A DNA stretch of 39,164 nt, from contig JBAZRS010000001.1 in the NCBI GenBank assembly GCA_041662825.1, positions 1-39,164 of the forward strand, given 5' to 3'. A program made the translations under genes and the position numbers. Shown here in pieces: positions 1 to 39,164 of the stretch (positions within the stretch are counted from its first letter, which is position 1; every line of letters starts with the position of its first letter). This DNA comes from Victivallales bacterium (GTDB taxonomy: Bacteria; Verrucomicrobiota; Lentisphaeria; Victivallales; GWF2-50-93). Below the pieces are notes generated by a model. That model had not been told where the DNA came from. It did no database searches and was given only the letters and a program-made list of their open reading frames with translations.

Positions 1-231
1 GACGGCCAGAAGATGAACACGCAGGAAAAGCAGTTTGCGCAGTCCCTGGCATGGGACAAGGAAAGCCTGGCAAAGCGGCTCGGAGAAGAAAGATACAGAA
101 CGGATCAGATGATCGGCGCGGCAGGGACGGGAGATCGGAACGCAACCTTTTCAAACCTATTGAACTCGGCGGCGACGCTGGGTCAAATAGGTTTGCTTAA
201 AAAATACGGTTATTTCGACAGGAGGGTATGA
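1..231 (+). CDS. virion-associated protein, 5' end probably cut by the window edge; paralog of the N-terminus of the next ORF
   Basis: The frame is open from nt 1 (DGQK precedes the first Met at 13). The motif QEKQFAQSLA..KESLA..LGE.RY.TD recurs in ORF 228-1124. The stop overlaps the next start (ATGA). Confidence 0.5.
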   Translation, partial: DGQKMNTQEKQFAQSLAWDKESLAKRLGEERYRTDQMIGAAGTGDRNATFSNLLNSAATLGQIGLLKKYGYFDRRV

Positions 232-1124
232 TGGCCGTTTTATCTTCCATCCCGTTTTTATCACAGGCTCGCAGGATCAGCCAGCTAAGAGGCGTTCCGT
301 TTCAGAACCGGGACGCGCTGAATATACAGGGCGCATGGTTGCAGAACGCCGGGGATCAGGCCATTGAGGACCGGGCCTTAGCGACGCAGGAAAAGCAGTT
401 TGCGGAAAGCCTTGCATCCTCGAAAGAGAACCTTGCGGCTCAGTTAGGAGAGTCCAGATATCAGACCGACAAGCAGATCGAGGCCGGGAAAGAATCAGCA
501 AGTAAAGGCATGACCTCAAATCTGCTATCCACCGGCGCGAGCCTTGTGGGAACCTATCTGATGTCAAAGGGCCTGCCTTCTCTTGGATTATTGGGGGCCA
601 GCGCAGCTCCGGCAGCATATAGCGCGACACCCGCCATTGTGGGTTCCGGGGCAACGGTAGCAGCGCCGACGGTGGCAGCAACCGGGGCAGAAACCGCGGC
701 GGCAACCGGGGCCGGTGCCGGAATGGGCGTAAGCTCACTATACGCGGGGGTTCCTGCCCTTGCGATTGCGGCAGGCCATACACTTGCGACGATTGCCAAA
801 AAGAACTTTGCGGGCGGGGATGCCATAAATTACGAACCAAACGCCATGAGATATTTTCAAGAGGACTACCGCAGATGGTCCGACATGCGAAGGGCGGAAG
901 GCAAACCAGTGCCGTCCTTTAATGAATTTGCAACAAAGATCGGCGGACCACTCCGGGAAGGCTACAAGGACATAGATACCATCCCGCGCACCATGTATGG
1001 ATCGGCCTATGAACGTGCGGAAGAGGGATTCATGCCCTTCAGCCCGTACAATATCAATGAAAAATTAACACCGGATGAATATGAAAAAAGGTCTTCACTT
1101 CTCAGTGAGATAGGAGGTCTATAA
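228..1124 (+). CDS. Gly/Ala-rich hydrophobic virion or ejection-type protein (298 aa)
   Basis: Long ORF translationally coupled to both neighbours. It has a central A/G/T/V-rich hydrophobic tract (GASAAPAAYSATPAIVGSGATVAAPTVAATGAE...) typical of internal or ejection proteins. Function is inferred from context only. Confidence 0.5.
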   Translation: MMAVLSSIPFLSQARRISQLRGVPFQNRDALNIQGAWLQNAGDQAIEDRALATQEKQFAESLASSKENLAAQLGESRYQTDKQIEAGKESASKGMTSNLLSTGASLVGTYLMSKGLPSLGLLGASAAPAAYSATPAIVGSGATVAAPTVAATGAETAAATGAGAGMGVSSLYAGVPALAIAAGHTLATIAKKNFAGGDAINYEPNAMRYFQEDYRRWSDMRRAEGKPVPSFNEFATKIGGPLREGYKDIDTIPRTMYGSAYERAEEGFMPFSPYNINEKLTPDEYEKRSSLLSEIGGL

Positions 1125-1125
1125 A

Positions 1126-2580
1126 ATGTCAAATCCTTATTCGACAGGGACATGGATGCCGGACTTTTCAAAAACCATTTTGCCTATCGCTGGAATGGTT
1201 ATGAACCGACAATCTCATCTTGACGACATAGATATGCGAAAACAGGCGCTGCAACAGGCGGCAAATCAGTTCAATGTGACCAGCGCAGAGGCGGCAAGGG
1301 GGCATGATCTCACGGCAGAGGGGCAGAACCTTCAAGCCTTTGGAAACCGGACGCCACAGCCGGGGGCAATGTCATTAAAGCAGCAGGAGTTAATGACGAA
1401 AACCGATCCTGACAAGATGATTTTCAATCCCTCTGACATGGTGAAAATCAACGTCGCCACGCAAAAGAAATTTGGAAAGGCCGTTTCCGATGCGCTGAAG
1501 CCTGTGTTTGAATACGGCAACAGCATTGCGGAGAAACCGACATCGACACGGGCCGATGCGCTCGTAAATATGAAAGGCGTTTGGCCGCAGCTACGTGAAG
1601 AGGTCTTGAATAATCTGAAAAAGGTTGATCCGTCAAAACTCAGCATGCAGGAACAGGAACAGTTTTATCAATACATGGATGCGATCACCTACGACAAGAC
1701 CGGGGAGCTGCATCTTGACAAGGGATTTTTCTCAAATACCGCAAAGGCGATTCAAGACCGGGAGGCGAACACACGCGCCGCCCTGCAAGCAAATAAACCT
1801 GATTTTTCTCATAATGTGATTGAGGTCCCGACACCGGACGGAAAAAGCGCACAAAAATTTCAATATAATACAGTAACAAAACAATACGACATTCCCATTG
1901 GGACGGGGCCATATCTTGTTAAAAGTCAGGTCCCCAATGTAAACGTCAAGGTGAACGCCCCCGATAATAATCAGGTTGAAACCCTTGCAAGGGGTATTCT
2001 TGACGGTTCCGTTGATCCGAATGGAATCTCTAAGCGGGGCAATTTGCAAGGCTCTGTCTGGACCAGAGTAAAAGAGATCGACCCGACATTTAATATTGTG
2101 AAGGCTGGCGCTGGCGCTAAGTTTGAATCGGCCAGCCCTACAATGCAGACGAAAGCATTATTGAACGCCATAGACCCGTTGTTGGATAATCTTAAAAAGG
2201 CCGGCGAGAAACTCACGGACACAGGAAGCCCGGCCCTTAATGCTCCGATGCAATGGGCACAGAAGAACATCTTGCCTGACCAATTAGGCGGCGTAGATGT
2301 AACGGCATTTGACAACCTCAGGGATGACACCATTGCAGAGGTTGAACGCGGACTTCTGAATACGGGCGTTCTTTCTGACAGCAAGTATTTACGGGCCGTC
2401 AAAAACCTGAATACAGCGCAAACCCAAAAACAGCGAATGGCAGCGATTGATAATATCAAAATCGTTATCAAGGCACGACTTGAATCGTTGGCATCGGGAC
2501 CGAATGCACCGGCCCAGGGCGGAACACCACAGCGCAGGGCAACCGATAAAACAGACGATCCGCTCGGAATCAGGAGATAA
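1126..2580 (+). CDS. hypothetical virion protein (484 aa)
   Basis: Long ORF starting 2 nt after the previous stop, preceded by GGAGG, within a co-oriented late operon. No motif recognised. Confidence 0.55.
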   Translation: MSNPYSTGTWMPDFSKTILPIAGMVMNRQSHLDDIDMRKQALQQAANQFNVTSAEAARGHDLTAEGQNLQAFGNRTPQPGAMSLKQQELMTKTDPDKMIFNPSDMVKINVATQKKFGKAVSDALKPVFEYGNSIAEKPTSTRADALVNMKGVWPQLREEVLNNLKKVDPSKLSMQEQEQFYQYMDAITYDKTGELHLDKGFFSNTAKAIQDREANTRAALQANKPDFSHNVIEVPTPDGKSAQKFQYNTVTKQYDIPIGTGPYLVKSQVPNVNVKVNAPDNNQVETLARGILDGSVDPNGISKRGNLQGSVWTRVKEIDPTFNIVKAGAGAKFESASPTMQTKALLNAIDPLLDNLKKAGEKLTDTGSPALNAPMQWAQKNILPDQLGGVDVTAFDNLRDDTIAEVERGLLNTGVLSDSKYLRAVKNLNTAQTQKQRMAAIDNIKIVIKARLESLASGPNAPAQGGTPQRRATDKTDDPLGIRR

Positions 2581-2583
2581 ACG

Positions 2584-5184
2584 ATGAATATTTCCGAAAT
2601 CAGACAAAAATATCCACAATATAACGATATGTCTGACCGCCAGATTGCAGAGGGAATGCACAAAGCGCATTACTCGGATATGTCATTTCGGGAATTTTCA
2701 CAGAAGATCGGATTTAATGAACGAGTGGCGCAACCGGCAGCCCCAGAAGAAAAAGGATTTGCCAGCAATGTCAATGAGGCACTTGTTAAACGCGGCGTAA
2801 ATATATCTGACGAACTGACCCCGGCAACCGATGAAGGAATCGGCACAACCCTATTGAAAGCACCTGAAAGGGCGCTCAGAACGACAGGACAGATTGCGGG
2901 ACTTGTCGGCGACGTTGGAGGGGAAGCCATAAAGAGCATTTACAAAACCGTCATGCCGGAAGGCGCACAGGAATCTATAAAGACGAGCGTCAAGGACATC
3001 CTTAAAACTCCGATTGGAGAAATGGGCGTCAATGCAGCGAAATCAGGTTATGAGGCATATCAGGGATTCAAAAAAGAATATCCGAATGTTGCCAAAGACC
3101 TTGAGGCCACCGTGAATATTGCAACCCTATTTCCTATTGGCAAGGCGGCAAAGGGAGCGGCGGCGGCGGGCAAGGAGGCCGTGAATATCGGCCGGGATGT
3201 TATGACGATAGTAAAGGCAAAGACGCCCTCCATGCTTGACAAGGAACTGACCACGGCAATTACAAAGGGGATTGAAAAATCAATCAGACCCACCGTGGTA
3301 GGGAAGCGAACCGCCTCACAAATGAAGAACTATTTTGACAGGGCAAAAACCGCCGTCAAGACCATCATCGAAAATAAAGATAATCTCATGCTATCAGACG
3401 CTGAAGGCGGTATCGTCAAGGGATTGCCGAAAACAATAAAGCAATTTTCCGAGGCCATAGAACAGACAAAACGATCCGTTTTTAAACAATATGACGACAT
3501 GGCAAGGACGGCAGGCGGCAAGGGTGTTGAGGTTGATCTATCCCCCGCAGTACGTGAGCTGGAATCGCTGGGCGGCAATAAAGTCCTGACCGACATGAGC
3601 CCAGAAATAGCCGAATACGCCTTGAAGCGGGCGGAGGCGCTGTCAAGCCGTGGCGTTTATACGACCGCAGAGGCGCAGGACGCCATTACACACCTGAATA
3701 AAAGCCTCGAATCGTTTTATAAAAATCCATCCTATGAAACAGCAAACCGCGCTGGTGTTGACGCCCTCATTGTCAACAACATCCGAAAGTCTCTGGATAA
3801 TGCCATTGAGGGAGCCGCAGGGCAGGGCTATCAGGACTTAAAGCGAACATACGGGGCATTGAAAGCCCTTGAAAAAGACGTCTCACATAGGGCTGTTGTG
3901 GATGCCCGGAAAAACGCAAAGGGACTTCTGGATTTTACCGACGTCCTGACATCCGGTGAACTCCTCGGCGGATTATTGACCATGAATCCCACAATGGCCG
4001 CAACCGGCTTTTTTGGAAGGATGGTCAAGGGATTCTATAAGCGACTGAACGACCCAAACCGTACCGTCAAGGGGATGTTTGCCGATGCTGAGGCTATCAT
4101 AAACCGCAAACCAGTGAGGGCAGCAGACATGCGAAGCGCCACCGGAAGGGCGGTAGGCGCGTTTCTTTCACCAGCAGACGAAACCATCACGGCGGGCACC
4201 GGACGCATGGGGCCGATACCGGCGGGGGCAAACGCAGAGCGTGGATTAGGACCTGTCCGAAGTGGCATAGCTCAGGGCGAACCATACGGACCATCTTCGG
4301 CGCGACTTGTAAGCCCGAAGCAATTACCGGCAGGCCAGGGCTTTGAATTGAGGCAATCAGACATCATCGATGTTCCTTTTACTTCAAGGGAAAGGCCCAC
4401 GCTGAGACTTCCCGATGCCGAACAACGATCAGCGCCGAAACTGTTACCAGCGGGACAGGGATTTGAACTTGTCAAACAGAAAGCAGCAACGGACACGGTA
4501 AAGCAACAGGCAAAGGAAGCCGCAAGCATCGAAACATGGTTGCAGAAAAACAAGGCCATGAAGGGAACGCCCATGTATCGGGAAAACGAGGCGGCGGCGA
4601 AAATAGCAAAACAGAAAATGACCACAGGCGGACCACAGGGTGTAATTGGATACATTAAAGAAATGGGCGGCATGGACCTGTCAAGAGATTATAGGCAAAT
4701 AGGTGAATATCCAGACCTAAAAAGAGTCCACAAAAAAGGCGCAAAAGGCCCGGATGAATGGGCGAATATTCTAAAAGACGAAGGCTTTGTCGGCTTTGAT
4801 TCCGGCGATGATCTTGTTGAAATGATAAAAGAGGGCAAGGCAAGAAATATCTTTACTCCTGAAAAACGGGATGCTAAAATACAATCACAAATAAGGAAAC
4901 TTGAAAATGAAAACATCGCTAATCAGCTCGCCACCCTTGCAGAAAAAGAAGGAATTGACGCCAGAGCAGCAAGAGAAATTCTACCAACTCACCAAAAACG
5001 CCTTATTGACGAGATTACAACAGAAGGGCTTATTGACCCCGCAAACGAAGAAGCCGCATTAAAAGAAATTAGCGACTTTTTCGGATCAGCAGCAAAACCA
5101 TCAAAGAAAAAACCAAAAGTAATAATCAAGGGAAACGCACGCCTTGAGGCACCCGGAAACATATCTATGTCCGGGAAAAGGTAA
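2584..5184 (+). CDS. large virion protein, internal/ejection-type candidate (866 aa)
   Basis: Longest ORF in the window and tightly packed with its neighbours. It has an internal 40-aa-spaced repeat PK(Q/L)LPAGQGFEL and a Lys-rich C-terminus. Confidence 0.55.
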   Translation: MNISEIRQKYPQYNDMSDRQIAEGMHKAHYSDMSFREFSQKIGFNERVAQPAAPEEKGFASNVNEALVKRGVNISDELTPATDEGIGTTLLKAPERALRTTGQIAGLVGDVGGEAIKSIYKTVMPEGAQESIKTSVKDILKTPIGEMGVNAAKSGYEAYQGFKKEYPNVAKDLEATVNIATLFPIGKAAKGAAAAGKEAVNIGRDVMTIVKAKTPSMLDKELTTAITKGIEKSIRPTVVGKRTASQMKNYFDRAKTAVKTIIENKDNLMLSDAEGGIVKGLPKTIKQFSEAIEQTKRSVFKQYDDMARTAGGKGVEVDLSPAVRELESLGGNKVLTDMSPEIAEYALKRAEALSSRGVYTTAEAQDAITHLNKSLESFYKNPSYETANRAGVDALIVNNIRKSLDNAIEGAAGQGYQDLKRTYGALKALEKDVSHRAVVDARKNAKGLLDFTDVLTSGELLGGLLTMNPTMAATGFFGRMVKGFYKRLNDPNRTVKGMFADAEAIINRKPVRAADMRSATGRAVGAFLSPADETITAGTGRMGPIPAGANAERGLGPVRSGIAQGEPYGPSSARLVSPKQLPAGQGFELRQSDIIDVPFTSRERPTLRLPDAEQRSAPKLLPAGQGFELVKQKAATDTVKQQAKEAASIETWLQKNKAMKGTPMYRENEAAAKIAKQKMTTGGPQGVIGYIKEMGGMDLSRDYRQIGEYPDLKRVHKKGAKGPDEWANILKDEGFVGFDSGDDLVEMIKEGKARNIFTPEKRDAKIQSQIRKLENENIANQLATLAEKEGIDARAAREILPTHQKRLIDEITTEGLIDPANEEAALKEISDFFGSAAKPSKKKPKVIIKGNARLEAPGNISMSGKR

Positions 5185-5230
5185 CGGTATAATTATGCAA
5201 ACAAAACAGACATATTCTAAGGAGGGCAAG

Positions 5231-5590
5231 ATGAAAAAGATTTTCTGCATAGCGGCAATCCTGTTGATGCTGGCGGGTTCTGCATGGGGTATCGAATGGA
5301 ACCGGCACAGCGAACAGACGGCAACGGCGGCCATTACAACGGCATCGGGGTATTTCGGCGGCGTCATACTCGCCACGGACGGCACCAACAACGTCACGAT
5401 CAGCGTCTATGACAACGCATCGGCGGCCAGCGGGACTAAATTGCTACCGACGACGGTTGTCACGACATCGGCGGCGAATCGCTCAACGGCGATTGACGTC
5501 AATCCCGCAGTAAGGTTTTACAACGGAATCTATGTTGAAATCACCTGTGCCGGGACGGTAACTTATCACGTGCATTATGTGAACGATTAA
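5231..5590 (+). CDS. small secreted beta-rich protein (signal peptide)
   Basis: AAGGAGG lies 5 nt upstream of the ATG at 5231. The N-terminus MKKIFCIAAILLMLAGSAWG|I has a Sec-type n/h/c architecture. The longer start at 5144 overlaps the preceding gene and was rejected. Confidence 0.6.
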   Translation: MKKIFCIAAILLMLAGSAWGIEWNRHSEQTATAAITTASGYFGGVILATDGTNNVTISVYDNASAASGTKLLPTTVVTTSAANRSTAIDVNPAVRFYNGIYVEITCAGTVTYHVHYVND

Positions 5591-5600
5591 GGGGGATGCC

Positions 5601-6407
5601 ATGAAAAAGCGAATCATTTTAACATCGATCATCCTTGTGATGCTGACGGCGTTTTTCGCCACAGCGGGACCGCGAATCACGCAACAGAACAGCTATGCTC
5701 CGGGATCCGTGGCGATCACCGGCGGGACGATTACCGGCCTAACAAATCTTGTTTCTTCGGGCGGATCGCTTTCCGGGTTCACCTTATTGAGCGGCAACAC
5801 GATCACGGGAACGGGACTCGCGCCCTCGAAGGCTGTTGTAACAAACGCATCGAAAAACCTCGCCTCGTCTGACGACATAACGGCTTTCGTAACTGCGGCA
5901 TCGGCTACCACAGCCGGGAAGGTTGAACTTGCCACAGAAGCTGAGGCCATTTTGACGTCGATGAATACGGTGGCCGTTACCCCTGAAGGGCTTGTCGGCA
6001 AGCTGGCATCTCCGGGCGCCATAGGGGGCACCACGGCGGGAACGCTCAGATATATATTGGATGAAGATGTTGTAACTTCATCTTCGACCCTGACGGTCAA
6101 TCAGGTTAGTGGGGCGCTGATTAACAATTATGGTCAGGCCGACGACACGGTTATCTACCTTCCCACGGCGGCGGCGGGTTATAACTTCACGGCAATTATC
6201 GGTCAGACCGTGGCAAAGTATTTGCGCATCCGGGCAGGCGCGGCGGATAAAATATATCTGGACGGCGCGGCGGGCAACGACTCCGGGTATGTTTATGTGT
6301 CTTATACCACCATCGGTAACGCCCTGTCCTGTGTAGCATTCCAGACAGACGCTTATGATTGGTACTGCGCGACAATATCCGGGGCGTGGGCGGCAGGAGG
6401 TCCGTAA
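5601..6407 (+). CDS. tail-fibre-like protein with N-terminal signal peptide
   Basis: RBS GGGGGA. The N-terminus MKKRIILTSIILVMLTAFFATA|G has an A-x-A cleavage motif. The motif AGKVELATEAEAI....VAVTPEGL resembles the conserved phage tail-fibre motif. Confidence 0.6.
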   Translation: MKKRIILTSIILVMLTAFFATAGPRITQQNSYAPGSVAITGGTITGLTNLVSSGGSLSGFTLLSGNTITGTGLAPSKAVVTNASKNLASSDDITAFVTAASATTAGKVELATEAEAILTSMNTVAVTPEGLVGKLASPGAIGGTTAGTLRYILDEDVVTSSSTLTVNQVSGALINNYGQADDTVIYLPTAAAGYNFTAIIGQTVAKYLRIRAGAADKIYLDGAAGNDSGYVYVSYTTIGNALSCVAFQTDAYDWYCATISGAWAAGGP

Positions 6408-6409
6408 CT

Positions 6410-7240
6410 ATGAGAACACGAATTTCAATAGCGATTGCGGCGTTATTTCTGTTTATATCGACTGAGGCGCTGGCGCTGCCGTTTGCAAGGGTAGGCATAC
6501 GACCCGAGACAGCCACCCAGCGGAATAGAATTATCGCAGACGGGGGCACCATCATTGATCTGAATTTTACAAATACCTTTATTCGCAGAACGAAAGAGCT
6601 TGGTATCTACACCTCCTGCAAGTTTTTAGGCGATGCTAATATGGCCTACAAACAAGGAGCCACAGGGGTTACTACATTCTACGACAAATCGGGGACTGGC
6701 AATGATTTAGTGCAGGGTACGGCGATTAATCAACCCACCTGGACGGCGGGTCAGCAAAACGGAAGGGCCGGGATAGTTTTTGATGGTTCAAGATGGGTAG
6801 CAAAGACCCTTGTTGCTGCCGTGGATATGCCGTTTACGATAATTTCCGTATCGAAAGTAACAACATTTGAGGATTACGGCATTGTATATGCGGCTACTGG
6901 TTCCGCTGGCCCCCAATTATTTTCGTTCGTCGCGCCCTCATTGTCTCTAAGCGATGGCTCCACAGTAGCCACTGGCATCACAACGACTCAATATGATTTA
7001 ATCACCACAGAATGGAACGGGGCTACATCGAAACTGGCTGTTAATGGAGCGGCATACAGCAATGTAAATGTTGGCACCAATCACAGTTCGGCCACTGCAT
7101 TGTCTATTGGAGCATATACAACGCCCGCTTATGGACTAAAAGGAGGCGTGACATCACTGTTTCTTTTTAGCGGCTCCCTTACTACGGCTCAAAAAGTTGC
7201 AATGGAAAATTTGGTAAATTCTTACTACCAAATATATTAG
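6410..7240 (+). CDS. LamG/concanavalin-like domain protein with signal peptide (receptor-binding candidate)
   Basis: AGGAGG RBS before the ATG at 6410. N-terminus MRTRISIAIAALFLFISTEALA|L. The stretch DKSGTGNDLVQGTAINQPTWT..NGRAGIVFDGS is typical of Laminin_G_3-like phage fibre domains. Confidence 0.55.
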   Translation: MRTRISIAIAALFLFISTEALALPFARVGIRPETATQRNRIIADGGTIIDLNFTNTFIRRTKELGIYTSCKFLGDANMAYKQGATGVTTFYDKSGTGNDLVQGTAINQPTWTAGQQNGRAGIVFDGSRWVAKTLVAAVDMPFTIISVSKVTTFEDYGIVYAATGSAGPQLFSFVAPSLSLSDGSTVATGITTTQYDLITTEWNGATSKLAVNGAAYSNVNVGTNHSSATALSIGAYTTPAYGLKGGVTSLFLFSGSLTTAQKVAMENLVNSYYQIY

Positions 7241-7247
7241 GAGTATT

Positions 7248-7910
7248 ATGAGGTTACAGGATTTAACAGGTAAACGTTATGGGAGGTTGACCGTAAAAAG
7301 TCGTGATACGAATTGCGGCAAGCATGTCAAATGGGTTTGTCTTTGTGATTGCGGAAATGAAAAAACAATTTTTGCCATGAACCTAAAACGGGGCCTTACA
7401 ACTTCGTGTGGTTGCTTTCGTAAAGAGAATATCCACAACCCCCTTAAACATGGTCTTACCGGTACCCGTATTTACAATATTTATCATGGCATGATTGCCC
7501 GATGTTGCTCAATTCAAGAAAATAATGAGGCATATCCCTATTATCGTGGAAAGGGGATTGAGGTTTGTAACGAATGGCGTTCAGACATTAAAAACTTTTA
7601 TTCATGGGCTATGGCGAATGGCTATGATGAATCTTTGACGATTGACCGGATAGATAATGACGGAAATTATGAGCCATCTAATTGTCGGTGGATACCCATT
7701 GGCGAACAGTCAAAGAATACATCTTCTAATCACAATATCACATTTCAAGATGAAACCATGACTATGAGTGATTGGGCAAGAAAGAAAGGATTAAAAATTA
7801 GTACGTTTTGTGCGCGGTTAAAAAAGGGATGGAGCAAGGAAGAAGCTCTGACAATACCCTTACTAAATCATTCTCAAAGTGGATTGGGTAGGTACTACGC
7901 GATATATTGA
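7248..7910 (+). CDS. HNH_3/AP2-like homing-endonuclease-type protein
   Basis: N-terminus RYGRLTV....W.C.CDCGNE....L..G...SCGC. Also YRGKGIEVCNEW...F..WA..NGY and SLTIDRIDNDGNYEPSNCRW. It is visibly more AT-rich than the flanking genes. Confidence 0.6.
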   Translation: MRLQDLTGKRYGRLTVKSRDTNCGKHVKWVCLCDCGNEKTIFAMNLKRGLTTSCGCFRKENIHNPLKHGLTGTRIYNIYHGMIARCCSIQENNEAYPYYRGKGIEVCNEWRSDIKNFYSWAMANGYDESLTIDRIDNDGNYEPSNCRWIPIGEQSKNTSSNHNITFQDETMTMSDWARKKGLKISTFCARLKKGWSKEEALTIPLLNHSQSGLGRYYAIY

Positions 7911-7943
7911 TTTCCGCCAATTAAATAGTGAAGGAGAACGCGA

Positions 7944-8213
7944 ATGGCAAACGGCGACAGCTTCAAAGACTTTAACAACTTCAAGCGGGTACTGATGGGC
8001 GTGGTTGTCCTCATCGTCGTGGGTTGGTTAGGCTGGGTTTCCCTGTGTGCTGTTGCCGCCGATAGGGAGGTGGCGGTGCTTAAATCAACCATCACGTACA
8101 TCAAGCAAGACGTTCAGGAATTAAAAACGGACACGAAATCAGTTTTCGGGCTTGTAACGGCGATAAGAGACGACCAAATCCGCCGGGAGCGAAGAGAGAA
8201 CAGGCGCAGATGA
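7944..8213 (+). CDS. N-terminally anchored membrane protein with coiled coil (holin or i-spanin candidate)
   Basis: AAGGAG RBS. One TM segment (VLMGVVVLIVVGWLGWVSLCAV), then a helical region with an Arg-rich tail. It lies directly upstream of the endolysin. Confidence 0.5.
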   Translation: MANGDSFKDFNNFKRVLMGVVVLIVVGWLGWVSLCAVAADREVAVLKSTITYIKQDVQELKTDTKSVFGLVTAIRDDQIRRERRENRRR

Positions 8214-8320
8214 AAACAATCAATCACATTTTCGCTTTTATCTTTTTGGGAATCGGGATGGCCTTTGCTTACGCAGCCATGGGGTTTACCTATATCGGCC
8301 AATGCTTCACGGAGGAATAA
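8210..8320 (+). CDS. 36-aa hydrophobic peptide (lysis-cassette membrane protein candidate)
   Basis: Not in the ORF track because it is under 60 aa. Its ATG overlaps the previous stop (ATGA) and its stop abuts the endolysin ATG at 8321. Sequence: MKTINHIFAFIFLGIGMAFAYAAMGFTYIGQCFTEE. Confidence 0.4.
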   Translation: MKTINHIFAFIFLGIGMAFAYAAMGFTYIGQCFTEE

Positions 8321-8803
8321 ATGCCGAGCAGGAAAATGAAAACATCCGATCTGAAAAAATTGCTCTATTCTACCTTCGGGGATCTTCGCGACGATCAATT
8401 ATTGGGCCTTGTGGACTATGGAGAATCCAGGGGGGAGCCGCGAGAAGGCCAGATAGCCGTCGGCACCGTTATTCTTGAGCGCGTCGATCACCGGGATTGG
8501 GACGGCAAAACGATCAAGGAGGTCTGCCTTTTGCCTTATCAGTTTTCATGCCTGCTGCCCGACGATCCGAATTTCAAACAGCTAGCCCTGATCGCTTCGG
8601 GCTTCGAGGCGGCTCTGATGAAATCATCGGTTTTGACGGGATGCCATGAAATTGCAAAGGGCCTGCTTGACGGCACGATTCCGAGGAATCCACTTTTGGC
8701 AGAACATCACTGCATGCAATACAAAGTGGTAGGCTGCAAGGCTGCATGGGCAGATAAGATGCGACTGATTTTAATAATCGGTCACCACGAGTTTTATGTG
8801 TGA
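8321..8803 (+). CDS. endolysin, SleB-like cell-wall hydrolase (Hydrolase_2 type)
   Basis: The motif GESRGEPREGQIAVGTVILERV....WDGKTIKEVCLLPYQFSC matches the SleB/Hydrolase_2 signature (GE.RGE...G..AV..VI.NR...P.QFS). Confidence 0.8.
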   Translation: MPSRKMKTSDLKKLLYSTFGDLRDDQLLGLVDYGESRGEPREGQIAVGTVILERVDHRDWDGKTIKEVCLLPYQFSCLLPDDPNFKQLALIASGFEAALMKSSVLTGCHEIAKGLLDGTIPRNPLLAEHHCMQYKVVGCKAAWADKMRLILIIGHHEFYV

Positions 8804-8824
8804 TCCGATAGAAAGGAGGGCACT

Positions 8825-9001
8825 ATGTTAAACTGGAAAACAACCCTATTCGGGTTTTTGGCTGCGTTGCCGCAGCTCATCAATTTTATCACTCCGGCAA
8901 TTCCTGAGCCGTGGGGCGGATTGGCCTCAAGCATTGCGATCATTATCGCGTTCTATTTCGCAAAAGACAAGGAAGTGAAAAGCGCAACGGTTGGGCAGTA
9001 A
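8825..9001 (+). CDS. 58-aa two-TM membrane protein, holin candidate
   Basis: Strong RBS AAGGAGGG. Sequence MLNWKTTLFGFLAALPQLINFITPAIPEPWGGLASSIAIIIAFYFAKDKEVKSATVGQ has two hydrophobic segments and a charged C-tail. It is under 60 aa and so absent from the ORF track. Confidence 0.55.
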   Translation: MLNWKTTLFGFLAALPQLINFITPAIPEPWGGLASSIAIIIAFYFAKDKEVKSATVGQ

Positions 9002-9020
9002 ATAGCCAAAGATAAATACG

Positions 9021-9049
9021 TTGACACGAATAACAAATCATGATAGTCT
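9021..9049 (+). promoter_or_regulatory. sigma70-like promoter candidate upstream of the HNH gene
   Basis: TTGACA (9021-9026), a 17-nt spacer ending in TGa (extended -10), then TAGTCT (9044-9049). It lies in the 71-nt gap before the ATG at 9073. Confidence 0.35.
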
Positions 9050-9072
9050 CTGTCTGTCGTTAGGAGGCTATC

Positions 9073-9756
9073 ATGAAAAAATGCTTGCTTTGCGGTGAAG
9101 AAAAGCCATTAAATCGGTATGATATGCACAAAATGGGTAAACTTGGTCGGAACCCTCATTGTAAGGATTGCCGGAAAAAGGCTGCCCACGATAGGTATTT
9201 AATCAACCGAGAGGCAATCCTCCGGCAATCAAGGGATTATTATTTCGCAAACCGAGATACTTGCAACAGGCGACACTTGGATTATTACAAAGACAACAAA
9301 GAACGACTGTTGCGATTAAGTATGGATAAATATTACGCGAACTGGGAATCTGAGCGCAAGCGGAGAGATGAATCGACTCGGAGAAATTGGGACAATGTTC
9401 TAAAATATCAACGAGAGTGGAAAGCAGAAAGACGAGCCACGGATTATTCATACAGGGTTCATCAAAATATCTCACGCCGGCTGAGGGACAGCATTAAAAA
9501 GGGGGCAAAAAGACGGGTGACGTGGGAAAAGATGCTTGGATATTCAACAGAGAACTTAATGAAGCATCTTGAGTCTCGATTTACACATGGCATGTCTTGG
9601 GAGAATTATGGGGAGTGGCACATCGACCACAAAATCCCCATAGTCCATTTCAAATTATGCGGCGCTAACGATGAGGAGATGATTTCAAAGTGCTGGTGCC
9701 TCAATAATCTCCAGCCATTGTGGGCAAGGGATAATTTAATAAAGGGGGACCGGTAA
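9073..9756 (+). CDS. HNH endonuclease
   Basis: N-terminal CLLCG....CKDC zinc-ribbon-like motif. The C-terminal WHIDHKIPIVHF......NLQPLWARDNLIKG is an HNH signature. GGAGG RBS. AT-rich relative to neighbours. Confidence 0.75.
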   Translation: MKKCLLCGEEKPLNRYDMHKMGKLGRNPHCKDCRKKAAHDRYLINREAILRQSRDYYFANRDTCNRRHLDYYKDNKERLLRLSMDKYYANWESERKRRDESTRRNWDNVLKYQREWKAERRATDYSYRVHQNISRRLRDSIKKGAKRRVTWEKMLGYSTENLMKHLESRFTHGMSWENYGEWHIDHKIPIVHFKLCGANDEEMISKCWCLNNLQPLWARDNLIKGDR

Positions 9757-9760
9757 AGCA

Positions 9761-9922
9761 ATGAACCCAATTATGATGAAAATCCTGCTGGCCCTGGTGA
9801 TCGAATTATTGAAGCTGCTTAAAAGATATTATGACAACATGACCCCAGGGCAGCGGGAGGCATGGCAAAAAGCCATCAAAGACGTTCAAGACCCAATGGC
9901 CGGGAACCTGGAAGGGCCGTGA
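9761..9922 (+). CDS. 53-aa small protein with N-terminal hydrophobic helix
   Basis: Short ORF found by hand: MNPIMMKILLALVIELLKLLKRYYDNMTPGQREAWQKAIKDVQDPMAGNLEGP. The RBS is weak. Confidence 0.35.
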   Translation: MNPIMMKILLALVIELLKLLKRYYDNMTPGQREAWQKAIKDVQDPMAGNLEGP

Positions 9923-9934
9923 AGGAAGGGAACT

Positions 9935-10111
9935 ATGCTGAAAGACATCATCGAATCTTGCGGGAACGATAAGAACCTTGTTATTCTTGCCCTTGTCGCC
10001 GTGGCGATTTATTCACTTTATACCATGGGGCAATCAGCCGAAAATATCATTACGGCGGTCGTTTCCGGACTCTGCGGAATTGCAACCGGCAGGGCGACGG
10101 CGAAGCCATAG
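9935..10111 (+). CDS. 58-aa small membrane protein
   Basis: AGGAAGG RBS. Sequence MLKDIIESCGNDKNLVILALVAVAIYSLYTMGQSAENIITAVVSGLCGIATGRATAKP has two hydrophobic segments. Confidence 0.45.
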   Translation: MLKDIIESCGNDKNLVILALVAVAIYSLYTMGQSAENIITAVVSGLCGIATGRATAKP

Positions 10112-10115
10112 GATG

Positions 10116-10220
10116 TCAGCGCAGGATTCCGATTTTAATATCTTCTGCGAATATCCAGAAAAATACAACAACCAGCGCGAAAAGAAAGAAGAAAATAGCA
10201 ATGGAATGATACTCTTTCAT
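10116..10220 (-). CDS. 34-aa hydrophobic peptide, convergent with the preceding ORFs
   Basis: Minus-strand sequence MKEYHSIAIFFFLFALVVVFFWIFAEDIKIGILR, with GAGGGG upstream of the ATG. It is very short, so speculative. Confidence 0.3.
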   Translation of the reverse strand: MKEYHSIAIFFFLFALVVVFFWIFAEDIKIGILR

Positions 10221-10314
10221 CGGCAAATACCCCTCACGATCTCCCCTTGCCCACCCACTGCAAGTTAAACGGAATAGAACATCTTGAAATCTTAGCGGAA
10301 TTGCCCGAAGCTCA

Positions 10315-10355
10315 TGATTACGAATCAGTTGCTCTACCGGCTGAGCTACATCGGC
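10315..10355 (-). other. 5' fragment (positions 1-41) of a tRNA-Thr(CGU)-like sequence; putative attP core
   Basis: The minus strand reads GCCGATG TA GCTC AGCCGGTA GAGC A ACTGA TTCGTAA TCA. This gives an acceptor 5' strand, a complete D arm, the anticodon stem 5' strand and a loop with CGT at positions 34-36. Downstream there is no matching anticodon-stem 3' strand, T arm or CATCGGC acceptor strand. Confidence 0.7.
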
Positions 10356-11428
10356 TTGTTAATAATTCCGCCACCTTGAACCACTTTGATTTTTGGTTTT
10401 TGCTCACTACGGTCACTACGGCTAACCAAATTTAATCCATTTACCGCCCTTCGCATGGTGTTCATCGAGACCGCCGCGTAAATCTGCGTTGTCGAAATAG
10501 ATTTATGCCCCAGAAGTTTCTGAATGATCCTGATATCCGCCCCGGATTCAAGTAAATGTGTTGCAAAACTGTGTCTTATCATGTGGGGAGTGATCCTTTT
10601 GTCTATTCCGGCCCGGGACATGGCTGTCAATAAGGGTTTCCTCACATCCGTCAGCGGCTTCCCTGTCTTTCTTGACGGGAACAGCCATTTACCATCCTGA
10701 TTGATTCCGGTCAAGATTCTTTTCAAATCCTTTACTATGGGCACAAGTCTTTCCTTTGAACCCTTCCCCTTCACTTTCAGGCAGGATTGATCCTGGGCCA
10801 AATCTGACGGCCTGAGGTGAGTAACTTCATCCCTCCTGAGGCCGCAATAATACATTGTGGCATAGAGCGCCCTTGAAACGCCGGTCATATTATTTAAGAT
10901 AATTGCAATCTCGTCTCGAGACAGCACCGAGGGGAGGGCTTTCCGATACGGCAACGGCTCCCATTTCTCAGGCGGGGAGCAAAAACTCTGCTTCGCGCCC
11001 CATTTTATCATGTGTGTGAGGCACAGGATTTCAAGGTTTACGGCCCGGCTGCATGTCGGCCTTTCGGTCGTGTCCATCCTTTTCTTTTTATACGCGGTTA
11101 TCAGGCTGTTTGAAATCGCATCCGGCTGCATGTTGCCAAAAAACAAGAGAAGATGATTATTCAGCATCATCTTTTTATTTTTCAGGGTCGTCGGACTCTG
11201 CTGCATTTCTACCCATAATAAATAGTCCGTGGCGATTTCATCACAGGTTTTTGACTGAGACTGGACAGGCTTGCGGTAGGTTTTCCGAAGGCTGCGCTCT
11301 TGAGCAAGCGCCTCCTGCCGGGAACCGCAATAGGTGATCTGGTGCCGTCCGCTTTTCCGGCCGGTTTCATAGAAATCAATAATATGCTTTTTCGCATTTA
11401 CAGAACGGACAGACATTAAACACCACAA
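10346..11428 (-). CDS. int: tyrosine recombinase / phage integrase
   Basis: The C-terminal catalytic region has ...GLRRDEV..L..., HMIRHSFATHLLESGADIRIIQKLLGHKSISTTQIYAAV (the R..HxxR..Y pattern) and an N-terminal SAM-like domain. The start may be 11416 rather than 11428. The TAG stop lies inside the tRNA fragment. Confidence 0.95.
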   Translation of the reverse strand: MWCLMSVRSVNAKKHIIDFYETGRKSGRHQITYCGSRQEALAQERSLRKTYRKPVQSQSKTCDEIATDYLLWVEMQQSPTTLKNKKMMLNNHLLLFFGNMQPDAISNSLITAYKKKRMDTTERPTCSRAVNLEILCLTHMIKWGAKQSFCSPPEKWEPLPYRKALPSVLSRDEIAIILNNMTGVSRALYATMYYCGLRRDEVTHLRPSDLAQDQSCLKVKGKGSKERLVPIVKDLKRILTGINQDGKWLFPSRKTGKPLTDVRKPLLTAMSRAGIDKRITPHMIRHSFATHLLESGADIRIIQKLLGHKSISTTQIYAAVSMNTMRRAVNGLNLVSRSDRSEQKPKIKVVQGGGIINKPM

Positions 11429-11540
11429 ATAATTGAGACCGCTTCCACAACGTCAGGATGCGCGCATATTGCAGTTACGATTGATCGGCGGAAATAGACT
11501 ACTTTGCCGCCTTGTTTTGTGCGACGAGGGCTGGCGGCAC

Positions 11541-11891
11541 TTACGCCCCGCCGCTTTTTCTTCGCTCGACCGCCCCACCCGTCAAACGGGCGATTTTTTC
11601 CTTTGCTTCTGCAAGTTCTCTTTCACAAGCAACCAGGTTTTTCGTCAACAATTCGATGTGAGCAAGCGCGATCTTCATTCGTGGGTCGTCACCTCCTTTA
11701 TTTGTAATTTTATAATCAATTATGGGCTCGCCAAAATAACGAGAAAATTTATTGAGGGTACTATTTTTTATTTCAATATCTCCAAGCAAAACATTTTGAA
11801 CGGTTCCTAATGACACGCCAACACGCCGCGCAAGCTCACGACGGGACACGCCTTTTTCAATTTCTTTCTCAACCAATGTCCGGATATTCAT
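11541..11891 (-). CDS. cI-like repressor (XRE-type HTH with C-terminal coiled coil)
   Basis: The HTH is SRRELARRVGVSLGTVQNVLLG. It is divergent from a Cro-like gene and lies upstream of int on the same strand. Confidence 0.8.
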   Translation of the reverse strand: MNIRTLVEKEIEKGVSRRELARRVGVSLGTVQNVLLGDIEIKNSTLNKFSRYFGEPIIDYKITNKGGDDPRMKIALAHIELLTKNLVACERELAEAKEKIARLTGGAVERRKSGGA

Positions 11892-11897
11892 TTTTAT

Positions 11898-11925
11898 ATA
11901 TTACCCCGTAAATAGTTCTTGACAA
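11898..11925 (-). promoter_or_regulatory. PRM-like promoter candidate giving a leaderless repressor mRNA
   Basis: The minus strand reads TTGTCA (11925-11920), a 16-nt spacer, then TAATAT (11903-11898), followed by 6 nt and the ATG at 11891. There is no Shine-Dalgarno sequence. Confidence 0.35.
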
Positions 11926-11947
11926 GTGCATATTATTATGGTAGACG
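11919..11947 (+). promoter_or_regulatory. PR-like promoter candidate for the Cro-like operon
   Basis: TTGACA (11919-11924), a 17-nt spacer ending in TGg, then TAGACG (11942-11947). This is the same architecture as the promoter candidate at 9021. Confidence 0.4.
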
Positions 11948-11974
11948 ATAGTCAACCTAATGAGAGGATCGCAA

Positions 11975-12211
11975 ATGCAAAGACGTTTTAATCCAGAATC
12001 AATCAAAATTATCAGGGAAGCGCGTAACCTGAGCCGTGAGGAATTTGCGGCAATGTTAGGCGGCGACACATCCCGACAACTTATCCACGCATGGGAAACA
12101 GGAAAATATAAACCCTCCGTTGAATCATTGGCATCAATCGTAAACGCCCTAAGCCTAAAATCTGTGGACATTTTTTTTACCAACAGTGACCATCAAGATA
12201 GTAGACATTAG
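11975..12211 (+). CDS. Cro-like XRE-family HTH regulator
   Basis: The HTH is LSREEFAAMLGGDTSRQLIHAWETGKYKPSVESLASIVNAL. GAGAGGA lies 6 nt before the ATG at 11975; the ATG at 11960 in the ORF track has no RBS. Confidence 0.75.
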   Translation: MQRRFNPESIKIIREARNLSREEFAAMLGGDTSRQLIHAWETGKYKPSVESLASIVNALSLKSVDIFFTNSDHQDSRH

Positions 12212-12220
12212 GAGGCCACC

Positions 12221-12427
12221 GTGCCAAAAGAACCTACTGAAAATATCAGCGTCACCATGCCAATCAACCTTCTGCAAATCCTGGATCATTTCTGCTGTGA
12301 GTGCGACCTTAACCGCTCCCAGGCCATTGCAAGGGCGGTCAGGCTTTATGTCGGAACCAAAATAGCCAAGACTCCCGCCTTTTGGGATCGTGAATACCAC
12401 AGGCTTCAAGAAGAAGGCAAAATATAA
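12221..12427 (+). CDS. ribbon-helix-helix (CopG/Arc-like) DNA-binding protein
   Basis: GTG start 5 nt after AGGAGG. The pattern ISVTMPINLLQILDHFCCECDLNRSQAIARAVRLYV fits a beta-strand, helix, helix RHH fold. Confidence 0.6.
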   Translation: MPKEPTENISVTMPINLLQILDHFCCECDLNRSQAIARAVRLYVGTKIAKTPAFWDREYHRLQEEGKI

Positions 12428-12451
12428 CTCAGGTAAAAAATTATAAAAATT

Positions 12452-12622
12452 ATGAACCTCGAATCTGAGATCACAGAAATCAAGGAAAAGCTGGACACGG
12501 TTCTTCACCTTCTCGGCCACGGACGGGAGAAATCGGACGCACAGATACGGCGTGAGACGGTTGATATAGTGGAAAAAATCAAGCTCAGAGACGAACGAAG
12601 GGGGCGGAAAAATGCGACTTAA
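12452..12622 (+). CDS. 56-aa helical charged protein
   Basis: Hand-found ORF: MNLESEITEIKEKLDTVLHLLGHGREKSDAQIRRETVDIVEKIKLRDERRGRKNAT. No clear RBS. Confidence 0.35.
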   Translation: MNLESEITEIKEKLDTVLHLLGHGREKSDAQIRRETVDIVEKIKLRDERRGRKNAT

Positions 12623-12758
12623 AAGATACGTCAACCACTATTTCGTGCGGGATGTGGAGCGGGGCTTTGAATGGATCACGCCGTTTGTCAAGGTCGTGAT
12701 CTGGATCGGCGGATTCTATGCGGCCTATGTTGTCTATTTGGTTTTCTTGAAGGGATAG
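12612..12758 (+). CDS. 48-aa protein with C-terminal TM helix
   Basis: Hand-found ORF overlapping the previous one by 11 nt, with GGGGGCGGA upstream. Sequence: MRLKRYVNHYFVRDVERGFEWITPFVKVVIWIGGFYAAYVVYLVFLKG. Confidence 0.35.
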   Translation: MRLKRYVNHYFVRDVERGFEWITPFVKVVIWIGGFYAAYVVYLVFLKG

Positions 12759-12761
12759 GCC

Positions 12762-13001
12762 ATGACAAAACGTGAACTTGATTTTCTGGAAAAATGCTTT
12801 GCACGCCAGCTTGAAGGATACCTTTTTCAATCAAAAAGCAAACTGGCAGACAAACTCGAAGCGGAAGGATTTATTTGCAAGGAATCAAAATATTTTGGCC
12901 GGGATCGTTTCGGCGCAATCGTTTGCCATGGCTACGCCCTGACCTACAAAGGAAATTTTGCATATTGCAATAGTGAAAGATGCCATGAACCCCTACCTTA
13001 A
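12762..13001 (+). CDS. hypothetical early protein (79 aa)
   Basis: ORF in the co-oriented early operon, starting 3 nt after the previous stop. No motif recognised. Confidence 0.5.
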   Translation: MTKRELDFLEKCFARQLEGYLFQSKSKLADKLEAEGFICKESKYFGRDRFGAIVCHGYALTYKGNFAYCNSERCHEPLP

Positions 13002-13383
13002 ATCATCCCTGCGCTGGCTGTCTCTCGCCGCAATCGTGACGGTGCTGTGGCTACTTTACGGGTGCGCCTCAGTGGTAGCGCCCCGCCCATATCATGTCAC
13101 GGCGAAAGTTACGACAGAGGTTCATATTGTAACCGACAGGGCGGGCTTTTCAATTCCTGAATACAGGGATTCCAATCCAAGAAATCAGAGTCGCAACATT
13201 GCCGGTTACGCCGACATGAGGGAAGGCGTCTGTCATATCTATGTTTTGGGGTACGAATACAAGGGGCGCATTTATCCGATGACAGCGGAAATCTTAGGCC
13301 ATGAATTTCAGCACTGCCTGAATATGGTCAACCCCGCCGTGCTTGATCCAGACACAGATTACAAATGGTGGATGGGAAGGTAA
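12985..13383 (+). CDS. small lipoprotein with HExxH zincin motif
   Basis: Sequence MNPYLKSSLRWLSLAAIVTVLWLLYG|C has a lipobox-like LYGC. ILGHEFQHCLN lies near the C-terminus. The internal Met at 12985 was chosen because the signal sequence begins there. Confidence 0.5.
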   Translation: MNPYLKSSLRWLSLAAIVTVLWLLYGCASVVAPRPYHVTAKVTTEVHIVTDRAGFSIPEYRDSNPRNQSRNIAGYADMREGVCHIYVLGYEYKGRIYPMTAEILGHEFQHCLNMVNPAVLDPDTDYKWWMGR

Positions 13384-13424
13384 GCACGGAGTGGAAGAAT
13401 TACTAAAATAGAAAGGGGAATGAA

Positions 13425-13667
13425 ATGAGAATCGTAATAGCCGGAAATTTTGAGGACTACACGCCAGTTTGTCGAATTTCCCCAGAGAGGGTCGCCCTCA
13501 AGGGGGAATTTATAGAAAAACTCCAGGCGCTCCGCGAGCGCGAACCCATACGCGCAGCGGGGGAGATAACGATAAATATTCCCGGCGAGAGGGGTTACCG
13601 GGTTCTCGCGCCCCTGAAGGATAATGTTTTCACGCTTGGACCCCATATCTTTCGCCGTAGACAGTAA
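13425..13667 (+). CDS. hypothetical early protein (80 aa)
   Basis: AAAGGGGA RBS. Preferred over the antisense ORF 13359-13751, which has an implausible composition and the opposite orientation to the operon. Confidence 0.45.
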   Translation: MRIVIAGNFEDYTPVCRISPERVALKGEFIEKLQALREREPIRAAGEITINIPGERGYRVLAPLKDNVFTLGPHIFRRRQ

Positions 13668-13719
13668 TTGAAACTCTATGACAGCCGGGTACACGATCCG
13701 GACAGGTAGGGGAGGGGGA

Positions 13720-13899
13720 ATGAAAACAGAAAAGCAGTTAGATGATTTCATTGATTTTATGCGGGCATCAATGACCTCATATTATTGCAAGTGGTGCAAG
13801 AGGTCTCTGCCAAATGAGCGTGGCGTTTTCATCCACGACGATGTTTTTCATCCCGAAGATTATGCGCCGGAAAGCGGCGGCGAACACAGGTTACAATAA
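13720..13899 (+). CDS. small zinc-finger-like protein
   Basis: GGGAGGGGGA RBS before the ATG at 13720. YYCKWCKRSLPNERGVFIHDDVFH has a CxxC...HxxxxH arrangement. Confidence 0.5.
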   Translation: MKTEKQLDDFIDFMRASMTSYYCKWCKRSLPNERGVFIHDDVFHPEDYAPESGGEHRLQ

Positions 13900-13912
13900 C
13901 AGGAGGGCAAGC

Positions 13913-14134
13913 ATGAAAAAAAATGATGAGGTCGTTAAAATTGACAGGGGCGTGCCCATTCCGCCGCGAAGGCAAGAAAAATATCCAATACGCGAAATGG
14001 TTGGGGGTGATTCCATTCTCGTAAAAGAAACAAGAGAAAAGGTGTCTGGAATGCTCTCATATTGGAGGGCAAAGGGCAGAAAGTTTGCCACCCGATCAAT
14101 GGAGGGTGGGGTTCGAATATGGAGAATCCTATAA
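13913..14134 (+). CDS. hypothetical conserved-looking small phage protein (73 aa)
   Basis: AGGAGGG RBS. The motif GVPIP......KYPIREMVGGDSILV........GRKF..R....GVRIWR resembles a recurrent phage small-protein pattern of unknown function. Confidence 0.55.
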   Translation: MKKNDEVVKIDRGVPIPPRRQEKYPIREMVGGDSILVKETREKVSGMLSYWRAKGRKFATRSMEGGVRIWRIL

Positions 14135-14151
14135 CGTAAAGGAGGCCCACC

Positions 14152-14487
14152 ATGTCACGCCCACGCGATTCACGACGGAAAGAAGCCATTATCAGGGAGT
14201 ACCAGCGGCACCTTGCCATTTACGGCTACGGTAAATTTGCGGAGATCACAAAGGCCGTGGGCCTGCATAGCAACCACGGATCATACGCGGCAAGGGTAGT
14301 GCAGAAGTGGAAAGAGGAGCAGCAAGAGAGGGGCCAGCTTCGGGAGTGCCTCTGCTGTGACGACCATTTCATTTCGGCCGGTAGGCACCACAGGTTGTGC
14401 GACCGCTGCCGGGGAATCGAAGGGGAATACACAGCGCCGTTCTCCGTTTCACCAGCGATTCATTTTGCGGCACAGGGCCGCTATTAA
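14152..14487 (+). CDS. putative DNA-binding protein with C-terminal Cys cluster
   Basis: AAGGAGG RBS. It has a HTH-like segment GKFAEITKAVGLHSNHGSYAARVV and the cluster CLCCDDHF....RHHRLCDRCRG. Confidence 0.5.
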   Translation: MSRPRDSRRKEAIIREYQRHLAIYGYGKFAEITKAVGLHSNHGSYAARVVQKWKEEQQERGQLRECLCCDDHFISAGRHHRLCDRCRGIEGEYTAPFSVSPAIHFAAQGRY

Positions 14488-14503
14488 AGAAAGGGAGGTA
14501 GTT

Positions 14504-14797
14504 ATGCATAGAATCCAGATTGACCAGATTGAAGGAATTTATGATGTCCATGTAGGCTGCCAGCAGGCGTACTACATCACAGCGGAAGCGTTGTTGGCTG
14601 ACCTGAAAGCGTACCTTACTGACCCGGAAGGAACCCAAAAGAGATACTTCGCGTATCGGGATGTGACGAACAGAAAAAATGAACCGGGGCCGAGACCGGA
14701 AATTCAAGAGGACCAAGCCGAGATCAGGGTAGGCTCTGTCGGGCAGAACGAGCAGGTGTTAGCGGCGGCTATGCTAACGCCGCGCACACCACGATAA
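14504..14797 (+). CDS. hypothetical early protein (97 aa)
   Basis: AGGGAGG RBS before the ATG at 14504. The longer start in the ORF track (14357) overlaps the previous gene. Confidence 0.5.
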   Translation: MHRIQIDQIEGIYDVHVGCQQAYYITAEALLADLKAYLTDPEGTQKRYFAYRDVTNRKNEPGPRPEIQEDQAEIRVGSVGQNEQVLAAAMLTPRTPR

Positions 14798-14823
14798 TCC
14801 ATCTCAAACCTCCTCAGGTCTTA

Positions 14824-14853
14824 GGGGTTCTTCCGCCATGAGAAAAGAACCCC
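14824..14853 (+). other. 9-bp-stem hairpin in an intergenic gap
   Basis: GGGGTTCTT (14824-14832), a 12-nt loop, then AAGAACCCC (14845-14853). No T-run follows, so it is not a canonical intrinsic terminator. Confidence 0.4.
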
Positions 14854-14862
14854 ACCGAGATT

Positions 14863-15123
14863 ATGACACAGCCTGAATTGCAATTTGACGCACCTGCATA
14901 TCCCGACCTCGGTTATGAATACGGGACGCAAAAGCGGAAAATGTATGACCGCCTGCAATATGGCCCCTGCACGAATACGGACTTTGTGACGAATGATAAG
15001 TGCTGGAAATATACGAATAGAGTTTCCGAAATCCGCCATGACCTTGAAATCCACGGCTGGACCATCCGGGCGGAACGGTTACACGACGGACTTTTTATGT
15101 ATCATTTAGAACTGAGGGGGTGA
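14863..15123 (+). CDS. winged-helix-like DNA-binding protein
   Basis: The C-terminal pattern YTNRVSEIRHDLEIHGWTIRAER resembles phage wHTH proteins (xRISELR..G..I). Confidence 0.45.
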   Translation: MTQPELQFDAPAYPDLGYEYGTQKRKMYDRLQYGPCTNTDFVTNDKCWKYTNRVSEIRHDLEIHGWTIRAERLHDGLFMYHLELRG

Positions 15124-15127
15124 CGGT

Positions 15128-15523
15128 ATGAAAACAATTGAAGATTTGAAAAACGAGGAGGTTGCATATTTCAAAAAGGCTTATGCGGCCAGAAATGCGT
15201 GGGAATCAATGGAGCGTGCGGCCATTGCCCCGGACCTGAAAAAGAATTTCATCGGCCATTTTTTCAAGCAACGGAATAGCTACGGCGGGAACAGCAAGGG
15301 CTGGTGGCGGTACCACTATGTAATTGAATTTTCGAGCAAGGATTTCAATATCCCAAATCCGACATTTAAGGTTTGTTCGTTTGAAGTGAGGGAACGCGGC
15401 GACGTCAGCGTGGAACGCTCGGACTACTGCTATCGGTCATCATTGGAGCAGGAAATAACCCGCAAGGAATTTATGGCGGCTTATAGCAAGATGCTTAAAG
15501 CCATTGAGTTCAAGGAGGTTTAA
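15128..15523 (+). CDS. hypothetical early protein (131 aa)
   Basis: ORF with GAGGGGG upstream, in the operon. No motif recognised. Confidence 0.55.
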   Translation: MKTIEDLKNEEVAYFKKAYAARNAWESMERAAIAPDLKKNFIGHFFKQRNSYGGNSKGWWRYHYVIEFSSKDFNIPNPTFKVCSFEVRERGDVSVERSDYCYRSSLEQEITRKEFMAAYSKMLKAIEFKEV

Positions 15524-15525
15524 CC

Positions 15526-15825
15526 GTGTGCGAATATCAACAGTTTTCCGAACAGCAAGAAAAACAGGAATATTTCAACGACTGCGTAAAGGTGGCCGTC
15601 GAGAAGGAAGTTGCAAGCATAATCAGCAAAGCCACGTGCTTTGACTGCGATAATCCGTTGACTGTATTGAAAACAGAGGACGGCGGTATCAGTGTGAAGC
15701 CCTGCCAGAAATGTCATGGCCTGCCGACATTCGACACGAAAGAGGACGCGGACAGGCTTGACGCGATTCACAGGGGGATTGATTGCTTATCAGGAATGAT
15801 GAAATTACAGGGAGCAGGGAGGTAG
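15526..15825 (+). CDS. small Cys-containing (zinc-ribbon-like) protein
   Basis: GTG start after AAGGAGG. CFDCDN...(17)...CQKCHG forms two CxxC pairs. Confidence 0.5.
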   Translation: MCEYQQFSEQQEKQEYFNDCVKVAVEKEVASIISKATCFDCDNPLTVLKTEDGGISVKPCQKCHGLPTFDTKEDADRLDAIHRGIDCLSGMMKLQGAGR

Positions 15826-15830
15826 GGAGC

Positions 15831-16709
15831 ATGGAAAATGAAGTGATGGTTTATGACGACAATGTTCCGGCAATCGCAGACGACAGCCTTTTGAGAATCG
15901 CTGAAATGGCCGAAAGACGAATCGACGCCGTTGTGAAGATCAAGCAAATGGCGCTGAAGGTGACAAACGCAAACGACTGGAACGATCAGGGCGGAAAGCC
16001 TTATCTTCAGGTCAGCGGATCGGAAAAGGTCGCCAATCTTTTCAACATTTCATGGCGAATTGACGAGCCGGTTGTTGACACGGAAGACGACGGGCATTTC
16101 ACATTTACATTCAGGGGCATCTTTTCAATCCCGGGCCGGTCCATCTCCGCAGAGGGATCACGGTCCAGCAAAGACCCGTTTTTCAAAAAGTATGACTGGA
16201 TCAAGGAGCAGGGCAAGGCAGACAAGAAGGTTGAAAAACCTATTTCAGCAATCGACCGCCGGGATGTTCGCATGGCGGCGCTGACAAATCTTCTCGGAAA
16301 CGGGATTACCCGCCTCCTGGGGATCAGGAACCTTTCTTATGCCGACCTTGATCTATATGCCGGGATCAAAAAAGAGATGATCGGCGTGGTCGATTATAAG
16401 GGCAAGGGAAAGGACAGGGAGCCCCTGAAGGAACCCCAAAAGAAGGCAGAGAACGGCAAGACCGAAAGCGCAGCCCTGACCGTTGACATCACCATCACGG
16501 AGATCACGCACAAGGACGGGGAGACGAAGGGGAAGCCCTGGCGGGCCTACTACGTCCAAGGCGACAACGGCGAGAAATACGGGACGTTTTCAGAGACGGA
16601 CGCCGACATTGCAACCGGGATCATGAGTAAAGGCGTAAAGGCCCGGATCACTTACACCGTCGGCAAATACGGAAACAACCTGACAGGGATTGAAGAGGCT
16701 GCGGCATGA
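15831..16709 (+). CDS. recombination-module protein, possible single-strand annealing protein with C-terminal OB-like domain
   Basis: GGGAGG RBS before the ATG at 15831. It sits immediately upstream of, and overlaps, a PD-(D/E)XK nuclease gene. Its family was not assigned by eye. The C-terminal ~80 aa (TVDITITEITHKDGETKGKPWRAYYVQGDNGEKYGTFSE) look like a beta-barrel. Confidence 0.4.
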   Translation: MENEVMVYDDNVPAIADDSLLRIAEMAERRIDAVVKIKQMALKVTNANDWNDQGGKPYLQVSGSEKVANLFNISWRIDEPVVDTEDDGHFTFTFRGIFSIPGRSISAEGSRSSKDPFFKKYDWIKEQGKADKKVEKPISAIDRRDVRMAALTNLLGNGITRLLGIRNLSYADLDLYAGIKKEMIGVVDYKGKGKDREPLKEPQKKAENGKTESAALTVDITITEITHKDGETKGKPWRAYYVQGDNGEKYGTFSETDADIATGIMSKGVKARITYTVGKYGNNLTGIEEAAA

Positions 16710-17269
16710 TCCAGTTCGACGCTGAGAAACATGAATACCGGTGCAATGGTGTCCTGTATCCATCCGTGACGCAGATCCTTGCCGACATGGGACTGATCGA
16801 CACGTCGTGGTTCACGGAATACAGCAGGGAGCGAGGCACGCTGGTTCATCGGATCATTCAATGGCACTTAGCCGGGGACCTGGACGAGGAAAGCATCGAC
16901 CCGGCGCTCAGGCCCTATTTTGACGCCTTCATAAGATTTCAGGAAGAGTCAAAGTTTGTGGCCGAAGAGGTCGAGAAGCCATTTGCAAGCGTAACATGCC
17001 GGTTTGCCGGGACGCCGGACCTTATCGGCTGCCTGAACGGGCACAATGCCATAGTCGACATAAAAACCGGGGCACCGCAGCCGTGGACGGCGCTTCAACT
17101 GGCCGGGTATGAAATCCTCGTCAAGCATCCCTCAATGGAGCGGTTTTCATTACAGCTTACGGATGAAGGAAAATATAAACTCACGCATCATAAGGACAGG
17201 CAGGACCGGGGAGTTTTCCTTGCGGCCCTGGCTGTTTATTACTGGAAGAAAAACAACACGAAAGGATGA
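16706..17269 (+). CDS. PD-(D/E)XK (RecB/Cas4-like) exonuclease
   Basis: Motifs seen: H.Y...G..YPSVTQIL, GTLVHR, E....F......GTPDLIG....AIVDIKTG and QLAGYE. Confidence 0.8.
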   Translation: MIQFDAEKHEYRCNGVLYPSVTQILADMGLIDTSWFTEYSRERGTLVHRIIQWHLAGDLDEESIDPALRPYFDAFIRFQEESKFVAEEVEKPFASVTCRFAGTPDLIGCLNGHNAIVDIKTGAPQPWTALQLAGYEILVKHPSMERFSLQLTDEGKYKLTHHKDRQDRGVFLAALAVYYWKKNNTKG

Positions 17270-17273
17270 AATC

Positions 17274-17921
17274 ATGGATCAGAACGAAATCACAGAGCGA
17301 GCATTGACTGTGCCGGAACAGGCAAAGGCAATAATGATCAGAACAAATGACGACTATGTGAGGGCCGGGGAAATCCTGCTGGTCATAAAGGACTTGCGAA
17401 AAGAGATCGATTCCTTTTTCGACCCTATCTGTAAAAAGGCGTTCGAGGCCCACAAGGAGGCCGTGGCGCAGAAAAAACGGGCAGACGCACCCTTAGTAGA
17501 GGCCGAGGGGATTATCAAGCCCCGGATCTCCGCATGGAACGCAGAACAAGAAAAAATCAGGCAGGCCGAAGAAATGAGGCTTCGGGAGATTGCCCGGAAA
17601 GAGGAAGAGGAAAGACGGCTGCAGGAGGCCATTCAAGCCGAAGCCTTCGGGCAAAAAGAAGAGGCGGCGGCTATTCTGGACGAAAAGCCACAGGTGGCAC
17701 CGGTTATCGTTCCGAAGTCGGTCCCGAAGGTACAGGGGATCAGCACACAGAAACGATGGACGTTTCGGATCAGCAACCCGGCATTGATCCCGCGTGAATA
17801 TCTGACCATCGACGAACAGAAGATCGGCGCTGTTGTCCGGGCGTTGAAAGATCAGGCGAAGATTCCCGGCGTCGAGGTTTACAGCGAAGACGTCATTTCA
17901 GCAGGACGGAGGGCAGCATGA
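17274..17921 (+). CDS. Gp157-like coiled-coil protein
   Basis: The C-terminal pattern IPREYLTIDEQKIGAVVRALKDQAKIPGVEVYSEDVIS resembles the Sipho_Gp157 C-terminus (IP.EY.....D.K.I...LK.G..IPG). The central region is E/K/R-rich coiled coil. The start is set at 17274, because the ORF-track start at 17109 overlaps the nuclease gene. Confidence 0.5.
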   Translation: MDQNEITERALTVPEQAKAIMIRTNDDYVRAGEILLVIKDLRKEIDSFFDPICKKAFEAHKEAVAQKKRADAPLVEAEGIIKPRISAWNAEQEKIRQAEEMRLREIARKEEEERRLQEAIQAEAFGQKEEAAAILDEKPQVAPVIVPKSVPKVQGISTQKRWTFRISNPALIPREYLTIDEQKIGAVVRALKDQAKIPGVEVYSEDVISAGRRAA

Positions 17922-18079
17922 ACGACAACAAAGAAGAAATGGTCACGGTAACGGCCACCGACAAGGGGAAGAAAAAGCGGGGATTCCTTGACTGGCTCGT
18001 TGAGACTTTCCGGCCGGGATATCACATATCGAAGAACCCGCCTCGCGGACGGCGGAAGTATGAGGTCAAGGGGGAATGA
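17918..18079 (+). CDS. 53-aa basic protein
   Basis: Hand-found ORF coupled by ATGA overlaps at both ends: MNDNKEEMVTVTATDKGKKKRGFLDWLVETFRPGYHISKNPPRGRRKYEVKGE. Confidence 0.4.
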   Translation: MNDNKEEMVTVTATDKGKKKRGFLDWLVETFRPGYHISKNPPRGRRKYEVKGE

Positions 18080-18504
18080 TGAGAGAGATCAAATTTAGGG
18101 CGTGGGATGGGAAAACGATGCACATGGTTTGCAGGCTTGGATGCAATGGGTATTCGACAGATTTATGGTCGCCATCTCCGATATCATGTAACCGCCGCCA
18201 GACCTCTTTCCTGAGAATCATGCAGTTCACCGGCCTAAAAGATAAAAACGGGAAAGAGATTTATGAAGGGGATTTATTGTTAGTTGATGGCTACAACGAC
18301 ACATATGATGGTTGCCTTGTGGAGGTATTTTTTTATGAAGCGGCATTTAAAATGCGCAACAGGGATTTCCGTAAAAACGGAGAAATAGTAAAGCGCGTGC
18401 CTGATGTAACAAAAGGTGGGTATTGTGAATGGATTGCACGAGGCGGCAATAAATGTAAGGTCATCGGCAATATTTATGAGAATCCGGGGCTGATAAATAA
18501 ATGA
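18076..18504 (+). CDS. YopX-family protein
   Basis: Sequence REIKFRAWDGKTMHMV...MQFTGLKDKNGKEIYEGDLL...VIGNIYENPGL matches the YopX signature. Confidence 0.8.
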   Translation: MMREIKFRAWDGKTMHMVCRLGCNGYSTDLWSPSPISCNRRQTSFLRIMQFTGLKDKNGKEIYEGDLLLVDGYNDTYDGCLVEVFFYEAAFKMRNRDFRKNGEIVKRVPDVTKGGYCEWIARGGNKCKVIGNIYENPGLINK

Positions 18505-18544
18505 CCATCCTATCATTTTTCAAGACGCGGAAGGTATTTGCGAA

Positions 18545-19057
18545 ATGAACGTAACCTGGTCCTGTGAAATCTGCAAGAGGACAGAAAAGACATCACCCCA
18601 CGTATTAAGCCTTGCTCATTCTCATGGTGGACAGAACTATCCATTGGCAAGGTTTAAAAAAGAGAGAAGGGCGCCCGGAACCGTGACTATAAAAAGCCTC
18701 AAAAAAGAGGTTTGGGATCTGTTCTCTGAGTGGGTCCGAAGGTCAGACGCTAACTCGGCGGGCTACTGTAAATGCGTAACCTGTCGGAAAACTTTGCACT
18801 GGAAAAACATGCAGGCCGGGCACTACATACATGGGACTTTATTTCTAATCCCTGAATTGGTCCACGCTCAATGCCCGGAGTGTAATGGATTTAAGGCTGG
18901 AATGGCCGTTGAATATAAGGAATTTATGTTGAAAAAATACGGCCCCGCGCTGCTTGACAAGTTCAAATTCCTGGCAAAACGGCGGCACAAATTCACTATT
19001 TTTGAGCTGCAGCAGTATAAAAAACTATACCAGGAAAAGCTAAAGGAAATGGCATGA
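18545..19057 (+). CDS. ninG: NinG/Rap-like recombination endonuclease
   Basis: Sequence LKKEVWDLFSEWVRRSDA...CKCVTCRKTLHWKNMQAGHYIHG......LVHAQCPECNGFKAGMAVEY matches the lambda NinG pattern. Confidence 0.8.
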   Translation: MNVTWSCEICKRTEKTSPHVLSLAHSHGGQNYPLARFKKERRAPGTVTIKSLKKEVWDLFSEWVRRSDANSAGYCKCVTCRKTLHWKNMQAGHYIHGTLFLIPELVHAQCPECNGFKAGMAVEYKEFMLKKYGPALLDKFKFLAKRRHKFTIFELQQYKKLYQEKLKEMA

Positions 19058-19266
19058 CCATCCTCCTCTCCGGCTGGAAGCTCTGGATCGTCGGCCTCAT
19101 TTTAGCCATGGCGCTTTTGGGCTTTATCAATACGGTTTTTATATTCGTTTCAACCGCCGATGAATACGCTAAGTACGGCGCAAGACTGACCTCTGAAGTG
19201 GTGGATAAGAACGGTAAGATACTTTACGCGATTGACGAACACGGAAGGATGTGGAGGCCGAAATGA
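19054..19266 (+). CDS. small membrane protein (70 aa)
   Basis: One TM segment (WKLWIVGLILAMALLGFINTVFIFV), coupled to ninG by an ATGA overlap. Confidence 0.5.
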   Translation: MTILLSGWKLWIVGLILAMALLGFINTVFIFVSTADEYAKYGARLTSEVVDKNGKILYAIDEHGRMWRPK

Positions 19267-19285
19267 CCCACGGAAAGGAGAAAGA

Positions 19286-19471
19286 ATGAGAAAATTAACT
19301 GATGATATGTGCGCTCCATTCAAACCAACTGATTTTATGAAGCCAATTCAACCGCCTACGATGAACGATGTTTCCCGCGATGCTAGTGAACACCTAAAGT
19401 GCCCTAAATGCGGGATGTGCTTACCGTGCGGTGATTGCGAAAAGTATGGATGCGGAAAGGAGAAGCCATGA
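19286..19471 (+). CDS. small Cys-rich protein (61 aa)
   Basis: AAGGAGAA RBS before the ATG at 19286. The C-terminal cluster is CPKCGMCLPCGDCEKYGC. Confidence 0.5.
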   Translation: MRKLTDDMCAPFKPTDFMKPIQPPTMNDVSRDASEHLKCPKCGMCLPCGDCEKYGCGKEKP

Positions 19472-19641
19472 ACGAAGGTGCAAAAGTAATACAGGTTATA
19501 CAGACAACCCTTTTGAGGCGCGGGAAAGGGATTGCGCCCGATGATCCCGTAAGAATCATAACACAGTATTGGACGCTGGATGGAAAGTTATTGGTGGAGC
19601 ATGACCCCTATCCAGGCCATACAGAATGGGAGAAGCCATGA
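19468..19641 (+). CDS. hypothetical small protein (57 aa)
   Basis: Its start lies within the 18-nt motif GGAGAAGCCATGAACGAA, which recurs at the next gene start. Confidence 0.45.
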   Translation: MNEGAKVIQVIQTTLLRRGKGIAPDDPVRIITQYWTLDGKLLVEHDPYPGHTEWEKP

Positions 19642-19946
19642 ACGAAATAGAAATTATTACAATAAACGACATACTTAAAGTGCCTACTGATAAATTTGAT
19701 GAATTTATAGAAGGCTTTTGTAAGTCAATTAAGGCGGCGAAGGCAATATATGATCTTGCGGCCCTCATAGCAGCATCAAAAGGCATAGCAGTAGAAGACG
19801 CAATAACGATGCCGCGTATGAGGTGGCGAGATGACGATAAAAAAGAACTGACCATTAACATTACGGCGATTCCTGAGAAAAAAGAGGAGCCCTACTCCTG
19901 CCCCATCCACGGGGTACAGGACGGGAAGCATTGTGTGAGGTGCTGA
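19638..19946 (+). CDS. hypothetical protein (102 aa)
   Basis: Its start lies within the second copy of GGAGAAGCCATGAACGAA. The C-terminus has CPIHG....KHCVRC. Confidence 0.5.
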   Translation: MNEIEIITINDILKVPTDKFDEFIEGFCKSIKAAKAIYDLAALIAASKGIAVEDAITMPRMRWRDDDKKELTINITAIPEKKEEPYSCPIHGVQDGKHCVRC

Positions 19947-19948
19947 AG

Positions 19949-20116
19949 ATGAAGAGGACGTGTTATGGATGCAGTGCTTTTGTGACTTCGGCGGGGGGAG
20001 GGAGCCGCTGTGATCTTGGGTATAAAATGGACGCCTGGGAGAAAAAGCCAAAAGAAAATTGCCCGAAGCCCAAGACCCACATGCAAGTTATTGATGCAAA
20101 AAAGGAGAGGTCATGA
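19949..20116 (+). CDS. small Cys-containing protein (55 aa)
   Basis: Sequence MKRTCYGCSAF......RCDLG......NCPKP. It starts 3 nt after the previous stop. Confidence 0.45.
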   Translation: MKRTCYGCSAFVTSAGGGSRCDLGYKMDAWEKKPKENCPKPKTHMQVIDAKKERS

Positions 20117-20436
20117 CCGAAGATGACAAAAAAAGAGTGACCGAGTGGCTTGGGGAGTGCTGGCATGATCCGTTCTGGCAGTGTAACGAACCATGCACTA
20201 TTCACCGCACCTTCAAGGCGTGGGATGACTTCGGGGCCTGCTTTGATAAACTGGTGGAGAAAGGGGAATATTACAAGTTTGAACACTCTATTACAGATAA
20301 ATGGGTTGATGCACTTTCTAATCAAGATGTTGGCTTTATGACTATTACAGAGTGGCTTCTATCCCGCACCGACTCCGGCCACATGAGGCTATGTGCTTTG
20401 GTGGCGGCGGCATTGAAGGAAGGGGTGATAAAATGA
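20113..20436 (+). CDS. hypothetical protein (107 aa)
   Basis: AAGGAGAGG RBS and an ATGA overlap with the upstream ORF. Confidence 0.55.
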   Translation: MTEDDKKRVTEWLGECWHDPFWQCNEPCTIHRTFKAWDDFGACFDKLVEKGEYYKFEHSITDKWVDALSNQDVGFMTITEWLLSRTDSGHMRLCALVAAALKEGVIK

Positions 20437-20648
20437 GAAAAACTATATGGAGAGCGAGAGATCGTCAAGGAGAAAAGTATTTTTCTGCTCGCCCTGATTT
20501 TATTGCAGGGCATGATATTTTTACTGGCAAGGTGTGTGAACTTCCGAAGAGGCGGAGCAGTTACAGGCTGCTGACGAAATTTAGGGTTAAAGTAGAGAAG
20601 ACATCAGGACTTGATGATGTTTACCCCGATTTTCTTTATCTCAAATAA
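20433..20648 (+). CDS. hypothetical protein (71 aa)
   Basis: Internal Met at 20433, with GAAGGAAGGGG upstream and an ATGA overlap. Confidence 0.45.
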   Translation: MRKTIWRARDRQGEKYFSARPDFIAGHDIFTGKVCELPKRRSSYRLLTKFRVKVEKTSGLDDVYPDFLYLK

Positions 20649-20688
20649 ACAAAGGGCGGGTGGCTGCCCGATTGAAAGGAGGCCGAAG

Positions 20689-20952
20689 ATGAGTGAGATA
20701 CAGAGATATGACTTTCATGGCAGTCTATATAATGGCGTGGAAGAAGATAGTGCTGGCGATTATGTCCTCTATACCGACCACCTTGCCGCCCTCGCGGAGA
20801 AGGACAAGATTATCAACGTCTTTACTTACTTGTTATTGCATCACGGCATTATCAGCAGAGGCAAGGCGTCAGCGGTTGTGGAAATAGACCGCGCTGAAAT
20901 TGACGGATGGATGGAGAAAATGGCAGTGGAGTGGAGAAAGGAGGCCGTATGA
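20689..20952 (+). CDS. hypothetical protein (87 aa)
   Basis: AAGGAGG RBS before the ATG at 20689. Confidence 0.5.
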   Translation: MSEIQRYDFHGSLYNGVEEDSAGDYVLYTDHLAALAEKDKIINVFTYLLLHHGIISRGKASAVVEIDRAEIDGWMEKMAVEWRKEAV

Positions 20953-21587
20953 GTGAGCCAAAACATCTCACAATAAAAGAAGTCAACATTCTATATGATG
21001 AAATAGTGCAGGTGAGGGCTGCCCTTGCGGAGAAGGAACGGGAGCTGAAAGAACTTGCCGAGGCAAGGGATTATCTCAAGCGGGAATTAAGCGATTCTAA
21101 TAAGCGCATCGCCGCCCTGACCGCAGAGAACAAGGAATTAAAGGAAGAAATTGCCTATCAAGACGTGATGTTGAATCCCGGCGAATATATCCGCGAGCAG
21201 AAACGGGATGGATTTGTGATTTGCGTTCTAAGGGAAGACTTGTGGGATATTAGGAGTAAAAAAGATGCCGAGAAGGAAAAGCAACGCATCTCAACCCTGC
21301 AAGGCCAGATTGAAAACTGGAAAGATTCGGCGGCGCAGTTTCTTCGCAATCAGAAATACTATGCGGGGCTGTTGGATGAGGTTGCAAAGCATTTGGGCAA
21401 TGATGTTTTTATATCTGACGATGGTAGTGTTCAGGATGAACCGCTGCGGGCAAAGATTCCCGAATTAGTTGCAGCCCTCAAAGCCGAAATAAAAGTGCTT
21501 AACCACGAGCAATTTGAAATGTCCCAGGTGATCCATGAATTCACAAAACAGCAAGCCGAACACACGGAGGATCGAGGAAATGATTAA
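20949..21587 (+). CDS. coiled-coil protein (212 aa)
   Basis: Heptad-like E/K/L-rich sequence (VRAALAEKERELKELAEARDYLKRELSDSNKRIAALTAENKELKEEI) and an ATGA overlap. Confidence 0.55.
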   Translation: MSEPKHLTIKEVNILYDEIVQVRAALAEKERELKELAEARDYLKRELSDSNKRIAALTAENKELKEEIAYQDVMLNPGEYIREQKRDGFVICVLREDLWDIRSKKDAEKEKQRISTLQGQIENWKDSAAQFLRNQKYYAGLLDEVAKHLGNDVFISDDGSVQDEPLRAKIPELVAALKAEIKVLNHEQFEMSQVIHEFTKQQAEHTEDRGND

Positions 21588-21855
21588 CCCCGAATTTATC
21601 AACTTTATGCAAGAGCTTGTCATGGCGCCGGATTCAGTAATCAAGAAGGCGCACATGGAGAGGATGTTTCTGATTATCCGCCGCCTCCAAGCCGAGGCCA
21701 ATATTAACATGGCCGAAATCTGTAAGCTGCGGGGCCAGGTGGAGAAGCTGAAAAGGATAATGACCAGCCATGCCGCTGTATGTAGGGGATGGTTCGGCGA
21801 GAACGAAGAATGGGAAAGTGAGGTATTCCCGAAGGAGGATCAGTGTGTTGATTAA
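21580..21855 (+). CDS. hypothetical protein (91 aa)
   Basis: Internal Met at 21580, with GGAGGA upstream. Confidence 0.5.
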   Translation: MINPEFINFMQELVMAPDSVIKKAHMERMFLIIRRLQAEANINMAEICKLRGQVEKLKRIMTSHAAVCRGWFGENEEWESEVFPKEDQCVD

Positions 21856-22162
21856 GATATTGGGGCACAATGTCGAGCTGATTTATGATGACAAATGGTC
21901 TCACAAGCGTAATACAGTTGGAACGTATTGCGCGAATGAACTTACTATAACTATTGATCCGACATATCCGGTTACAAGGCAGGAGGAAGGATTGCTCCAT
22001 GAAATATTTGAGGCAATACTATTTCATGTAAATTGTTCTGAAACCTTATCTCATGCCCTCATGTCCACAATAAGTGAAATGCTGTATCAAATCATTAAAG
22101 ACAATCCGGATATATTTACAATGAAAATGCCGAGGCTGGACGCAATCGTCAAGGGGAAATAG
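21845..22162 (+). CDS. hypothetical protein with degenerate HExxH-like segment (LLHEIFEAI)
   Basis: GTG start 7 nt after AAGGAGG. The pattern I.G..V.......G.....ELTITID.......Q....LLHEIFEAILF resembles small phage metallopeptidase-like proteins, but the second His is Glu. Confidence 0.45.
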   Translation: MLIKILGHNVELIYDDKWSHKRNTVGTYCANELTITIDPTYPVTRQEEGLLHEIFEAILFHVNCSETLSHALMSTISEMLYQIIKDNPDIFTMKMPRLDAIVKGK

Positions 22163-22171
22163 GGGGAGAAG

Positions 22172-22918
22172 ATGGCAGAAGGTAGGATGTTGTCAAAACG
22201 CGTGACGCGATCCGGTAAGGTTTCTGCTTTGTCGTCGGACACGGCCCGGATGATTTATTCCTGGCTCATCCCATATACGGATGTTGAGGGGAGGATGGAG
22301 GCCGATCCGAGGCTCTTAAAAGCTGACATTGCCCCCCTTTTGGATCACATTACACCGGCAGTTATCAACAGCGTGCTTCAGGAGCTTCATAAAATAGGCT
22401 TGGTTATCCTTTATTCAACACCCGACGACACAAAACAATATCTACAAATTACTAAGTTTGAGGACAATCAGAAGAATTTACGCAAGGATAGAGAAGCCCC
22501 GTCACGAATACCAAAACCGACGGCGGCGCAACTCCGGCAGAAGTCCGGCGCAACTCCGGCAGAAGTCCCCCCTAATATAAGAGAAGATAAGTTAAGTTTA
22601 AGAGAAGATAATAAAGGGCCTGCCGAAGAGCCTTTTAATTTACCATCAAAAGAAGAAATCCAGGAATCATCGGATCCAAAAATAGAAGAACACATCCAGC
22701 AGGTATGTGACAGGCTCTATAAGGAGAAGATATTCCCGGAAGTCCATGCTTTCAAAAACAAGATGTTAAAAGGCAACAAGAACGGGCGCGGTGTGTTGCA
22801 TGTTTTGACGCGGTGTTACATGGCAAAGCCGGAAGATCCCTGGGGATATTGCCAGAAGATAATCTCAATCGAGGATGGGAACTATAATGAAAGAGATTAC
22901 AGAAAAACTGCACAGTAA
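22172..22918 (+). CDS. replisome-organizer / replication-initiator-like protein
   Basis: The N-terminal GRMLSKRVTRSGKVSALSSDTARMIYSWLIPYTDVEGRMEADPRLLKADIAP resembles the Phage_rep_org_N pattern (RRMFSK....S..F..L....Q.LY..L....DD.G....P..I...I). The central low-complexity linker contains DNA repeats. Confidence 0.45.
   Translation: MAEGRMLSKRVTRSGKVSALSSDTARMIYSWLIPYTDVEGRMEADPRLLKADIAPLLDHITPAVINSVLQELHKIGLVILYSTPDDTKQYLQITKFEDNQKNLRKDREAPSRIPKPTAAQLRQKSGATPAEVPPNIREDKLSLREDNKGPAEEPFNLPSKEEIQESSDPKIEEHIQQVCDRLYKEKIFPEVHAFKNKMLKGNKNGRGVLHVLTRCYMAKPEDPWGYCQKIISIEDGNYNERDYRKTAQ
22525..22568. repeat. perfect 22-bp tandem direct repeat (2 copies)
   Basis: GGCGCAACTCCGGCAGAAGTCC occupies 22525-22546 and again 22547-22568. 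The copies are read in two different frames (AQLRQKS and GATPAEV). Confidence 0.95.
22578..22611. repeat. two 13-nt direct repeats in an AT-rich stretch
   Basis: TAAGAGAAGATAA occurs at 22578-22590 and 22599-22611, a 21-nt periodicity, immediately after the 22-bp repeats. Confidence 0.9.
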
Positions 22919-23378
22919 GGTTATGGCTGATTTTAAGCCGACGATTGAACAAATGGCAAATGAGGGCTGTTCACAAGATCAAATTGTGGGTGTTTATCAG
23001 GCGTACATGAGAACGAGGGTAAATCGTTATTATCAGAAGAGTAATTTTTTAAAAGCATTTCGGGATTGTTATAGTCCAGATGACTTAAAAAAAACAGACA
23101 GTAAAATTGAAACGCTTTTTTATATGCAGCTTCAAAATGCGGTAATTGATTTCAAGTTTCAGGTTGTTATTGGACCGTATCGGGTTGATTATCTTATTGG
23201 GGGGTTTTTGATTATTGAGATTGATGGGCCACAGCACAAAAAAAACCATGACGAAAGGCGGGATAAATATCTCAGGAAGATGGGATATAAGATTATCCGA
23301 ATACCGACGTGGATATTGGTGTCGTGCCCGGACGCTGCCATTCAGGAAATCAAAGAGGCTGCGAAAAATGGAAAATGA
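22887..23378 (+). CDS. DUF559 / Vsr-like (PD-(D/E)XK) endonuclease-domain protein
   Basis: C-terminal sequence ETLFYMQLQ....FKFQVVIGPYRVDYLI..FLIIEIDGPQH.....D..RDKYLRKMGYKIIRIP matches the DUF559 signature. AT-rich. The start is set at 22887. Confidence 0.7.
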   Translation: MKEITEKLHSKVMADFKPTIEQMANEGCSQDQIVGVYQAYMRTRVNRYYQKSNFLKAFRDCYSPDDLKKTDSKIETLFYMQLQNAVIDFKFQVVIGPYRVDYLIGGFLIIEIDGPQHKKNHDERRDKYLRKMGYKIIRIPTWILVSCPDAAIQEIKEAAKNGK

Positions 23379-23601
23379 ACATAGTGCGCGGGAGGATCTC
23401 GGATACCGGAATACACCGGCGAACACGCAGAAATATCACCTCAACAGAGGGCTGAGAATGCAGCACGCGCCCGGCAGCTTGCCAGAACCATCGGCACTGT
23501 GCCGGATAAGGCTACATAATGGCGATGTTAAAAAACTGGCATGGGAATACGCGGAGTTTTTAATCAACCACAGGGGCGCTGAATTTTTGGAGTGGGTATA
23601 G
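23368..23601 (+). CDS. hypothetical protein (77 aa)
   Basis: Internal Met at 23368, overlapping the previous stop. No motif recognised. Confidence 0.4.
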   Translation: MENEHSAREDLGYRNTPANTQKYHLNRGLRMQHAPGSLPEPSALCRIRLHNGDVKKLAWEYAEFLINHRGAEFLEWV

Positions 23602-23609
23602 GAGGGAAA

Positions 23610-23828
23610 ATGCCGGAAATAATCACCGGGAAAGAAAACGTTCTGGAATATTTCAGAGAGCATTTTAAAGTCCATTCATGGCAGACCGTCAAACGCTGGA
23701 AGAAAAAGGGAATGCCCATTCGATACCTTGAAAGTCACGCGCCTTTCATCATCCCAAAAGAAATCGTCTTGTGGGCAGTTAATTTTGATGAACTAACCAA
23801 ACGAGATCAAAAAAAAGTCACTACATAA
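23610..23828 (+). CDS. small HTH DNA-binding protein (excisionase/AlpA-like fold), possibly the DNA-recognition partner of the small terminase
   Basis: GGAGGGA RBS. Sequence SWQTVKRWKKKGMPIRYLESHAPFIIPKEIVLWAV fits the pattern TV.RW...G.P.......F...EI..W. Confidence 0.5.
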   Translation: MPEIITGKENVLEYFREHFKVHSWQTVKRWKKKGMPIRYLESHAPFIIPKEIVLWAVNFDELTKRDQKKVTT

Positions 23829-23859
23829 TACCCCAGATCATACCCCACCTGATACTGAC
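23828..23859. repeat. 12-nt-phased ATACCCCA / ATACCCCA / ATAC repeats in the gap before the small terminase gene
   Basis: ATACCCCA occurs at 23828-23835 and 23840-23847, and ATACTGAC at 23852-23859. The spacing is about one helical turn. Confidence 0.6.
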
Positions 23860-23892
23860 ATTCTGTTTTATCATGTGCTCTAATGGCAGTCA

Positions 23893-24336
23893 ATGAAAGC
23901 TGAGTTAGGAATACAAGCCGGAAAAGAAGCTATGTGTGAGACCCGGAAAGAAATGATTAAGGCTAATCTTGGCCTTGATCGTGGTCTTGGTAAGCTAAAT
24001 CAGCTACTTGAGTGCACCAAACCTATCGCAGCAACCGTGATCCATAAGGCCGGTAAGGGTAAGGGAGCGCGTGATGCCGATGAAACCACAATGGATTTTG
24101 TCGAAGTACCCGATAATCAGTCACAGGCGAAGGCATTGGATATGTTATTCACACTGGGCGATTACTACCCCTGCAAAAAGCTGAAAGCCGACGTCAATCA
24201 TTCAGGCTCAATCATGGCAGCCGTGGCCTCCCATCTATCCAATAAGCCGAAAACAGAGGCAAAACAGCCGAAGCAACGTAAGGCCCCGGTAAAGAAAGTC
24301 GTTTATAAGCGATCCTCGAAGGGCAAAAAACGATGA
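23893..24336 (+). CDS. terminase small subunit candidate (Terminase_2-like C-terminal part)
   Basis: It is directly upstream of, and overlaps, terL. The motif VEVPDNQSQAKALDMLFTLGDYYP resembles the D...RLKALE.L.K..G.Y motif of small terminases. It has a basic C-tail and no N-terminal HTH. Confidence 0.55.
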   Translation: MKAELGIQAGKEAMCETRKEMIKANLGLDRGLGKLNQLLECTKPIAATVIHKAGKGKGARDADETTMDFVEVPDNQSQAKALDMLFTLGDYYPCKKLKADVNHSGSIMAAVASHLSNKPKTEAKQPKQRKAPVKKVVYKRSSKGKKR

Positions 24337-25916
24337 ACACAGCCGAAGATTTAAGCTGGCAGATCGACGAATGCGCAAGGGTGTGGGAATCGTTTGAATA
24401 TTTCCTTGATGAATACGTCTGGATCGAGGACAAGGAAGCCAAAAAAGCAATCAAGCTGGAATTGTGGCCGGAGCAGCGGCGAGTGGTCCCGGCGCTGGTT
24501 ATTGAGCAGCTCCTCATCCTGCTTAAAACCCGGCAGGTTGGCTTGACGTGGCTCGCCGCCGCCCTGGTCCTCTGGCTCGGAATCCGAAACCCGCTATTTT
24601 TGGCCGTTATCATCAGCGTCAATGAGGACCTGAGCATCGAATTTCTAAACCGCATTTATTTCATGCTCGACCGCTTGCCGGTGTGGCTGTGTCCGCCGAT
24701 TAAGGCCCGGACCAAACAGATTCTGGAGTTTTCCCATGACGGCGGGACGTCGGCAATAATCAAATCCATGCCCACAACAGAAATGGGCGCGCAGTCCAAA
24801 ACCCCAAACATCCTGATTATGGATGAAAGCTGCATGAACCGCATGGCCGCCGACATCTTCAATTCATCCTATCCCGGCATTGAGCAGGCCAAAGGGCAGG
24901 TCATTGTGATTTCAAATTCGATCAAGACCGGCCCGGGCTGGCCCTGGACACGCGATCTTTACCAGGGATCGATGCGCGGCCTCAATAAGTTCAAGCGGAT
25001 TTTCCTTGCATGGGACGCCCATCCGGGCAGGCCAAAAACGTTTTTACGGGACATGCGGGCCGCCGGGATGGACGAGGAAGACGTCTCTCAACATTACCCA
25101 GGGACCGAGGAAGAGGCGATAAGCACGCTGATGGGTTCGTACTTCGGGGATGTGCTTGCGCGGCATGACAAGGCCATGAGGGGCACCGTAGGCCGGTTTG
25201 TACGAGACGACAAAACCAAAGAAGTCAGTTTCGAGGAAGCGAAGGGAGGCATCGTTGAAATCTGGCGGTATCCGTATTTTCTCAACAAGAAATGGGATCA
25301 ATACAGGTGGCTGCGGCGGTACTGTGTCGGATCGGATGTTTCCGAGGGACAGGGCCGCTCGTATTCGGTCGCCTACTGCAAGGACCGGCATTTAGACGAG
25401 CCTGCGTGCCGGATCAGGTCGAACCGCATTGACGCCTGGTATTGGGCAGAGCAGCTCAAAATGATGTCGGATTATTACGAAAACGCAATCCTGACCGTTG
25501 AGCGCACCGGTGCCGGACAGACGACAGTGAAGCATTTGGAGGAATTGAACGCAAATCAGACGGTCCACCTGACCAGCGGCAGTACGGGATCGAACGTCAC
25601 GTCTCAATACGGCTGGCATGAATCACAGGAAGCCAAACACCTTCTGTCCGGCTATCTCAAGCAATGGCTCAGGTCCATGAGAGGGCGGTTGTATTGCGCG
25701 CTGCTGATCGATGAATGTTCAACCTGGATACAGCACGAAGGATCGGAACACGTCGGGCCGGAGGCGGGGAAATTAGGCGATTGCGTAATCGCTGCAGGCT
25801 GTATGCTTGAGGCGGATCAGTACCTTGAAAAGTGCGAAAAGATCATCCCCCCGGGCCGGGGATGGAGGGAGCGCCAGAAGGCAGAAAGGGAGAAGGGGGC
25901 AATATGGGCGGCATGA
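24333..25916 (+). CDS. terL: terminase large subunit
   Basis: Walker-A-like LKTRQVGLTW, Walker-B-like NILIMDES, a C-terminal nuclease-type acidic motif (CVGSDVSEG), a size of 527 aa, and a position before the portal gene. Confidence 0.85.
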   Translation: MNTAEDLSWQIDECARVWESFEYFLDEYVWIEDKEAKKAIKLELWPEQRRVVPALVIEQLLILLKTRQVGLTWLAAALVLWLGIRNPLFLAVIISVNEDLSIEFLNRIYFMLDRLPVWLCPPIKARTKQILEFSHDGGTSAIIKSMPTTEMGAQSKTPNILIMDESCMNRMAADIFNSSYPGIEQAKGQVIVISNSIKTGPGWPWTRDLYQGSMRGLNKFKRIFLAWDAHPGRPKTFLRDMRAAGMDEEDVSQHYPGTEEEAISTLMGSYFGDVLARHDKAMRGTVGRFVRDDKTKEVSFEEAKGGIVEIWRYPYFLNKKWDQYRWLRRYCVGSDVSEGQGRSYSVAYCKDRHLDEPACRIRSNRIDAWYWAEQLKMMSDYYENAILTVERTGAGQTTVKHLEELNANQTVHLTSGSTGSNVTSQYGWHESQEAKHLLSGYLKQWLRSMRGRLYCALLIDECSTWIQHEGSEHVGPEAGKLGDCVIAAGCMLEADQYLEKCEKIIPPGRGWRERQKAEREKGAIWAA

Positions 25917-26032
25917 CGTGGGCATGGTTTTTCTTCGGTTTCACGGCGGGCGTCCTGTCTGTGGTTGCCGCGCTGATTCTTTACATTGCCAAAGAGACCG
26001 TCTTTTATGGCCGGAAAGGGAGGGGCCTATGA
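25904..26032 (+). CDS. ~42-aa membrane peptide
   Basis: Sequence MGGMTWAWFFFGFTAGVLSVVAALILYIAKETVFYGRKGRGL overlaps the terL stop. The alternative start is 25913. Confidence 0.4.
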   Translation: MGGMTWAWFFFGFTAGVLSVVAALILYIAKETVFYGRKGRGL

Positions 26033-26535
26033 ACCGTGACCAGCGTTTAGCGAAAAACAGGCGAATCAAGGAGATTCTGAAGCCAGATCGTCGGCTATTT
26101 GAGGCGTGCCAAGCCCTCAGGCATCACGTGGAGAACCCCAACGAATCGTCGGACATCCTGCTTTACGGCGGCGTGTACCGGCACAAAGACCAGGAAGCCC
26201 TCATGACCGTGACGGTTGACGGCGTTGAAGTCGGATACAAAGTCAAGCAATCTTCGGCCCTTGAAATGAACCCGTATTTTGACCGCTACGCCTACATGAA
26301 AGTACCGGGCCACAAGCTCAAGGATCTGTCGAAAAAGGAAATGAAGGCGATCCACACCGCGATCATGGACGCCTTTTTTGAACCGCAGCAGGGACCGATC
26401 AAGATTGAGGTCATTGGATGGGACGCCATGTTGTTTTGGCAGCGGTTTCAGGTGGCGTTCCTCTATGAAAAGTCGCCGGGGCTGGTATCGATTGCGGGAG
26501 GTGCAAACATTGACGCAGGGGGAAGGGTTCAATGA
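26029..26535 (+). CDS. hypothetical protein between terminase and portal (168 aa)
   Basis: GGGAGGGG RBS and ATGA overlaps at both ends. No motif recognised. Confidence 0.55.
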   Translation: MNRDQRLAKNRRIKEILKPDRRLFEACQALRHHVENPNESSDILLYGGVYRHKDQEALMTVTVDGVEVGYKVKQSSALEMNPYFDRYAYMKVPGHKLKDLSKKEMKAIHTAIMDAFFEPQQGPIKIEVIGWDAMLFWQRFQVAFLYEKSPGLVSIAGGANIDAGGRVQ

Positions 26536-28523
26536 CCATCGAAATTGACAAAATCTCAACGTCCGGAGCCGTCCCTGAGGTGATTGAGGTCTATCGGCTT
26601 TTAAAGCGGTACAAGGAAGACCCGGCTCGCGTGGATTGGGAACGCGACGTCTATAAGCGCGGATGGGATGTGGCCTTCGGCAAACAAGACGCCATGTGGA
26701 CCGAAGACGAAAAACAGGCCATGACCGACAAGAAACAGATTCCCATTGCGATCAATGATTGCGCGAAGGGCATCCAGGGATCATGCGCCATTGCGACGGC
26801 GAACAAGCCCGGCATACAGGTTAAGCCGATTGGGTCGTCGGACCTCTACGTGTCAGAGCTTATCAAGCGCGCCTTTGACTTTGGATGGGGCCAGAACGAC
26901 GGAAATGCGGTTATCTTTGAGGGCGTGCTGGAATCAAAGGTTGGCTCCTGCGGCTGGTTCGATGTGTATTGGGATGAATCAAAAATAACGAAGTGGTCAA
27001 CCGGGAAGATCGTTATCAAATCAGACGATCCCCTAGAATACTATTTTGACAAAAAGTCGAAGCGGCCCGACAAGCGGGATTCACACATCATCAAGGCCCA
27101 CCTGATAACTCGCAATTACGCCAAAGACAATTACGACGTCACCGATGATGACCTGGATTTCAAACCGGTTTCGCAGGATGAGGAACCCGGCAAGTCTTCC
27201 GCAGGCTCCCCTGGTGAAGACGAATATGCACGCATGGAGTCCGAGAAAGCCGCGAAGGACACCCGCTCAGATGAACCCGGCGAGGATGAAAAGGCCGACG
27301 TATGGGAAATCGAAGCATGGTTGATTAAGAAAATCAAGACGTTCTGCCTGTATTCCATCGACGACCGCACCGGGGAGCTGAATAAGTTTGAATTTAAGAC
27401 CAGAAAAGAAGCCGAAAACGCGCTGTTGAAGCTGCACGAAATCAAGCAGGGCATGGCGATTGCACAGTCGCAACAGGACGGCATTGAACCGCAAGTTTTT
27501 ACCATTGAGGACGTCGGCAAGATCAAAGAGATTCGCCTTGAAAAGCGGGTGCAGCGGATCATCGTAGGTAAAAAGCTGATTTCAGAGGAAGCAAACCCCT
27601 ACGGGACCGATTCAGACGGCGACCCCGTTGTGCCTAAAATCCCCATCCCGCACGACCGCAGCGCAAGCGGGTTTTTCGTCGGGCCTACCTATCGGGCCAT
27701 TGAGATCACGCGAAGCCGCAACAAGGGCAGGATGCAGGCAAAATATATCCTGACGCAAAACCTGACAGCGCCGATTGTCAGAACGGAAGGTTCAAAATGG
27801 CTGCGGGACAAGGTTCATGGCGACGAGCTTGTCGTTGATAAAGGCGTGCCCTTCCGTCCGTTCCGGCTATTGCCTGGCGCTACCACAGGGGAACTCATGG
27901 CGATGGACCAGCGCGACGAGATCGCAATCAACGATGAATACGATATGTCAGACGTTATGAAGGGCAAGCTGCCCCCCGGTGCGGATTCCGGCAAAGTGGT
28001 TATCGCATTGCAGGATCAGGCGGGCATGATGTCAACGCCGTTCATCGGCCAGAGGGTAGAGGGCTGTATTGTCAAAATAGCAAAAGTCATGCTGGCAATC
28101 ATGCTGAAGCATTGGACGCGGCAGATGTGGGAGCGCCTCATCGAACCCGACGAAAGAACGACATGGCAGCCCGACAAGGAAAAGAAAATCAATCAAGACA
28201 CCGGCGAACCCGAAGCCCCGCCGCCCGACGAAATCTCTCTGAAATGGGAGCAGGCCCTTGAATTGATCCGGCCGGCAGATCCCACGAAGCCGCCGGGGAT
28301 CGAATTGGATGAACTGGATATCAAGATCACGGCAGGCTCCACCATGCCGACAAACCGCATGGCGAAGTCCATGATGGCGATTGAAAAGGTCAATGCAGGC
28401 ATTTACGATGCAGAGGCCGCGCTGGATTACGACGACGACCCGAACAAGGAAAGGATTATTGCCCGGATGCGGCAGAAGGAACAGGCCATGATGCAGGCCG
28501 GAATGATGAAGGGGGCGAAATGA
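26532..28523 (+). CDS. portal protein candidate (663 aa)
   Basis: Its size and its position after terL and before the scaffold and capsid genes. It has an acidic surface insertion (DEEPGKSSAGSPGEDEYARMESEKAAKDTRSDEPGEDEKAD). The family was not verified. Confidence 0.65.
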   Translation: MTIEIDKISTSGAVPEVIEVYRLLKRYKEDPARVDWERDVYKRGWDVAFGKQDAMWTEDEKQAMTDKKQIPIAINDCAKGIQGSCAIATANKPGIQVKPIGSSDLYVSELIKRAFDFGWGQNDGNAVIFEGVLESKVGSCGWFDVYWDESKITKWSTGKIVIKSDDPLEYYFDKKSKRPDKRDSHIIKAHLITRNYAKDNYDVTDDDLDFKPVSQDEEPGKSSAGSPGEDEYARMESEKAAKDTRSDEPGEDEKADVWEIEAWLIKKIKTFCLYSIDDRTGELNKFEFKTRKEAENALLKLHEIKQGMAIAQSQQDGIEPQVFTIEDVGKIKEIRLEKRVQRIIVGKKLISEEANPYGTDSDGDPVVPKIPIPHDRSASGFFVGPTYRAIEITRSRNKGRMQAKYILTQNLTAPIVRTEGSKWLRDKVHGDELVVDKGVPFRPFRLLPGATTGELMAMDQRDEIAINDEYDMSDVMKGKLPPGADSGKVVIALQDQAGMMSTPFIGQRVEGCIVKIAKVMLAIMLKHWTRQMWERLIEPDERTTWQPDKEKKINQDTGEPEAPPPDEISLKWEQALELIRPADPTKPPGIELDELDIKITAGSTMPTNRMAKSMMAIEKVNAGIYDAEAALDYDDDPNKERIIARMRQKEQAMMQAGMMKGAK

Positions 28524-28560
28524 GAACCGCACTACTCGAAACGCTTGGGAGGGCGTGAAA

Positions 28561-28839
28561 ATGGACAAAAGGGATTGGCTTGATATGGTTCCGTGGGTAG
28601 CTATTGTTGTGCTGGCGATTTTGTTAGGCGCGCTGAATAGCCATTTCGACAAGCGCGTAACAATGCTGGAACGAGACATGATGTTCGCAGTAAATGAACG
28701 GCAGACTTCGCCTCGCCACAATCCATGCTTTGAATCTGTGTGGTTTTTGGCTCACAAGGAAGAAATGAAAAAAAACAAAATGATTAAAGTTGTTGATTCC
28801 GGCTGTGGATATCTTGTTTATGAGGTAGCTCATCCATGA
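28561..28839 (+). CDS. small membrane protein (alternative start 28555)
   Basis: One TM segment (MVPWVAIVVLAILLGAL), preceded by GGGAGGG. Confidence 0.45.
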   Translation: MDKRDWLDMVPWVAIVVLAILLGALNSHFDKRVTMLERDMMFAVNERQTSPRHNPCFESVWFLAHKEEMKKNKMIKVVDSGCGYLVYEVAHP

Positions 28840-30746
28840 AGCGCCTTTTCCTCATATTGTTGCTTTTGTGGCCTCTTTCGGTCAGCGCCGAGGTCATAAC
28901 CGGCAATCCCCTGCCTACGCTTTACACGCCGCCGCCTTCCTTCACGGCTCCGAACGTGAGCGTATGCGAGATCGTCAACGGATGCACCGGGCAGACCACG
29001 GCACAGGCCGCCATTGACGCCTTATCTCAGGTTTCAACCGCAACGAATGAGTACGTTTTGACGAAGGACGCCACGACCGGGCAGGCGAAATGGAAGGCCA
29101 CAGCCTCAACGATGGTTTACCCTGGGGCCGGTATTGCGCTTTCAACAGGTGCGGCATGGGGAGCGTCGATCACAGACGCATCGGCAAACTGGAACACGGC
29201 CTATACGGATCGTTTAAAATGGGATGGTGGGGCAACCGGCCTTGTGGCGGCTACGGCCCGGACATCGCTCGGCAGCGGGCTTTCTGCTGGTTCCGTGCTG
29301 GTTACAAACACCATAAACACACTGACCGAGCTAAATTCCACCGTCGGCACGACCTATCTCAAAAACGCAGCCGGGACGATCTCATGGGCGGCAGGAACCA
29401 CGACACCGGGGGGCAACGACACAGAGGTTCAGTTCAATGACGGGGGCACGCTGGCCGGGGATACTACTTTCGTATGGAATAAAACCACCAACACACTGAC
29501 GCTGCAAACCGCACCCACTAATAGTGAGCCGCTTATTGCCGGATATGAAGGCTATGATATGCTTGGCGGTTCAGTAGGAACAAACCTATCACCATCTACG
29601 TCAGTTAAACCATCAGTAAGATTTGAAAAATTCACATCTGCCAATCTTATCGGAGGCGCAACTTATCAGGGCGGCGCGTTGGTAGCCACAACATTTAAAA
29701 CAGGAGGCACTGCTTATGTTGCTTCTATTTTTGGATATGCACTTTTAGGCGACGGCACCGGCGACACAGTAGGAGTCGCAGCGGGAGCGATTAACAACTT
29801 AGCAGCAGCCGGTAATGTTTGGGGGCTGTGGGCCTATGCAGTGTCAACGAGTGCCACAAATGCAAAAACTGTGGGAATCGAGACAAATACGTTTGCCTTT
29901 GCCGACAATGGTCACATGGCTACATACGCCGCCGGATGTCACGTTGGACTTTTGATTTCCAATTATACAAATCACGGTACGTGGGGAATAGACATAACGA
30001 AAGGCTCTGGCGCAACCGGCAAGCAATGGCATACAGGGATTATAATTGAAACAGATTCAATCGTACCACTGAGCGGAACCGTTAATGAGGCTATCCTGAT
30101 TCAAGGCGGGAGTGCCGCAGCTACTCGTTACGGCGGGATCATAATGAATAGCGGGACGTTTGAGTATGGATTAGATTTTAATGGAGGAACCTATAACGCA
30201 GCCCCGATAAGGATTCCGAACAATACTGTATTAAAGGCTCGGAACGCAGCCGGAGCAGCCGACATTAGCCTTATCGGACTTGGTGCGGATAATGTTCTTT
30301 ATATGTACGGAACCGCATTTGGGCTTACCAGCGCGGGGGCGATTACAGCGGCAACATGGCAGGGCGTGGCTGTTGCAACGGGCTATGGCGGCACCGGCGC
30401 GGCAAACGCAGCGGACGCCAGAACAAACCTCGGCCTTGCGATTGGTACAAATGTGCAAGCGTACAATTCAAACCTGACCGCAATCGATCAGGCATTAGAT
30501 ACAACCGCCTCACCTACGTTTGCCGACCTTACGCTTACGGGTCATTTACACATGCCGAACGTTCAGGCAATTTGGATGAAAGATGCGGGCGGGACGCTTA
30601 GAAACACGATGTATTTATTAAACGATGCGGCCCCAAGCAGCCTCTTGATAGGAGCTGGTGCTTCACAGGTTTGTATTTATATCGGCGGGACGGCATATAA
30701 GGTTTCCATCGATGGATCGGGATTTTTGAAAGGTGCGGCTTTATGA
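28836..30746 (+). CDS. large fibre/spike-like protein with N-terminal signal peptide (636 aa)
   Basis: N-terminus MKRLFLILLLLWPLSVSA|E. It is G/A/T/S-rich and beta-type in composition. The stretch YGGTGAANAADARTNLGLAIGTNVQAYNSNLTAI is a classic tail-fibre motif. Confidence 0.6.
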   Translation: MKRLFLILLLLWPLSVSAEVITGNPLPTLYTPPPSFTAPNVSVCEIVNGCTGQTTAQAAIDALSQVSTATNEYVLTKDATTGQAKWKATASTMVYPGAGIALSTGAAWGASITDASANWNTAYTDRLKWDGGATGLVAATARTSLGSGLSAGSVLVTNTINTLTELNSTVGTTYLKNAAGTISWAAGTTTPGGNDTEVQFNDGGTLAGDTTFVWNKTTNTLTLQTAPTNSEPLIAGYEGYDMLGGSVGTNLSPSTSVKPSVRFEKFTSANLIGGATYQGGALVATTFKTGGTAYVASIFGYALLGDGTGDTVGVAAGAINNLAAAGNVWGLWAYAVSTSATNAKTVGIETNTFAFADNGHMATYAAGCHVGLLISNYTNHGTWGIDITKGSGATGKQWHTGIIIETDSIVPLSGTVNEAILIQGGSAAATRYGGIIMNSGTFEYGLDFNGGTYNAAPIRIPNNTVLKARNAAGAADISLIGLGADNVLYMYGTAFGLTSAGAITAATWQGVAVATGYGGTGAANAADARTNLGLAIGTNVQAYNSNLTAIDQALDTTASPTFADLTLTGHLHMPNVQAIWMKDAGGTLRNTMYLLNDAAPSSLLIGAGASQVCIYIGGTAYKVSIDGSGFLKGAAL

Positions 30747-31060
30747 CCCACAGAATCATTCATCTACTTTACATTTTCCGACAGGTGGCCGTCGTGATGT
30801 TCTTCGTTGTCCTGCTGGCAATCTCCTGCATGATCATTGCGACGCAGGCGCGGGGAGCAGACAAGGCCGACCTGCAAAAGGATGTCCAGATTTACAGATT
30901 GGCAAAGCAGAACCTTGAATTACAGATGCAGGTTTTGCAACGGGACTATCCAATCATCGAAGAAAAGCTGAAGGCAGCGGAGGCGGAACTGAAACAAGCA
31001 ACCGAGAAGGAACTGAAAGACGCAGCAGAGAAGGCGAAAAAGAAAAAGGAGGATAAATAA
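30743..31060 (+). CDS. membrane-anchored coiled-coil protein (105 aa)
   Basis: N-terminal TM segment (VAVVMFFVVLLAISCMIIA), then a heptad-like region with a K/E-rich tail. ATGA overlap. Confidence 0.5.
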   Translation: MTHRIIHLLYIFRQVAVVMFFVVLLAISCMIIATQARGADKADLQKDVQIYRLAKQNLELQMQVLQRDYPIIEEKLKAAEAELKQATEKELKDAAEKAKKKKEDK

Positions 31061-31264
31061 ATGGAAACATGCGGAACCTGTTTATTTTTAGTGGATATTG
31101 ACGATCCAAACGAAGCAATCAACGAATGTCATTGCGCGCCGCCCAAACCGGCGGACAATAAAGGGCTGGCAGCGTATCCTCGCGTTAAAAACGCCGCCCT
31201 GGGGTGTGGCCTATGGATGCCAAAAGAAAACGCAGATGGTAAAGGTAAGGCGAAAAAGAAATGA
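31061..31264 (+). CDS. small Cys-rich protein (67 aa)
   Basis: Sequence METCGTCLF.....ECHC......GCGLW with a Lys-rich tail. AAGGAGGA RBS. Confidence 0.5.
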   Translation: METCGTCLFLVDIDDPNEAINECHCAPPKPADNKGLAAYPRVKNAALGCGLWMPKENADGKGKAKKK

Positions 31265-31443
31265 AAATTGAAGACATTGAATCGGTGCCTGGGTACCGGA
31301 TGCGAAAGATTAAATGCTGCATAACGTGTAAGCATCATGGCATCCACTCATGTGATTATTATATCAATAAGGACATCATTATTGCAACATGCGGCGGCGA
31401 AGATGAGCTCGGAATATGCGATCATTATAAGGAAAAGAAATGA
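31261..31443 (+). CDS. small Cys/His-rich protein (60 aa)
   Basis: Sequence KCCITCKHHGIHSC.......CGGEDELGICDH. ATGA overlap. Confidence 0.5.
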   Translation: MKIEDIESVPGYRMRKIKCCITCKHHGIHSCDYYINKDIIIATCGGEDELGICDHYKEKK

Positions 31444-31625
31444 CCGAGGCGCAGAAAAAGACCACGCCAGGAGGATTTAACGTCAAAGGCTCTGCCTTCG
31501 GCGTTTATGACCATAATGGCAATAAAGTTCCTGAGATTGAAATAAAAATCATAGAGTCGTTGCAGGAAATAGCCAGCGCGAAAAGGAGACTTGAGGGACT
31601 ATTAAGAACGCTTGGGAGGGCGTAG
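31440..31625 (+). CDS. hypothetical small protein (61 aa)
   Basis: ATGA overlap. Its C-terminal codons and the downstream junction (AACGCTTGGGAGGGCGT) are repeated at 28540-28556. Confidence 0.5.
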   Translation: MTEAQKKTTPGGFNVKGSAFGVYDHNGNKVPEIEIKIIESLQEIASAKRRLEGLLRTLGRA

Positions 31626-31627
31626 GC

Positions 31628-31948
31628 ATGGAAAACGATAAATTGACAGTGCGGGCATGGTTAAAAAAGTTTCGCCTGAACATAAGGATGTTCACCATTG
31701 GAGTCAAGGAAAGGTTGGAATACAATGCAAAATATGATTACGAAAGAGATCGCGCAAGAATTAGCGCGGAAATTTCTGAGAAAATTAAAAGAGAAGACGA
31801 GGAGAGCAGAATAAGACATGAAGCAATCCTTTCATGTCTTGCGACCCACGACATAATCGGGAGGTATCCAGAAGTGGCTACGCCGGAGCTTATTGATTTA
31901 TGTGAAAGAATGAGAAACAGCGGGAGCATAGAAACCACGGAACCATAA
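31628..31948 (+). CDS. hypothetical protein (106 aa)
   Basis: Starts 2 nt after the previous stop, with GGGAGGG upstream. Confidence 0.5.
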   Translation: MENDKLTVRAWLKKFRLNIRMFTIGVKERLEYNAKYDYERDRARISAEISEKIKREDEESRIRHEAILSCLATHDIIGRYPEVATPELIDLCERMRNSGSIETTEP

Positions 31949-32003
31949 CGGTAGCTCTTTGACAATTAAATAAGGCTCAAATCTCAATCAACAAACGAGA
32001 ACA

Positions 32004-32037
32004 GGGGCGGATTTCCGAAAGGAGCCGCCCCTTTTTT
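32004..32037 (+). terminator. rho-independent terminator
   Basis: GGGGCGG (32004-32010), a 14-nt loop region, CCGCCCC (32025-32031), then TTTTTT (32032-32037). Confidence 0.7.
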
Positions 32038-32114
32038 ATTGTCGTCTGGACGGACATAAAACGCCCTGCAAAAACGCCACCTGTCAGGCCAGTGACATGC
32101 AAAAAGGAGGATTT

Positions 32115-33278
32115 ATGCCAGTGGGAGATTTTAAAGTCGATACCTTTTCCGATGAAGAAAAGGCCGCTTTGGGAGAAGCGAAGGCCGAGAAAACGACAGA
32201 GACGAAAACCGAACCTGTCGAAACCGAGGTCAAGGAGGGACCGGAAACCCAAACCGAAACGACGGAAACAAAGACCGAAACCGAGGTCAAGACCGAACCG
32301 GAGGTTAAAACCGAGCAAACGGCGGAGCCGACAGCCGAAGAAAAGGAGGCAGCGGAAGACCAGGGCTTTCAGGTCGTCACCGATGAAAAAGGCAGAAGCT
32401 ATATCGTCGATGAAGACGGAGAGCGAATCCCCCCGAAACGCTTCAAGGAAATCTACCGGGAAGCGAAGGAAGGGGAACGAATACGAGAAAAACATAACCT
32501 TCTGAAACAGATAGGCCCTGAAGAGTTTTACAGGCTCTATCCCGATGAAAAACCGGCGGGTTACAAACCGCAGGAGAAACAAGCAGCACCGATCCCGAAG
32601 GCAGCGAGCTTTCAGGAAATTGCAAACTTAGAGGTCAATGATCCGACCCCTGGCAGCCCGATACATGGAAAGCGGTTAGGGGAGCTACTGTCAAGCGACG
32701 ATGAAATCGAAAGAGTCGCAGGCCATTCTCTTTTGGCTCAGTACGAACAGAGCCAGAGGGACGCCGAGAACGCCGAGAAGCAGAAAAAAGAAGCCTACGC
32801 ACAGGAGGCGACAAGCGAGTTCAACGCTTTTTGCTTCTCAAGGGCAAAGGAAATGCTGCTGGACCAGGCCGGCCAGCCGAAGGACCCCGCGACATATACA
32901 CCCGCAGAGCTTGAAAGGGTGGCCGCAGTGGGCCGAAAGGTTCTTGAATGGACGTTGACCCCGGACCCCGTAACGGGGAGAAGCCGAAGCCATTACACAA
33001 TGGCAGACGCTTATTTCCTCATGAACCGGGACAACATCATCAAGACCGAAAAGACGAAGGCCGCAAAAGCTACGCTCGAAACCATCACGAAGCCTGCGGT
33101 TAGGTCGATCGGACCCGGAGGCGGAGGCACGCCGACAGGATTTGAAGCGGTCGAGGCCATGACGGAATCACAGTTGACGGACCATATAGACAAGATGTCC
33201 GATTCGGAGCTGAAAAAGTTTTATCGGGATGCGCCAAAATCTCTAAGGGATAAACACCCATCTTTACCGTGGGGATAA
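32115..33278 (+). CDS. scaffolding protein candidate (acidic, TE(T/V)K-repeat N-terminus)
   Basis: AAGGAGGA RBS before the ATG at 32115. It is directly upstream of the major capsid gene, highly charged and helical, with the low-complexity stretch TETKTEPVETEVKEGPETQTETTETKTETEVKTEPEVKTE. Confidence 0.5.
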   Translation: MPVGDFKVDTFSDEEKAALGEAKAEKTTETKTEPVETEVKEGPETQTETTETKTETEVKTEPEVKTEQTAEPTAEEKEAAEDQGFQVVTDEKGRSYIVDEDGERIPPKRFKEIYREAKEGERIREKHNLLKQIGPEEFYRLYPDEKPAGYKPQEKQAAPIPKAASFQEIANLEVNDPTPGSPIHGKRLGELLSSDDEIERVAGHSLLAQYEQSQRDAENAEKQKKEAYAQEATSEFNAFCFSRAKEMLLDQAGQPKDPATYTPAELERVAAVGRKVLEWTLTPDPVTGRSRSHYTMADAYFLMNRDNIIKTEKTKAAKATLETITKPAVRSIGPGGGGTPTGFEAVEAMTESQLTDHIDKMSDSELKKFYRDAPKSLRDKHPSLPWG

Positions 33279-33317
33279 CCTGTCTGCTTTGGAAGTCAAT
33301 TAACGGAGGACTTCAGC

Positions 33318-34307
33318 ATGGCAGATTGGACATTCGCAACAGGAAACGCGCTCACGCGGAAGGCGTGGGCTAAAAAATGGTGGATGGAGGCCAAAACCGA
33401 ATCGTATTTCTACGAAAACGGTTTTGTCGGAAAGTCAAACTCCAACATCGTTGTCGAGTTCCCTGACCTTGAAAAAGAGCAGGGCGACGTTATCACATAC
33501 GGGCAGTTAAGAGAGCTGTCCGGCGCGGGCGTGGCGAACGATTCGCAGATGGAAGGCGCAGAGGAAGCGCCGCTCACCTACGACGACACGCTGACTCTCA
33601 CGCAGATCAGAAACGCGATCCGAACGGCAGGCCGGGAAACCGAAATGCGGCCTTCCGACAACAGCATCAGGGAATACGCCTCTGAGCTTTTGAAGCGGTG
33701 GATGGCCGCGCAGATCGATCAGGCCATTTTCACGGCGGTGGAATCCAGCGCGACCAAAACCATCTATGGCGGGGACGCCACCACCACGGCAACCATCGAA
33801 GCCGGGGATTACATGACGCTTTCCCTGATTTCAAAGTGTGTGGCCTACGCAAGAAAAGCAAACCCGCTCATTATCGGACCCAACGTCAAAGGCAAGCCGA
33901 TGAATGGCGTGATCGTCATGTCGCCGGATCAGGCGTTTGACCTTTCGGAGCGTGACGCTGCATGGGCGCAGGCACAGCGCGAGGCGCAGCGCAGAGGCGC
34001 AGACAATCCCATCTTTACCGGGGCGCTCGGCATTCACAAAAACGTGCCGATCCATGAGCATCCACGGGTGGCAACGACAGCGGTATGGGGCACCAGTTCA
34101 AACCTGAACGGCGCGCAGGCGTCTTTCATGGGGTGCCAGTGCGCCGCCATTGCGTACTCGAAGCGGAAGATTTGGGAAGAGAAGACCTTTGACTTTGGGA
34201 ACAAAGCCGGTTTCTGCATCGGCGCGATTTACGGTATTTCAAAGTCGGTTTTCAACAGCGCCGACAATGCGTATGTCGCCGTTGATACGTACAGGACCAG
34301 CAATTAA
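33318..34307 (+). CDS. major capsid protein, N4-gp56-like family
   Basis: The N-terminus ...ALTRKAWAKKWWMEAKTESYF...F.G......IV.....L.KEQGDVITYGQLRELSGAGVANDSQMEGAEEA matches my recollection of the N4-gp56 capsid signature. Size 329 aa. GGAGGA RBS. Confidence 0.75.
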   Translation: MADWTFATGNALTRKAWAKKWWMEAKTESYFYENGFVGKSNSNIVVEFPDLEKEQGDVITYGQLRELSGAGVANDSQMEGAEEAPLTYDDTLTLTQIRNAIRTAGRETEMRPSDNSIREYASELLKRWMAAQIDQAIFTAVESSATKTIYGGDATTTATIEAGDYMTLSLISKCVAYARKANPLIIGPNVKGKPMNGVIVMSPDQAFDLSERDAAWAQAQREAQRRGADNPIFTGALGIHKNVPIHEHPRVATTAVWGTSSNLNGAQASFMGCQCAAIAYSKRKIWEEKTFDFGNKAGFCIGAIYGISKSVFNSADNAYVAVDTYRTSN

Positions 34308-34321
34308 GGGAGGAGTTCACA

Positions 34322-34525
34322 ATGAAGATTAAAGGCGTGATCCGAGTTTTGAAGTACGAAGCGACGGGCGTCAAGATTGCCGTCGAATCGAAAGACCTGG
34401 TTGGGCAGAATCAGTTTTTTATCCCGGTAACGGCCAAGAGGTTTTTACCCGAAAGCCAGTTTGAGTTTGAGCTGGAAGAAGAGAAACCCGAACAGGTCAA
34501 GGCTGTCAAAAAGGGGAAGAAATAA
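34322..34525 (+). CDS. small protein downstream of the capsid gene (decoration or accessory candidate)
   Basis: GGGAGGAG RBS, 67 aa, acidic with a Lys-rich C-tail. Confidence 0.5.
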   Translation: MKIKGVIRVLKYEATGVKIAVESKDLVGQNQFFIPVTAKRFLPESQFEFELEEEKPEQVKAVKKGKK

Positions 34526-34533
34526 CAATTTAT

Positions 34534-34598
34534 GGCGGAATAGGCCGGTGAGCGATCTTCCCGGCCAAAAGGGGGTAACTCCCGGCCCCCTTTCCGCC
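34534..34598 (+). other. 65-nt GC-rich multi-branch structured element (two hairpins closed by a 7-bp outer stem), possible terminator or processing element
   Basis: The outer stem pairs GGCGGAA (34534-40) with TTCCGCC (34592-98). Inside it are GGCCGG/CCGGCC (34543-48 / 34561-66) and GGGGG/CCCCC (34571-75 / 34586-90). TTT follows the second hairpin. Confidence 0.45.
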
Positions 34599-34635
34599 TA
34601 CCTTAACAACGGGGCATCCTGGGAGGGATCAGAAA

Positions 34636-35271
34636 ATGAAAGAGAGAAAAATAAAGTTGGAAGACCCGGTTGAAGCAGGGGAACAGGCCGAAAACGAAGA
34701 CATCGGGGATGCGTTCGATCTATCGAAGATCACCGCGGCCCCGCTTTCGGATGAGGTTGCAAAAACGCCAAAGCCTTTTGACGGCTACCCGTTGAAGTTC
34801 ACGCAGATGGAGGCCGACGGGAAAAAGCACAGGGTATGCGCAACATTCCTTGTGGCTCATAACCATATCGCAGATCCGATCAGGCAGGACCCGGCAAATC
34901 GGAAAGTCAAGGGCGGCGACGGCAAGATGCACCTCATAAGAACCTGTCACAATCGTTCCATCAGGGACGTATTGAACGGCCCTCATGCGAATGAGGCCGT
35001 ATGGTTCGACAGGCCCATAAAGTTAGCAAACGGCACGTTTTTCTGCGCCGTCGTTCCGTGTCCGTATGTCAGATCGCAGTTGTTGTTCAAGCACAACACG
35101 AAAAACAACAGCGTCGAAACCGACAAGCGTTATCTGCTTCTCGATACGGAACAGGCAAACCGGCTGAAACAATGCTTCCAGCAGGTCATTAACCCTAACA
35201 TCAGGATCGAGCAGGCGGCGAAATACTATTCCGGGGAAAGTACCGATGCCGTCGAAGCGCCTGAAGGATAA
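34636..35271 (+). CDS. hypothetical structural-module protein (211 aa)
   Basis: GGGAGGGA RBS. No motif recognised. Confidence 0.55.
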   Translation: MKERKIKLEDPVEAGEQAENEDIGDAFDLSKITAAPLSDEVAKTPKPFDGYPLKFTQMEADGKKHRVCATFLVAHNHIADPIRQDPANRKVKGGDGKMHLIRTCHNRSIRDVLNGPHANEAVWFDRPIKLANGTFFCAVVPCPYVRSQLLFKHNTKNNSVETDKRYLLLDTEQANRLKQCFQQVINPNIRIEQAAKYYSGESTDAVEAPEG

Positions 35272-35282
35272 AGGAGATTCAC

Positions 35283-35948
35283 ATGGCAAGTGTTGAAGGA
35301 AACATCAAACCGACGGGCTTAAGCCAGCGGTTACTGGTGACATTGCTTTATATGATCGTCTATTCGATTCAGGGGATCTGTCAAAAACTGGACGACGATG
35401 CGACAGTGCCCCTGACGACCTATGAAGCCAATGTTTATACGGCCATTTTCAACGGCTACATCGAAGATGTCCGGGGCAATACCATCATGAATCGGGTGTC
35501 GACGGCGGATGACAGGTTTTTCATCCTGACGCCGAACGGGGTAACGCCAAAAGCAATTTTGGAATGCCTCTATCAGATATTCGACATGATGGAAACCTTA
35601 ACGGAGCAGCTCGACACCGACGGGATCACGACCAGCACCTATGAGGCGCTTTGCTACACGGCGCTGTATGTCTGGATCGTGGAAAACGTCAAGGGAAACC
35701 AGCTCGGAAACGGGACGGCTTATTACTTCCGGCCCGGCGGGGAAACCGACCAGAAACAGCTTGTCGATCTTCTCTATGCGATCGTTGACAGCATAGAGAC
35801 CCTCACGGAGAAGCTGGACACGGACGCCGGAACGACGCCCCCGACCGATACGGATTACGAGGCGCTCTGGTTTACCGCAACAATCCTGATGAGGGTTCAG
35901 AGCTCAGCCGGGAATGTTGTCGGAAACGACATTACAATCACACCTTAA
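35283..35948 (+). CDS. internally triplicated protein (three ~70-aa repeats)
   Basis: The repeats are LLVTLLYMIVYSIQGICQKLDDDATVPLTTYEANVYTA, ILECLYQIFDMMETLTEQLDTDGITTSTYEALCYTA and LVDLLYAIVDSIETLTEKLDTDAGTTPPTDTDYEALWFTA. Confidence 0.6.
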   Translation: MASVEGNIKPTGLSQRLLVTLLYMIVYSIQGICQKLDDDATVPLTTYEANVYTAIFNGYIEDVRGNTIMNRVSTADDRFFILTPNGVTPKAILECLYQIFDMMETLTEQLDTDGITTSTYEALCYTALYVWIVENVKGNQLGNGTAYYFRPGGETDQKQLVDLLYAIVDSIETLTEKLDTDAGTTPPTDTDYEALWFTATILMRVQSSAGNVVGNDITITP

Positions 35949-35960
35949 AGGAGGAGTAAA

Positions 35961-36887
35961 ATGAAGAAAAGATTTTTGACAATTTTGACAGCCCTCATGC
36001 TGGCCTTCGCGTTTGTGCTTCCTGCATTCGCGGCGGAACAGGACATGTGGGCCTACGTGTATAAATGGGAAGGCGGGATCAATGCAGACGGAACGCTGGC
36101 CCTGACCAGGATCGAAAGCGGGATCACATTCAAGGTTCTGGCAATCGATTCCGACACGGCGGAAACCCTGACCTATTACAAGGGTTCAACTTCGCTCACC
36201 AACCCGGTAACAACCACGAGTTTTAATTCTGCAACGATTTGCAATGACATGGTGGCCTTCCGGGTAGATCCGACGGACTCCACCAACGACAGATATGTTG
36301 ACCTGATCGTGGTGGATACCAACGGCGGCTACACAAAATTCATCGAAAACTTCGACAAGTATCAGCACACCATTGTTATCGACGAAAGGCCGAACACGCT
36401 CCAGCAGGGTACCATCTGGTTTTCCTGCACGACAGCATATCCGAAAACGTTTGCGGCCGAAACCACGACCGGCGTTTCATTCCTGGCCGACACATTCATT
36501 CAGGATGTCAGAGTGGAAATCGTGACCACCACGTCAGGAACCACAATGGCCGTCGGTCTGCTTGACGTCGATCAGGACGGCCTGAGGTTCAACGTCTTGC
36601 AGACCACCGCAGGATACATTGCCGACACCGGAGTTATTACGTCCGGAGTCTGTCTGGATTACACAGCGGCGTCAAATTATGGAGATTTGCTTTACACGAA
36701 GATTACGGGCGCAAATTCGCTCTGGAACAGCACGAACTCCCTCGGTGGCAGGTCCTATAAAGGCCACGTCGTGACAAGCTCCAATTCGGGCACGATCACC
36801 TATTCGTGTTCGAGTACGGCAGGTGCGACGACAGCCGATCCAAACCCGGCGGGGTACATTCATTATTGGTTCAACCGGATCAGATAA
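35961..36887 (+). CDS. secreted beta-rich protein with signal peptide (308 aa)
   Basis: Strong AAGGAGGAG RBS. N-terminus MKKRFLTILTALMLAFAFVLPAFA|A. The mature part is T/S/G-rich. Confidence 0.6.
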   Translation: MKKRFLTILTALMLAFAFVLPAFAAEQDMWAYVYKWEGGINADGTLALTRIESGITFKVLAIDSDTAETLTYYKGSTSLTNPVTTTSFNSATICNDMVAFRVDPTDSTNDRYVDLIVVDTNGGYTKFIENFDKYQHTIVIDERPNTLQQGTIWFSCTTAYPKTFAAETTTGVSFLADTFIQDVRVEIVTTTSGTTMAVGLLDVDQDGLRFNVLQTTAGYIADTGVITSGVCLDYTAASNYGDLLYTKITGANSLWNSTNSLGGRSYKGHVVTSSNSGTITYSCSSTAGATTADPNPAGYIHYWFNRIR

Positions 36888-36906
36888 TGAATCAACTTTA
36901 AACACG

Positions 36907-36932
36907 GGGCAGGGGCCTGGGAACCCCTGCCC
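36907..36932 (+). other. strong 9-bp GC hairpin between the secreted-protein gene and the Wzy_C-like gene
   Basis: GGGCAGGGG (36907-15), an 8-nt loop, then CCCCTGCCC (36924-32). It is followed by ACTTAAAAA with no T-run. Confidence 0.5.
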
Positions 36933-36954
36933 ACTTAAAAACGGGAGATTGAGC

Positions 36955-38211
36955 ATGAAAGAAAAAGAACTGACATATAATTTTCAGGAATGGACCGTTC
37001 CGGCGCTGTTTTTGATCCTGCCCTTCGTTATTCTCGTTCCGGGTATGATCTGGACAAGCCACCACCTGTTTTTTATCCTCATGGTGCTGCCCATCATTGC
37101 GCTGTCGATCAAAAATTTATGGGTGCGTTCATTCCTGCTATACGCTTTTCTGTACCAGATCACGCTGCTTGTTTTCGCAATCAAGTATCCATTGATTAAC
37201 GCCGGAAGTGGATTGTCTGTCATATCGTCATTGATTGCGGCGGCCCTCGTTTACAAGCTGGTCTCGGAAAGCCGCATCCAATCAGAAAAATGGTTTTCCA
37301 TTATCCGCATTGCCGTGATTCTACAAGTCGTTATCTCTATTTCTCAATATCTCGGCTTCAATCCGATTACCTTTGTTATGAGCAATCTGATTTCGACAAA
37401 AGAGGGAATGCCGGGGGATTTCGTCGGCACCATCGGGAACCGAAATTATCTCATGGCGTTCGCCGCTATGTCCATCCCGCTTTTCATCGGATGGAAGTCA
37501 ATCCACTGGAAAATCGAAAAGCCCCTCGGAGTGGACGGTTGCTATCCCTGGAATATCAGGATCAACATTTCATTGATCGTTATCTTCATCGTTTTGTGTC
37601 TTGCGCCTTCTCCGGCTACGCTCGCCGCCGTGATCGGGCTTGCGGTCTATTTCAACCGGGGCTGGAAGTGGATTGTCATTTCGGCCTGCATAGCATTGGC
37701 CTATGTGTACGGATACGTCATTTTCAAAGGTGCCCACCTTACCGATTTTGAAAGATTGCCGGACCAATTAAACCAGATATGGAACACCGGGAAGGTATTG
37801 ATTCCGTTCAACGGCGCGCTTTATCCGGCGGAATATATACCGAATTGGTACGACATCGGCAGGTTCTCAATGTGGCTGACCGCATTGAGCAAGCTGATTA
37901 CGTCATGGTCCGCCATGGTCTTCGGTTTCGGCCCGGGCGCGTTTTGGGGAAAAGCTTATAATCTGCACAGCGAATACATGGCCGCATGGTTTTATTTCGG
38001 CCTGATCGGGCTTTCCGTCATGATCGGCTACATCTACACCACCATCAGGTTTTTAATCAAAAAAAAGGACATGATTCTGTTGTCGGCCTTCGTCATTCTC
38101 TGTCTGGACATGGGCGCAAACCACACGCTGCATATAGCGACAACGGCGTTTCTGGCCGTCATTATCTGCGGATTGATCGAAAGAGAAAGGTTGATCTATG
38201 GCAAACTATAA
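36955..38211 (+). CDS. polytopic membrane protein, O-antigen ligase / polymerase (Wzy_C) family-like
   Basis: Roughly ten hydrophobic segments. Sequence FVGTIGNRNYLMAFAAMSIPL, followed by a large loop and then FGFGPGAFWGKAYNLHSEYMAAWFYFGLIGL, resembles the Wzy_C signature (G.G.G.F.....HN.YL....E.G..G). GGGAGA RBS before the ATG at 36955. Confidence 0.65.
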   Translation: MKEKELTYNFQEWTVPALFLILPFVILVPGMIWTSHHLFFILMVLPIIALSIKNLWVRSFLLYAFLYQITLLVFAIKYPLINAGSGLSVISSLIAAALVYKLVSESRIQSEKWFSIIRIAVILQVVISISQYLGFNPITFVMSNLISTKEGMPGDFVGTIGNRNYLMAFAAMSIPLFIGWKSIHWKIEKPLGVDGCYPWNIRINISLIVIFIVLCLAPSPATLAAVIGLAVYFNRGWKWIVISACIALAYVYGYVIFKGAHLTDFERLPDQLNQIWNTGKVLIPFNGALYPAEYIPNWYDIGRFSMWLTALSKLITSWSAMVFGFGPGAFWGKAYNLHSEYMAAWFYFGLIGLSVMIGYIYTTIRFLIKKKDMILLSAFVILCLDMGANHTLHIATTAFLAVIICGLIERERLIYGKL

Positions 38212-39106
38212 GAGCTTTGAAGAGATTTACAACGCGGTCATGCTGGCGATAGGCGACCTGAGTTATGGCAGGAAGGAAGAGGTCAAGGCCGTTGTCAACA
38301 TGATCTACCTCAATGAGATTCAGTCCGTCGATGAACTCTACCCGCTTTTCTGGTTGCTCGAAACCGACGACACGAAGAAATCAAAAGACCCGGTAACGGC
38401 AATAACGTCAATCACAAAAGCCACGCCGCCCGTTGTGACTTCCGTGGCTCATGGACTTGTAACCGGTGATCTTGTGACGCTCTATGATTCCGACATGACG
38501 GAAATCAATTATCAGACCTGTCACTTTACGAGGACATCAGCGGACGCGGGCAGCTTGCAAGACCTATCAAAAACCAGCATTGCCGGTCTCGGTTACGCCG
38601 CAGCGGGAACCACGGGGAAGATGCACCACCGGGGAGTGACCCTGACCGCCTGCAAAAGAGTCCTGCTTGCGAACTGGCATGGCTACAGCCCCGGCATGGA
38701 GTTTCTTTCCCCGAAAGAAATAGCCGATCAGACAACGTGGCTTGACGAGTCCACGTCCAGACCTACAAAAATGCTTTACAGAAAGGTCTATACCGCAGCC
38801 GGGGCGGAATACGACTATCTGTTGTGGTTTCAGGCCGCCGACGATGCCTACGATCTGCACCTTTGGTATGAAAAGAATATCGACAGGCTGTCCGCGACGA
38901 CCGATGTTCCTGTCGGGCCGCCACAGGTTGCCGACGCGATTATCGCAGGCGCGATTATGAGGCTTGTAAAAAACGAAGTCCAGGTTGAAAACGCCGTAGT
39001 TTGGCCGAGCGTCTATAAATCAAACCTTGAAGCCATCAAATCCATGAACCGAAAATGGTGGGAGAACATGAAACAAAGCGAAAGGTCAGGTCTGTATTTG
39101 CCATGA
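38198..39106 (+). CDS. structural protein (adaptor or tail-associated candidate) with small beta-barrel insertion
   Basis: Overlaps the Wzy_C-like gene by 14 nt. ITKATPPVVTSVAHGLVTGDLVTLYD is the A.P.VVT...HGL.TGD.V motif common in phage structural proteins. Confidence 0.55.
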   Translation: MANYKSFEEIYNAVMLAIGDLSYGRKEEVKAVVNMIYLNEIQSVDELYPLFWLLETDDTKKSKDPVTAITSITKATPPVVTSVAHGLVTGDLVTLYDSDMTEINYQTCHFTRTSADAGSLQDLSKTSIAGLGYAAAGTTGKMHHRGVTLTACKRVLLANWHGYSPGMEFLSPKEIADQTTWLDESTSRPTKMLYRKVYTAAGAEYDYLLWFQAADDAYDLHLWYEKNIDRLSATTDVPVGPPQVADAIIAGAIMRLVKNEVQVENAVVWPSVYKSNLEAIKSMNRKWWENMKQSERSGLYLP

Positions 39107-39164
39107 AGAAAGCCTTTGTCGCCATAGCATTGATTTTATCTATTGTCGGGATAGCCATAGGACA
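39103..39164 (+). CDS. 5' end of an ORF with a hydrophobic, signal- or anchor-like N-terminus; truncated by the window end
   Basis: ATGA overlap with the previous stop. Sequence MKKAFVAIALILSIVGIAIG... Confidence 0.4.
   Translation, partial: MKKAFVAIALILSIVGIAIG

What the first reader, a model, noticed from the sequence alone, without database searches (positions are those of the whole stretch)
5231..7240. Three consecutive late genes with textbook Sec signal peptides, including a tail-fibre-motif protein and a LamG-like protein
With starts fixed by strong RBSs, the N-termini are MKKIFCIAAILLMLAGSAWG|I (5231), MKKRIILTSIILVMLTAFFATA|G (5601) and MRTRISIAIAALFLFISTEALA|L (6410). Each has a basic n-region, a hydrophobic core and a small-x-small cleavage motif. 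The second carries the fibre motif AGKVELATEAEAI....VAVTPEGL and the third a LamG-like receptor-binding-type domain. Tailed-phage virions assemble in the cytoplasm, so cleavable export signals on fibre-like proteins are unexpected. I see three possibilities. The proteins may not be virion parts but exported to the envelope, for receptor masking, superinfection exclusion or surface decoration. The hydrophobic N-termini may be uncleaved membrane tethers used during assembly. Or this phage may use an unusual assembly route. The same feature recurs at 28836, 35961 and probably 39103.
Basis: partly seen in the sequence, partly recalled or inferred. Interest (0 to 1): 0.6.

Follow-up and report, generated by a model that had tools for sequence, protein, structure and literature searches.

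The report
Phage tail-fibre genes carrying export signals
Three neighbouring tail-fibre-type genes of an uncultured short-tailed phage begin with bacterial secretion signals, as do all its other outer-tail genes and those of over 100 relatives, which suggests, without proving, that the outer tail matures outside the cytoplasm, a route not described for tailed phages.

Summary
Genes A (5231-5590), B (5601-6407) and C (6410-7240) each start with a basic n-region, a 12-15-residue hydrophobic core and a small-x-small site, behind strong ribosome-binding sites. They occupy the fibre slot, between the internal virion proteins and the lysis genes, of a circular 42.6-kb temperate podophage.

The signals are not chance:
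- About 80% of 150 A homologs carry one.
- About 117 of 120 homologs of the large protein after the adaptor (F, whose start is window 39103) carry one.
- All five E (35961) homologs carry one.
- C's signal is an add-on that its five homologs lack.

B's C-terminal domain folds like phage spike and tailspike docking domains.

Two new tests favour real export. A cross-strand cysteine pair in B occurs only in signal-bearing homologs (8/11 against 0/19, in about five separate lineages). Signal status also switches together with the neighbouring genes (7/8 against 0/10), including a signal-less A-B pair in a long-tailed phage.

Head and internal proteins never carry signals.

Best reading (about 0.4): the distal tail module is Sec-exported and joins the heads at lysis. 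Rival readings are exported proteins that are not virion parts, and membrane tethers. Nothing was tested experimentally, and no trained predictor was available.

The parts
5231..5590 (+). Gene A, 119 aa. It has a signal peptide (residues 1-20, nt 5231-5290) and a jelly-roll domain of about 99 aa. It is the first gene of the fibre block.
   Evidence: ORF and ribosome-binding site. The AF2 model has pLDDT 94: one N-terminal helix followed by a beta sandwich of seven modelled strands. The family has 514 representatives; 115-123 of 150 carry a signal peptide. BFVD fold matches are 90-100-aa phage proteins without signal peptides, a few of them named virion protein.
5601..6407 (+). Gene B, 268 aa. 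It has a signal peptide (1-22, nt 5601-5666), a Gly/Thr-rich fibre shaft with the motif AGKVELATEAEA...VAVTPEGL, and a conserved C-terminal domain (about 150-268) with a Cys244-Cys256 pair.
   Evidence: phrog_910 at E 2e-6. There are 29 homologs sharing the C-terminal domain. The AF2 C-terminal domain has pLDDT above 90. Foldseek matches: Pa223 capsid spike 9ny6_C at E 2e-6, KP1 baseplate protein at 3e-4, CBA120 TSP4 N-terminal part at 8e-4. Cysteine pair against signal status.
6410..7240 (+). Gene C, 276 aa. It has a signal peptide (1-22, nt 6410-6475) followed by a LamG-type body.
   Evidence: phrog_10356 at E 6e-12. The five homologs (35-41% identity) all lack the N-terminal segment. PF13385 appears only as a weak precomputed hit on homologs. 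There is no direct Pfam hit.
28836..30746 (+). Gene D, 636 aa. It is a signal-peptide-bearing, fibre-like protein in the slot after the portal gene. Small membrane-protein ORFs flank it at 28555 and 30743.
   Evidence: No family hit. In relative G002 the same slot holds an A homolog and a 282-aa protein, both with signal peptides.
35961..36887 (+). Gene E, 308 aa. It carries a signal peptide and is conserved in the lineage between the head-completion genes and the adaptor.
   Evidence: Homologs with signal peptides lie at the same place in G001, G002, G003 and L093.
36955..38211 (+). Polytopic membrane protein (about 418 aa from the ATG at 36955). It is always next to E in the relatives. A resemblance to the O-antigen-ligase (Wzy_C) family rests on short motifs only.
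   Evidence: No Pfam, NCBIfam or PHROG hit. hhalign against a Wzy_C protein gives probability 28%, on the motif GT(L/I)GNxN(F/Y)LA.
38198..39106 (+). Adaptor-like protein, 302 aa, without a signal peptide. Its stop overlaps the start of F (ATGA).
   Evidence: PF24175 SU10_adaptor at E 0.007, below the cut-off. Homologs in three relatives at 40-43% identity. The overlap can be read.
39103..39164 (+). N-terminal signal peptide of F (MKKAFVAIALILSIVGIAIG...). F is the large LamG-bearing protein after the adaptor and continues on contig C1 to 42331, beyond the window.
   Evidence: Relatives read straight from the signal peptide into the conserved P[YF]xFPFxG[RK]W motif. About 117 of 120 F homolog clusters do the same. 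Laminin_G_3 at E 2e-15.
228..5184 (+). Three proteins without signal peptides (298, 484 and 866 aa) that precede the block. By position they are internal or ejection virion proteins.
   Evidence: no signal peptide in any of the four phages. The role is inferred from position and size only.
7944..9001 (+). Lysis cassette that follows the block, after an HNH endonuclease gene at 7248-7910. It holds small membrane proteins and a Hydrolase_2 endolysin without a signal peptide.

Best explanation
A, B and C are the tail-fibre module of a temperate short-tailed phage. A is a small jelly-roll accessory protein. B is a fibre whose C-terminal domain resembles the docking domains of phage spikes. C is a LamG-type lectin-like protein. 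The phage belongs to a large uncultured lineage in which every protein distal to the head-tail adaptor is made as a Sec preprotein.

The N-terminal segments are genuine type I signal peptides. The proteins cross the inner membrane unfolded, are cut by signal peptidase I and fold in the periplasm. In B this folding includes a disulfide.

Heads, portal, adaptor and the internal proteins stay in the cytoplasm. The exported parts most likely meet the DNA-filled heads only when the holin breaks the membrane at lysis.

Shown here:
- the signals and their conservation;
- the virion-type fold of B;
- the split between proteins with and without signals;
- the cysteine pair and the concordance with neighbouring genes.

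Inferred:
- actual translocation and cleavage;
- that F is the nozzle;
- that the parts join the virion at lysis.
For: 1. All three N-termini are textbook and sit behind strong ribosome-binding sites.

2. The signals are conserved in form, not in sequence.
- A family: 115-123 of 150 carry one.
- F family: about 117 of 120. Among 105 of these sequences, at the first site after the hydrophobic core that fits the small -1/-3 rule, Ala is the commonest -1 residue (47), and that site lies mostly 11-16 residues before a conserved motif.
- E: 5 of 5.

3. The segment is dispensable for the fold. C's homologs, about 20% of A homologs and 19 of 30 B-family members lack it.

4. Cys244 and Cys256 of B face each other across a beta hairpin in the model. 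The pair is present in 8 of 11 signal-bearing and 0 of 19 signal-less homologs (Fisher 3e-5). It occurs in about five separate branches of the tree.

5. Signal status switches together with the neighbours.
- Genes flanking signal-bearing B homologs: 7 of 8 carry a signal. Genes flanking signal-less ones: 0 of 10 (p 2.5e-4).
- A signal-less A homolog (E 1e-32) sits upstream (one 51-aa ORF between) of a signal-less B homolog, beside a tape-measure gene.
- G001 holds both kinds of A, each next to genes of matching kind.
- C's signal-less homolog has signal-less neighbours.

6. B's C-terminal domain matches phage virion proteins.

7. In all four genomes, terminase, portal, scaffold, capsid, adaptor and internal proteins lack signals, while D, E, F and the fibre slot carry them.

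8. A-C lie inside the late operon with gaps of 10 and 2 bases. There is no excess of promoters or terminators.

9. The bin is a diderm with Omp85 and signal peptidase I.
Against: - No experiment and no trained signal-peptide predictor were available. My rule is lenient: it gives false positives on Bcep22 gp65 and gp66.
- F could not be tied to any known nozzle. hhalign against T7 gp12 gives probability below 1%. PDB profile searches give nothing, and so do PHROGs. Its virion role therefore rests on position, size and its status as a core gene.
- In known podophages the tail closes the portal, so heads lacking a nozzle would be expected to lose their DNA.
- No tailed phage is known to assemble in two compartments.
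- The A family shows no link between cysteines and signals.
- Three signal-bearing B homologs lack the cysteine pair.
- One gene flanking a signal-bearing B homolog (in L001) has no signal.
- The concordance rests on nine loci.
- The host link is by binning only. The candidate attP matches the bin's tRNA-Thr at 31 of 35 bases.
Confidence: 0.4

Rival explanations
1. The proteins are exported but are not virion parts. They act on the envelope of the infected or lysogenic cell. Possible roles are masking or destroying the phage's receptor (superinfection exclusion, or protecting progeny from cell debris, as T5 Llp and Cor do), or remodelling the surface together with the neighbouring polytopic membrane protein.
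For: Exported phage proteins encoded next to receptor-binding genes are a classical pattern (Llp, Cor, Lom; from my own knowledge). The signals look functional. The phage is temperate, with an integrase. The content of the fibre slot varies between relatives: G003 has only A, while G001 has A plus three other signal-bearing proteins. A membrane protein with a motif-level resemblance to the O-antigen-ligase family is conserved in the late region. The nearest paper reads signal-bearing phage genes as envelope modifiers (PMC10367356).
Against: - There is no lipobox on A-C.
- The genes have no promoter of their own and are tightly packed in the late operon.
- B has a virion-type docking fold.
- Signal-less A-B pairs sit in an ordinary tail module.
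- F and E carry the same signals yet are core genes with fixed positions. F's start overlaps the adaptor's stop in the window phage, G001 and G002 (3 bases apart in G003) and is conserved in more than 100 phages.
- If every fibre-like protein is a decoy, the phage has no recognisable receptor-binding protein.
- B and C show no similarity to F that would suit a decoy.
Confidence: 0.27
2. The hydrophobic N-termini are not used for translocation of the virion pool. They tether the tail parts transiently to the cytoplasmic face of the inner membrane, or act as an assembly or oligomerisation element. Alternatively a phage protease removes them, as was proposed for capsid proteins with predicted signals. 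Assembly is then entirely cytoplasmic.
For: This is the conservative reading: all known tailed phages assemble in the cytoplasm. A known virion protein of a podophage with a distantly related capsid is annotated 'contains potential signal peptide' (Bcep22 gp70). Matrishin et al. attribute predicted signals on capsid proteins to prohead protease cleavage. In AF2 the segment is simply a helix.
Against: - A basic N-terminus, a hydrophobic core and a small-x-small site give the N-in, C-out topology of export, not a cytoplasmic tether.
- The form of the signal is conserved while its sequence drifts freely.
- Homologs do without the segment.
- The cysteine pair appears only in signal-bearing B lineages.
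- Bcep22 gp70's N-terminus lacks the basic n-region, and none of this phage's proteins matched any of the 18 Bcep22 late proteins by blastp at E 0.01.
- No prohead protease gene was recognised in this phage.
Confidence: 0.15
3. The proteins are free agents. They are soluble lectins, fibres or enzymes that are released and act on neighbouring cells or on the matrix, independently of the particle. On this view the compartment in which they are made matters little.
For: Signals were gained or lost repeatedly in the B family: at least 3 changes, 7 by parsimony. This fits a function indifferent to the route taken. A relative carries a beta-helix, depolymerase-like protein with a signal in the same slot (L011_9956; I read the repeats by eye). 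C and F carry lectin-type domains.
Against: This does not explain the strict concordance of signal status among neighbours. It does not explain the docking-type fold of B. It also does not explain why the conserved protein after the adaptor carries a signal in about 117 of 120 relatives.
Confidence: 0.1

Closest known systems
Podovirus tail-fibre and tailspike modules (T7 gp17; the CBA120 TSP4 anchor with gp10-like XD domains; the Pa223 capsid spike)
   Same: The block sits after the internal virion proteins and before the lysis genes, as T7 gene 17 does. B carries a fibre shaft motif (phrog_910). B's C-terminal domain matches Pa223 spike, KP1 baseplate and CBA120 TSP4 domains by fold. The N-terminal parts of B homologs are mosaic.
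   Different: All three proteins, and the other distal tail proteins, start with cleavable-type export signals. None of 30 T7 proteins is flagged by the same rule, and neither of my two searches for signal peptides on phage tail or virion proteins found a paper describing this. The conserved domain of B is C-terminal, not an N-terminal anchor.
Exported phage proteins encoded beside receptor-binding genes (T5 Llp, phi80/N15 Cor, lambda Lom and Bor)
   Same: They carry signal peptides, are encoded in or next to the tail-fibre region, and act in the envelope (from my own knowledge).
   Different: Those are small lipoproteins or outer-membrane barrels that are not built like fibres. Here there is no lipobox. 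The bodies are fibre, LamG and jelly-roll domains shared with signal-less phage proteins. The trait also covers a core protein of 870-1500 aa.
Signal-peptide-bearing genes of Porphyromonas phages (Matrishin et al. 2023, PMC10367356)
   Same: Predicted Sec signals on tailed-phage genes, which the authors read as use of the host's secretion system.
   Different: That paper names capsid proteins (with cleavage ascribed to the prohead protease), spanins and genes of unknown function. It says nothing of tail parts or of lineage-wide tagging of the tail.
Bdellovibrio MAT fibres (secreted adhesins resembling phage fibres; Caulton et al. 2024)
   Same: Trimeric, mosaic proteins resembling phage fibres that a diderm secretes. 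This is from my own knowledge and from an earlier scan note. I did not read the paper here.
   Different: Those are chromosomal genes of a predatory bacterium, not late genes of a phage.
Filamentous phage coat proteins (Ff g3p, g8p)
   Same: They are virion proteins made with Sec or YidC signals and assembled at the envelope (PMC4823517 abstract, and my own knowledge).
   Different: That is a different virus realm, with extrusion and no lysis. Here there is an HK97-type capsid, a portal, a terminase and a holin-endolysin cassette.

Membership tests
Type I (Sec / signal peptidase I) signal peptide | A basic n-region, a hydrophobic h-region of 7-15 residues with no charge, and a polar c-region with small residues at -3 and -1 | tested here: met
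   A has MKK, then IFCIAAILLMLAG, then AWG|I. B has MKKR, then IILTSIILVMLTAFF, then ATA|G. C has MRTR, then ISIAIAALFLFI, then STEALA|L. C is the least canonical: it has Glu in the c-region and passes only the looser rule.
Type I (Sec / signal peptidase I) signal peptide | No lipobox Cys at +1, so not a lipoprotein (type II) signal | tested here: met
   The +1 residues are I, G and L. The ORF at 12985 does have LLYG|C. Pfam LPAM_1 on A scores E 0.03, below the cut-off.
Type I (Sec / signal peptidase I) signal peptide | The form is conserved while the sequence drifts among homologs, and the segment is absent from some homologs that keep an intact mature domain | tested here: met
   A family. 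F family. C homologs. B family.
Type I (Sec / signal peptidase I) signal peptide | A score from a trained predictor (SignalP, DeepTMHMM) | not testable with these tools
   No such predictor is offered. Only my own heuristic was used.
Type I (Sec / signal peptidase I) signal peptide | Translocation and cleavage shown experimentally | not testable with these tools
   The only indirect support is that the Cys244/Cys256 pair is restricted to signal-bearing B homologs.
Phage tail fibre or spike protein (B) | Sequence match to a fibre family | tested here: met
   phrog_910, tail collar fibre protein, at E 2.2e-6 over residues 80-163. No Pfam or NCBIfam hit.
Phage tail fibre or spike protein (B) | Fold shared with solved virion fibre or spike proteins | tested here: met
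   Foldseek: 9ny6_C at E 2e-6, 9f4a_LS at 3e-4, 7rej_A at 8e-4. TM-scores are low because only the C-terminal 120 residues are modelled with confidence.
Phage tail fibre or spike protein (B) | Presence in the virion | not testable with these tools
   The lineage is uncultured. A blastn search with window 5000-9000 (which holds A-C) matched no A-C sequence in the deposited-phage collection, only its HNH gene, and F has no protein-level relative there either.
LamG / Laminin_G_3 (PF13385) domain (C) | A match to the Pfam model above its cut-off | tested here: inconclusive
   No hit on C at E below 0.1. PF13385 is precomputed on homologs P0032 and P0034, and is marked weak. phrog_10356 at E 6e-12.
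Superinfection-exclusion lipoproteins (T5 Llp, Cor) | A lipoprotein signal with a lipobox cysteine and a small mature protein | tested here: not met
   No lipobox in A, B or C. B and C are 246-254 residues after cleavage and have fibre and LamG bodies.
Podovirus nozzle (T7 gp12 type) for F | Detectable homology to a known nozzle | tested here: not met
   hhalign of 3- and 31-sequence profiles against T7 gp12 gives probability below 1%. PDB profile searches found nothing relevant. PHROGs match only the LamG insert.
Podovirus nozzle (T7 gp12 type) for F | Gene position: directly after the adaptor and before the internal virion proteins | tested here: met
   The order is adaptor, F, then four proteins without signals, in all four genomes. 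Compare T7 genes 11-16. The adaptor call itself is weak (PF24175 at E 0.007).
Wzy_C / O-antigen ligase family (membrane protein at 36955-38211) | A match to PF04932 or an NCBIfam ligase model | tested here: not met
   No hit for three homologs, even at E up to 10. hhalign against a PF04932-bearing phage protein gives probability 28% on one motif. The resemblance to the H-x-E/N...G-L-I-G motif is from memory.

The most novel reading that the evidence does not exclude
Two-compartment virion assembly. In this phage and more than 100 uncultured relatives, heads with their internal proteins and the adaptor are built in the cytoplasm. Everything beyond the adaptor (the nozzle-like protein F, E, D and the A-B-C fibre block) is exported by Sec, trimmed by signal peptidase I and folded oxidatively in the periplasm. 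It is attached to the heads only after the holin opens the inner membrane.

A bolder sub-reading, at about a third of these odds: the polytopic membrane protein conserved next to E, which shows only a motif-level resemblance to O-antigen ligases, modifies the exported tail proteins in the periplasm.
Probability: 0.3. Interest if true: 0.9.

Novelty: new variant of a known kind. Interest (0 to 1): 0.7.

Why it matters
Tailed-phage assembly is taken to be wholly cytoplasmic. If a large environmental lineage sends its host-recognition apparatus through Sec, several things follow:
- Assembly would have a step that depends on lysis, in a different compartment.
- Fibres could carry disulfides and perhaps periplasmic modifications.
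- Tail genes would be miscalled as secreted host-interaction factors, and the reverse, in viromes.
- Host secretion and oxidative-folding genes would become phage dependency factors.

Even the modest reading is useful. It gives two sequence-only markers of compartment that can be applied to other phages: a cysteine pair that tracks the signal, and concordant switching of signals among neighbouring genes.

Tried and rejected
Searches and tests that led nowhere:
- Close relatives of B and C in viral contigs: none.
- The A family in reference genomes: none. The wider A alignment was too divergent to seed a scan.
- DNA or protein relatives among deposited phages. The fibre region matched only through its HNH gene. 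F had no match. The capsid protein is about 30% identical to those of Bcep22-, PEp14- and Stx-type podophages.
- BLAST among A, B, C, D, E, F and the neighbours of B homologs found no decoy-like similarity of B or C to F.
- Cysteine content against signal status in the A family: no relation.
- F against T7 gp12, PDB and PHROGs: no link.
- The polytopic protein against Pfam, NCBIfam, PDB and PHROGs: nothing.
- A against PDB: only weak jelly-roll matches at E of about 0.01, to nucleoplasmin cores, the BPP-1 cement protein and a metagenomic pentameric capsid protein. I did not build on these.
- Bcep22 gp70, annotated 'virion structural protein, potential signal peptide': its N-terminus lacks a basic n-region, and no protein of this phage matched any of the 18 Bcep22 late proteins by blastp, so it is not a true precedent. 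The Bcep22 paper is not held.
- Literature: two full-text searches found no description of signal peptides on tail fibres or nozzles.
- Host link: the attP-like stretch matches the bin's tRNA-Thr(CGT) at only 31 of 35 bases, so I do not rely on the bin as the host.

Idea rejected:
- A-C as independent morons. They have no promoter or terminator excess and tight spacing. That scan assumes sigma-70-type sites.


Full report
**What the window is.**
The window is the first 39,164 bases of a 42,608-base scaffold (C1) of a 755-contig, 5.45-Mb bin. The scaffold ends repeat about 120 bases with a few mismatches, so the genome is circular or terminally redundant. A run of 10 N lies directly after the window's last base.

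The scaffold is a temperate phage:
- integrase, 10346-11428 on the minus strand;
- large terminase, 24333;
- portal, 26532;
- major capsid protein, 33318;
- Hydrolase_2 endolysin, 8321.

The capsid protein is about 30% identical to those of Bcep22-, PEp14- and Stx-type podophages. A 302-aa protein at 38198 weakly matches the SU10 adaptor.

The late gene order is: portal, D, scaffold, capsid, two small proteins, E, a polytopic membrane protein, adaptor, F, four proteins without signals (about 117, 298, 484 and 866 aa), A, B, C, an HNH endonuclease, then lysis. This parallels T7 genes 11-17. A-C therefore sit where a podophage keeps its fibre gene.

The bin is a diderm with Omp85 and signal peptidase I. 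Its RpoB is at best 63-65% identical to Verrucomicrobiota. The phage is tied to the bin by binning only: the attP-like stretch matches the bin's tRNA-Thr at 31 of 35 bases.

**The observation.**
It is correct as written. All three genes start at an ATG behind a strong ribosome-binding site. All three have the n-, h- and c-regions of a type I signal peptide and no lipobox.

My heuristic also flags D (28836), E (35961) and a lipoprotein ORF at 12985. It flags none of 30 T7 proteins and 13% of the bin's ORFs. The number of flagged genes is therefore unremarkable; what matters is which genes they are. The rule is lenient, with two false positives in Bcep22. No trained predictor was available.

**What the three proteins are.**

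*A.* The model is one N-terminal helix followed by a confident seven-strand beta sandwich, read here as a jelly roll (pLDDT 94). An exhaustive search found 514 family representatives, 173 of them below 1e-10. Of the best 150, between 115 and 123 start with a signal of the same form but unrelated sequence. About 25 start directly at the mature domain. By fold, A matches many 90-100-aa proteins of uncultured tailed phages, a few of them labelled virion protein. PDB matches are weak.

*B.* It has a fibre shaft (phrog_910) and a conserved C-terminal domain of about 120 residues, shared by 29 proteins whose N-terminal parts are mosaic. That domain is modelled with pLDDT above 90. It resembles the Pa223 capsid spike (E 2e-6), a KP1 baseplate protein and the N-terminal docking part of CBA120 TSP4.

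*C.* It matches a PHROG of virion structural proteins. It has five full-length homologs at 35-41% identity, two of which carry a weak Laminin_G_3 hit. All five lack the first 20 residues or so of C. C's signal is therefore an add-on.

**The trait belongs to the lineage.**
I used A and E to fetch relatives, then took three whole records: G001, G002 and G003, of 40-45 kb. I mapped signals in all four genomes.
- Terminase, portal, scaffold, capsid, the two proteins after the capsid, the adaptor and the internal proteins never carry a signal.
- E always does, and is always followed by the polytopic membrane protein.
- The slots after the portal and after the internal proteins hold varying sets of proteins. 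Most carry signals, and an A homolog usually comes first.

The large protein after the adaptor, F, starts with a signal in G001, G002, G003 and L093. In each case the signal is followed at once by a conserved motif, P[YF]xFPFxG[RK]W. In the window, the ORF at 39103 (MKKAFVAIALILSIVGIAIG) runs into the N gap. F's frame is open right up to the gap and reads ...SPYPFPFVGRW.

A search with the G003 copy returned 163 or more homologs. Of the best 120 clusters, about 117 begin with such a signal, and the exceptions are truncated gene calls. Two homologs are labelled by their sources as from Omnitrophica and Dissulfurispiraceae bins.

**Are the signals used? Two tests.**

*Test 1: a cysteine pair in B.* B has two cysteines, at 244 and 256. 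They face each other across the last beta hairpin of the model: strands 241-248 and 252-260, in the register where 244 pairs with 256.
- In the family alignment, both cysteines are present in 8 of 11 signal-bearing members and in none of 19 signal-less ones (Fisher 3e-5).
- On a maximum-likelihood tree of the domain, signal status needs at least 3 changes, or 7 by parsimony. The cysteine pair lies on about five separate signal-bearing branches. Counted by lineage, that is 5 of 7 against 0 of 12 (p 0.002).
- A disulfide that appears only when a signal is present is what export to an oxidising compartment predicts.
- The A family shows no such relation.

*Test 2: concordance with neighbours.* I fetched the contigs of nine B-family genes and scored the genes on either side.
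- Next to signal-bearing B homologs, 7 of 8 flanking genes carry a signal. Next to signal-less ones, 0 of 10 do (p 2.5e-4).
- In L111, a long-tailed phage with a tape-measure gene, a signal-less A-family member (E 1e-32) lies just upstream of a signal-less B homolog, with one 51-aa ORF between them. The A-B pair therefore exists in both states, and switches as a unit.
- G001 has two signal-less A paralogs among signal-less genes, and one signal-bearing A ahead of three signal-bearing proteins.
- C's signal-less homolog has only signal-less neighbours.
- Proteins that must work together must be in the same compartment. This is hard to explain if the segments were inert.

**Reading.**
The signals are very probably real export signals; I put that step alone at about 0.75. 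The bodies are of virion type, and in other phages they occur without signals inside ordinary tail modules.

The split in this lineage runs exactly at the adaptor. Everything inside or at the head has no signal. Everything beyond it has one. The simplest account is that the distal tail is exported and meets the heads when the membrane is breached at lysis. The lysis cassette has a cytoplasmic-type endolysin. If it is of the ordinary holin type, as inferred from its small membrane proteins, it would mix the compartments.

Weak points:
- F could not be linked to any known nozzle by sequence.
- Known podophage heads need their tail to keep the DNA in.
- Nothing here shows translocation or presence in particles.

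I therefore give the whole chain 0.4. The rivals are:
- exported envelope-acting proteins that are not virion parts, 0.27;
- non-exported tethers or protease-removed leaders, 0.15;
- free secreted agents, 0.1;
- artefact, 0.03.

**Against what is known.**
Two full-text searches found no report of export signals on tail fibres or nozzles. The nearest paper notes predicted signals on capsid, spanin and unknown genes of Porphyromonas phages, and reads the unknown ones as envelope modifiers (PMC10367356). The GenBank note on Bcep22 gp70 is not a real precedent.

Earlier notes of this same scan describe the same pattern in other genomes, including paired cysteines. They carry later odds of 6-30% for the bold reading. 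I saw them after my own tests and treat them as leads only. They agree with what I found. The concordance test and the signal-less A-B pair are, as far as those notes show, additional.

**Verdict.**
This is a new variant of a known kind, a tail-fibre module carrying Sec signals. About 0.3 of the probability lies on a categorically new, two-compartment assembly route.

Noticed in passing
window 36955-38211; L093 6576-7706; L094 10828-11889: A polytopic membrane protein is conserved directly after E in every relative. It has the motifs GT(L/I)GNxN(F/Y)LA and LH(S/N)E(Y/W)...(Y/F)G(L/I)IGLS, which recall O-antigen ligase / Wzy_C proteins, but no family model matches. A phage that carries C's signal-less homolog has a true PF04932 protein three genes downstream (L006 11790-13790).
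   Followed up: partly
L010 8001-14134 (IMGVR_UViG_3300037067_005321, a 135-kb contig): In an unrelated large phage contig, an A homolog with a signal is followed by four more signal-bearing ORFs (762, 190, 512 and 134 aa), then a signal-less 112-aa ORF and a 155-aa ORF that also has a signal-like start. The 'A first, then an exported array' layout therefore reaches beyond this lineage.
   Followed up: no
window 39165 onward (contig C1 39165-39174) and window 1-140: The window ends at a 10-N scaffold gap inside gene F. The scaffold's two ends repeat about 120 bases with three mismatches, and the ORF at 42341 reads across the junction into window 1-231.
   Followed up: partly
window 7248-7910; G003 27219-27668: An HNH endonuclease gene (phrog_374, E 3e-66) is wedged between C and the lysis genes. 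Its 39%-identical homolog in G003 sits at a different place, between signal-bearing genes and the adaptor, as a mobile gene would.
   Followed up: partly
G001 21283-22211 (IMGVR_UViG_3300017613_001403): Two signal-less A paralogs (103 and 104 aa) alternate with two related basic helical proteins (202 and 101 aa) after the portal. This looks like a duplicated two-gene unit.
   Followed up: no
L011 9956-11923: A 655-aa signal-bearing protein in the fibre slot of relative G001 has repeats that look, by eye, like a right-handed beta-helix (depolymerase-type tailspike). No family hit was found.
   Followed up: no
window 12985-13383: An early-region ORF has a lipobox (LLYG|C) and is flagged by the same signal scan. 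It is the only lipoprotein-type signal in the phage.
   Followed up: no
window 10200-10460 against bin contig C34 6156-6231: The candidate attP beside the integrase matches the bin's tRNA-Thr(CGT) at only 31 of 35 bases. The bin may therefore not be the true host. Its RpoB is no closer than 65% to any reference species; the best matches are Verrucomicrobiota.
   Followed up: partly
window 28555-28839 and 30743-31060: Small ORFs with one hydrophobic segment flank D on both sides. The first ORF's stop overlaps D's start codon, and D's stop overlaps the second ORF's start. Their function is unknown.
   Followed up: no
L001 1-9115: A signal-bearing B homolog lies just after a 5658-aa polyvalent protein with SNF2, ART-PolyVal and LPD38 domains, in another phage type.
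   Followed up: no

What the first reader, a model, noticed from the sequence alone, without database searches (positions are those of the whole stretch)
10315..10355. Putative attP carries the 5' half of a tRNA-Thr(CGU), and the integrase stop codon lies inside it
The minus strand from 10355 reads as tRNA positions 1-41 in canonical numbering: acceptor strand GCCGATG, a complete D arm, and an anticodon loop TTCGTAA with CGT at 34-36. After position 41 the tRNA-like sequence stops; there is no complementary anticodon stem, T arm or 3' acceptor strand. The integrase ORF runs into this fragment, so its last codons AAG CCG ATG TAG overlap tRNA positions 1-10. Flanking genes on both sides are phage genes (lysis and accessory genes on one side, int-cI-cro on the other), so this looks like attP rather than a prophage end. 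Elements that target tRNA genes normally carry the 3' portion, so that integration regenerates the gene behind its own promoter. An element carrying the 5' half would rebuild the tRNA from a phage-derived 5' half sitting downstream of int. The host promoter and original 5' half would be displaced to the other prophage end. The reconstituted tRNA-Thr would then depend on phage-side transcription.
Basis: partly seen in the sequence, partly recalled or inferred. Interest (0 to 1): 0.6.

Follow-up and report, generated by a model that had tools for sequence, protein, structure and literature searches.

The report
Phage attachment site carrying tRNA 5' half
A temperate phage of Syntrophales bacteria carries, right after its integrase gene, an exact copy of the first 41 bases of the host tRNA-Thr(CGU) gene as its integration site, so it replaces the front of the tRNA gene (and its promoter) instead of the usual rear part, a rare but already described arrangement.

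Summary
Minus strand 10355->10315 is tRNA-Thr(CGU) positions 1-41. No complete tRNA is detected, and the integrase stop codon TAG falls on tRNA positions 8-10. The contig is a roughly 42.5-kb circularly closing tailed-phage genome, so this is attP and not a prophage end. The 41-mer is identical to the tRNA-Thr(CGU) gene of at least 119 Syntrophales/Smithella genomes, but not to the tRNA of the bin that holds the contig. Three other phages, whose integrases are 73-77% identical in protein, carry the same 5' block. In the two attPs that can be read through, identity stops at position 39. A fifth relative (67%) is integrated as int -> complete tRNA-Thr(CGU) -> host purE. In that lysogen host homology starts at tRNA +1, the native promoter is gone, and the tRNA is chimeric at position 20. 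Sister integrases (60-66%) use the canonical 3' part of tRNA-Lys(CUU), with the same core layout and homologous P' arms. Reverse-orientation tRNA integration is rare but published (Zhao & Williams 2002). This is a well-documented new member of that kind, not a new kind.

The parts
10315..10355 (-). attP identity block. It is an exact copy of host tRNA-Thr(CGU) positions 1-41: acceptor 5' strand 10349-10355, D arm 10331-10346, anticodon stem 5' strand 10325-10329, loop 10318-10324, positions 39-41 at 10315-10317.
   Evidence: 41/41 identity to at least 119 Syntrophales tRNA genes; no complete tRNA.
10318..10329 (-). Inferred core: proximal arm ACTGA plus the 7-nt anticodon loop TTCGTAA as candidate overlap (crossover) region.
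   Evidence: In all attPs of the family, identity ends 1-3 nt after the loop. The L009 chimera places the crossover 3' of position 20. The exact cleavage sites are inferred, not shown.
10346..11428 (-). Tyrosine integrase gene. Its last three codons and TAG stop are encoded by tRNA positions 1-10.
   Evidence: PF00589, 1.9e-35; family P0002-P0032.
10245..10314 (-). Candidate P' arm (phage-specific side of attP). It includes TCATGAGC next to the core and AACTTGCAGTGGGTGG at about +51 to +67.
   Evidence: this side is homologous to the P' sides of P0003 (Thr 5' type) and P0006 (Lys 3' type) attPs. Binding was not tested.
10404..10421 (-). Tandem 9-mer CCGTAGTGA x2 inside the int 3' tail. This is a candidate arm-type Int binding site (P arm).
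   Evidence: Relatives have GGTGAG-type repeats at the same place. This is inference only.
11541..12634 (-). Lysogeny-module genes upstream of int on the same strand: a cI-like HTH_3 protein at 11541-11891 and two small ORFs. They are the likely source of transcripts that read through int toward the att site.
   Evidence: promoter-like sites at 11925-11898 and 12227-12198 on the minus strand; no minus-strand terminator down to attP.
8321..9756 (+). Phage genes on the other side of attP: a cell-wall hydrolase at 8321-8803 and an endonuclease VII-like gene at 9073-9756.

Best explanation
The window is most of a roughly 42.5-kb circular genome of a temperate tailed phage whose host belongs to the Syntrophales (Smithella/Syntrophaceae group). 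The stretch 10315-10355(-) is the host-identical block of its attP. The tyrosine integrase encoded immediately upstream recombines this site with the anticodon stem-loop of the host tRNA-Thr(CGU) gene. The phage copy covers positions 1-41 and lies downstream of int on the same strand. Integration therefore gives attR = int, phage tRNA 1 to about 38, host tRNA about 39-76, then host genes, which is an intact chimeric tRNA. It also gives attL = host promoter, host tRNA 1 to about 38, then the phage P' arm and lysis genes, which is a dead 5' fragment about 42 kb away. The int ORF is not altered by integration, because its stop (tRNA positions 8-10) lies on the phage-retained side of the crossover. 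The rebuilt tRNA has lost its own promoter. It is most likely made by read-through of the cI-int lysogeny operon followed by RNase P processing. Shown: the anatomy of attP, its identity to host tRNAs, its conservation in related phages, and an integrated relative with the predicted attR. Inferred: the crossover position within the loop, attL, and the way the rebuilt tRNA is transcribed.
For: (1) The sequence is as described and no complete tRNA is detected. (2) The contig closes on itself and has phage genes on both sides of the site. (3) The 41-mer is identical to at least 119 Syntrophales tRNA-Thr(CGT) genes. Almost all of their 3' halves end in CATCGGC, which pairs with the phage acceptor strand. 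(4) Conservation: P0003 and P0004 phages carry the block at 39/39 identity, and P0002 over the 26-30 nt that were assembled. Their int genes are only 68-75% identical in nucleotides, and their flanks show 13-33 matches in 60 nt. Precise integration and excision never exchange this block with the host copy, so its constancy implies selection. (5) The integrated relative P0005 (L009, L010, L011) has int, a 31-nt spacer, a complete tRNA-Thr(CGT), then purE and Sua5. Homology to the syntenic empty sites L062, L039 and L099 begins exactly at tRNA +1. The promoter conserved in L062 and L039 (TTGACA..TAAGATAAT, about 40-65 nt upstream) is missing. The spacer motif GCCCCGCAAAC is shared with the free attP of P0003. 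C20 is combined with a 3' half that carries T20 in 12 of 12 host genomes. (6) Sister integrases use tRNA-Lys(CTT) canonically, and attP/attR pairs are available for P0017 (L138 against L139). On the int strand every family attP in which the block lies between int and the core reads [identity block]-ACTGA-7 nt loop-T|P' arm (P0013's loop differs; P0008 and P0024 are laid out differently), and the P' arms are homologous between the two types. (7) No sigma-70-like site lies within about 220 nt upstream of the fragment, and no terminator lies between the cI-like gene and attP.
Against: No attL or attR of this exact phage was found, and no attL of any Thr 5' family member. IMG/VR holds neither the integrase family nor the block. 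The GTDB Syntrophales representatives hold no Thr 5' lysogen. The bin that holds the contig has a different tRNA-Thr(CGT), with 5 mismatches in positions 1-39 including both sides of the anticodon stem, so the host assignment rests on sequence identity to other genomes. The chimera argument in L009 rests on a single nucleotide. Expression of the rebuilt tRNA is untested. tRNA-Thr(CGU) is dispensable in some bacteria (established for E. coli thrW, from memory), so restoration may matter less than assumed.
Confidence: 0.85

Rival explanations
1. The site is used for integration as described, but the rebuilt tRNA is not expressed or not needed. On this view the 5' block is kept because Int or host factors bind it, or because it is recent, and tRNA-Thr(CGU) is in effect silenced in lysogens while ACG is read by tRNA-Thr(UGU).
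For: No promoter-like site lies directly upstream of the fragment. In the window and in P0002 the tRNA 5' end lies inside the int ORF. The bin and the hosts carry other Thr isoacceptors. From memory, thrW is dispensable in E. coli.
Against: The acceptor and D-arm parts, which are far from the core, are 100% conserved in phages whose int genes differ by 25-32% in nucleotides and whose flanks are unalignable. That is what selection for a working tRNA predicts. The acceptor strand is complementary to nearly all host 3' halves.
Confidence: 0.2
2. The fragment is a decayed phage-borne tRNA gene, or a relic of an old aberrant excision. It is not the working attP, and the phage integrates elsewhere or not at all.
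For: Phages often carry tRNA genes. No junction of this phage was observed.
Against: In the attPs that can be read through, the block sits immediately downstream of int, or of int plus an inserted HNH gene in P0003, and stops at the anticodon stem-loop (position 39 or 41). A relative is integrated exactly there. Sister phages have proven attP/attR pairs with the same layout.
Confidence: 0.04
3. The window is an integrated prophage, and the fragment is an attL-type junction (host 5' half joined to phage DNA) in a bacterial chromosome.
For: The contig was binned with a bacterial MAG of similar G+C, 49.9% against 50.2%.
Against: int reads into the fragment and its stop codon lies inside it. Phage genes lie on both sides. 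The scaffold ends overlap. No host genes are present. The bin's own tRNA-Thr(CGT) differs, and none of the 100 relatives sampled from its order has the 41-mer within 2 mismatches.
Confidence: 0.02

Closest known systems
[quoted passage not shown] Archaeal cases are cited with it by Krupovic et al. 2019 (PMC6563490): Krupovic & Bamford 2008, Krupovic et al. 2010, Gaudin et al. 2014, Cossu et al. 2017.
   Same: The element recombines with the 5'-distal part of a tRNA gene, so the 5' part and promoter of the host gene are displaced and the element supplies the new 5' part (general statement).
   Different: Here it is a free, circular genome of a tailed bacterial phage with attP readable. It has four related attPs, one attR, and canonical sister integrases for comparison. 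In two members the int stop codon lies inside the tRNA block. I could not read the 2002 paper (not held), so its details are from memory only.
Anticodon-loop class of tRNA att sites used by tyrosine integrases (Williams 2002, NAR 30:866; from memory, the paper is not held).
   Same: A tyrosine integrase lies next to attP. The identity block ends at the symmetric anticodon stem-loop, and the stem arms serve as inverted core sites. Sister phages of this very family (P0006, P0017, P0021, G359) fit the class exactly with tRNA-Lys(CUU).
   Different: The identity block runs from the loop to the 5' end of the gene instead of to the 3' end.
attP inside the integrase gene (SSV1-type integrases of Sulfolobus viruses; Mx8 intP/intX), from memory.
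   Same: The int ORF overlaps the attachment site.
   Different: In those systems the crossover lies within the ORF, so integration splits or re-tails Int. Here the stop codon (tRNA positions 8-10) is upstream of the crossover (3' of position 20), so Int is unchanged.
Stacks of tRNA 5'-half copies upstream of tRNA genes, noted earlier in this scan (e1-3981649 for tRNA-Arg; e1-754909 for tRNA-Thr(CGT)).
   Same: Copies of a tRNA 5' half, broken at the anticodon loop, lie upstream of the intact gene. I saw the same in metagenome contigs L152, L150 and L157/L161.
   Different: Those are integrase-less cassettes or scars in chromosomes. Here the 5' half sits in the attP of a complete phage next to its integrase.

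Membership tests
Tyrosine-integrase attP at a tRNA anticodon stem-loop | Tyrosine recombinase catalytic domain encoded next to the site | tested here: met
   PF00589 at 1.9e-35, residues 169-322. The translation shows the HxxR, LLGH and Y motifs.
Tyrosine-integrase attP at a tRNA anticodon stem-loop | Block of identity to a host tRNA gene that ends at the anticodon stem-loop | tested here: met
   41/41 identity to at least 119 host genes, ending 3 nt past the loop. Relatives end 1 nt past the loop.
Tyrosine-integrase attP at a tRNA anticodon stem-loop | The identity block is the 3' part of the gene (canonical polarity) | tested here: not met
   The block is positions 1-41 on the same strand as int. 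Canonical polarity is met by sister phages with tRNA-Lys.
Reverse-orientation (5'-replacing) tRNA-integrating elements | The element carries the 5' portion of the target tRNA gene | tested here: met
   four related phages carry it.
Reverse-orientation (5'-replacing) tRNA-integrating elements | In the integrated state the intact tRNA is at the element end that carries the block, and the host promoter and 5' fragment are at the other end | tested here: inconclusive
   The attR half was seen in relative P0005: int, complete tRNA, host genes, promoter absent, chimeric position 20. attL was not recovered for any family member. Analogous 5'-half-then-complete-tRNA arrangements were seen only for unrelated elements.
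Reverse-orientation (5'-replacing) tRNA-integrating elements | The element supplies transcription for the rebuilt tRNA | not testable with these tools
   A consensus scan finds no promoter within about 220 nt, only candidates upstream of the cI-like gene.
attP-within-int systems (SSV1 / Mx8 type) | Crossover inside the int ORF, so that integration changes the Int protein | tested here: not met
   The stop codon is at tRNA positions 8-10. The crossover lies 3' of position 20 and at or before position 39.
Phage-encoded tRNA gene | Complete cloverleaf detectable by ARAGORN or the Rfam tRNA model | tested here: not met
   0 genes. 21.6 bits, below the 29-bit threshold, with the T arm deleted.

The most novel reading that the evidence does not exclude
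In lysogens the host's tRNA-Thr(CGU) becomes a gene of the prophage immunity operon. It would be transcribed only as the 3' end of the cI-int message. In the window phage and in P0002, RNase P cleavage at tRNA +1 would cut off the last three codons and the stop codon of int, giving a non-stop int mRNA. That cleavage can happen only in the integrated state, because the complete tRNA exists only there. It would therefore be an integration-state-dependent retroregulation of Int, analogous in logic to lambda sib but built from the att site itself.
Probability: 0.1. Interest if true: 0.75.

Novelty: new member of a known kind. Interest (0 to 1): 0.45.

Why it matters
tRNA genes are the commonest docking sites of phages and genomic islands. 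Island-finding software largely assumes the rule that the element replaces the 3' end. This case is a clean, multiply replicated exception from uncultured syntrophic bacteria. It has free attPs, an integrated relative and canonical sister integrases side by side, so one can see what changes when polarity is reversed: only the block on the int side of the core. It also shows what does not change: the core layout and the P' arm. It gives a concrete system for asking how a tRNA gene survives loss of its promoter. It also warns that prophage and island callers that look only for displaced 3' fragments will miss such elements. The metagenome scan found about 20 further contigs with a tRNA-Thr(CGU) 5' half abutting foreign DNA.

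Tried and rejected
- INPHARED blastn of 9000-12500 gave only an 85-nt hit in an Aeromonas phage endonuclease gene.
- IMG/VR: the integrase search and two pattern scans for the tRNA block all came back empty.
- I searched the bin's own relatives (100 genomes of its order) for the 41-mer with up to 2 mismatches and found none. The bin is therefore not the host, and the contig is probably mis-binned.
- I searched 339 genomes of the order of G101 (a Syntrophales genome reached from locus L053) for the integrase. There was one hit, a Lys 3' phage contig and not a lysogen.
- None of the 119 host tRNA loci has a family integrase upstream.
- Searching the L009/L010 records for a second copy of the block (attL) failed because those records are not held. 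By arithmetic, neither contig is long enough to reach attL.
- tblastx of the 28 metagenome '5' half' contigs against the phage gave no hits, so they belong to other elements.
- Zhao & Williams 2002 and Williams 2002 are not held.
- Idea rejected: that polarity flipped because the tRNA-Thr stem-loop looks like the reverse complement of the tRNA-Lys stem-loop. Counting by eye on the sequences, the loops differ at 2 of 7 positions in the same sense (CTCTTAA against TTCGTAA) but at 4 of 7 in the reversed sense (TTAAGAG against TTCGTAA). Similarity would therefore favour canonical polarity. The shared palindromic stem ACTGA/TCAGT permits either polarity but does not explain the choice.
- The integrase tree does not resolve whether the Thr 5' users form one clade.
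- The cmscan pairing of GCCGATG with CTTCGGGC, a T-arm-less mini-tRNA, is not conserved in the P0003/P0004 attPs. I treat it as chance.

Full report
**1. The observation**

The minus strand from 10355 to 10315 reads GCCGATG-TA-GCTC-AGCCGGT-AGAGC-A-ACTGA-TTCGTAA-TCA. These are tRNA positions 1-41 in standard numbering, with anticodon CGT. The next bases (TGAGCTTCGGGC...) do not continue a tRNA. ARAGORN finds no tRNA in the whole window. The Rfam tRNA model gives 21.6 bits, below its 29-bit threshold, only by deleting the T arm. The ORF 10346..11428(-) is a tyrosine integrase (PF00589, 1.9e-35). It ends AAG CCG ATG TAG, so its stop codon is tRNA positions 8-10.

**2. attP, not a prophage end**

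The window is bases 1-39164 of a 42,608-base scaffold, which continues with 10 N and then 3.4 kb. The last 140 bases of the scaffold repeat bases 3-142 at 98.6% identity. The sequence therefore closes on itself at about 42.5 kb.

Phage genes lie on both sides of the site:
- On one side, a cell-wall hydrolase (8321-8803) and an endonuclease VII-like gene (9073-9756).
- On the other side, int, a cI-like HTH gene (11541-11891), terminase large subunit (24333-25916), portal (26532-28523) and major head protein (33318-34307).

No host gene is present.

**3. The host tRNA**

The bin that contains the contig has its own tRNA-Thr(CGT), at C34:6156-6231. That gene differs at 5 of the first 39 positions, including compensated changes in the anticodon stem. 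None of the 100 relatives sampled from the bin's order has the 41-mer within two mismatches.

Almost all are labelled Syntrophales, Smithella, Smithellaceae, Syntrophaceae or Deltaproteobacteria. All 120 matches continue GTAGGTC..., so they are complete tRNA-Thr(CGT) genes. Their T arms vary, while nearly all end in CATCGGC, the complement of the phage's acceptor strand. The host is therefore a member of the Syntrophales, and the contig is probably mis-binned.

**4. Relatives of the integrase**

The protein search gave a family of about 30 integrases at 35-77% identity. I fetched the genomic contexts of twelve, plus one more found by searching the Syntrophales genomes.

(a) Members carrying the tRNA-Thr 5' block:
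- P0002 (77% identity; L135-137) has the same overlap, AAGCCGATGTAG-CTCAGCCGGTAGAGCAACTG. All three of its contigs stop inside the block, as expected where an assembly graph branches at a repeat shared with the host.
- P0003 (76%; L004-L008) has int, an inserted HNH gene, then GCCGATG...TTCGTAAT|AATGAGC.
- P0004 (73%; L173) has int, 36 nt, then GCCGATG...TTCGTAAT|TACGGG.
- In P0003 and P0004 the block is 39/39 identical to the window's. The int genes are only 68-75% identical in nucleotides, and the 60-nt flanks show 13-33 matches in 60.
- With a crossover in the loop, precise integration and excision never exchange this block with the host copy. Its constancy therefore argues for selection.

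(b) An integrated relative:
- P0005 (67%; L009, L010, L011) is integrated. The order is a cro/cI-like pair, an ORF, int, a 31-nt spacer, a complete tRNA-Thr(CGT), then purE, Sua5 and other host genes.
- Homology to three syntenic genomes without the prophage (L062, L039, L099) begins exactly at tRNA +1 and runs through purE and Sua5.
- L062 and L039 share a conserved promoter-like region, TTGACA...TAAGATAAT, about 40-65 nt upstream of the tRNA. L009 has the int 3' end there instead.
- The spacer motif GCCCCGCAAAC next to the tRNA in L009 recurs at the same place in the free attP of P0003, so that DNA is phage DNA.
- The L009 tRNA combines C20 with a 3' half that goes with T20 in 12 of 12 host genomes, including the syntenic ones. 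C20 occurs only with another T-arm type. This is the signature of a phage 5' part joined to a host 3' part, and it places the crossover 3' of position 20.

(c) Canonical sisters:
- P0006, P0017, P0021 and a phage contig in a Syntrophales genome (G359:C3) carry the 3' part of tRNA-Lys(CTT) downstream of int, on the opposite strand. P0013 carries a Lys-like 3' part there whose loop (GATATTG on the int strand) matches no tRNA I identified.
- P0017 and P0010 were also caught integrated, next to a complete tRNA-Lys(CTT). In the longer P0017 contig (L139) that gene ends a host tRNA cluster.
- Every family attP in which the block lies between int and the core, Thr-type or Lys-type, reads on the int strand [identity block]-ACTGA-(TTCGTAA or TTAAGAG)-T|P' arm.
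- The P' sides are homologous across the two types. TAATGAGC (P0003, Thr) matches TAATGGGC (P0006, Lys). TTACGGGT (P0004, Thr) matches TTACGTGG (P0017, Lys). All share a downstream motif of the form ...ACTT...AAAACT(C/T)(A/G)CCAC(A/G)GG.
- The tRNA-Lys(CTT) and tRNA-Thr(CGT) of these hosts share the same D arm and the palindromic anticodon stem ACTGA/TCAGT.
- What differs between the canonical and the reversed phages is therefore only the block between int and the core.

(d) Other arrangements in the family:
- P0008 (64%) has the 3' part of tRNA-Thr(CGT) downstream of int on the same strand.
- P0024 (43%) belongs to a conjugative element. Its int is followed by a displaced tRNA-Lys 3' fragment and then host genes.
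- The integrase tree does not resolve the 60-77% group, so the number of polarity switches is unknown.

**5. Mechanism**

Shown:
- The attP anatomy.
- Its identity to the host gene.
- The family-wide core layout.
- The predicted attR in a relative, with the native promoter lost.

Inferred:
- Int binds the stem arms and exchanges strands in the 7-nt loop.
- Integration yields int, phage positions 1 to about 38, host positions about 39-76 at one end. It yields host promoter, host positions 1 to about 38, P' arm at the other end.
- Int itself is unchanged, because its stop codon (positions 8-10) stays with the phage part.
- No sigma-70-like site lies within about 220 nt upstream of the block on the minus strand. 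Promoter-like sites lie upstream of the cI-like gene and the two ORFs before it, and no terminator was found between them and attP. The rebuilt tRNA is therefore probably made by read-through of the lysogeny operon and cut out by RNase P. This last step is untested.

**6. Wider occurrence**

A metagenome scan for AGAGCAACTGATTCGTAATCA followed by a non-G base returned 28 contigs. About 20 hold a full tRNA-Thr(CGT) 5' half, with diverse acceptor stems, abutting unrelated DNA. None is related to this phage. Examples:
- L157/L161: a repeat of about 105 nt, consisting of the upstream region plus tRNA 1-41, flanks a 1.4-kb DUF3800 gene. The second copy continues into the intact tRNA.
- L152: two 5' fragments in tandem upstream of the intact gene.
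- L162: host dnaK region, then a 5' half, then an excisionase-type HTH_17 gene.
- L151 and L169: a 5' half followed by an integrase on the other strand.

Earlier notes of this scan describe similar stacks.

**7. What is known**

Krupovic et al. [quoted passage not shown] They cite Zhao & Williams 2002 and four archaeal studies. I could not obtain the 2002 paper. The arrangement here is therefore a rare, described kind. New here are the phage family, its host clade, the side-by-side canonical sisters, and the int stop codon inside the block.

**8. Limits**

- No junction of this phage was seen, and no attL of any Thr 5' member.
- Read mapping was unavailable.
- The chimera evidence is a single base.
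- Expression is inferred.

**Verdict**

I put the confidence that this is a working, reversed-polarity attP at about 0.85. It is a new member of a known but rare kind, of moderate interest.

Noticed in passing
whole window / G000:C1: The phage scaffold is binned with a MAG whose own tRNA-Thr(CGT) (C34:6156-6231) does not match the attP block. None of the 100 relatives sampled from its order has the block either. The contig is probably mis-binned, and the true host is a Syntrophales member.
   Followed up: partly
L004:7005-7538 (also L005-L008): In the P0003 phage an HNH endonuclease gene is inserted between int and attP. Its ORF runs through the tRNA block and stops at the TAA of the anticodon loop (TTCGTAA).
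   Followed up: no
window 10404-10421; L012, L138, L173 and G359:C3 int 3' ends: The variable C-terminal tails of these integrases are encoded by short tandem repeats: CCGTAGTGA x2 here, GGTGAG/GTGGTGAG elsewhere. An inverted copy (CTCACCAC) lies in the P' arm. These look like arm-type Int binding sites, so the int ORFs run into the P arm of attP.
   Followed up: no
L157:4630-6252 and L161: A direct repeat of about 105 nt (promoter-like upstream region plus tRNA-Thr(CGT) positions 1-41) flanks a 1.4-kb insert that encodes only a DUF3800 protein. The second copy continues into the intact tRNA. This is an integrase-less cassette of reversed polarity that brings its own promoter copy.
   Followed up: partly
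L152:1582-1859; L150:1456-1609: One or two tRNA-Thr(CGT) 5' fragments, with different acceptor stems and broken after the anticodon loop, sit 37-160 nt upstream of an intact tRNA-Thr(CGT). They look like scars of successive 5'-replacing integrations.
   Followed up: no
L191:1049-1200 (P0008): A 64%-identical integrase is followed on the same strand by the 3' part of tRNA-Thr(CGT), from the loop to CCA, plus a terminator. That terminator is nearly identical to the phage-borne terminator of the Lys-type attPs. The family therefore seems to use the tRNA-Thr(CGU) stem-loop from both sides.
   Followed up: no
L012:9600-12474, L138:13036-15762: Related phages (P0013, P0017) carry a reverse transcriptase (RVT_1) next to an mtd-like gene, which is a diversity-generating retroelement near the tail genes. 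I did not check whether the window phage has one.
   Followed up: no
L030, L133, L115, L080, L128 (host tRNA-Thr(CGT) loci): Several Syntrophales genomes have other, distantly related integrases just downstream of the same tRNA on the opposite strand, which is the canonical 3'-side arrangement. This tRNA is thus a hotspot used from both sides.
   Followed up: no
L044:351-3992: Two complete tRNA-Thr(CGT) genes lie 3.5 kb apart with similar upstream sequence in a Syntrophales MAG. This looks like a segmental duplication rather than an att pair.
   Followed up: partly
L143:1-11200 (P0024): An integrative conjugative element (TrbI, TraI_2, ParB, HerA-like ATPase) has a 43%-identical integrase. That integrase is followed by a displaced tRNA-Lys(CTT) 3' fragment and then host genes.
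   Followed up: no

Follow-up and report, generated by a model that had tools for sequence, protein, structure and literature searches.

A divergent Wzy_C-superfamily membrane protein gene among the late genes of a temperate podovirus

Introduction

What is a gene for an O-antigen-ligase-like membrane protein doing between the head and tail genes of a temperate podovirus, and what would its product act on? Phage-borne Wzy/WaaL-like enzymes are already known as a route to serotype or capsule conversion, and Wzy_C proteins involved in O-antigen or capsule conversion are carried by phage D3, by VarioGold and by Acinetobacter prophages (PMC4815439, PMC9658991, PMC13228068). An earlier note on a stretch of 39,164 nucleotides of DNA (the window) had assigned one open reading frame to this group from the letters alone, and had described it as embedded inside the virion morphogenesis operon. 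The analysis reported here indicated that the gene is most likely a divergent new example of phage surface-glycan conversion in an unusual genomic position.

Results

The gene and its surroundings

The 418-aa polytopic membrane protein proposed for positions 36955-38211 was recovered when the open reading frame was read again, and a 12-helix structural model agrees with it (Table 1). The two quoted Wzy_C-type motifs were located at residues 158-176 and 323-353. The claimed location of the gene, between a signal-peptide protein and a structural gene whose start it overlaps, agrees with the coordinates, and the downstream gene was identified as a head-to-tail adaptor gene. In one related locus (L001) the Wzy-like and adaptor genes overlap by 8 nt according to the called coordinates, and in two others (L009, L014) their tblastn matches touch or overlap. 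The Shine-Dalgarno-like motif found ahead of the ATG has counterparts in the relatives, in which CGGGAG(A/G) likewise precedes the start of the Wzy-like gene. The GC content of the gene is 0.48 (0.52 in its neighbours) and its composition is skewed towards T, which is expected because it encodes a membrane protein; given that the GC dip is weak and accompanied only by this skew, a recent acquisition visible as a compositional anomaly was rejected. A scan for sigma-70-like promoters on the + strand upstream of the gene found none, with a consensus that may not be the one used by the host. This negative result and the overlap with the adaptor gene make it probable that the gene is co-transcribed with the late genes and expressed late, as judged from the sequence.

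The product of the gene directly upstream, here called g308sp, has an N-terminus (MKKRFLTILTALMLAFAFVLPAFA, followed by AEQ) that corresponds to a Sec-type signal peptide with an AxA site, and this signal peptide was retained, with drifting sequence, in 12 of the 12 homologues examined. More than 304 homologues of g308sp were found, and a tblastn search of deposited phages with g308sp found nothing. The best local fold match of its AF2 model (pLDDT 81) was a capsid chain of cyanophage Pam1 (7eel_H, probability 1.0, TMt 0.56), and its C-terminal stretch, SSTAGATTADPNPAG, is rich in S, T, A and P. Signal-peptide-like N-termini were recognized, by eye and with a simple heuristic, on late-module ORFs at ~5231, 5601, ~6407, 28836 and 35961, in line with the claim that at least five Sec-exported ORFs occur there.

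The GC hairpin that had been pointed out just upstream of the Wzy-like ORF is real (MFE z-score -3.0; 1 of 200 shuffles folded as well), with 9-bp stems and a conserved position, but it belongs to the 3' end of g308sp and not to the Wzy-like ORF. It follows the g308sp stop codon in about 24 of 36 distinct related loci, in which the stem sequences differ and their complementarity is kept (covarying), and it occurs also at loci that lack the Wzy-like gene. In the relatives it is often followed by a T-rich run; in the window it has no T-run, and for that reason a terminator scan did not call it. A function as regulator of the Wzy-like gene was rejected, given that the hairpin also trails the g308sp stop where other genes come next. 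From sequence and position it appears to be a 3' element of the upstream gene, either terminator/attenuator-like or mRNA-stabilizing.

Table 1. Coordinates of the features of the window that are discussed in the text.
Feature	Position	Strand	Description
Lysis cassette of the window	7944-8213; 8321-8803		small TM protein (7944-8213); Hydrolase_2 endolysin (8321-8803); another small TM protein
Integrase gene	10346-11428
Gene for exported beta-sandwich/jelly-roll protein (g308sp)	35961-36887	+	last gene of the head module, always directly upstream of the slot
GC hairpin	36907-36932	+	stems 36907-36915 and 36924-36932 (9 bp), 8-nt loop CCUGGGAA; 20 nt past the upstream stop
Shine-Dalgarno-like motif GGGAG	36943-36947	+	7 nt 5' of the ATG, by reading the sequence
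Gene for Wzy_C-superfamily (WaaL/Wzy/PglL-like) membrane protein	36955-38211	+	ATG at 36955, stop at 38211; 418 aa, 12 TM
Large periplasmic loop	37726-37971	+	residues 258-339 (82 aa), TM9-TM10, from AF2 helices; holds the GxGPG motif and the catalytic-type Arg/His
Codon of R303	37861-37863	+	invariant in 70 diverse members; aligns with R288 of E. coli WaaL
Codon of H338	37966-37968	+	invariant in 70 diverse members; aligns with H338 of E. coli WaaL (PglL H349)
Head-to-tail adaptor gene	38198-39106	+	weak SU10_adaptor match; syntenic homologues with 40-59 % identity; overlaps the Wzy-like ORF by 14 nt (38198-38211)

Assignment to the Wzy_C superfamily

Single-sequence scans of the window protein against Pfam, NCBIfam and PHROGs gave no significant match, and the Pfam Wzy_C profile (PF04932) did not match it even at E <= 10. 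The same profile matched 15 of 35 homologues (best E 2.4e-9) and, in the larger set, 29 of 70 (best E 5.7e-11), and the matching homologues align full-length to the window protein with 24-53 % identity. One homologue matched O-antigen_lig (PF13425), and an NCBIfam scan of 35 members returned only PEP_O_lig_1, in 3 of them. The window protein belongs to the Wzy_C (WaaL/Wzy/PglL) superfamily transitively, through these homologues. Because the protein itself gives no significant profile match, the placement needed four kinds of evidence, and the original family assignment is upheld by homologues, fold, topology and an invariant Arg/His pair but not by a profile match of the protein's own.

The family is very divergent and its members come mainly from uncultured phage contigs, with 135 clusters (50 % identity) below E 1e-30 and 245 below 1e-10. 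No hit was obtained when PDB sequences were searched with the family profiles (alignments A1 and A3), and tblastn of the ORF against 50,697 deposited phage genomes gave no BLAST-level relative. A scan of GTDB genomes with a narrow back-translated pattern found one locus only.

Fold, topology and conserved residues

The AF2 model of the window protein (pLDDT 84.5, pTM 0.85) was compared with the PDB using Foldseek, and the top match was the O-antigen ligase WaaL (7tpg_B, E 7.8e-4, probability 1.0) with a TM-score of 0.45-0.47, which is below 0.5. The SEDS protein FtsW came second (E 0.38), the remaining matches were noise, and the viral library gave a single weak match to an uncharacterized protein of Arthrobacter phage Faja (E 7e-3). 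The model helices and the charge bias place both termini of the 12 TM helices in the cytoplasm, with 11 Lys and Arg residues in the short inner loops and 1 in the outer ones. This topology, with its large outer loop, is compatible with Wzy_C, and the structural comparison proposed in the earlier note thus returned one of the two enzymes that it had named.

The loop carries the two residues that the same note had singled out as a check. In an alignment of 70 diverse members (A3, mean column identity 22 %) only R303, G324, H338 and G349 are invariant, so that R303 and H338 are the only invariant polar residues of the family. Three independent hhalign runs, two with E. coli WaaL and one with D3 Wzy-beta, placed R303 and H338 on R288 and H338 of WaaL or on their D3 equivalents; the WaaL alignments were not significant (E 0.17 and 0.063), and the D3 alignment (E 0.004) kept the same register across the Arg...His segment. 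R288 and H338 are functionally required in WaaL, and the PglL counterparts of this conserved pair are R298 and H349 (PMC3643930). As for the third conserved arginine (WaaL R215, PglL R224), the hhalign alignments cover the R288-H338 segment only, and A3 contains no other invariant Arg. R163 in the GNRN motif is conserved in part of the family only.

A variable slot between head module and adaptor gene

The window is part of a temperate podovirus; it is temperate because an integrase gene is present (Table 1), and this lifestyle leaves room for lysogenic conversion. The temperate podoviruses of its lineage combine a portal of the P22 type with a Phage_capsid_3 capsid and an SU10-like adaptor. 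Of the 25 loci that were found by way of the neighbouring gene and could be evaluated, 17 had a Wzy-like gene in the slot that separates the head module from the adaptor gene; in the other 8 the slot contained a lysis cassette or nothing, and g308sp persisted with its signal peptide. A lysis cassette fills the slot in L034-L040, and in L004 a small ORF and then a Hydrolase_2 endolysin come after the Wzy-like gene. In L016 and L019/L020, genes for a B12-rSAM enzyme, a GT2, a SAM-MTase and a second GT2 stand directly ahead of the Wzy-like gene, and this second GT2 best matched the polyprenyl-phospho-GalNAc synthase PpgS (2.5e-28), followed by AglJ and ArnC. The Wzy-like gene is co-oriented with the late genes at all loci.

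The Wzy-like gene is a frequent but dispensable accessory cargo. The view that it lies embedded inside the morphogenesis operon was accordingly kept in part: the gene does lie within the late operon, with an overlap into the adaptor gene, but what it occupies there is a cargo slot, and it is not an integral morphogenesis gene. Neither a core morphogenesis gene nor an obligate pair with g308sp fits these counts, as 8 of the 25 evaluable relatives lack the Wzy-like gene and carry g308sp without the enzyme. A Ser/Thr-rich feature of g308sp dependent on the enzyme was looked for in phages with and without it, and none was found. The Wzy-like proteins have a mean pairwise identity of 35 %, where the capsid protein has 60 % and g308sp 52 %; serotype-specific Wzy and WaaL proteins typically diverge fast. 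Cellular homologues with 48 % identity occur in non-phage contexts, neither of the two that were examined being within an LPS cluster, and the distant members in other phages (L013, L015) and in cells have no g308sp alongside.

Discussion

On balance we favour the view that this is a Wzy_C-superfamily inner-membrane enzyme, accessory to temperate podoviruses, which most likely remodels a host surface polysaccharide (O-antigen or similar). By analogy with WaaL and PglL, R303 and H338 would hold an undecaprenyl-linked glycan by its pyrophosphate, and this glycan would then be moved to an acceptor, or have its repeat units polymerized, at the periplasmic face. The altered surface glycan could change or mask the phage receptor, with the possible pay-off that superinfecting relatives are excluded or that progeny are spared loss on cell debris. 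Some of the related phages might in addition supply enzymes that alter the lipid-linked donor, namely two GT2s, a SAM methyltransferase and a B12-radical-SAM enzyme. Several observations count against parts of this account, in addition to the missing profile match of the protein itself, the non-significant WaaL alignments and the TM-score below 0.5. The products of PpgS-like GT2 enzymes are polyprenyl-monophosphate sugars, whose usual users are GT-C enzymes and not Wzy_C proteins. No phosphoglycosyl-transferase, flippase, Iap-like inhibitor or acetylase was seen directly around the Wzy-like gene in the window, where the flanks are g308sp and the adaptor gene. Late expression, finally, would leave little time for a change of the surface and does not fit classical lysogenic conversion.

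Alternatively, a gene with the same biochemistry could be expressed in the prophage from a promoter of its own, being silent or irrelevant in morphogenesis and its place in the late operon accidental. We regard such a classical lysogenic-conversion moron as the strongest competitor, although as rather unlikely in itself. The integrase, the use of the slot as a hot-spot for unrelated cargo in the relatives, the terminator-like hairpin upstream and the slightly lower GC content than in the neighbours are all consistent with it, as is the fact that the characterized phage Wzy_C genes are all thought to be active in lysogens (PMC9658991, PMC4815439). Against it stand the lack of a sigma-70-like promoter in the + strand scan (the promoter type of the host may differ), the shared orientation with the late genes at every locus, and the junction with the adaptor gene, where no terminator is found and the genes overlap in the window as well as in L001, so that a prophage transcript would run into the tail genes. 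A function in lysis or exclusion that involves no glycan remodelling, by sequestering or cleaving undecaprenyl-linked wall precursors or by a membrane block to DNA injection, would suit the likely late expression, the lysis cassettes in the same slot in L034-L040, the endolysin downstream in L004 and the second fold match, FtsW, which uses lipid II. We give it very little credence, given that the lysis cassette of the window sits elsewhere, that the FtsW match is weak, that the GT2, MTase and rSAM genes in L016 and L019 indicate glycan building rather than lysis, and that a pure exclusion protein would not need the invariant catalytic-type Arg/His.

The acceptor could also be a protein. A PglL/TfpO-like O-oligosaccharyltransferase would glycosylate Ser/Thr residues of exported phage proteins, chiefly g308sp, from a lipid-linked donor in the late-phase periplasm. 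Superfamily and conserved Arg/His are common to PglL, O-OTase genes often adjoin their target gene in the same orientation (21 of 31 pglL homologues; PMC3643930), and in VarioGold the O-antigen-ligase-like gene is directly preceded by one for a signal-peptide protein of 299 aa (PMC9658991). In the present family g308sp, with its conserved signal peptide, is directly upstream at almost every Wzy-bearing locus, and the divergence of the two genes is correlated (Mantel r 0.49), more strongly than that of either with the capsid gene; the S/T/A/P-rich C-terminal stretch of g308sp in the window and the other late ORFs with signal-peptide-like N-termini offer candidate acceptors. The linkage could, however, reflect merely the fixed position of the slot. 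PglL_A (PF15864) matched none of the 70 members at E <= 0.01. As a core gene, g308sp is retained, signal peptide included, at the 8 evaluable loci that are free of the enzyme, and the Ser/Thr content near its C-terminus is equal whether or not the phage has the enzyme. The two genes are separated by a terminator-like hairpin, and the distant members in L013, L015 and cells do without g308sp. The PglL-like option raised in the earlier note thus gained no specific support, and we consider it improbable. Still less probable, in our view, is the further-reaching version in which a phage O-oligosaccharyltransferase glycosylates Sec-exported virion-like proteins (the capsid cement/decoration-like g308sp, fibre-like proteins) that would become part of the particles, or active at the cell surface, no earlier than lysis.

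The family is of interest for annotation as well as for phage biology. The Wzy-like family escapes standard single-sequence annotation; the Pfam Wzy_C profile misses the window protein and over half of the family, and a profile built from the family itself would therefore close a gap in the annotation of viromes. Its location among the late genes, together with the glycan cassette in some relatives, raises the question of whether some temperate podoviruses remodel the surface in the late lytic phase and not in lysogeny. More unexpected than the enzyme are the exported, 'decoration-like' g308sp and the other late proteins with signal peptides. If true, the O-oligosaccharyltransferase reading would mean periplasmic glycosylation of tailed-phage proteins; to our knowledge, such glycosylation of structural or accessory proteins of tailed phages has not been described so far.

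Comparison with known systems

WaaL (E. coli K-12; Cupriavidus metallidurans, 7TPG) resembles the window protein in length (~420 aa), in its 12 TM helices and in the large loop that faces the periplasm between TM9 and TM10; it is the best structural match, and its R288 and H338 align with R303 and H338 of the window protein (PMC3643930). It differs in that sequence similarity is not significant (hhalign E 0.06-0.17), the TM-score is just 0.45-0.47 and no equivalent of R215 was identified with alignments that cover the R288-H338 segment, and in that the window gene is phage-borne, between head and tail genes and outside a waa/LPS-core cluster. Like D3 Wzy-beta and the proteins of phi297, VarioGold (VG_p25) and an Acinetobacter prophage (Wzy), the window protein is a polytopic Wzy_C protein on a temperate phage with a presumed role in surface-glycan conversion, and in VarioGold, too, the gene just before VG_p25 encodes a signal-peptide protein (PMC9658991). 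In D3, wzy forms part of an accessory region, flanked by tail genes on one side and lysis genes on the other and encoded on the strand opposite to theirs, and iap and an O-acetylase gene accompany it. The Wzy-like gene of the window, in contrast, points the same way as the late genes, its end overlaps the start of the adaptor gene, and no iap/oac partners adjoin it.

PglL and TfpO (PilO) have the Wzy_C core and the Arg/His in common with the window protein, whose gene is immediately 3' of a co-oriented gene for an exported protein. Unlike them, the window family has no PglL_A or PglL_B signature, and the neighbour is a beta-sandwich protein and not a pilin, found without the enzyme in related phages. 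The Gtr systems (GtrA/GtrB/GtrC; P22, Shigella Sf phages) are resembled by L016 and L019, in which a gene for a GtrB/PpgS/ArnC-like polyprenyl-phosphate-sugar synthase is directly upstream of the transferase gene, and where the logic would be the same, a lipid-linked sugar being made and then transferred in the periplasm. In the window no GT2 adjoins the Wzy-like gene, which is flanked by g308sp and the adaptor gene, and in this family no GtrA-like flippase was seen and the transferase fold is that of Wzy_C and not of GtrC/GT-C.

A divergent member of the Wzy_C superfamily

The Wzy-like ORF described in the earlier note was confirmed with its ATG, stop codon and length (418 aa), both quoted motifs were found in the protein (residues 158-176 and 323-353) and the next gene, encoding the adaptor, was found to overlap it by 14 nt, as claimed. 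A word-indexed search with the protein gave 42 homologues and an exhaustive HMM search of cluster representatives gave 135 below E 1e-30, with the looser cut-offs of 1e-10 and 1e-3 yielding 245 and 1394. The profile assignment held for the family, in which Pfam Wzy_C was matched by 15/35 and then 29/70 scanned members (best 5.7e-11), but not for the window protein, which alone matched no model in Pfam, NCBIfam or PHROGs. PglL_A was matched by none of the members scanned (35, then 70) and the NCBIfam scan of 35 members returned PEP_O_lig_1 alone (3/35).

An AlphaFold model built from the family alignment (pLDDT 84.5, pTM 0.85) contained 12 hydrophobic helices, with both termini predicted inside, 11 Lys and Arg in the short inside loops versus 1 outside, and an 82-residue loop (258-339) on the periplasmic side. 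Its sole significant PDB match was the O-antigen ligase WaaL (7tpg_B; E 7.8e-4, prob 1.0, TM 0.45-0.47), with the SEDS protein FtsW next in rank. Only R303, G324, H338 and G349 were invariant across 70 aligned sequences, for which the mean column identity was 22 %. Alignment by hhalign to E. coli K-12 WaaL was statistically non-significant in two runs (E 0.17 and 0.063) and reached E 0.004 with Wzy-beta of Pseudomonas phage D3; R303/H338 fell on WaaL R288/H338 in both WaaL runs and on the D3 equivalents in the D3 run. WaaL function requires R288 and H338, and both have conserved counterparts in PglL, R298 and H349 (PMC3643930). The superfamily proposed from the first reading was thus borne out by the homologues' Wzy_C matches, the WaaL fold match, the topology and the invariant periplasmic-loop Arg/His, and we conclude with high confidence that the protein is a very divergent Wzy_C-superfamily member, predicted to be catalytically intact, for which sequence cannot separate ligase, polymerase and O-oligosaccharyltransferase.

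The gene occupies a variable slot at the head-tail junction

The window is a circularly permuted temperate podovirus genome, whose capsid protein shares about 30 % identity with its counterparts in Bcep22-like podoviruses. A protein identical to the Wzy-like protein is on record; it is encoded on a 42.6-kb contig that was assigned to a Victivallales MAG. Two window ORFs have low GC (7248-7910 and 22875-23378; 0.38-0.39 vs about 0.50 overall); the first, the HNH endonuclease, is probably a homing element, and AP2/HNH genes were also found in the head-tail slot of loci L004 and L019. The early-region ORF 12958-13383 has a lipoprotein-like N-terminus (…LWLLYG/C) and its product may be a prophage surface or exclusion lipoprotein.

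Features of the window and of related loci
Feature	Position	Basis or remark
Tail and fibre-like genes	228-7240	PHROG/Pfam scans
Signal-peptide-like late ORFs	~5231-5590, 5601-6407, ~6407-7240, 28836-30746	eye and heuristic
HNH endonuclease	7248-7910	PHROG 374, E 3e-66; between tail genes and lysis cassette
Hydrolase_2 endolysin	8321-8803	lysis cassette; small TM proteins either side
Tyrosine integrase	10346-11428 (-)	PHROG/Pfam scans
Terminase large subunit	24333	PHROG/Pfam scans
P22-type portal	26532	PHROG/Pfam scans
Scaffold-like protein	32097	assigned by position and composition; no profile match
Phage_capsid_3 major capsid protein	33318	PHROG/Pfam scans
g308sp	35961-36887	308 aa; core head-module gene
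Wzy-like gene	36955-38211 (+)	
SU10-like adaptor	38198	PHROG/Pfam scans
Four-gene cassette	L016 6747-10001; L019/L020 8953-12189; L023 from 8954	L023 probable
Large signal-peptide-like proteins	L034 11256-13886; L045 9793-12975; L050 9706-12222	3' of adaptor

In 22 non-redundant related phage loci, mapped by tblastn and HMMs, the order is capsid, g211, g221, the exported-protein gene g308sp and then the Wzy-like gene, often with the adaptor directly 3' (in L001 the two genes as called share 8 nt; tblastn matches abut or overlap in L009 and L014). When loci were collected by their g308sp gene alone, 25 were evaluable, of which 17 carried the Wzy-like gene and 8 lacked it. The proposed embedding in the late operon stands as regards co-orientation and adaptor overlap, but the gene is dispensable cargo. 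The adaptor directly follows g308sp in L045 and L050, and in L034-L038 and L040 the slot (about 8900-10400 in each) is taken up by genes for a small TM protein and a lysozyme-like protein (called by sequence inspection) and by more lysis-type genes, including those of further small TM proteins. In L004 an AP2-domain protein separates g308sp from the Wzy-like gene, which is followed by a small ORF and a Hydrolase_2 endolysin (region 11200-12444). Lysis genes lie at the head-tail slot in these relatives, whereas those of the window are 3' of the tail genes (7944-9001). In L016 and L019/L020 four genes separate g308sp from the Wzy-like gene, in the order B12-radical-SAM enzyme, GT2, SAM methyltransferase and second GT2, the last best matching the polyprenyl-phospho-GalNAc synthase PpgS (2.5e-28), then AglJ and ArnC; this cassette is a phage-borne glycan-tailoring module. 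Given that slot contents differ among relatives, the Wzy-like gene sits in a variable cargo slot, where it is common yet dispensable, and the only functional companions that recur with it are enzymes that build glycans.

In pairwise comparisons the capsid proteins were on average 60 % identical, the g308sp proteins 52 % and the Wzy-like proteins 35 %; co-divergence of the last was weak to moderate (Mantel r 0.30 with capsid, 0.49 with g308sp). Two 48 % identical homologues, P0004 (locus L053) and P0005, lie amid ordinary cellular genes, one beside RTX-repeat-like and MotA/TolQ-like genes (by sequence inspection) and the other in the vicinity of genes for GDSL lipases, a short-chain dehydrogenase and a metallo-beta-lactamase-fold protein, which points to recent phage-cell exchange.

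A hairpin downstream of g308sp

The GC hairpin noted earlier upstream of the Wzy-like gene is real (stems 36907-36915 and 36924-36932; z = -3.0 for folding of its intergenic context, with an equally good fold in 1/200 shuffles). In about 24/36 distinct loci the stop codon of g308sp has a GC-rich stem-loop behind it, with stems that vary yet remain complementary (GCGGGGG/CCCCCGC, GGAGGGGA/TCCCCTCC, GGCAGGAGG/CCTCCTGCC and others). Frequently a T-rich run comes next, and after it a GGGAG ribosome-binding site; the window hairpin has no T-run, and the terminator scan did not call it. The stem-loop is missing where the next gene abuts the g308sp stop codon. As an element of the Wzy-like gene itself it was rejected, being kept where a radical-SAM gene (L023) or the adaptor (L045) comes next; it is therefore a 3' element of g308sp. 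Most likely it is a partial terminator or mRNA stabiliser setting the ratio of head-gene to downstream expression, and the loop motif NGGGA(G/A)N, common among relatives, suggests that the element is recognised by a protein or the ribosome and is not simply a terminator. A conserved TAAC[C/T]TTTAAC-like sequence lies just after the g308sp stop (window 36888-36906, same place in relatives).

Putatively exported late proteins and the proposed role of the enzyme

The upstream protein carries the signal peptide described previously (g308sp starts MKKRFLTILTALMLAFAFVLPAFA/AEQ), and every g308sp homologue examined (among L001-L050) has a Sec-type signal with an AxA cleavage site. Its model is a beta-sandwich/jelly-roll, with a conserved 44-residue segment (223-266) at low confidence, and the best local fold match is the cyanophage Pam1 capsid asymmetric-unit chain 7eel_H; a tblastn search of deposited phages found no similarity. 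An export signal on a protein resembling a capsid decoration protein is an unexpected combination. The claim of at least five Sec-exported late ORFs agrees with five signal-peptide-like N-termini, found by eye and a simple heuristic, some on ORFs that match PHROGs annotated as tail collar fibre or as virion structural protein. In the 221-aa protein 5' of g308sp (35283-35948) a segment of about 65 aa (LLYMIV..I.GIC.KLD.D...TYEA..YTA) occurs three times as an internal repeat; the protein is 46-66 % identical in all relatives, with no family match.

The adjacency of g308sp and the signal-peptide-like N-termini of five late ORFs make it attractive to propose PglL-like O-glycosylation, with g308sp or another exported late protein as the acceptor. 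However, the family shows no PglL signature, loci that lack the enzyme still have g308sp, and the Ser/Thr content of g308sp is the same in phages with the enzyme and in those lacking it. We regard periplasmic O-glycosylation of exported virion-like proteins as improbable. The lysis cassettes nearby in some relatives suggest a role in lysis or exclusion, against which speak the separate lysis cassette of the window and the glycan cassettes of other relatives.

Phage Wzy_C proteins are known to alter surface polysaccharide in D3, in Acinetobacter prophages and, probably, in VarioGold (PMC4815439, PMC13228068, PMC9658991). With the fold, topology, phage context, variable slot and conserved periplasmic Arg/His observed here, the enzyme would bind, on the periplasmic side, a glycan linked to undecaprenyl-(pyro)phosphate, which it would transfer or polymerise, and the altered polysaccharide could change the receptor for the window phage or its relatives. 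No sigma-70-like promoter was found on the + strand 5' of the gene, which together with the adaptor overlap makes late co-transcription the simplest reading; prophage expression from an unrecognised promoter is possible because the phage has an integrase.

Comparison with known systems

WaaL is the closest structural relative, and the closest biological analogues are D3 Wzy-beta and VarioGold VG_p25; no match was found among 50,697 deposited phages. In VarioGold, an unrelated temperate phage, a 299-aa signal-peptide protein (VG_p26) is encoded directly 5' of the O-antigen-ligase-like VG_p25 (PMC9658991), an adjacency shared with the window. Compared with both analogues, the window protein is extremely divergent in sequence, its gene lies inside the late operon and some relatives carry the glycan-tailoring cassette; unlike in D3, no Iap or Oac partners were recognised nearby. 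The genomic setting of the Wzy-like gene is unusual.
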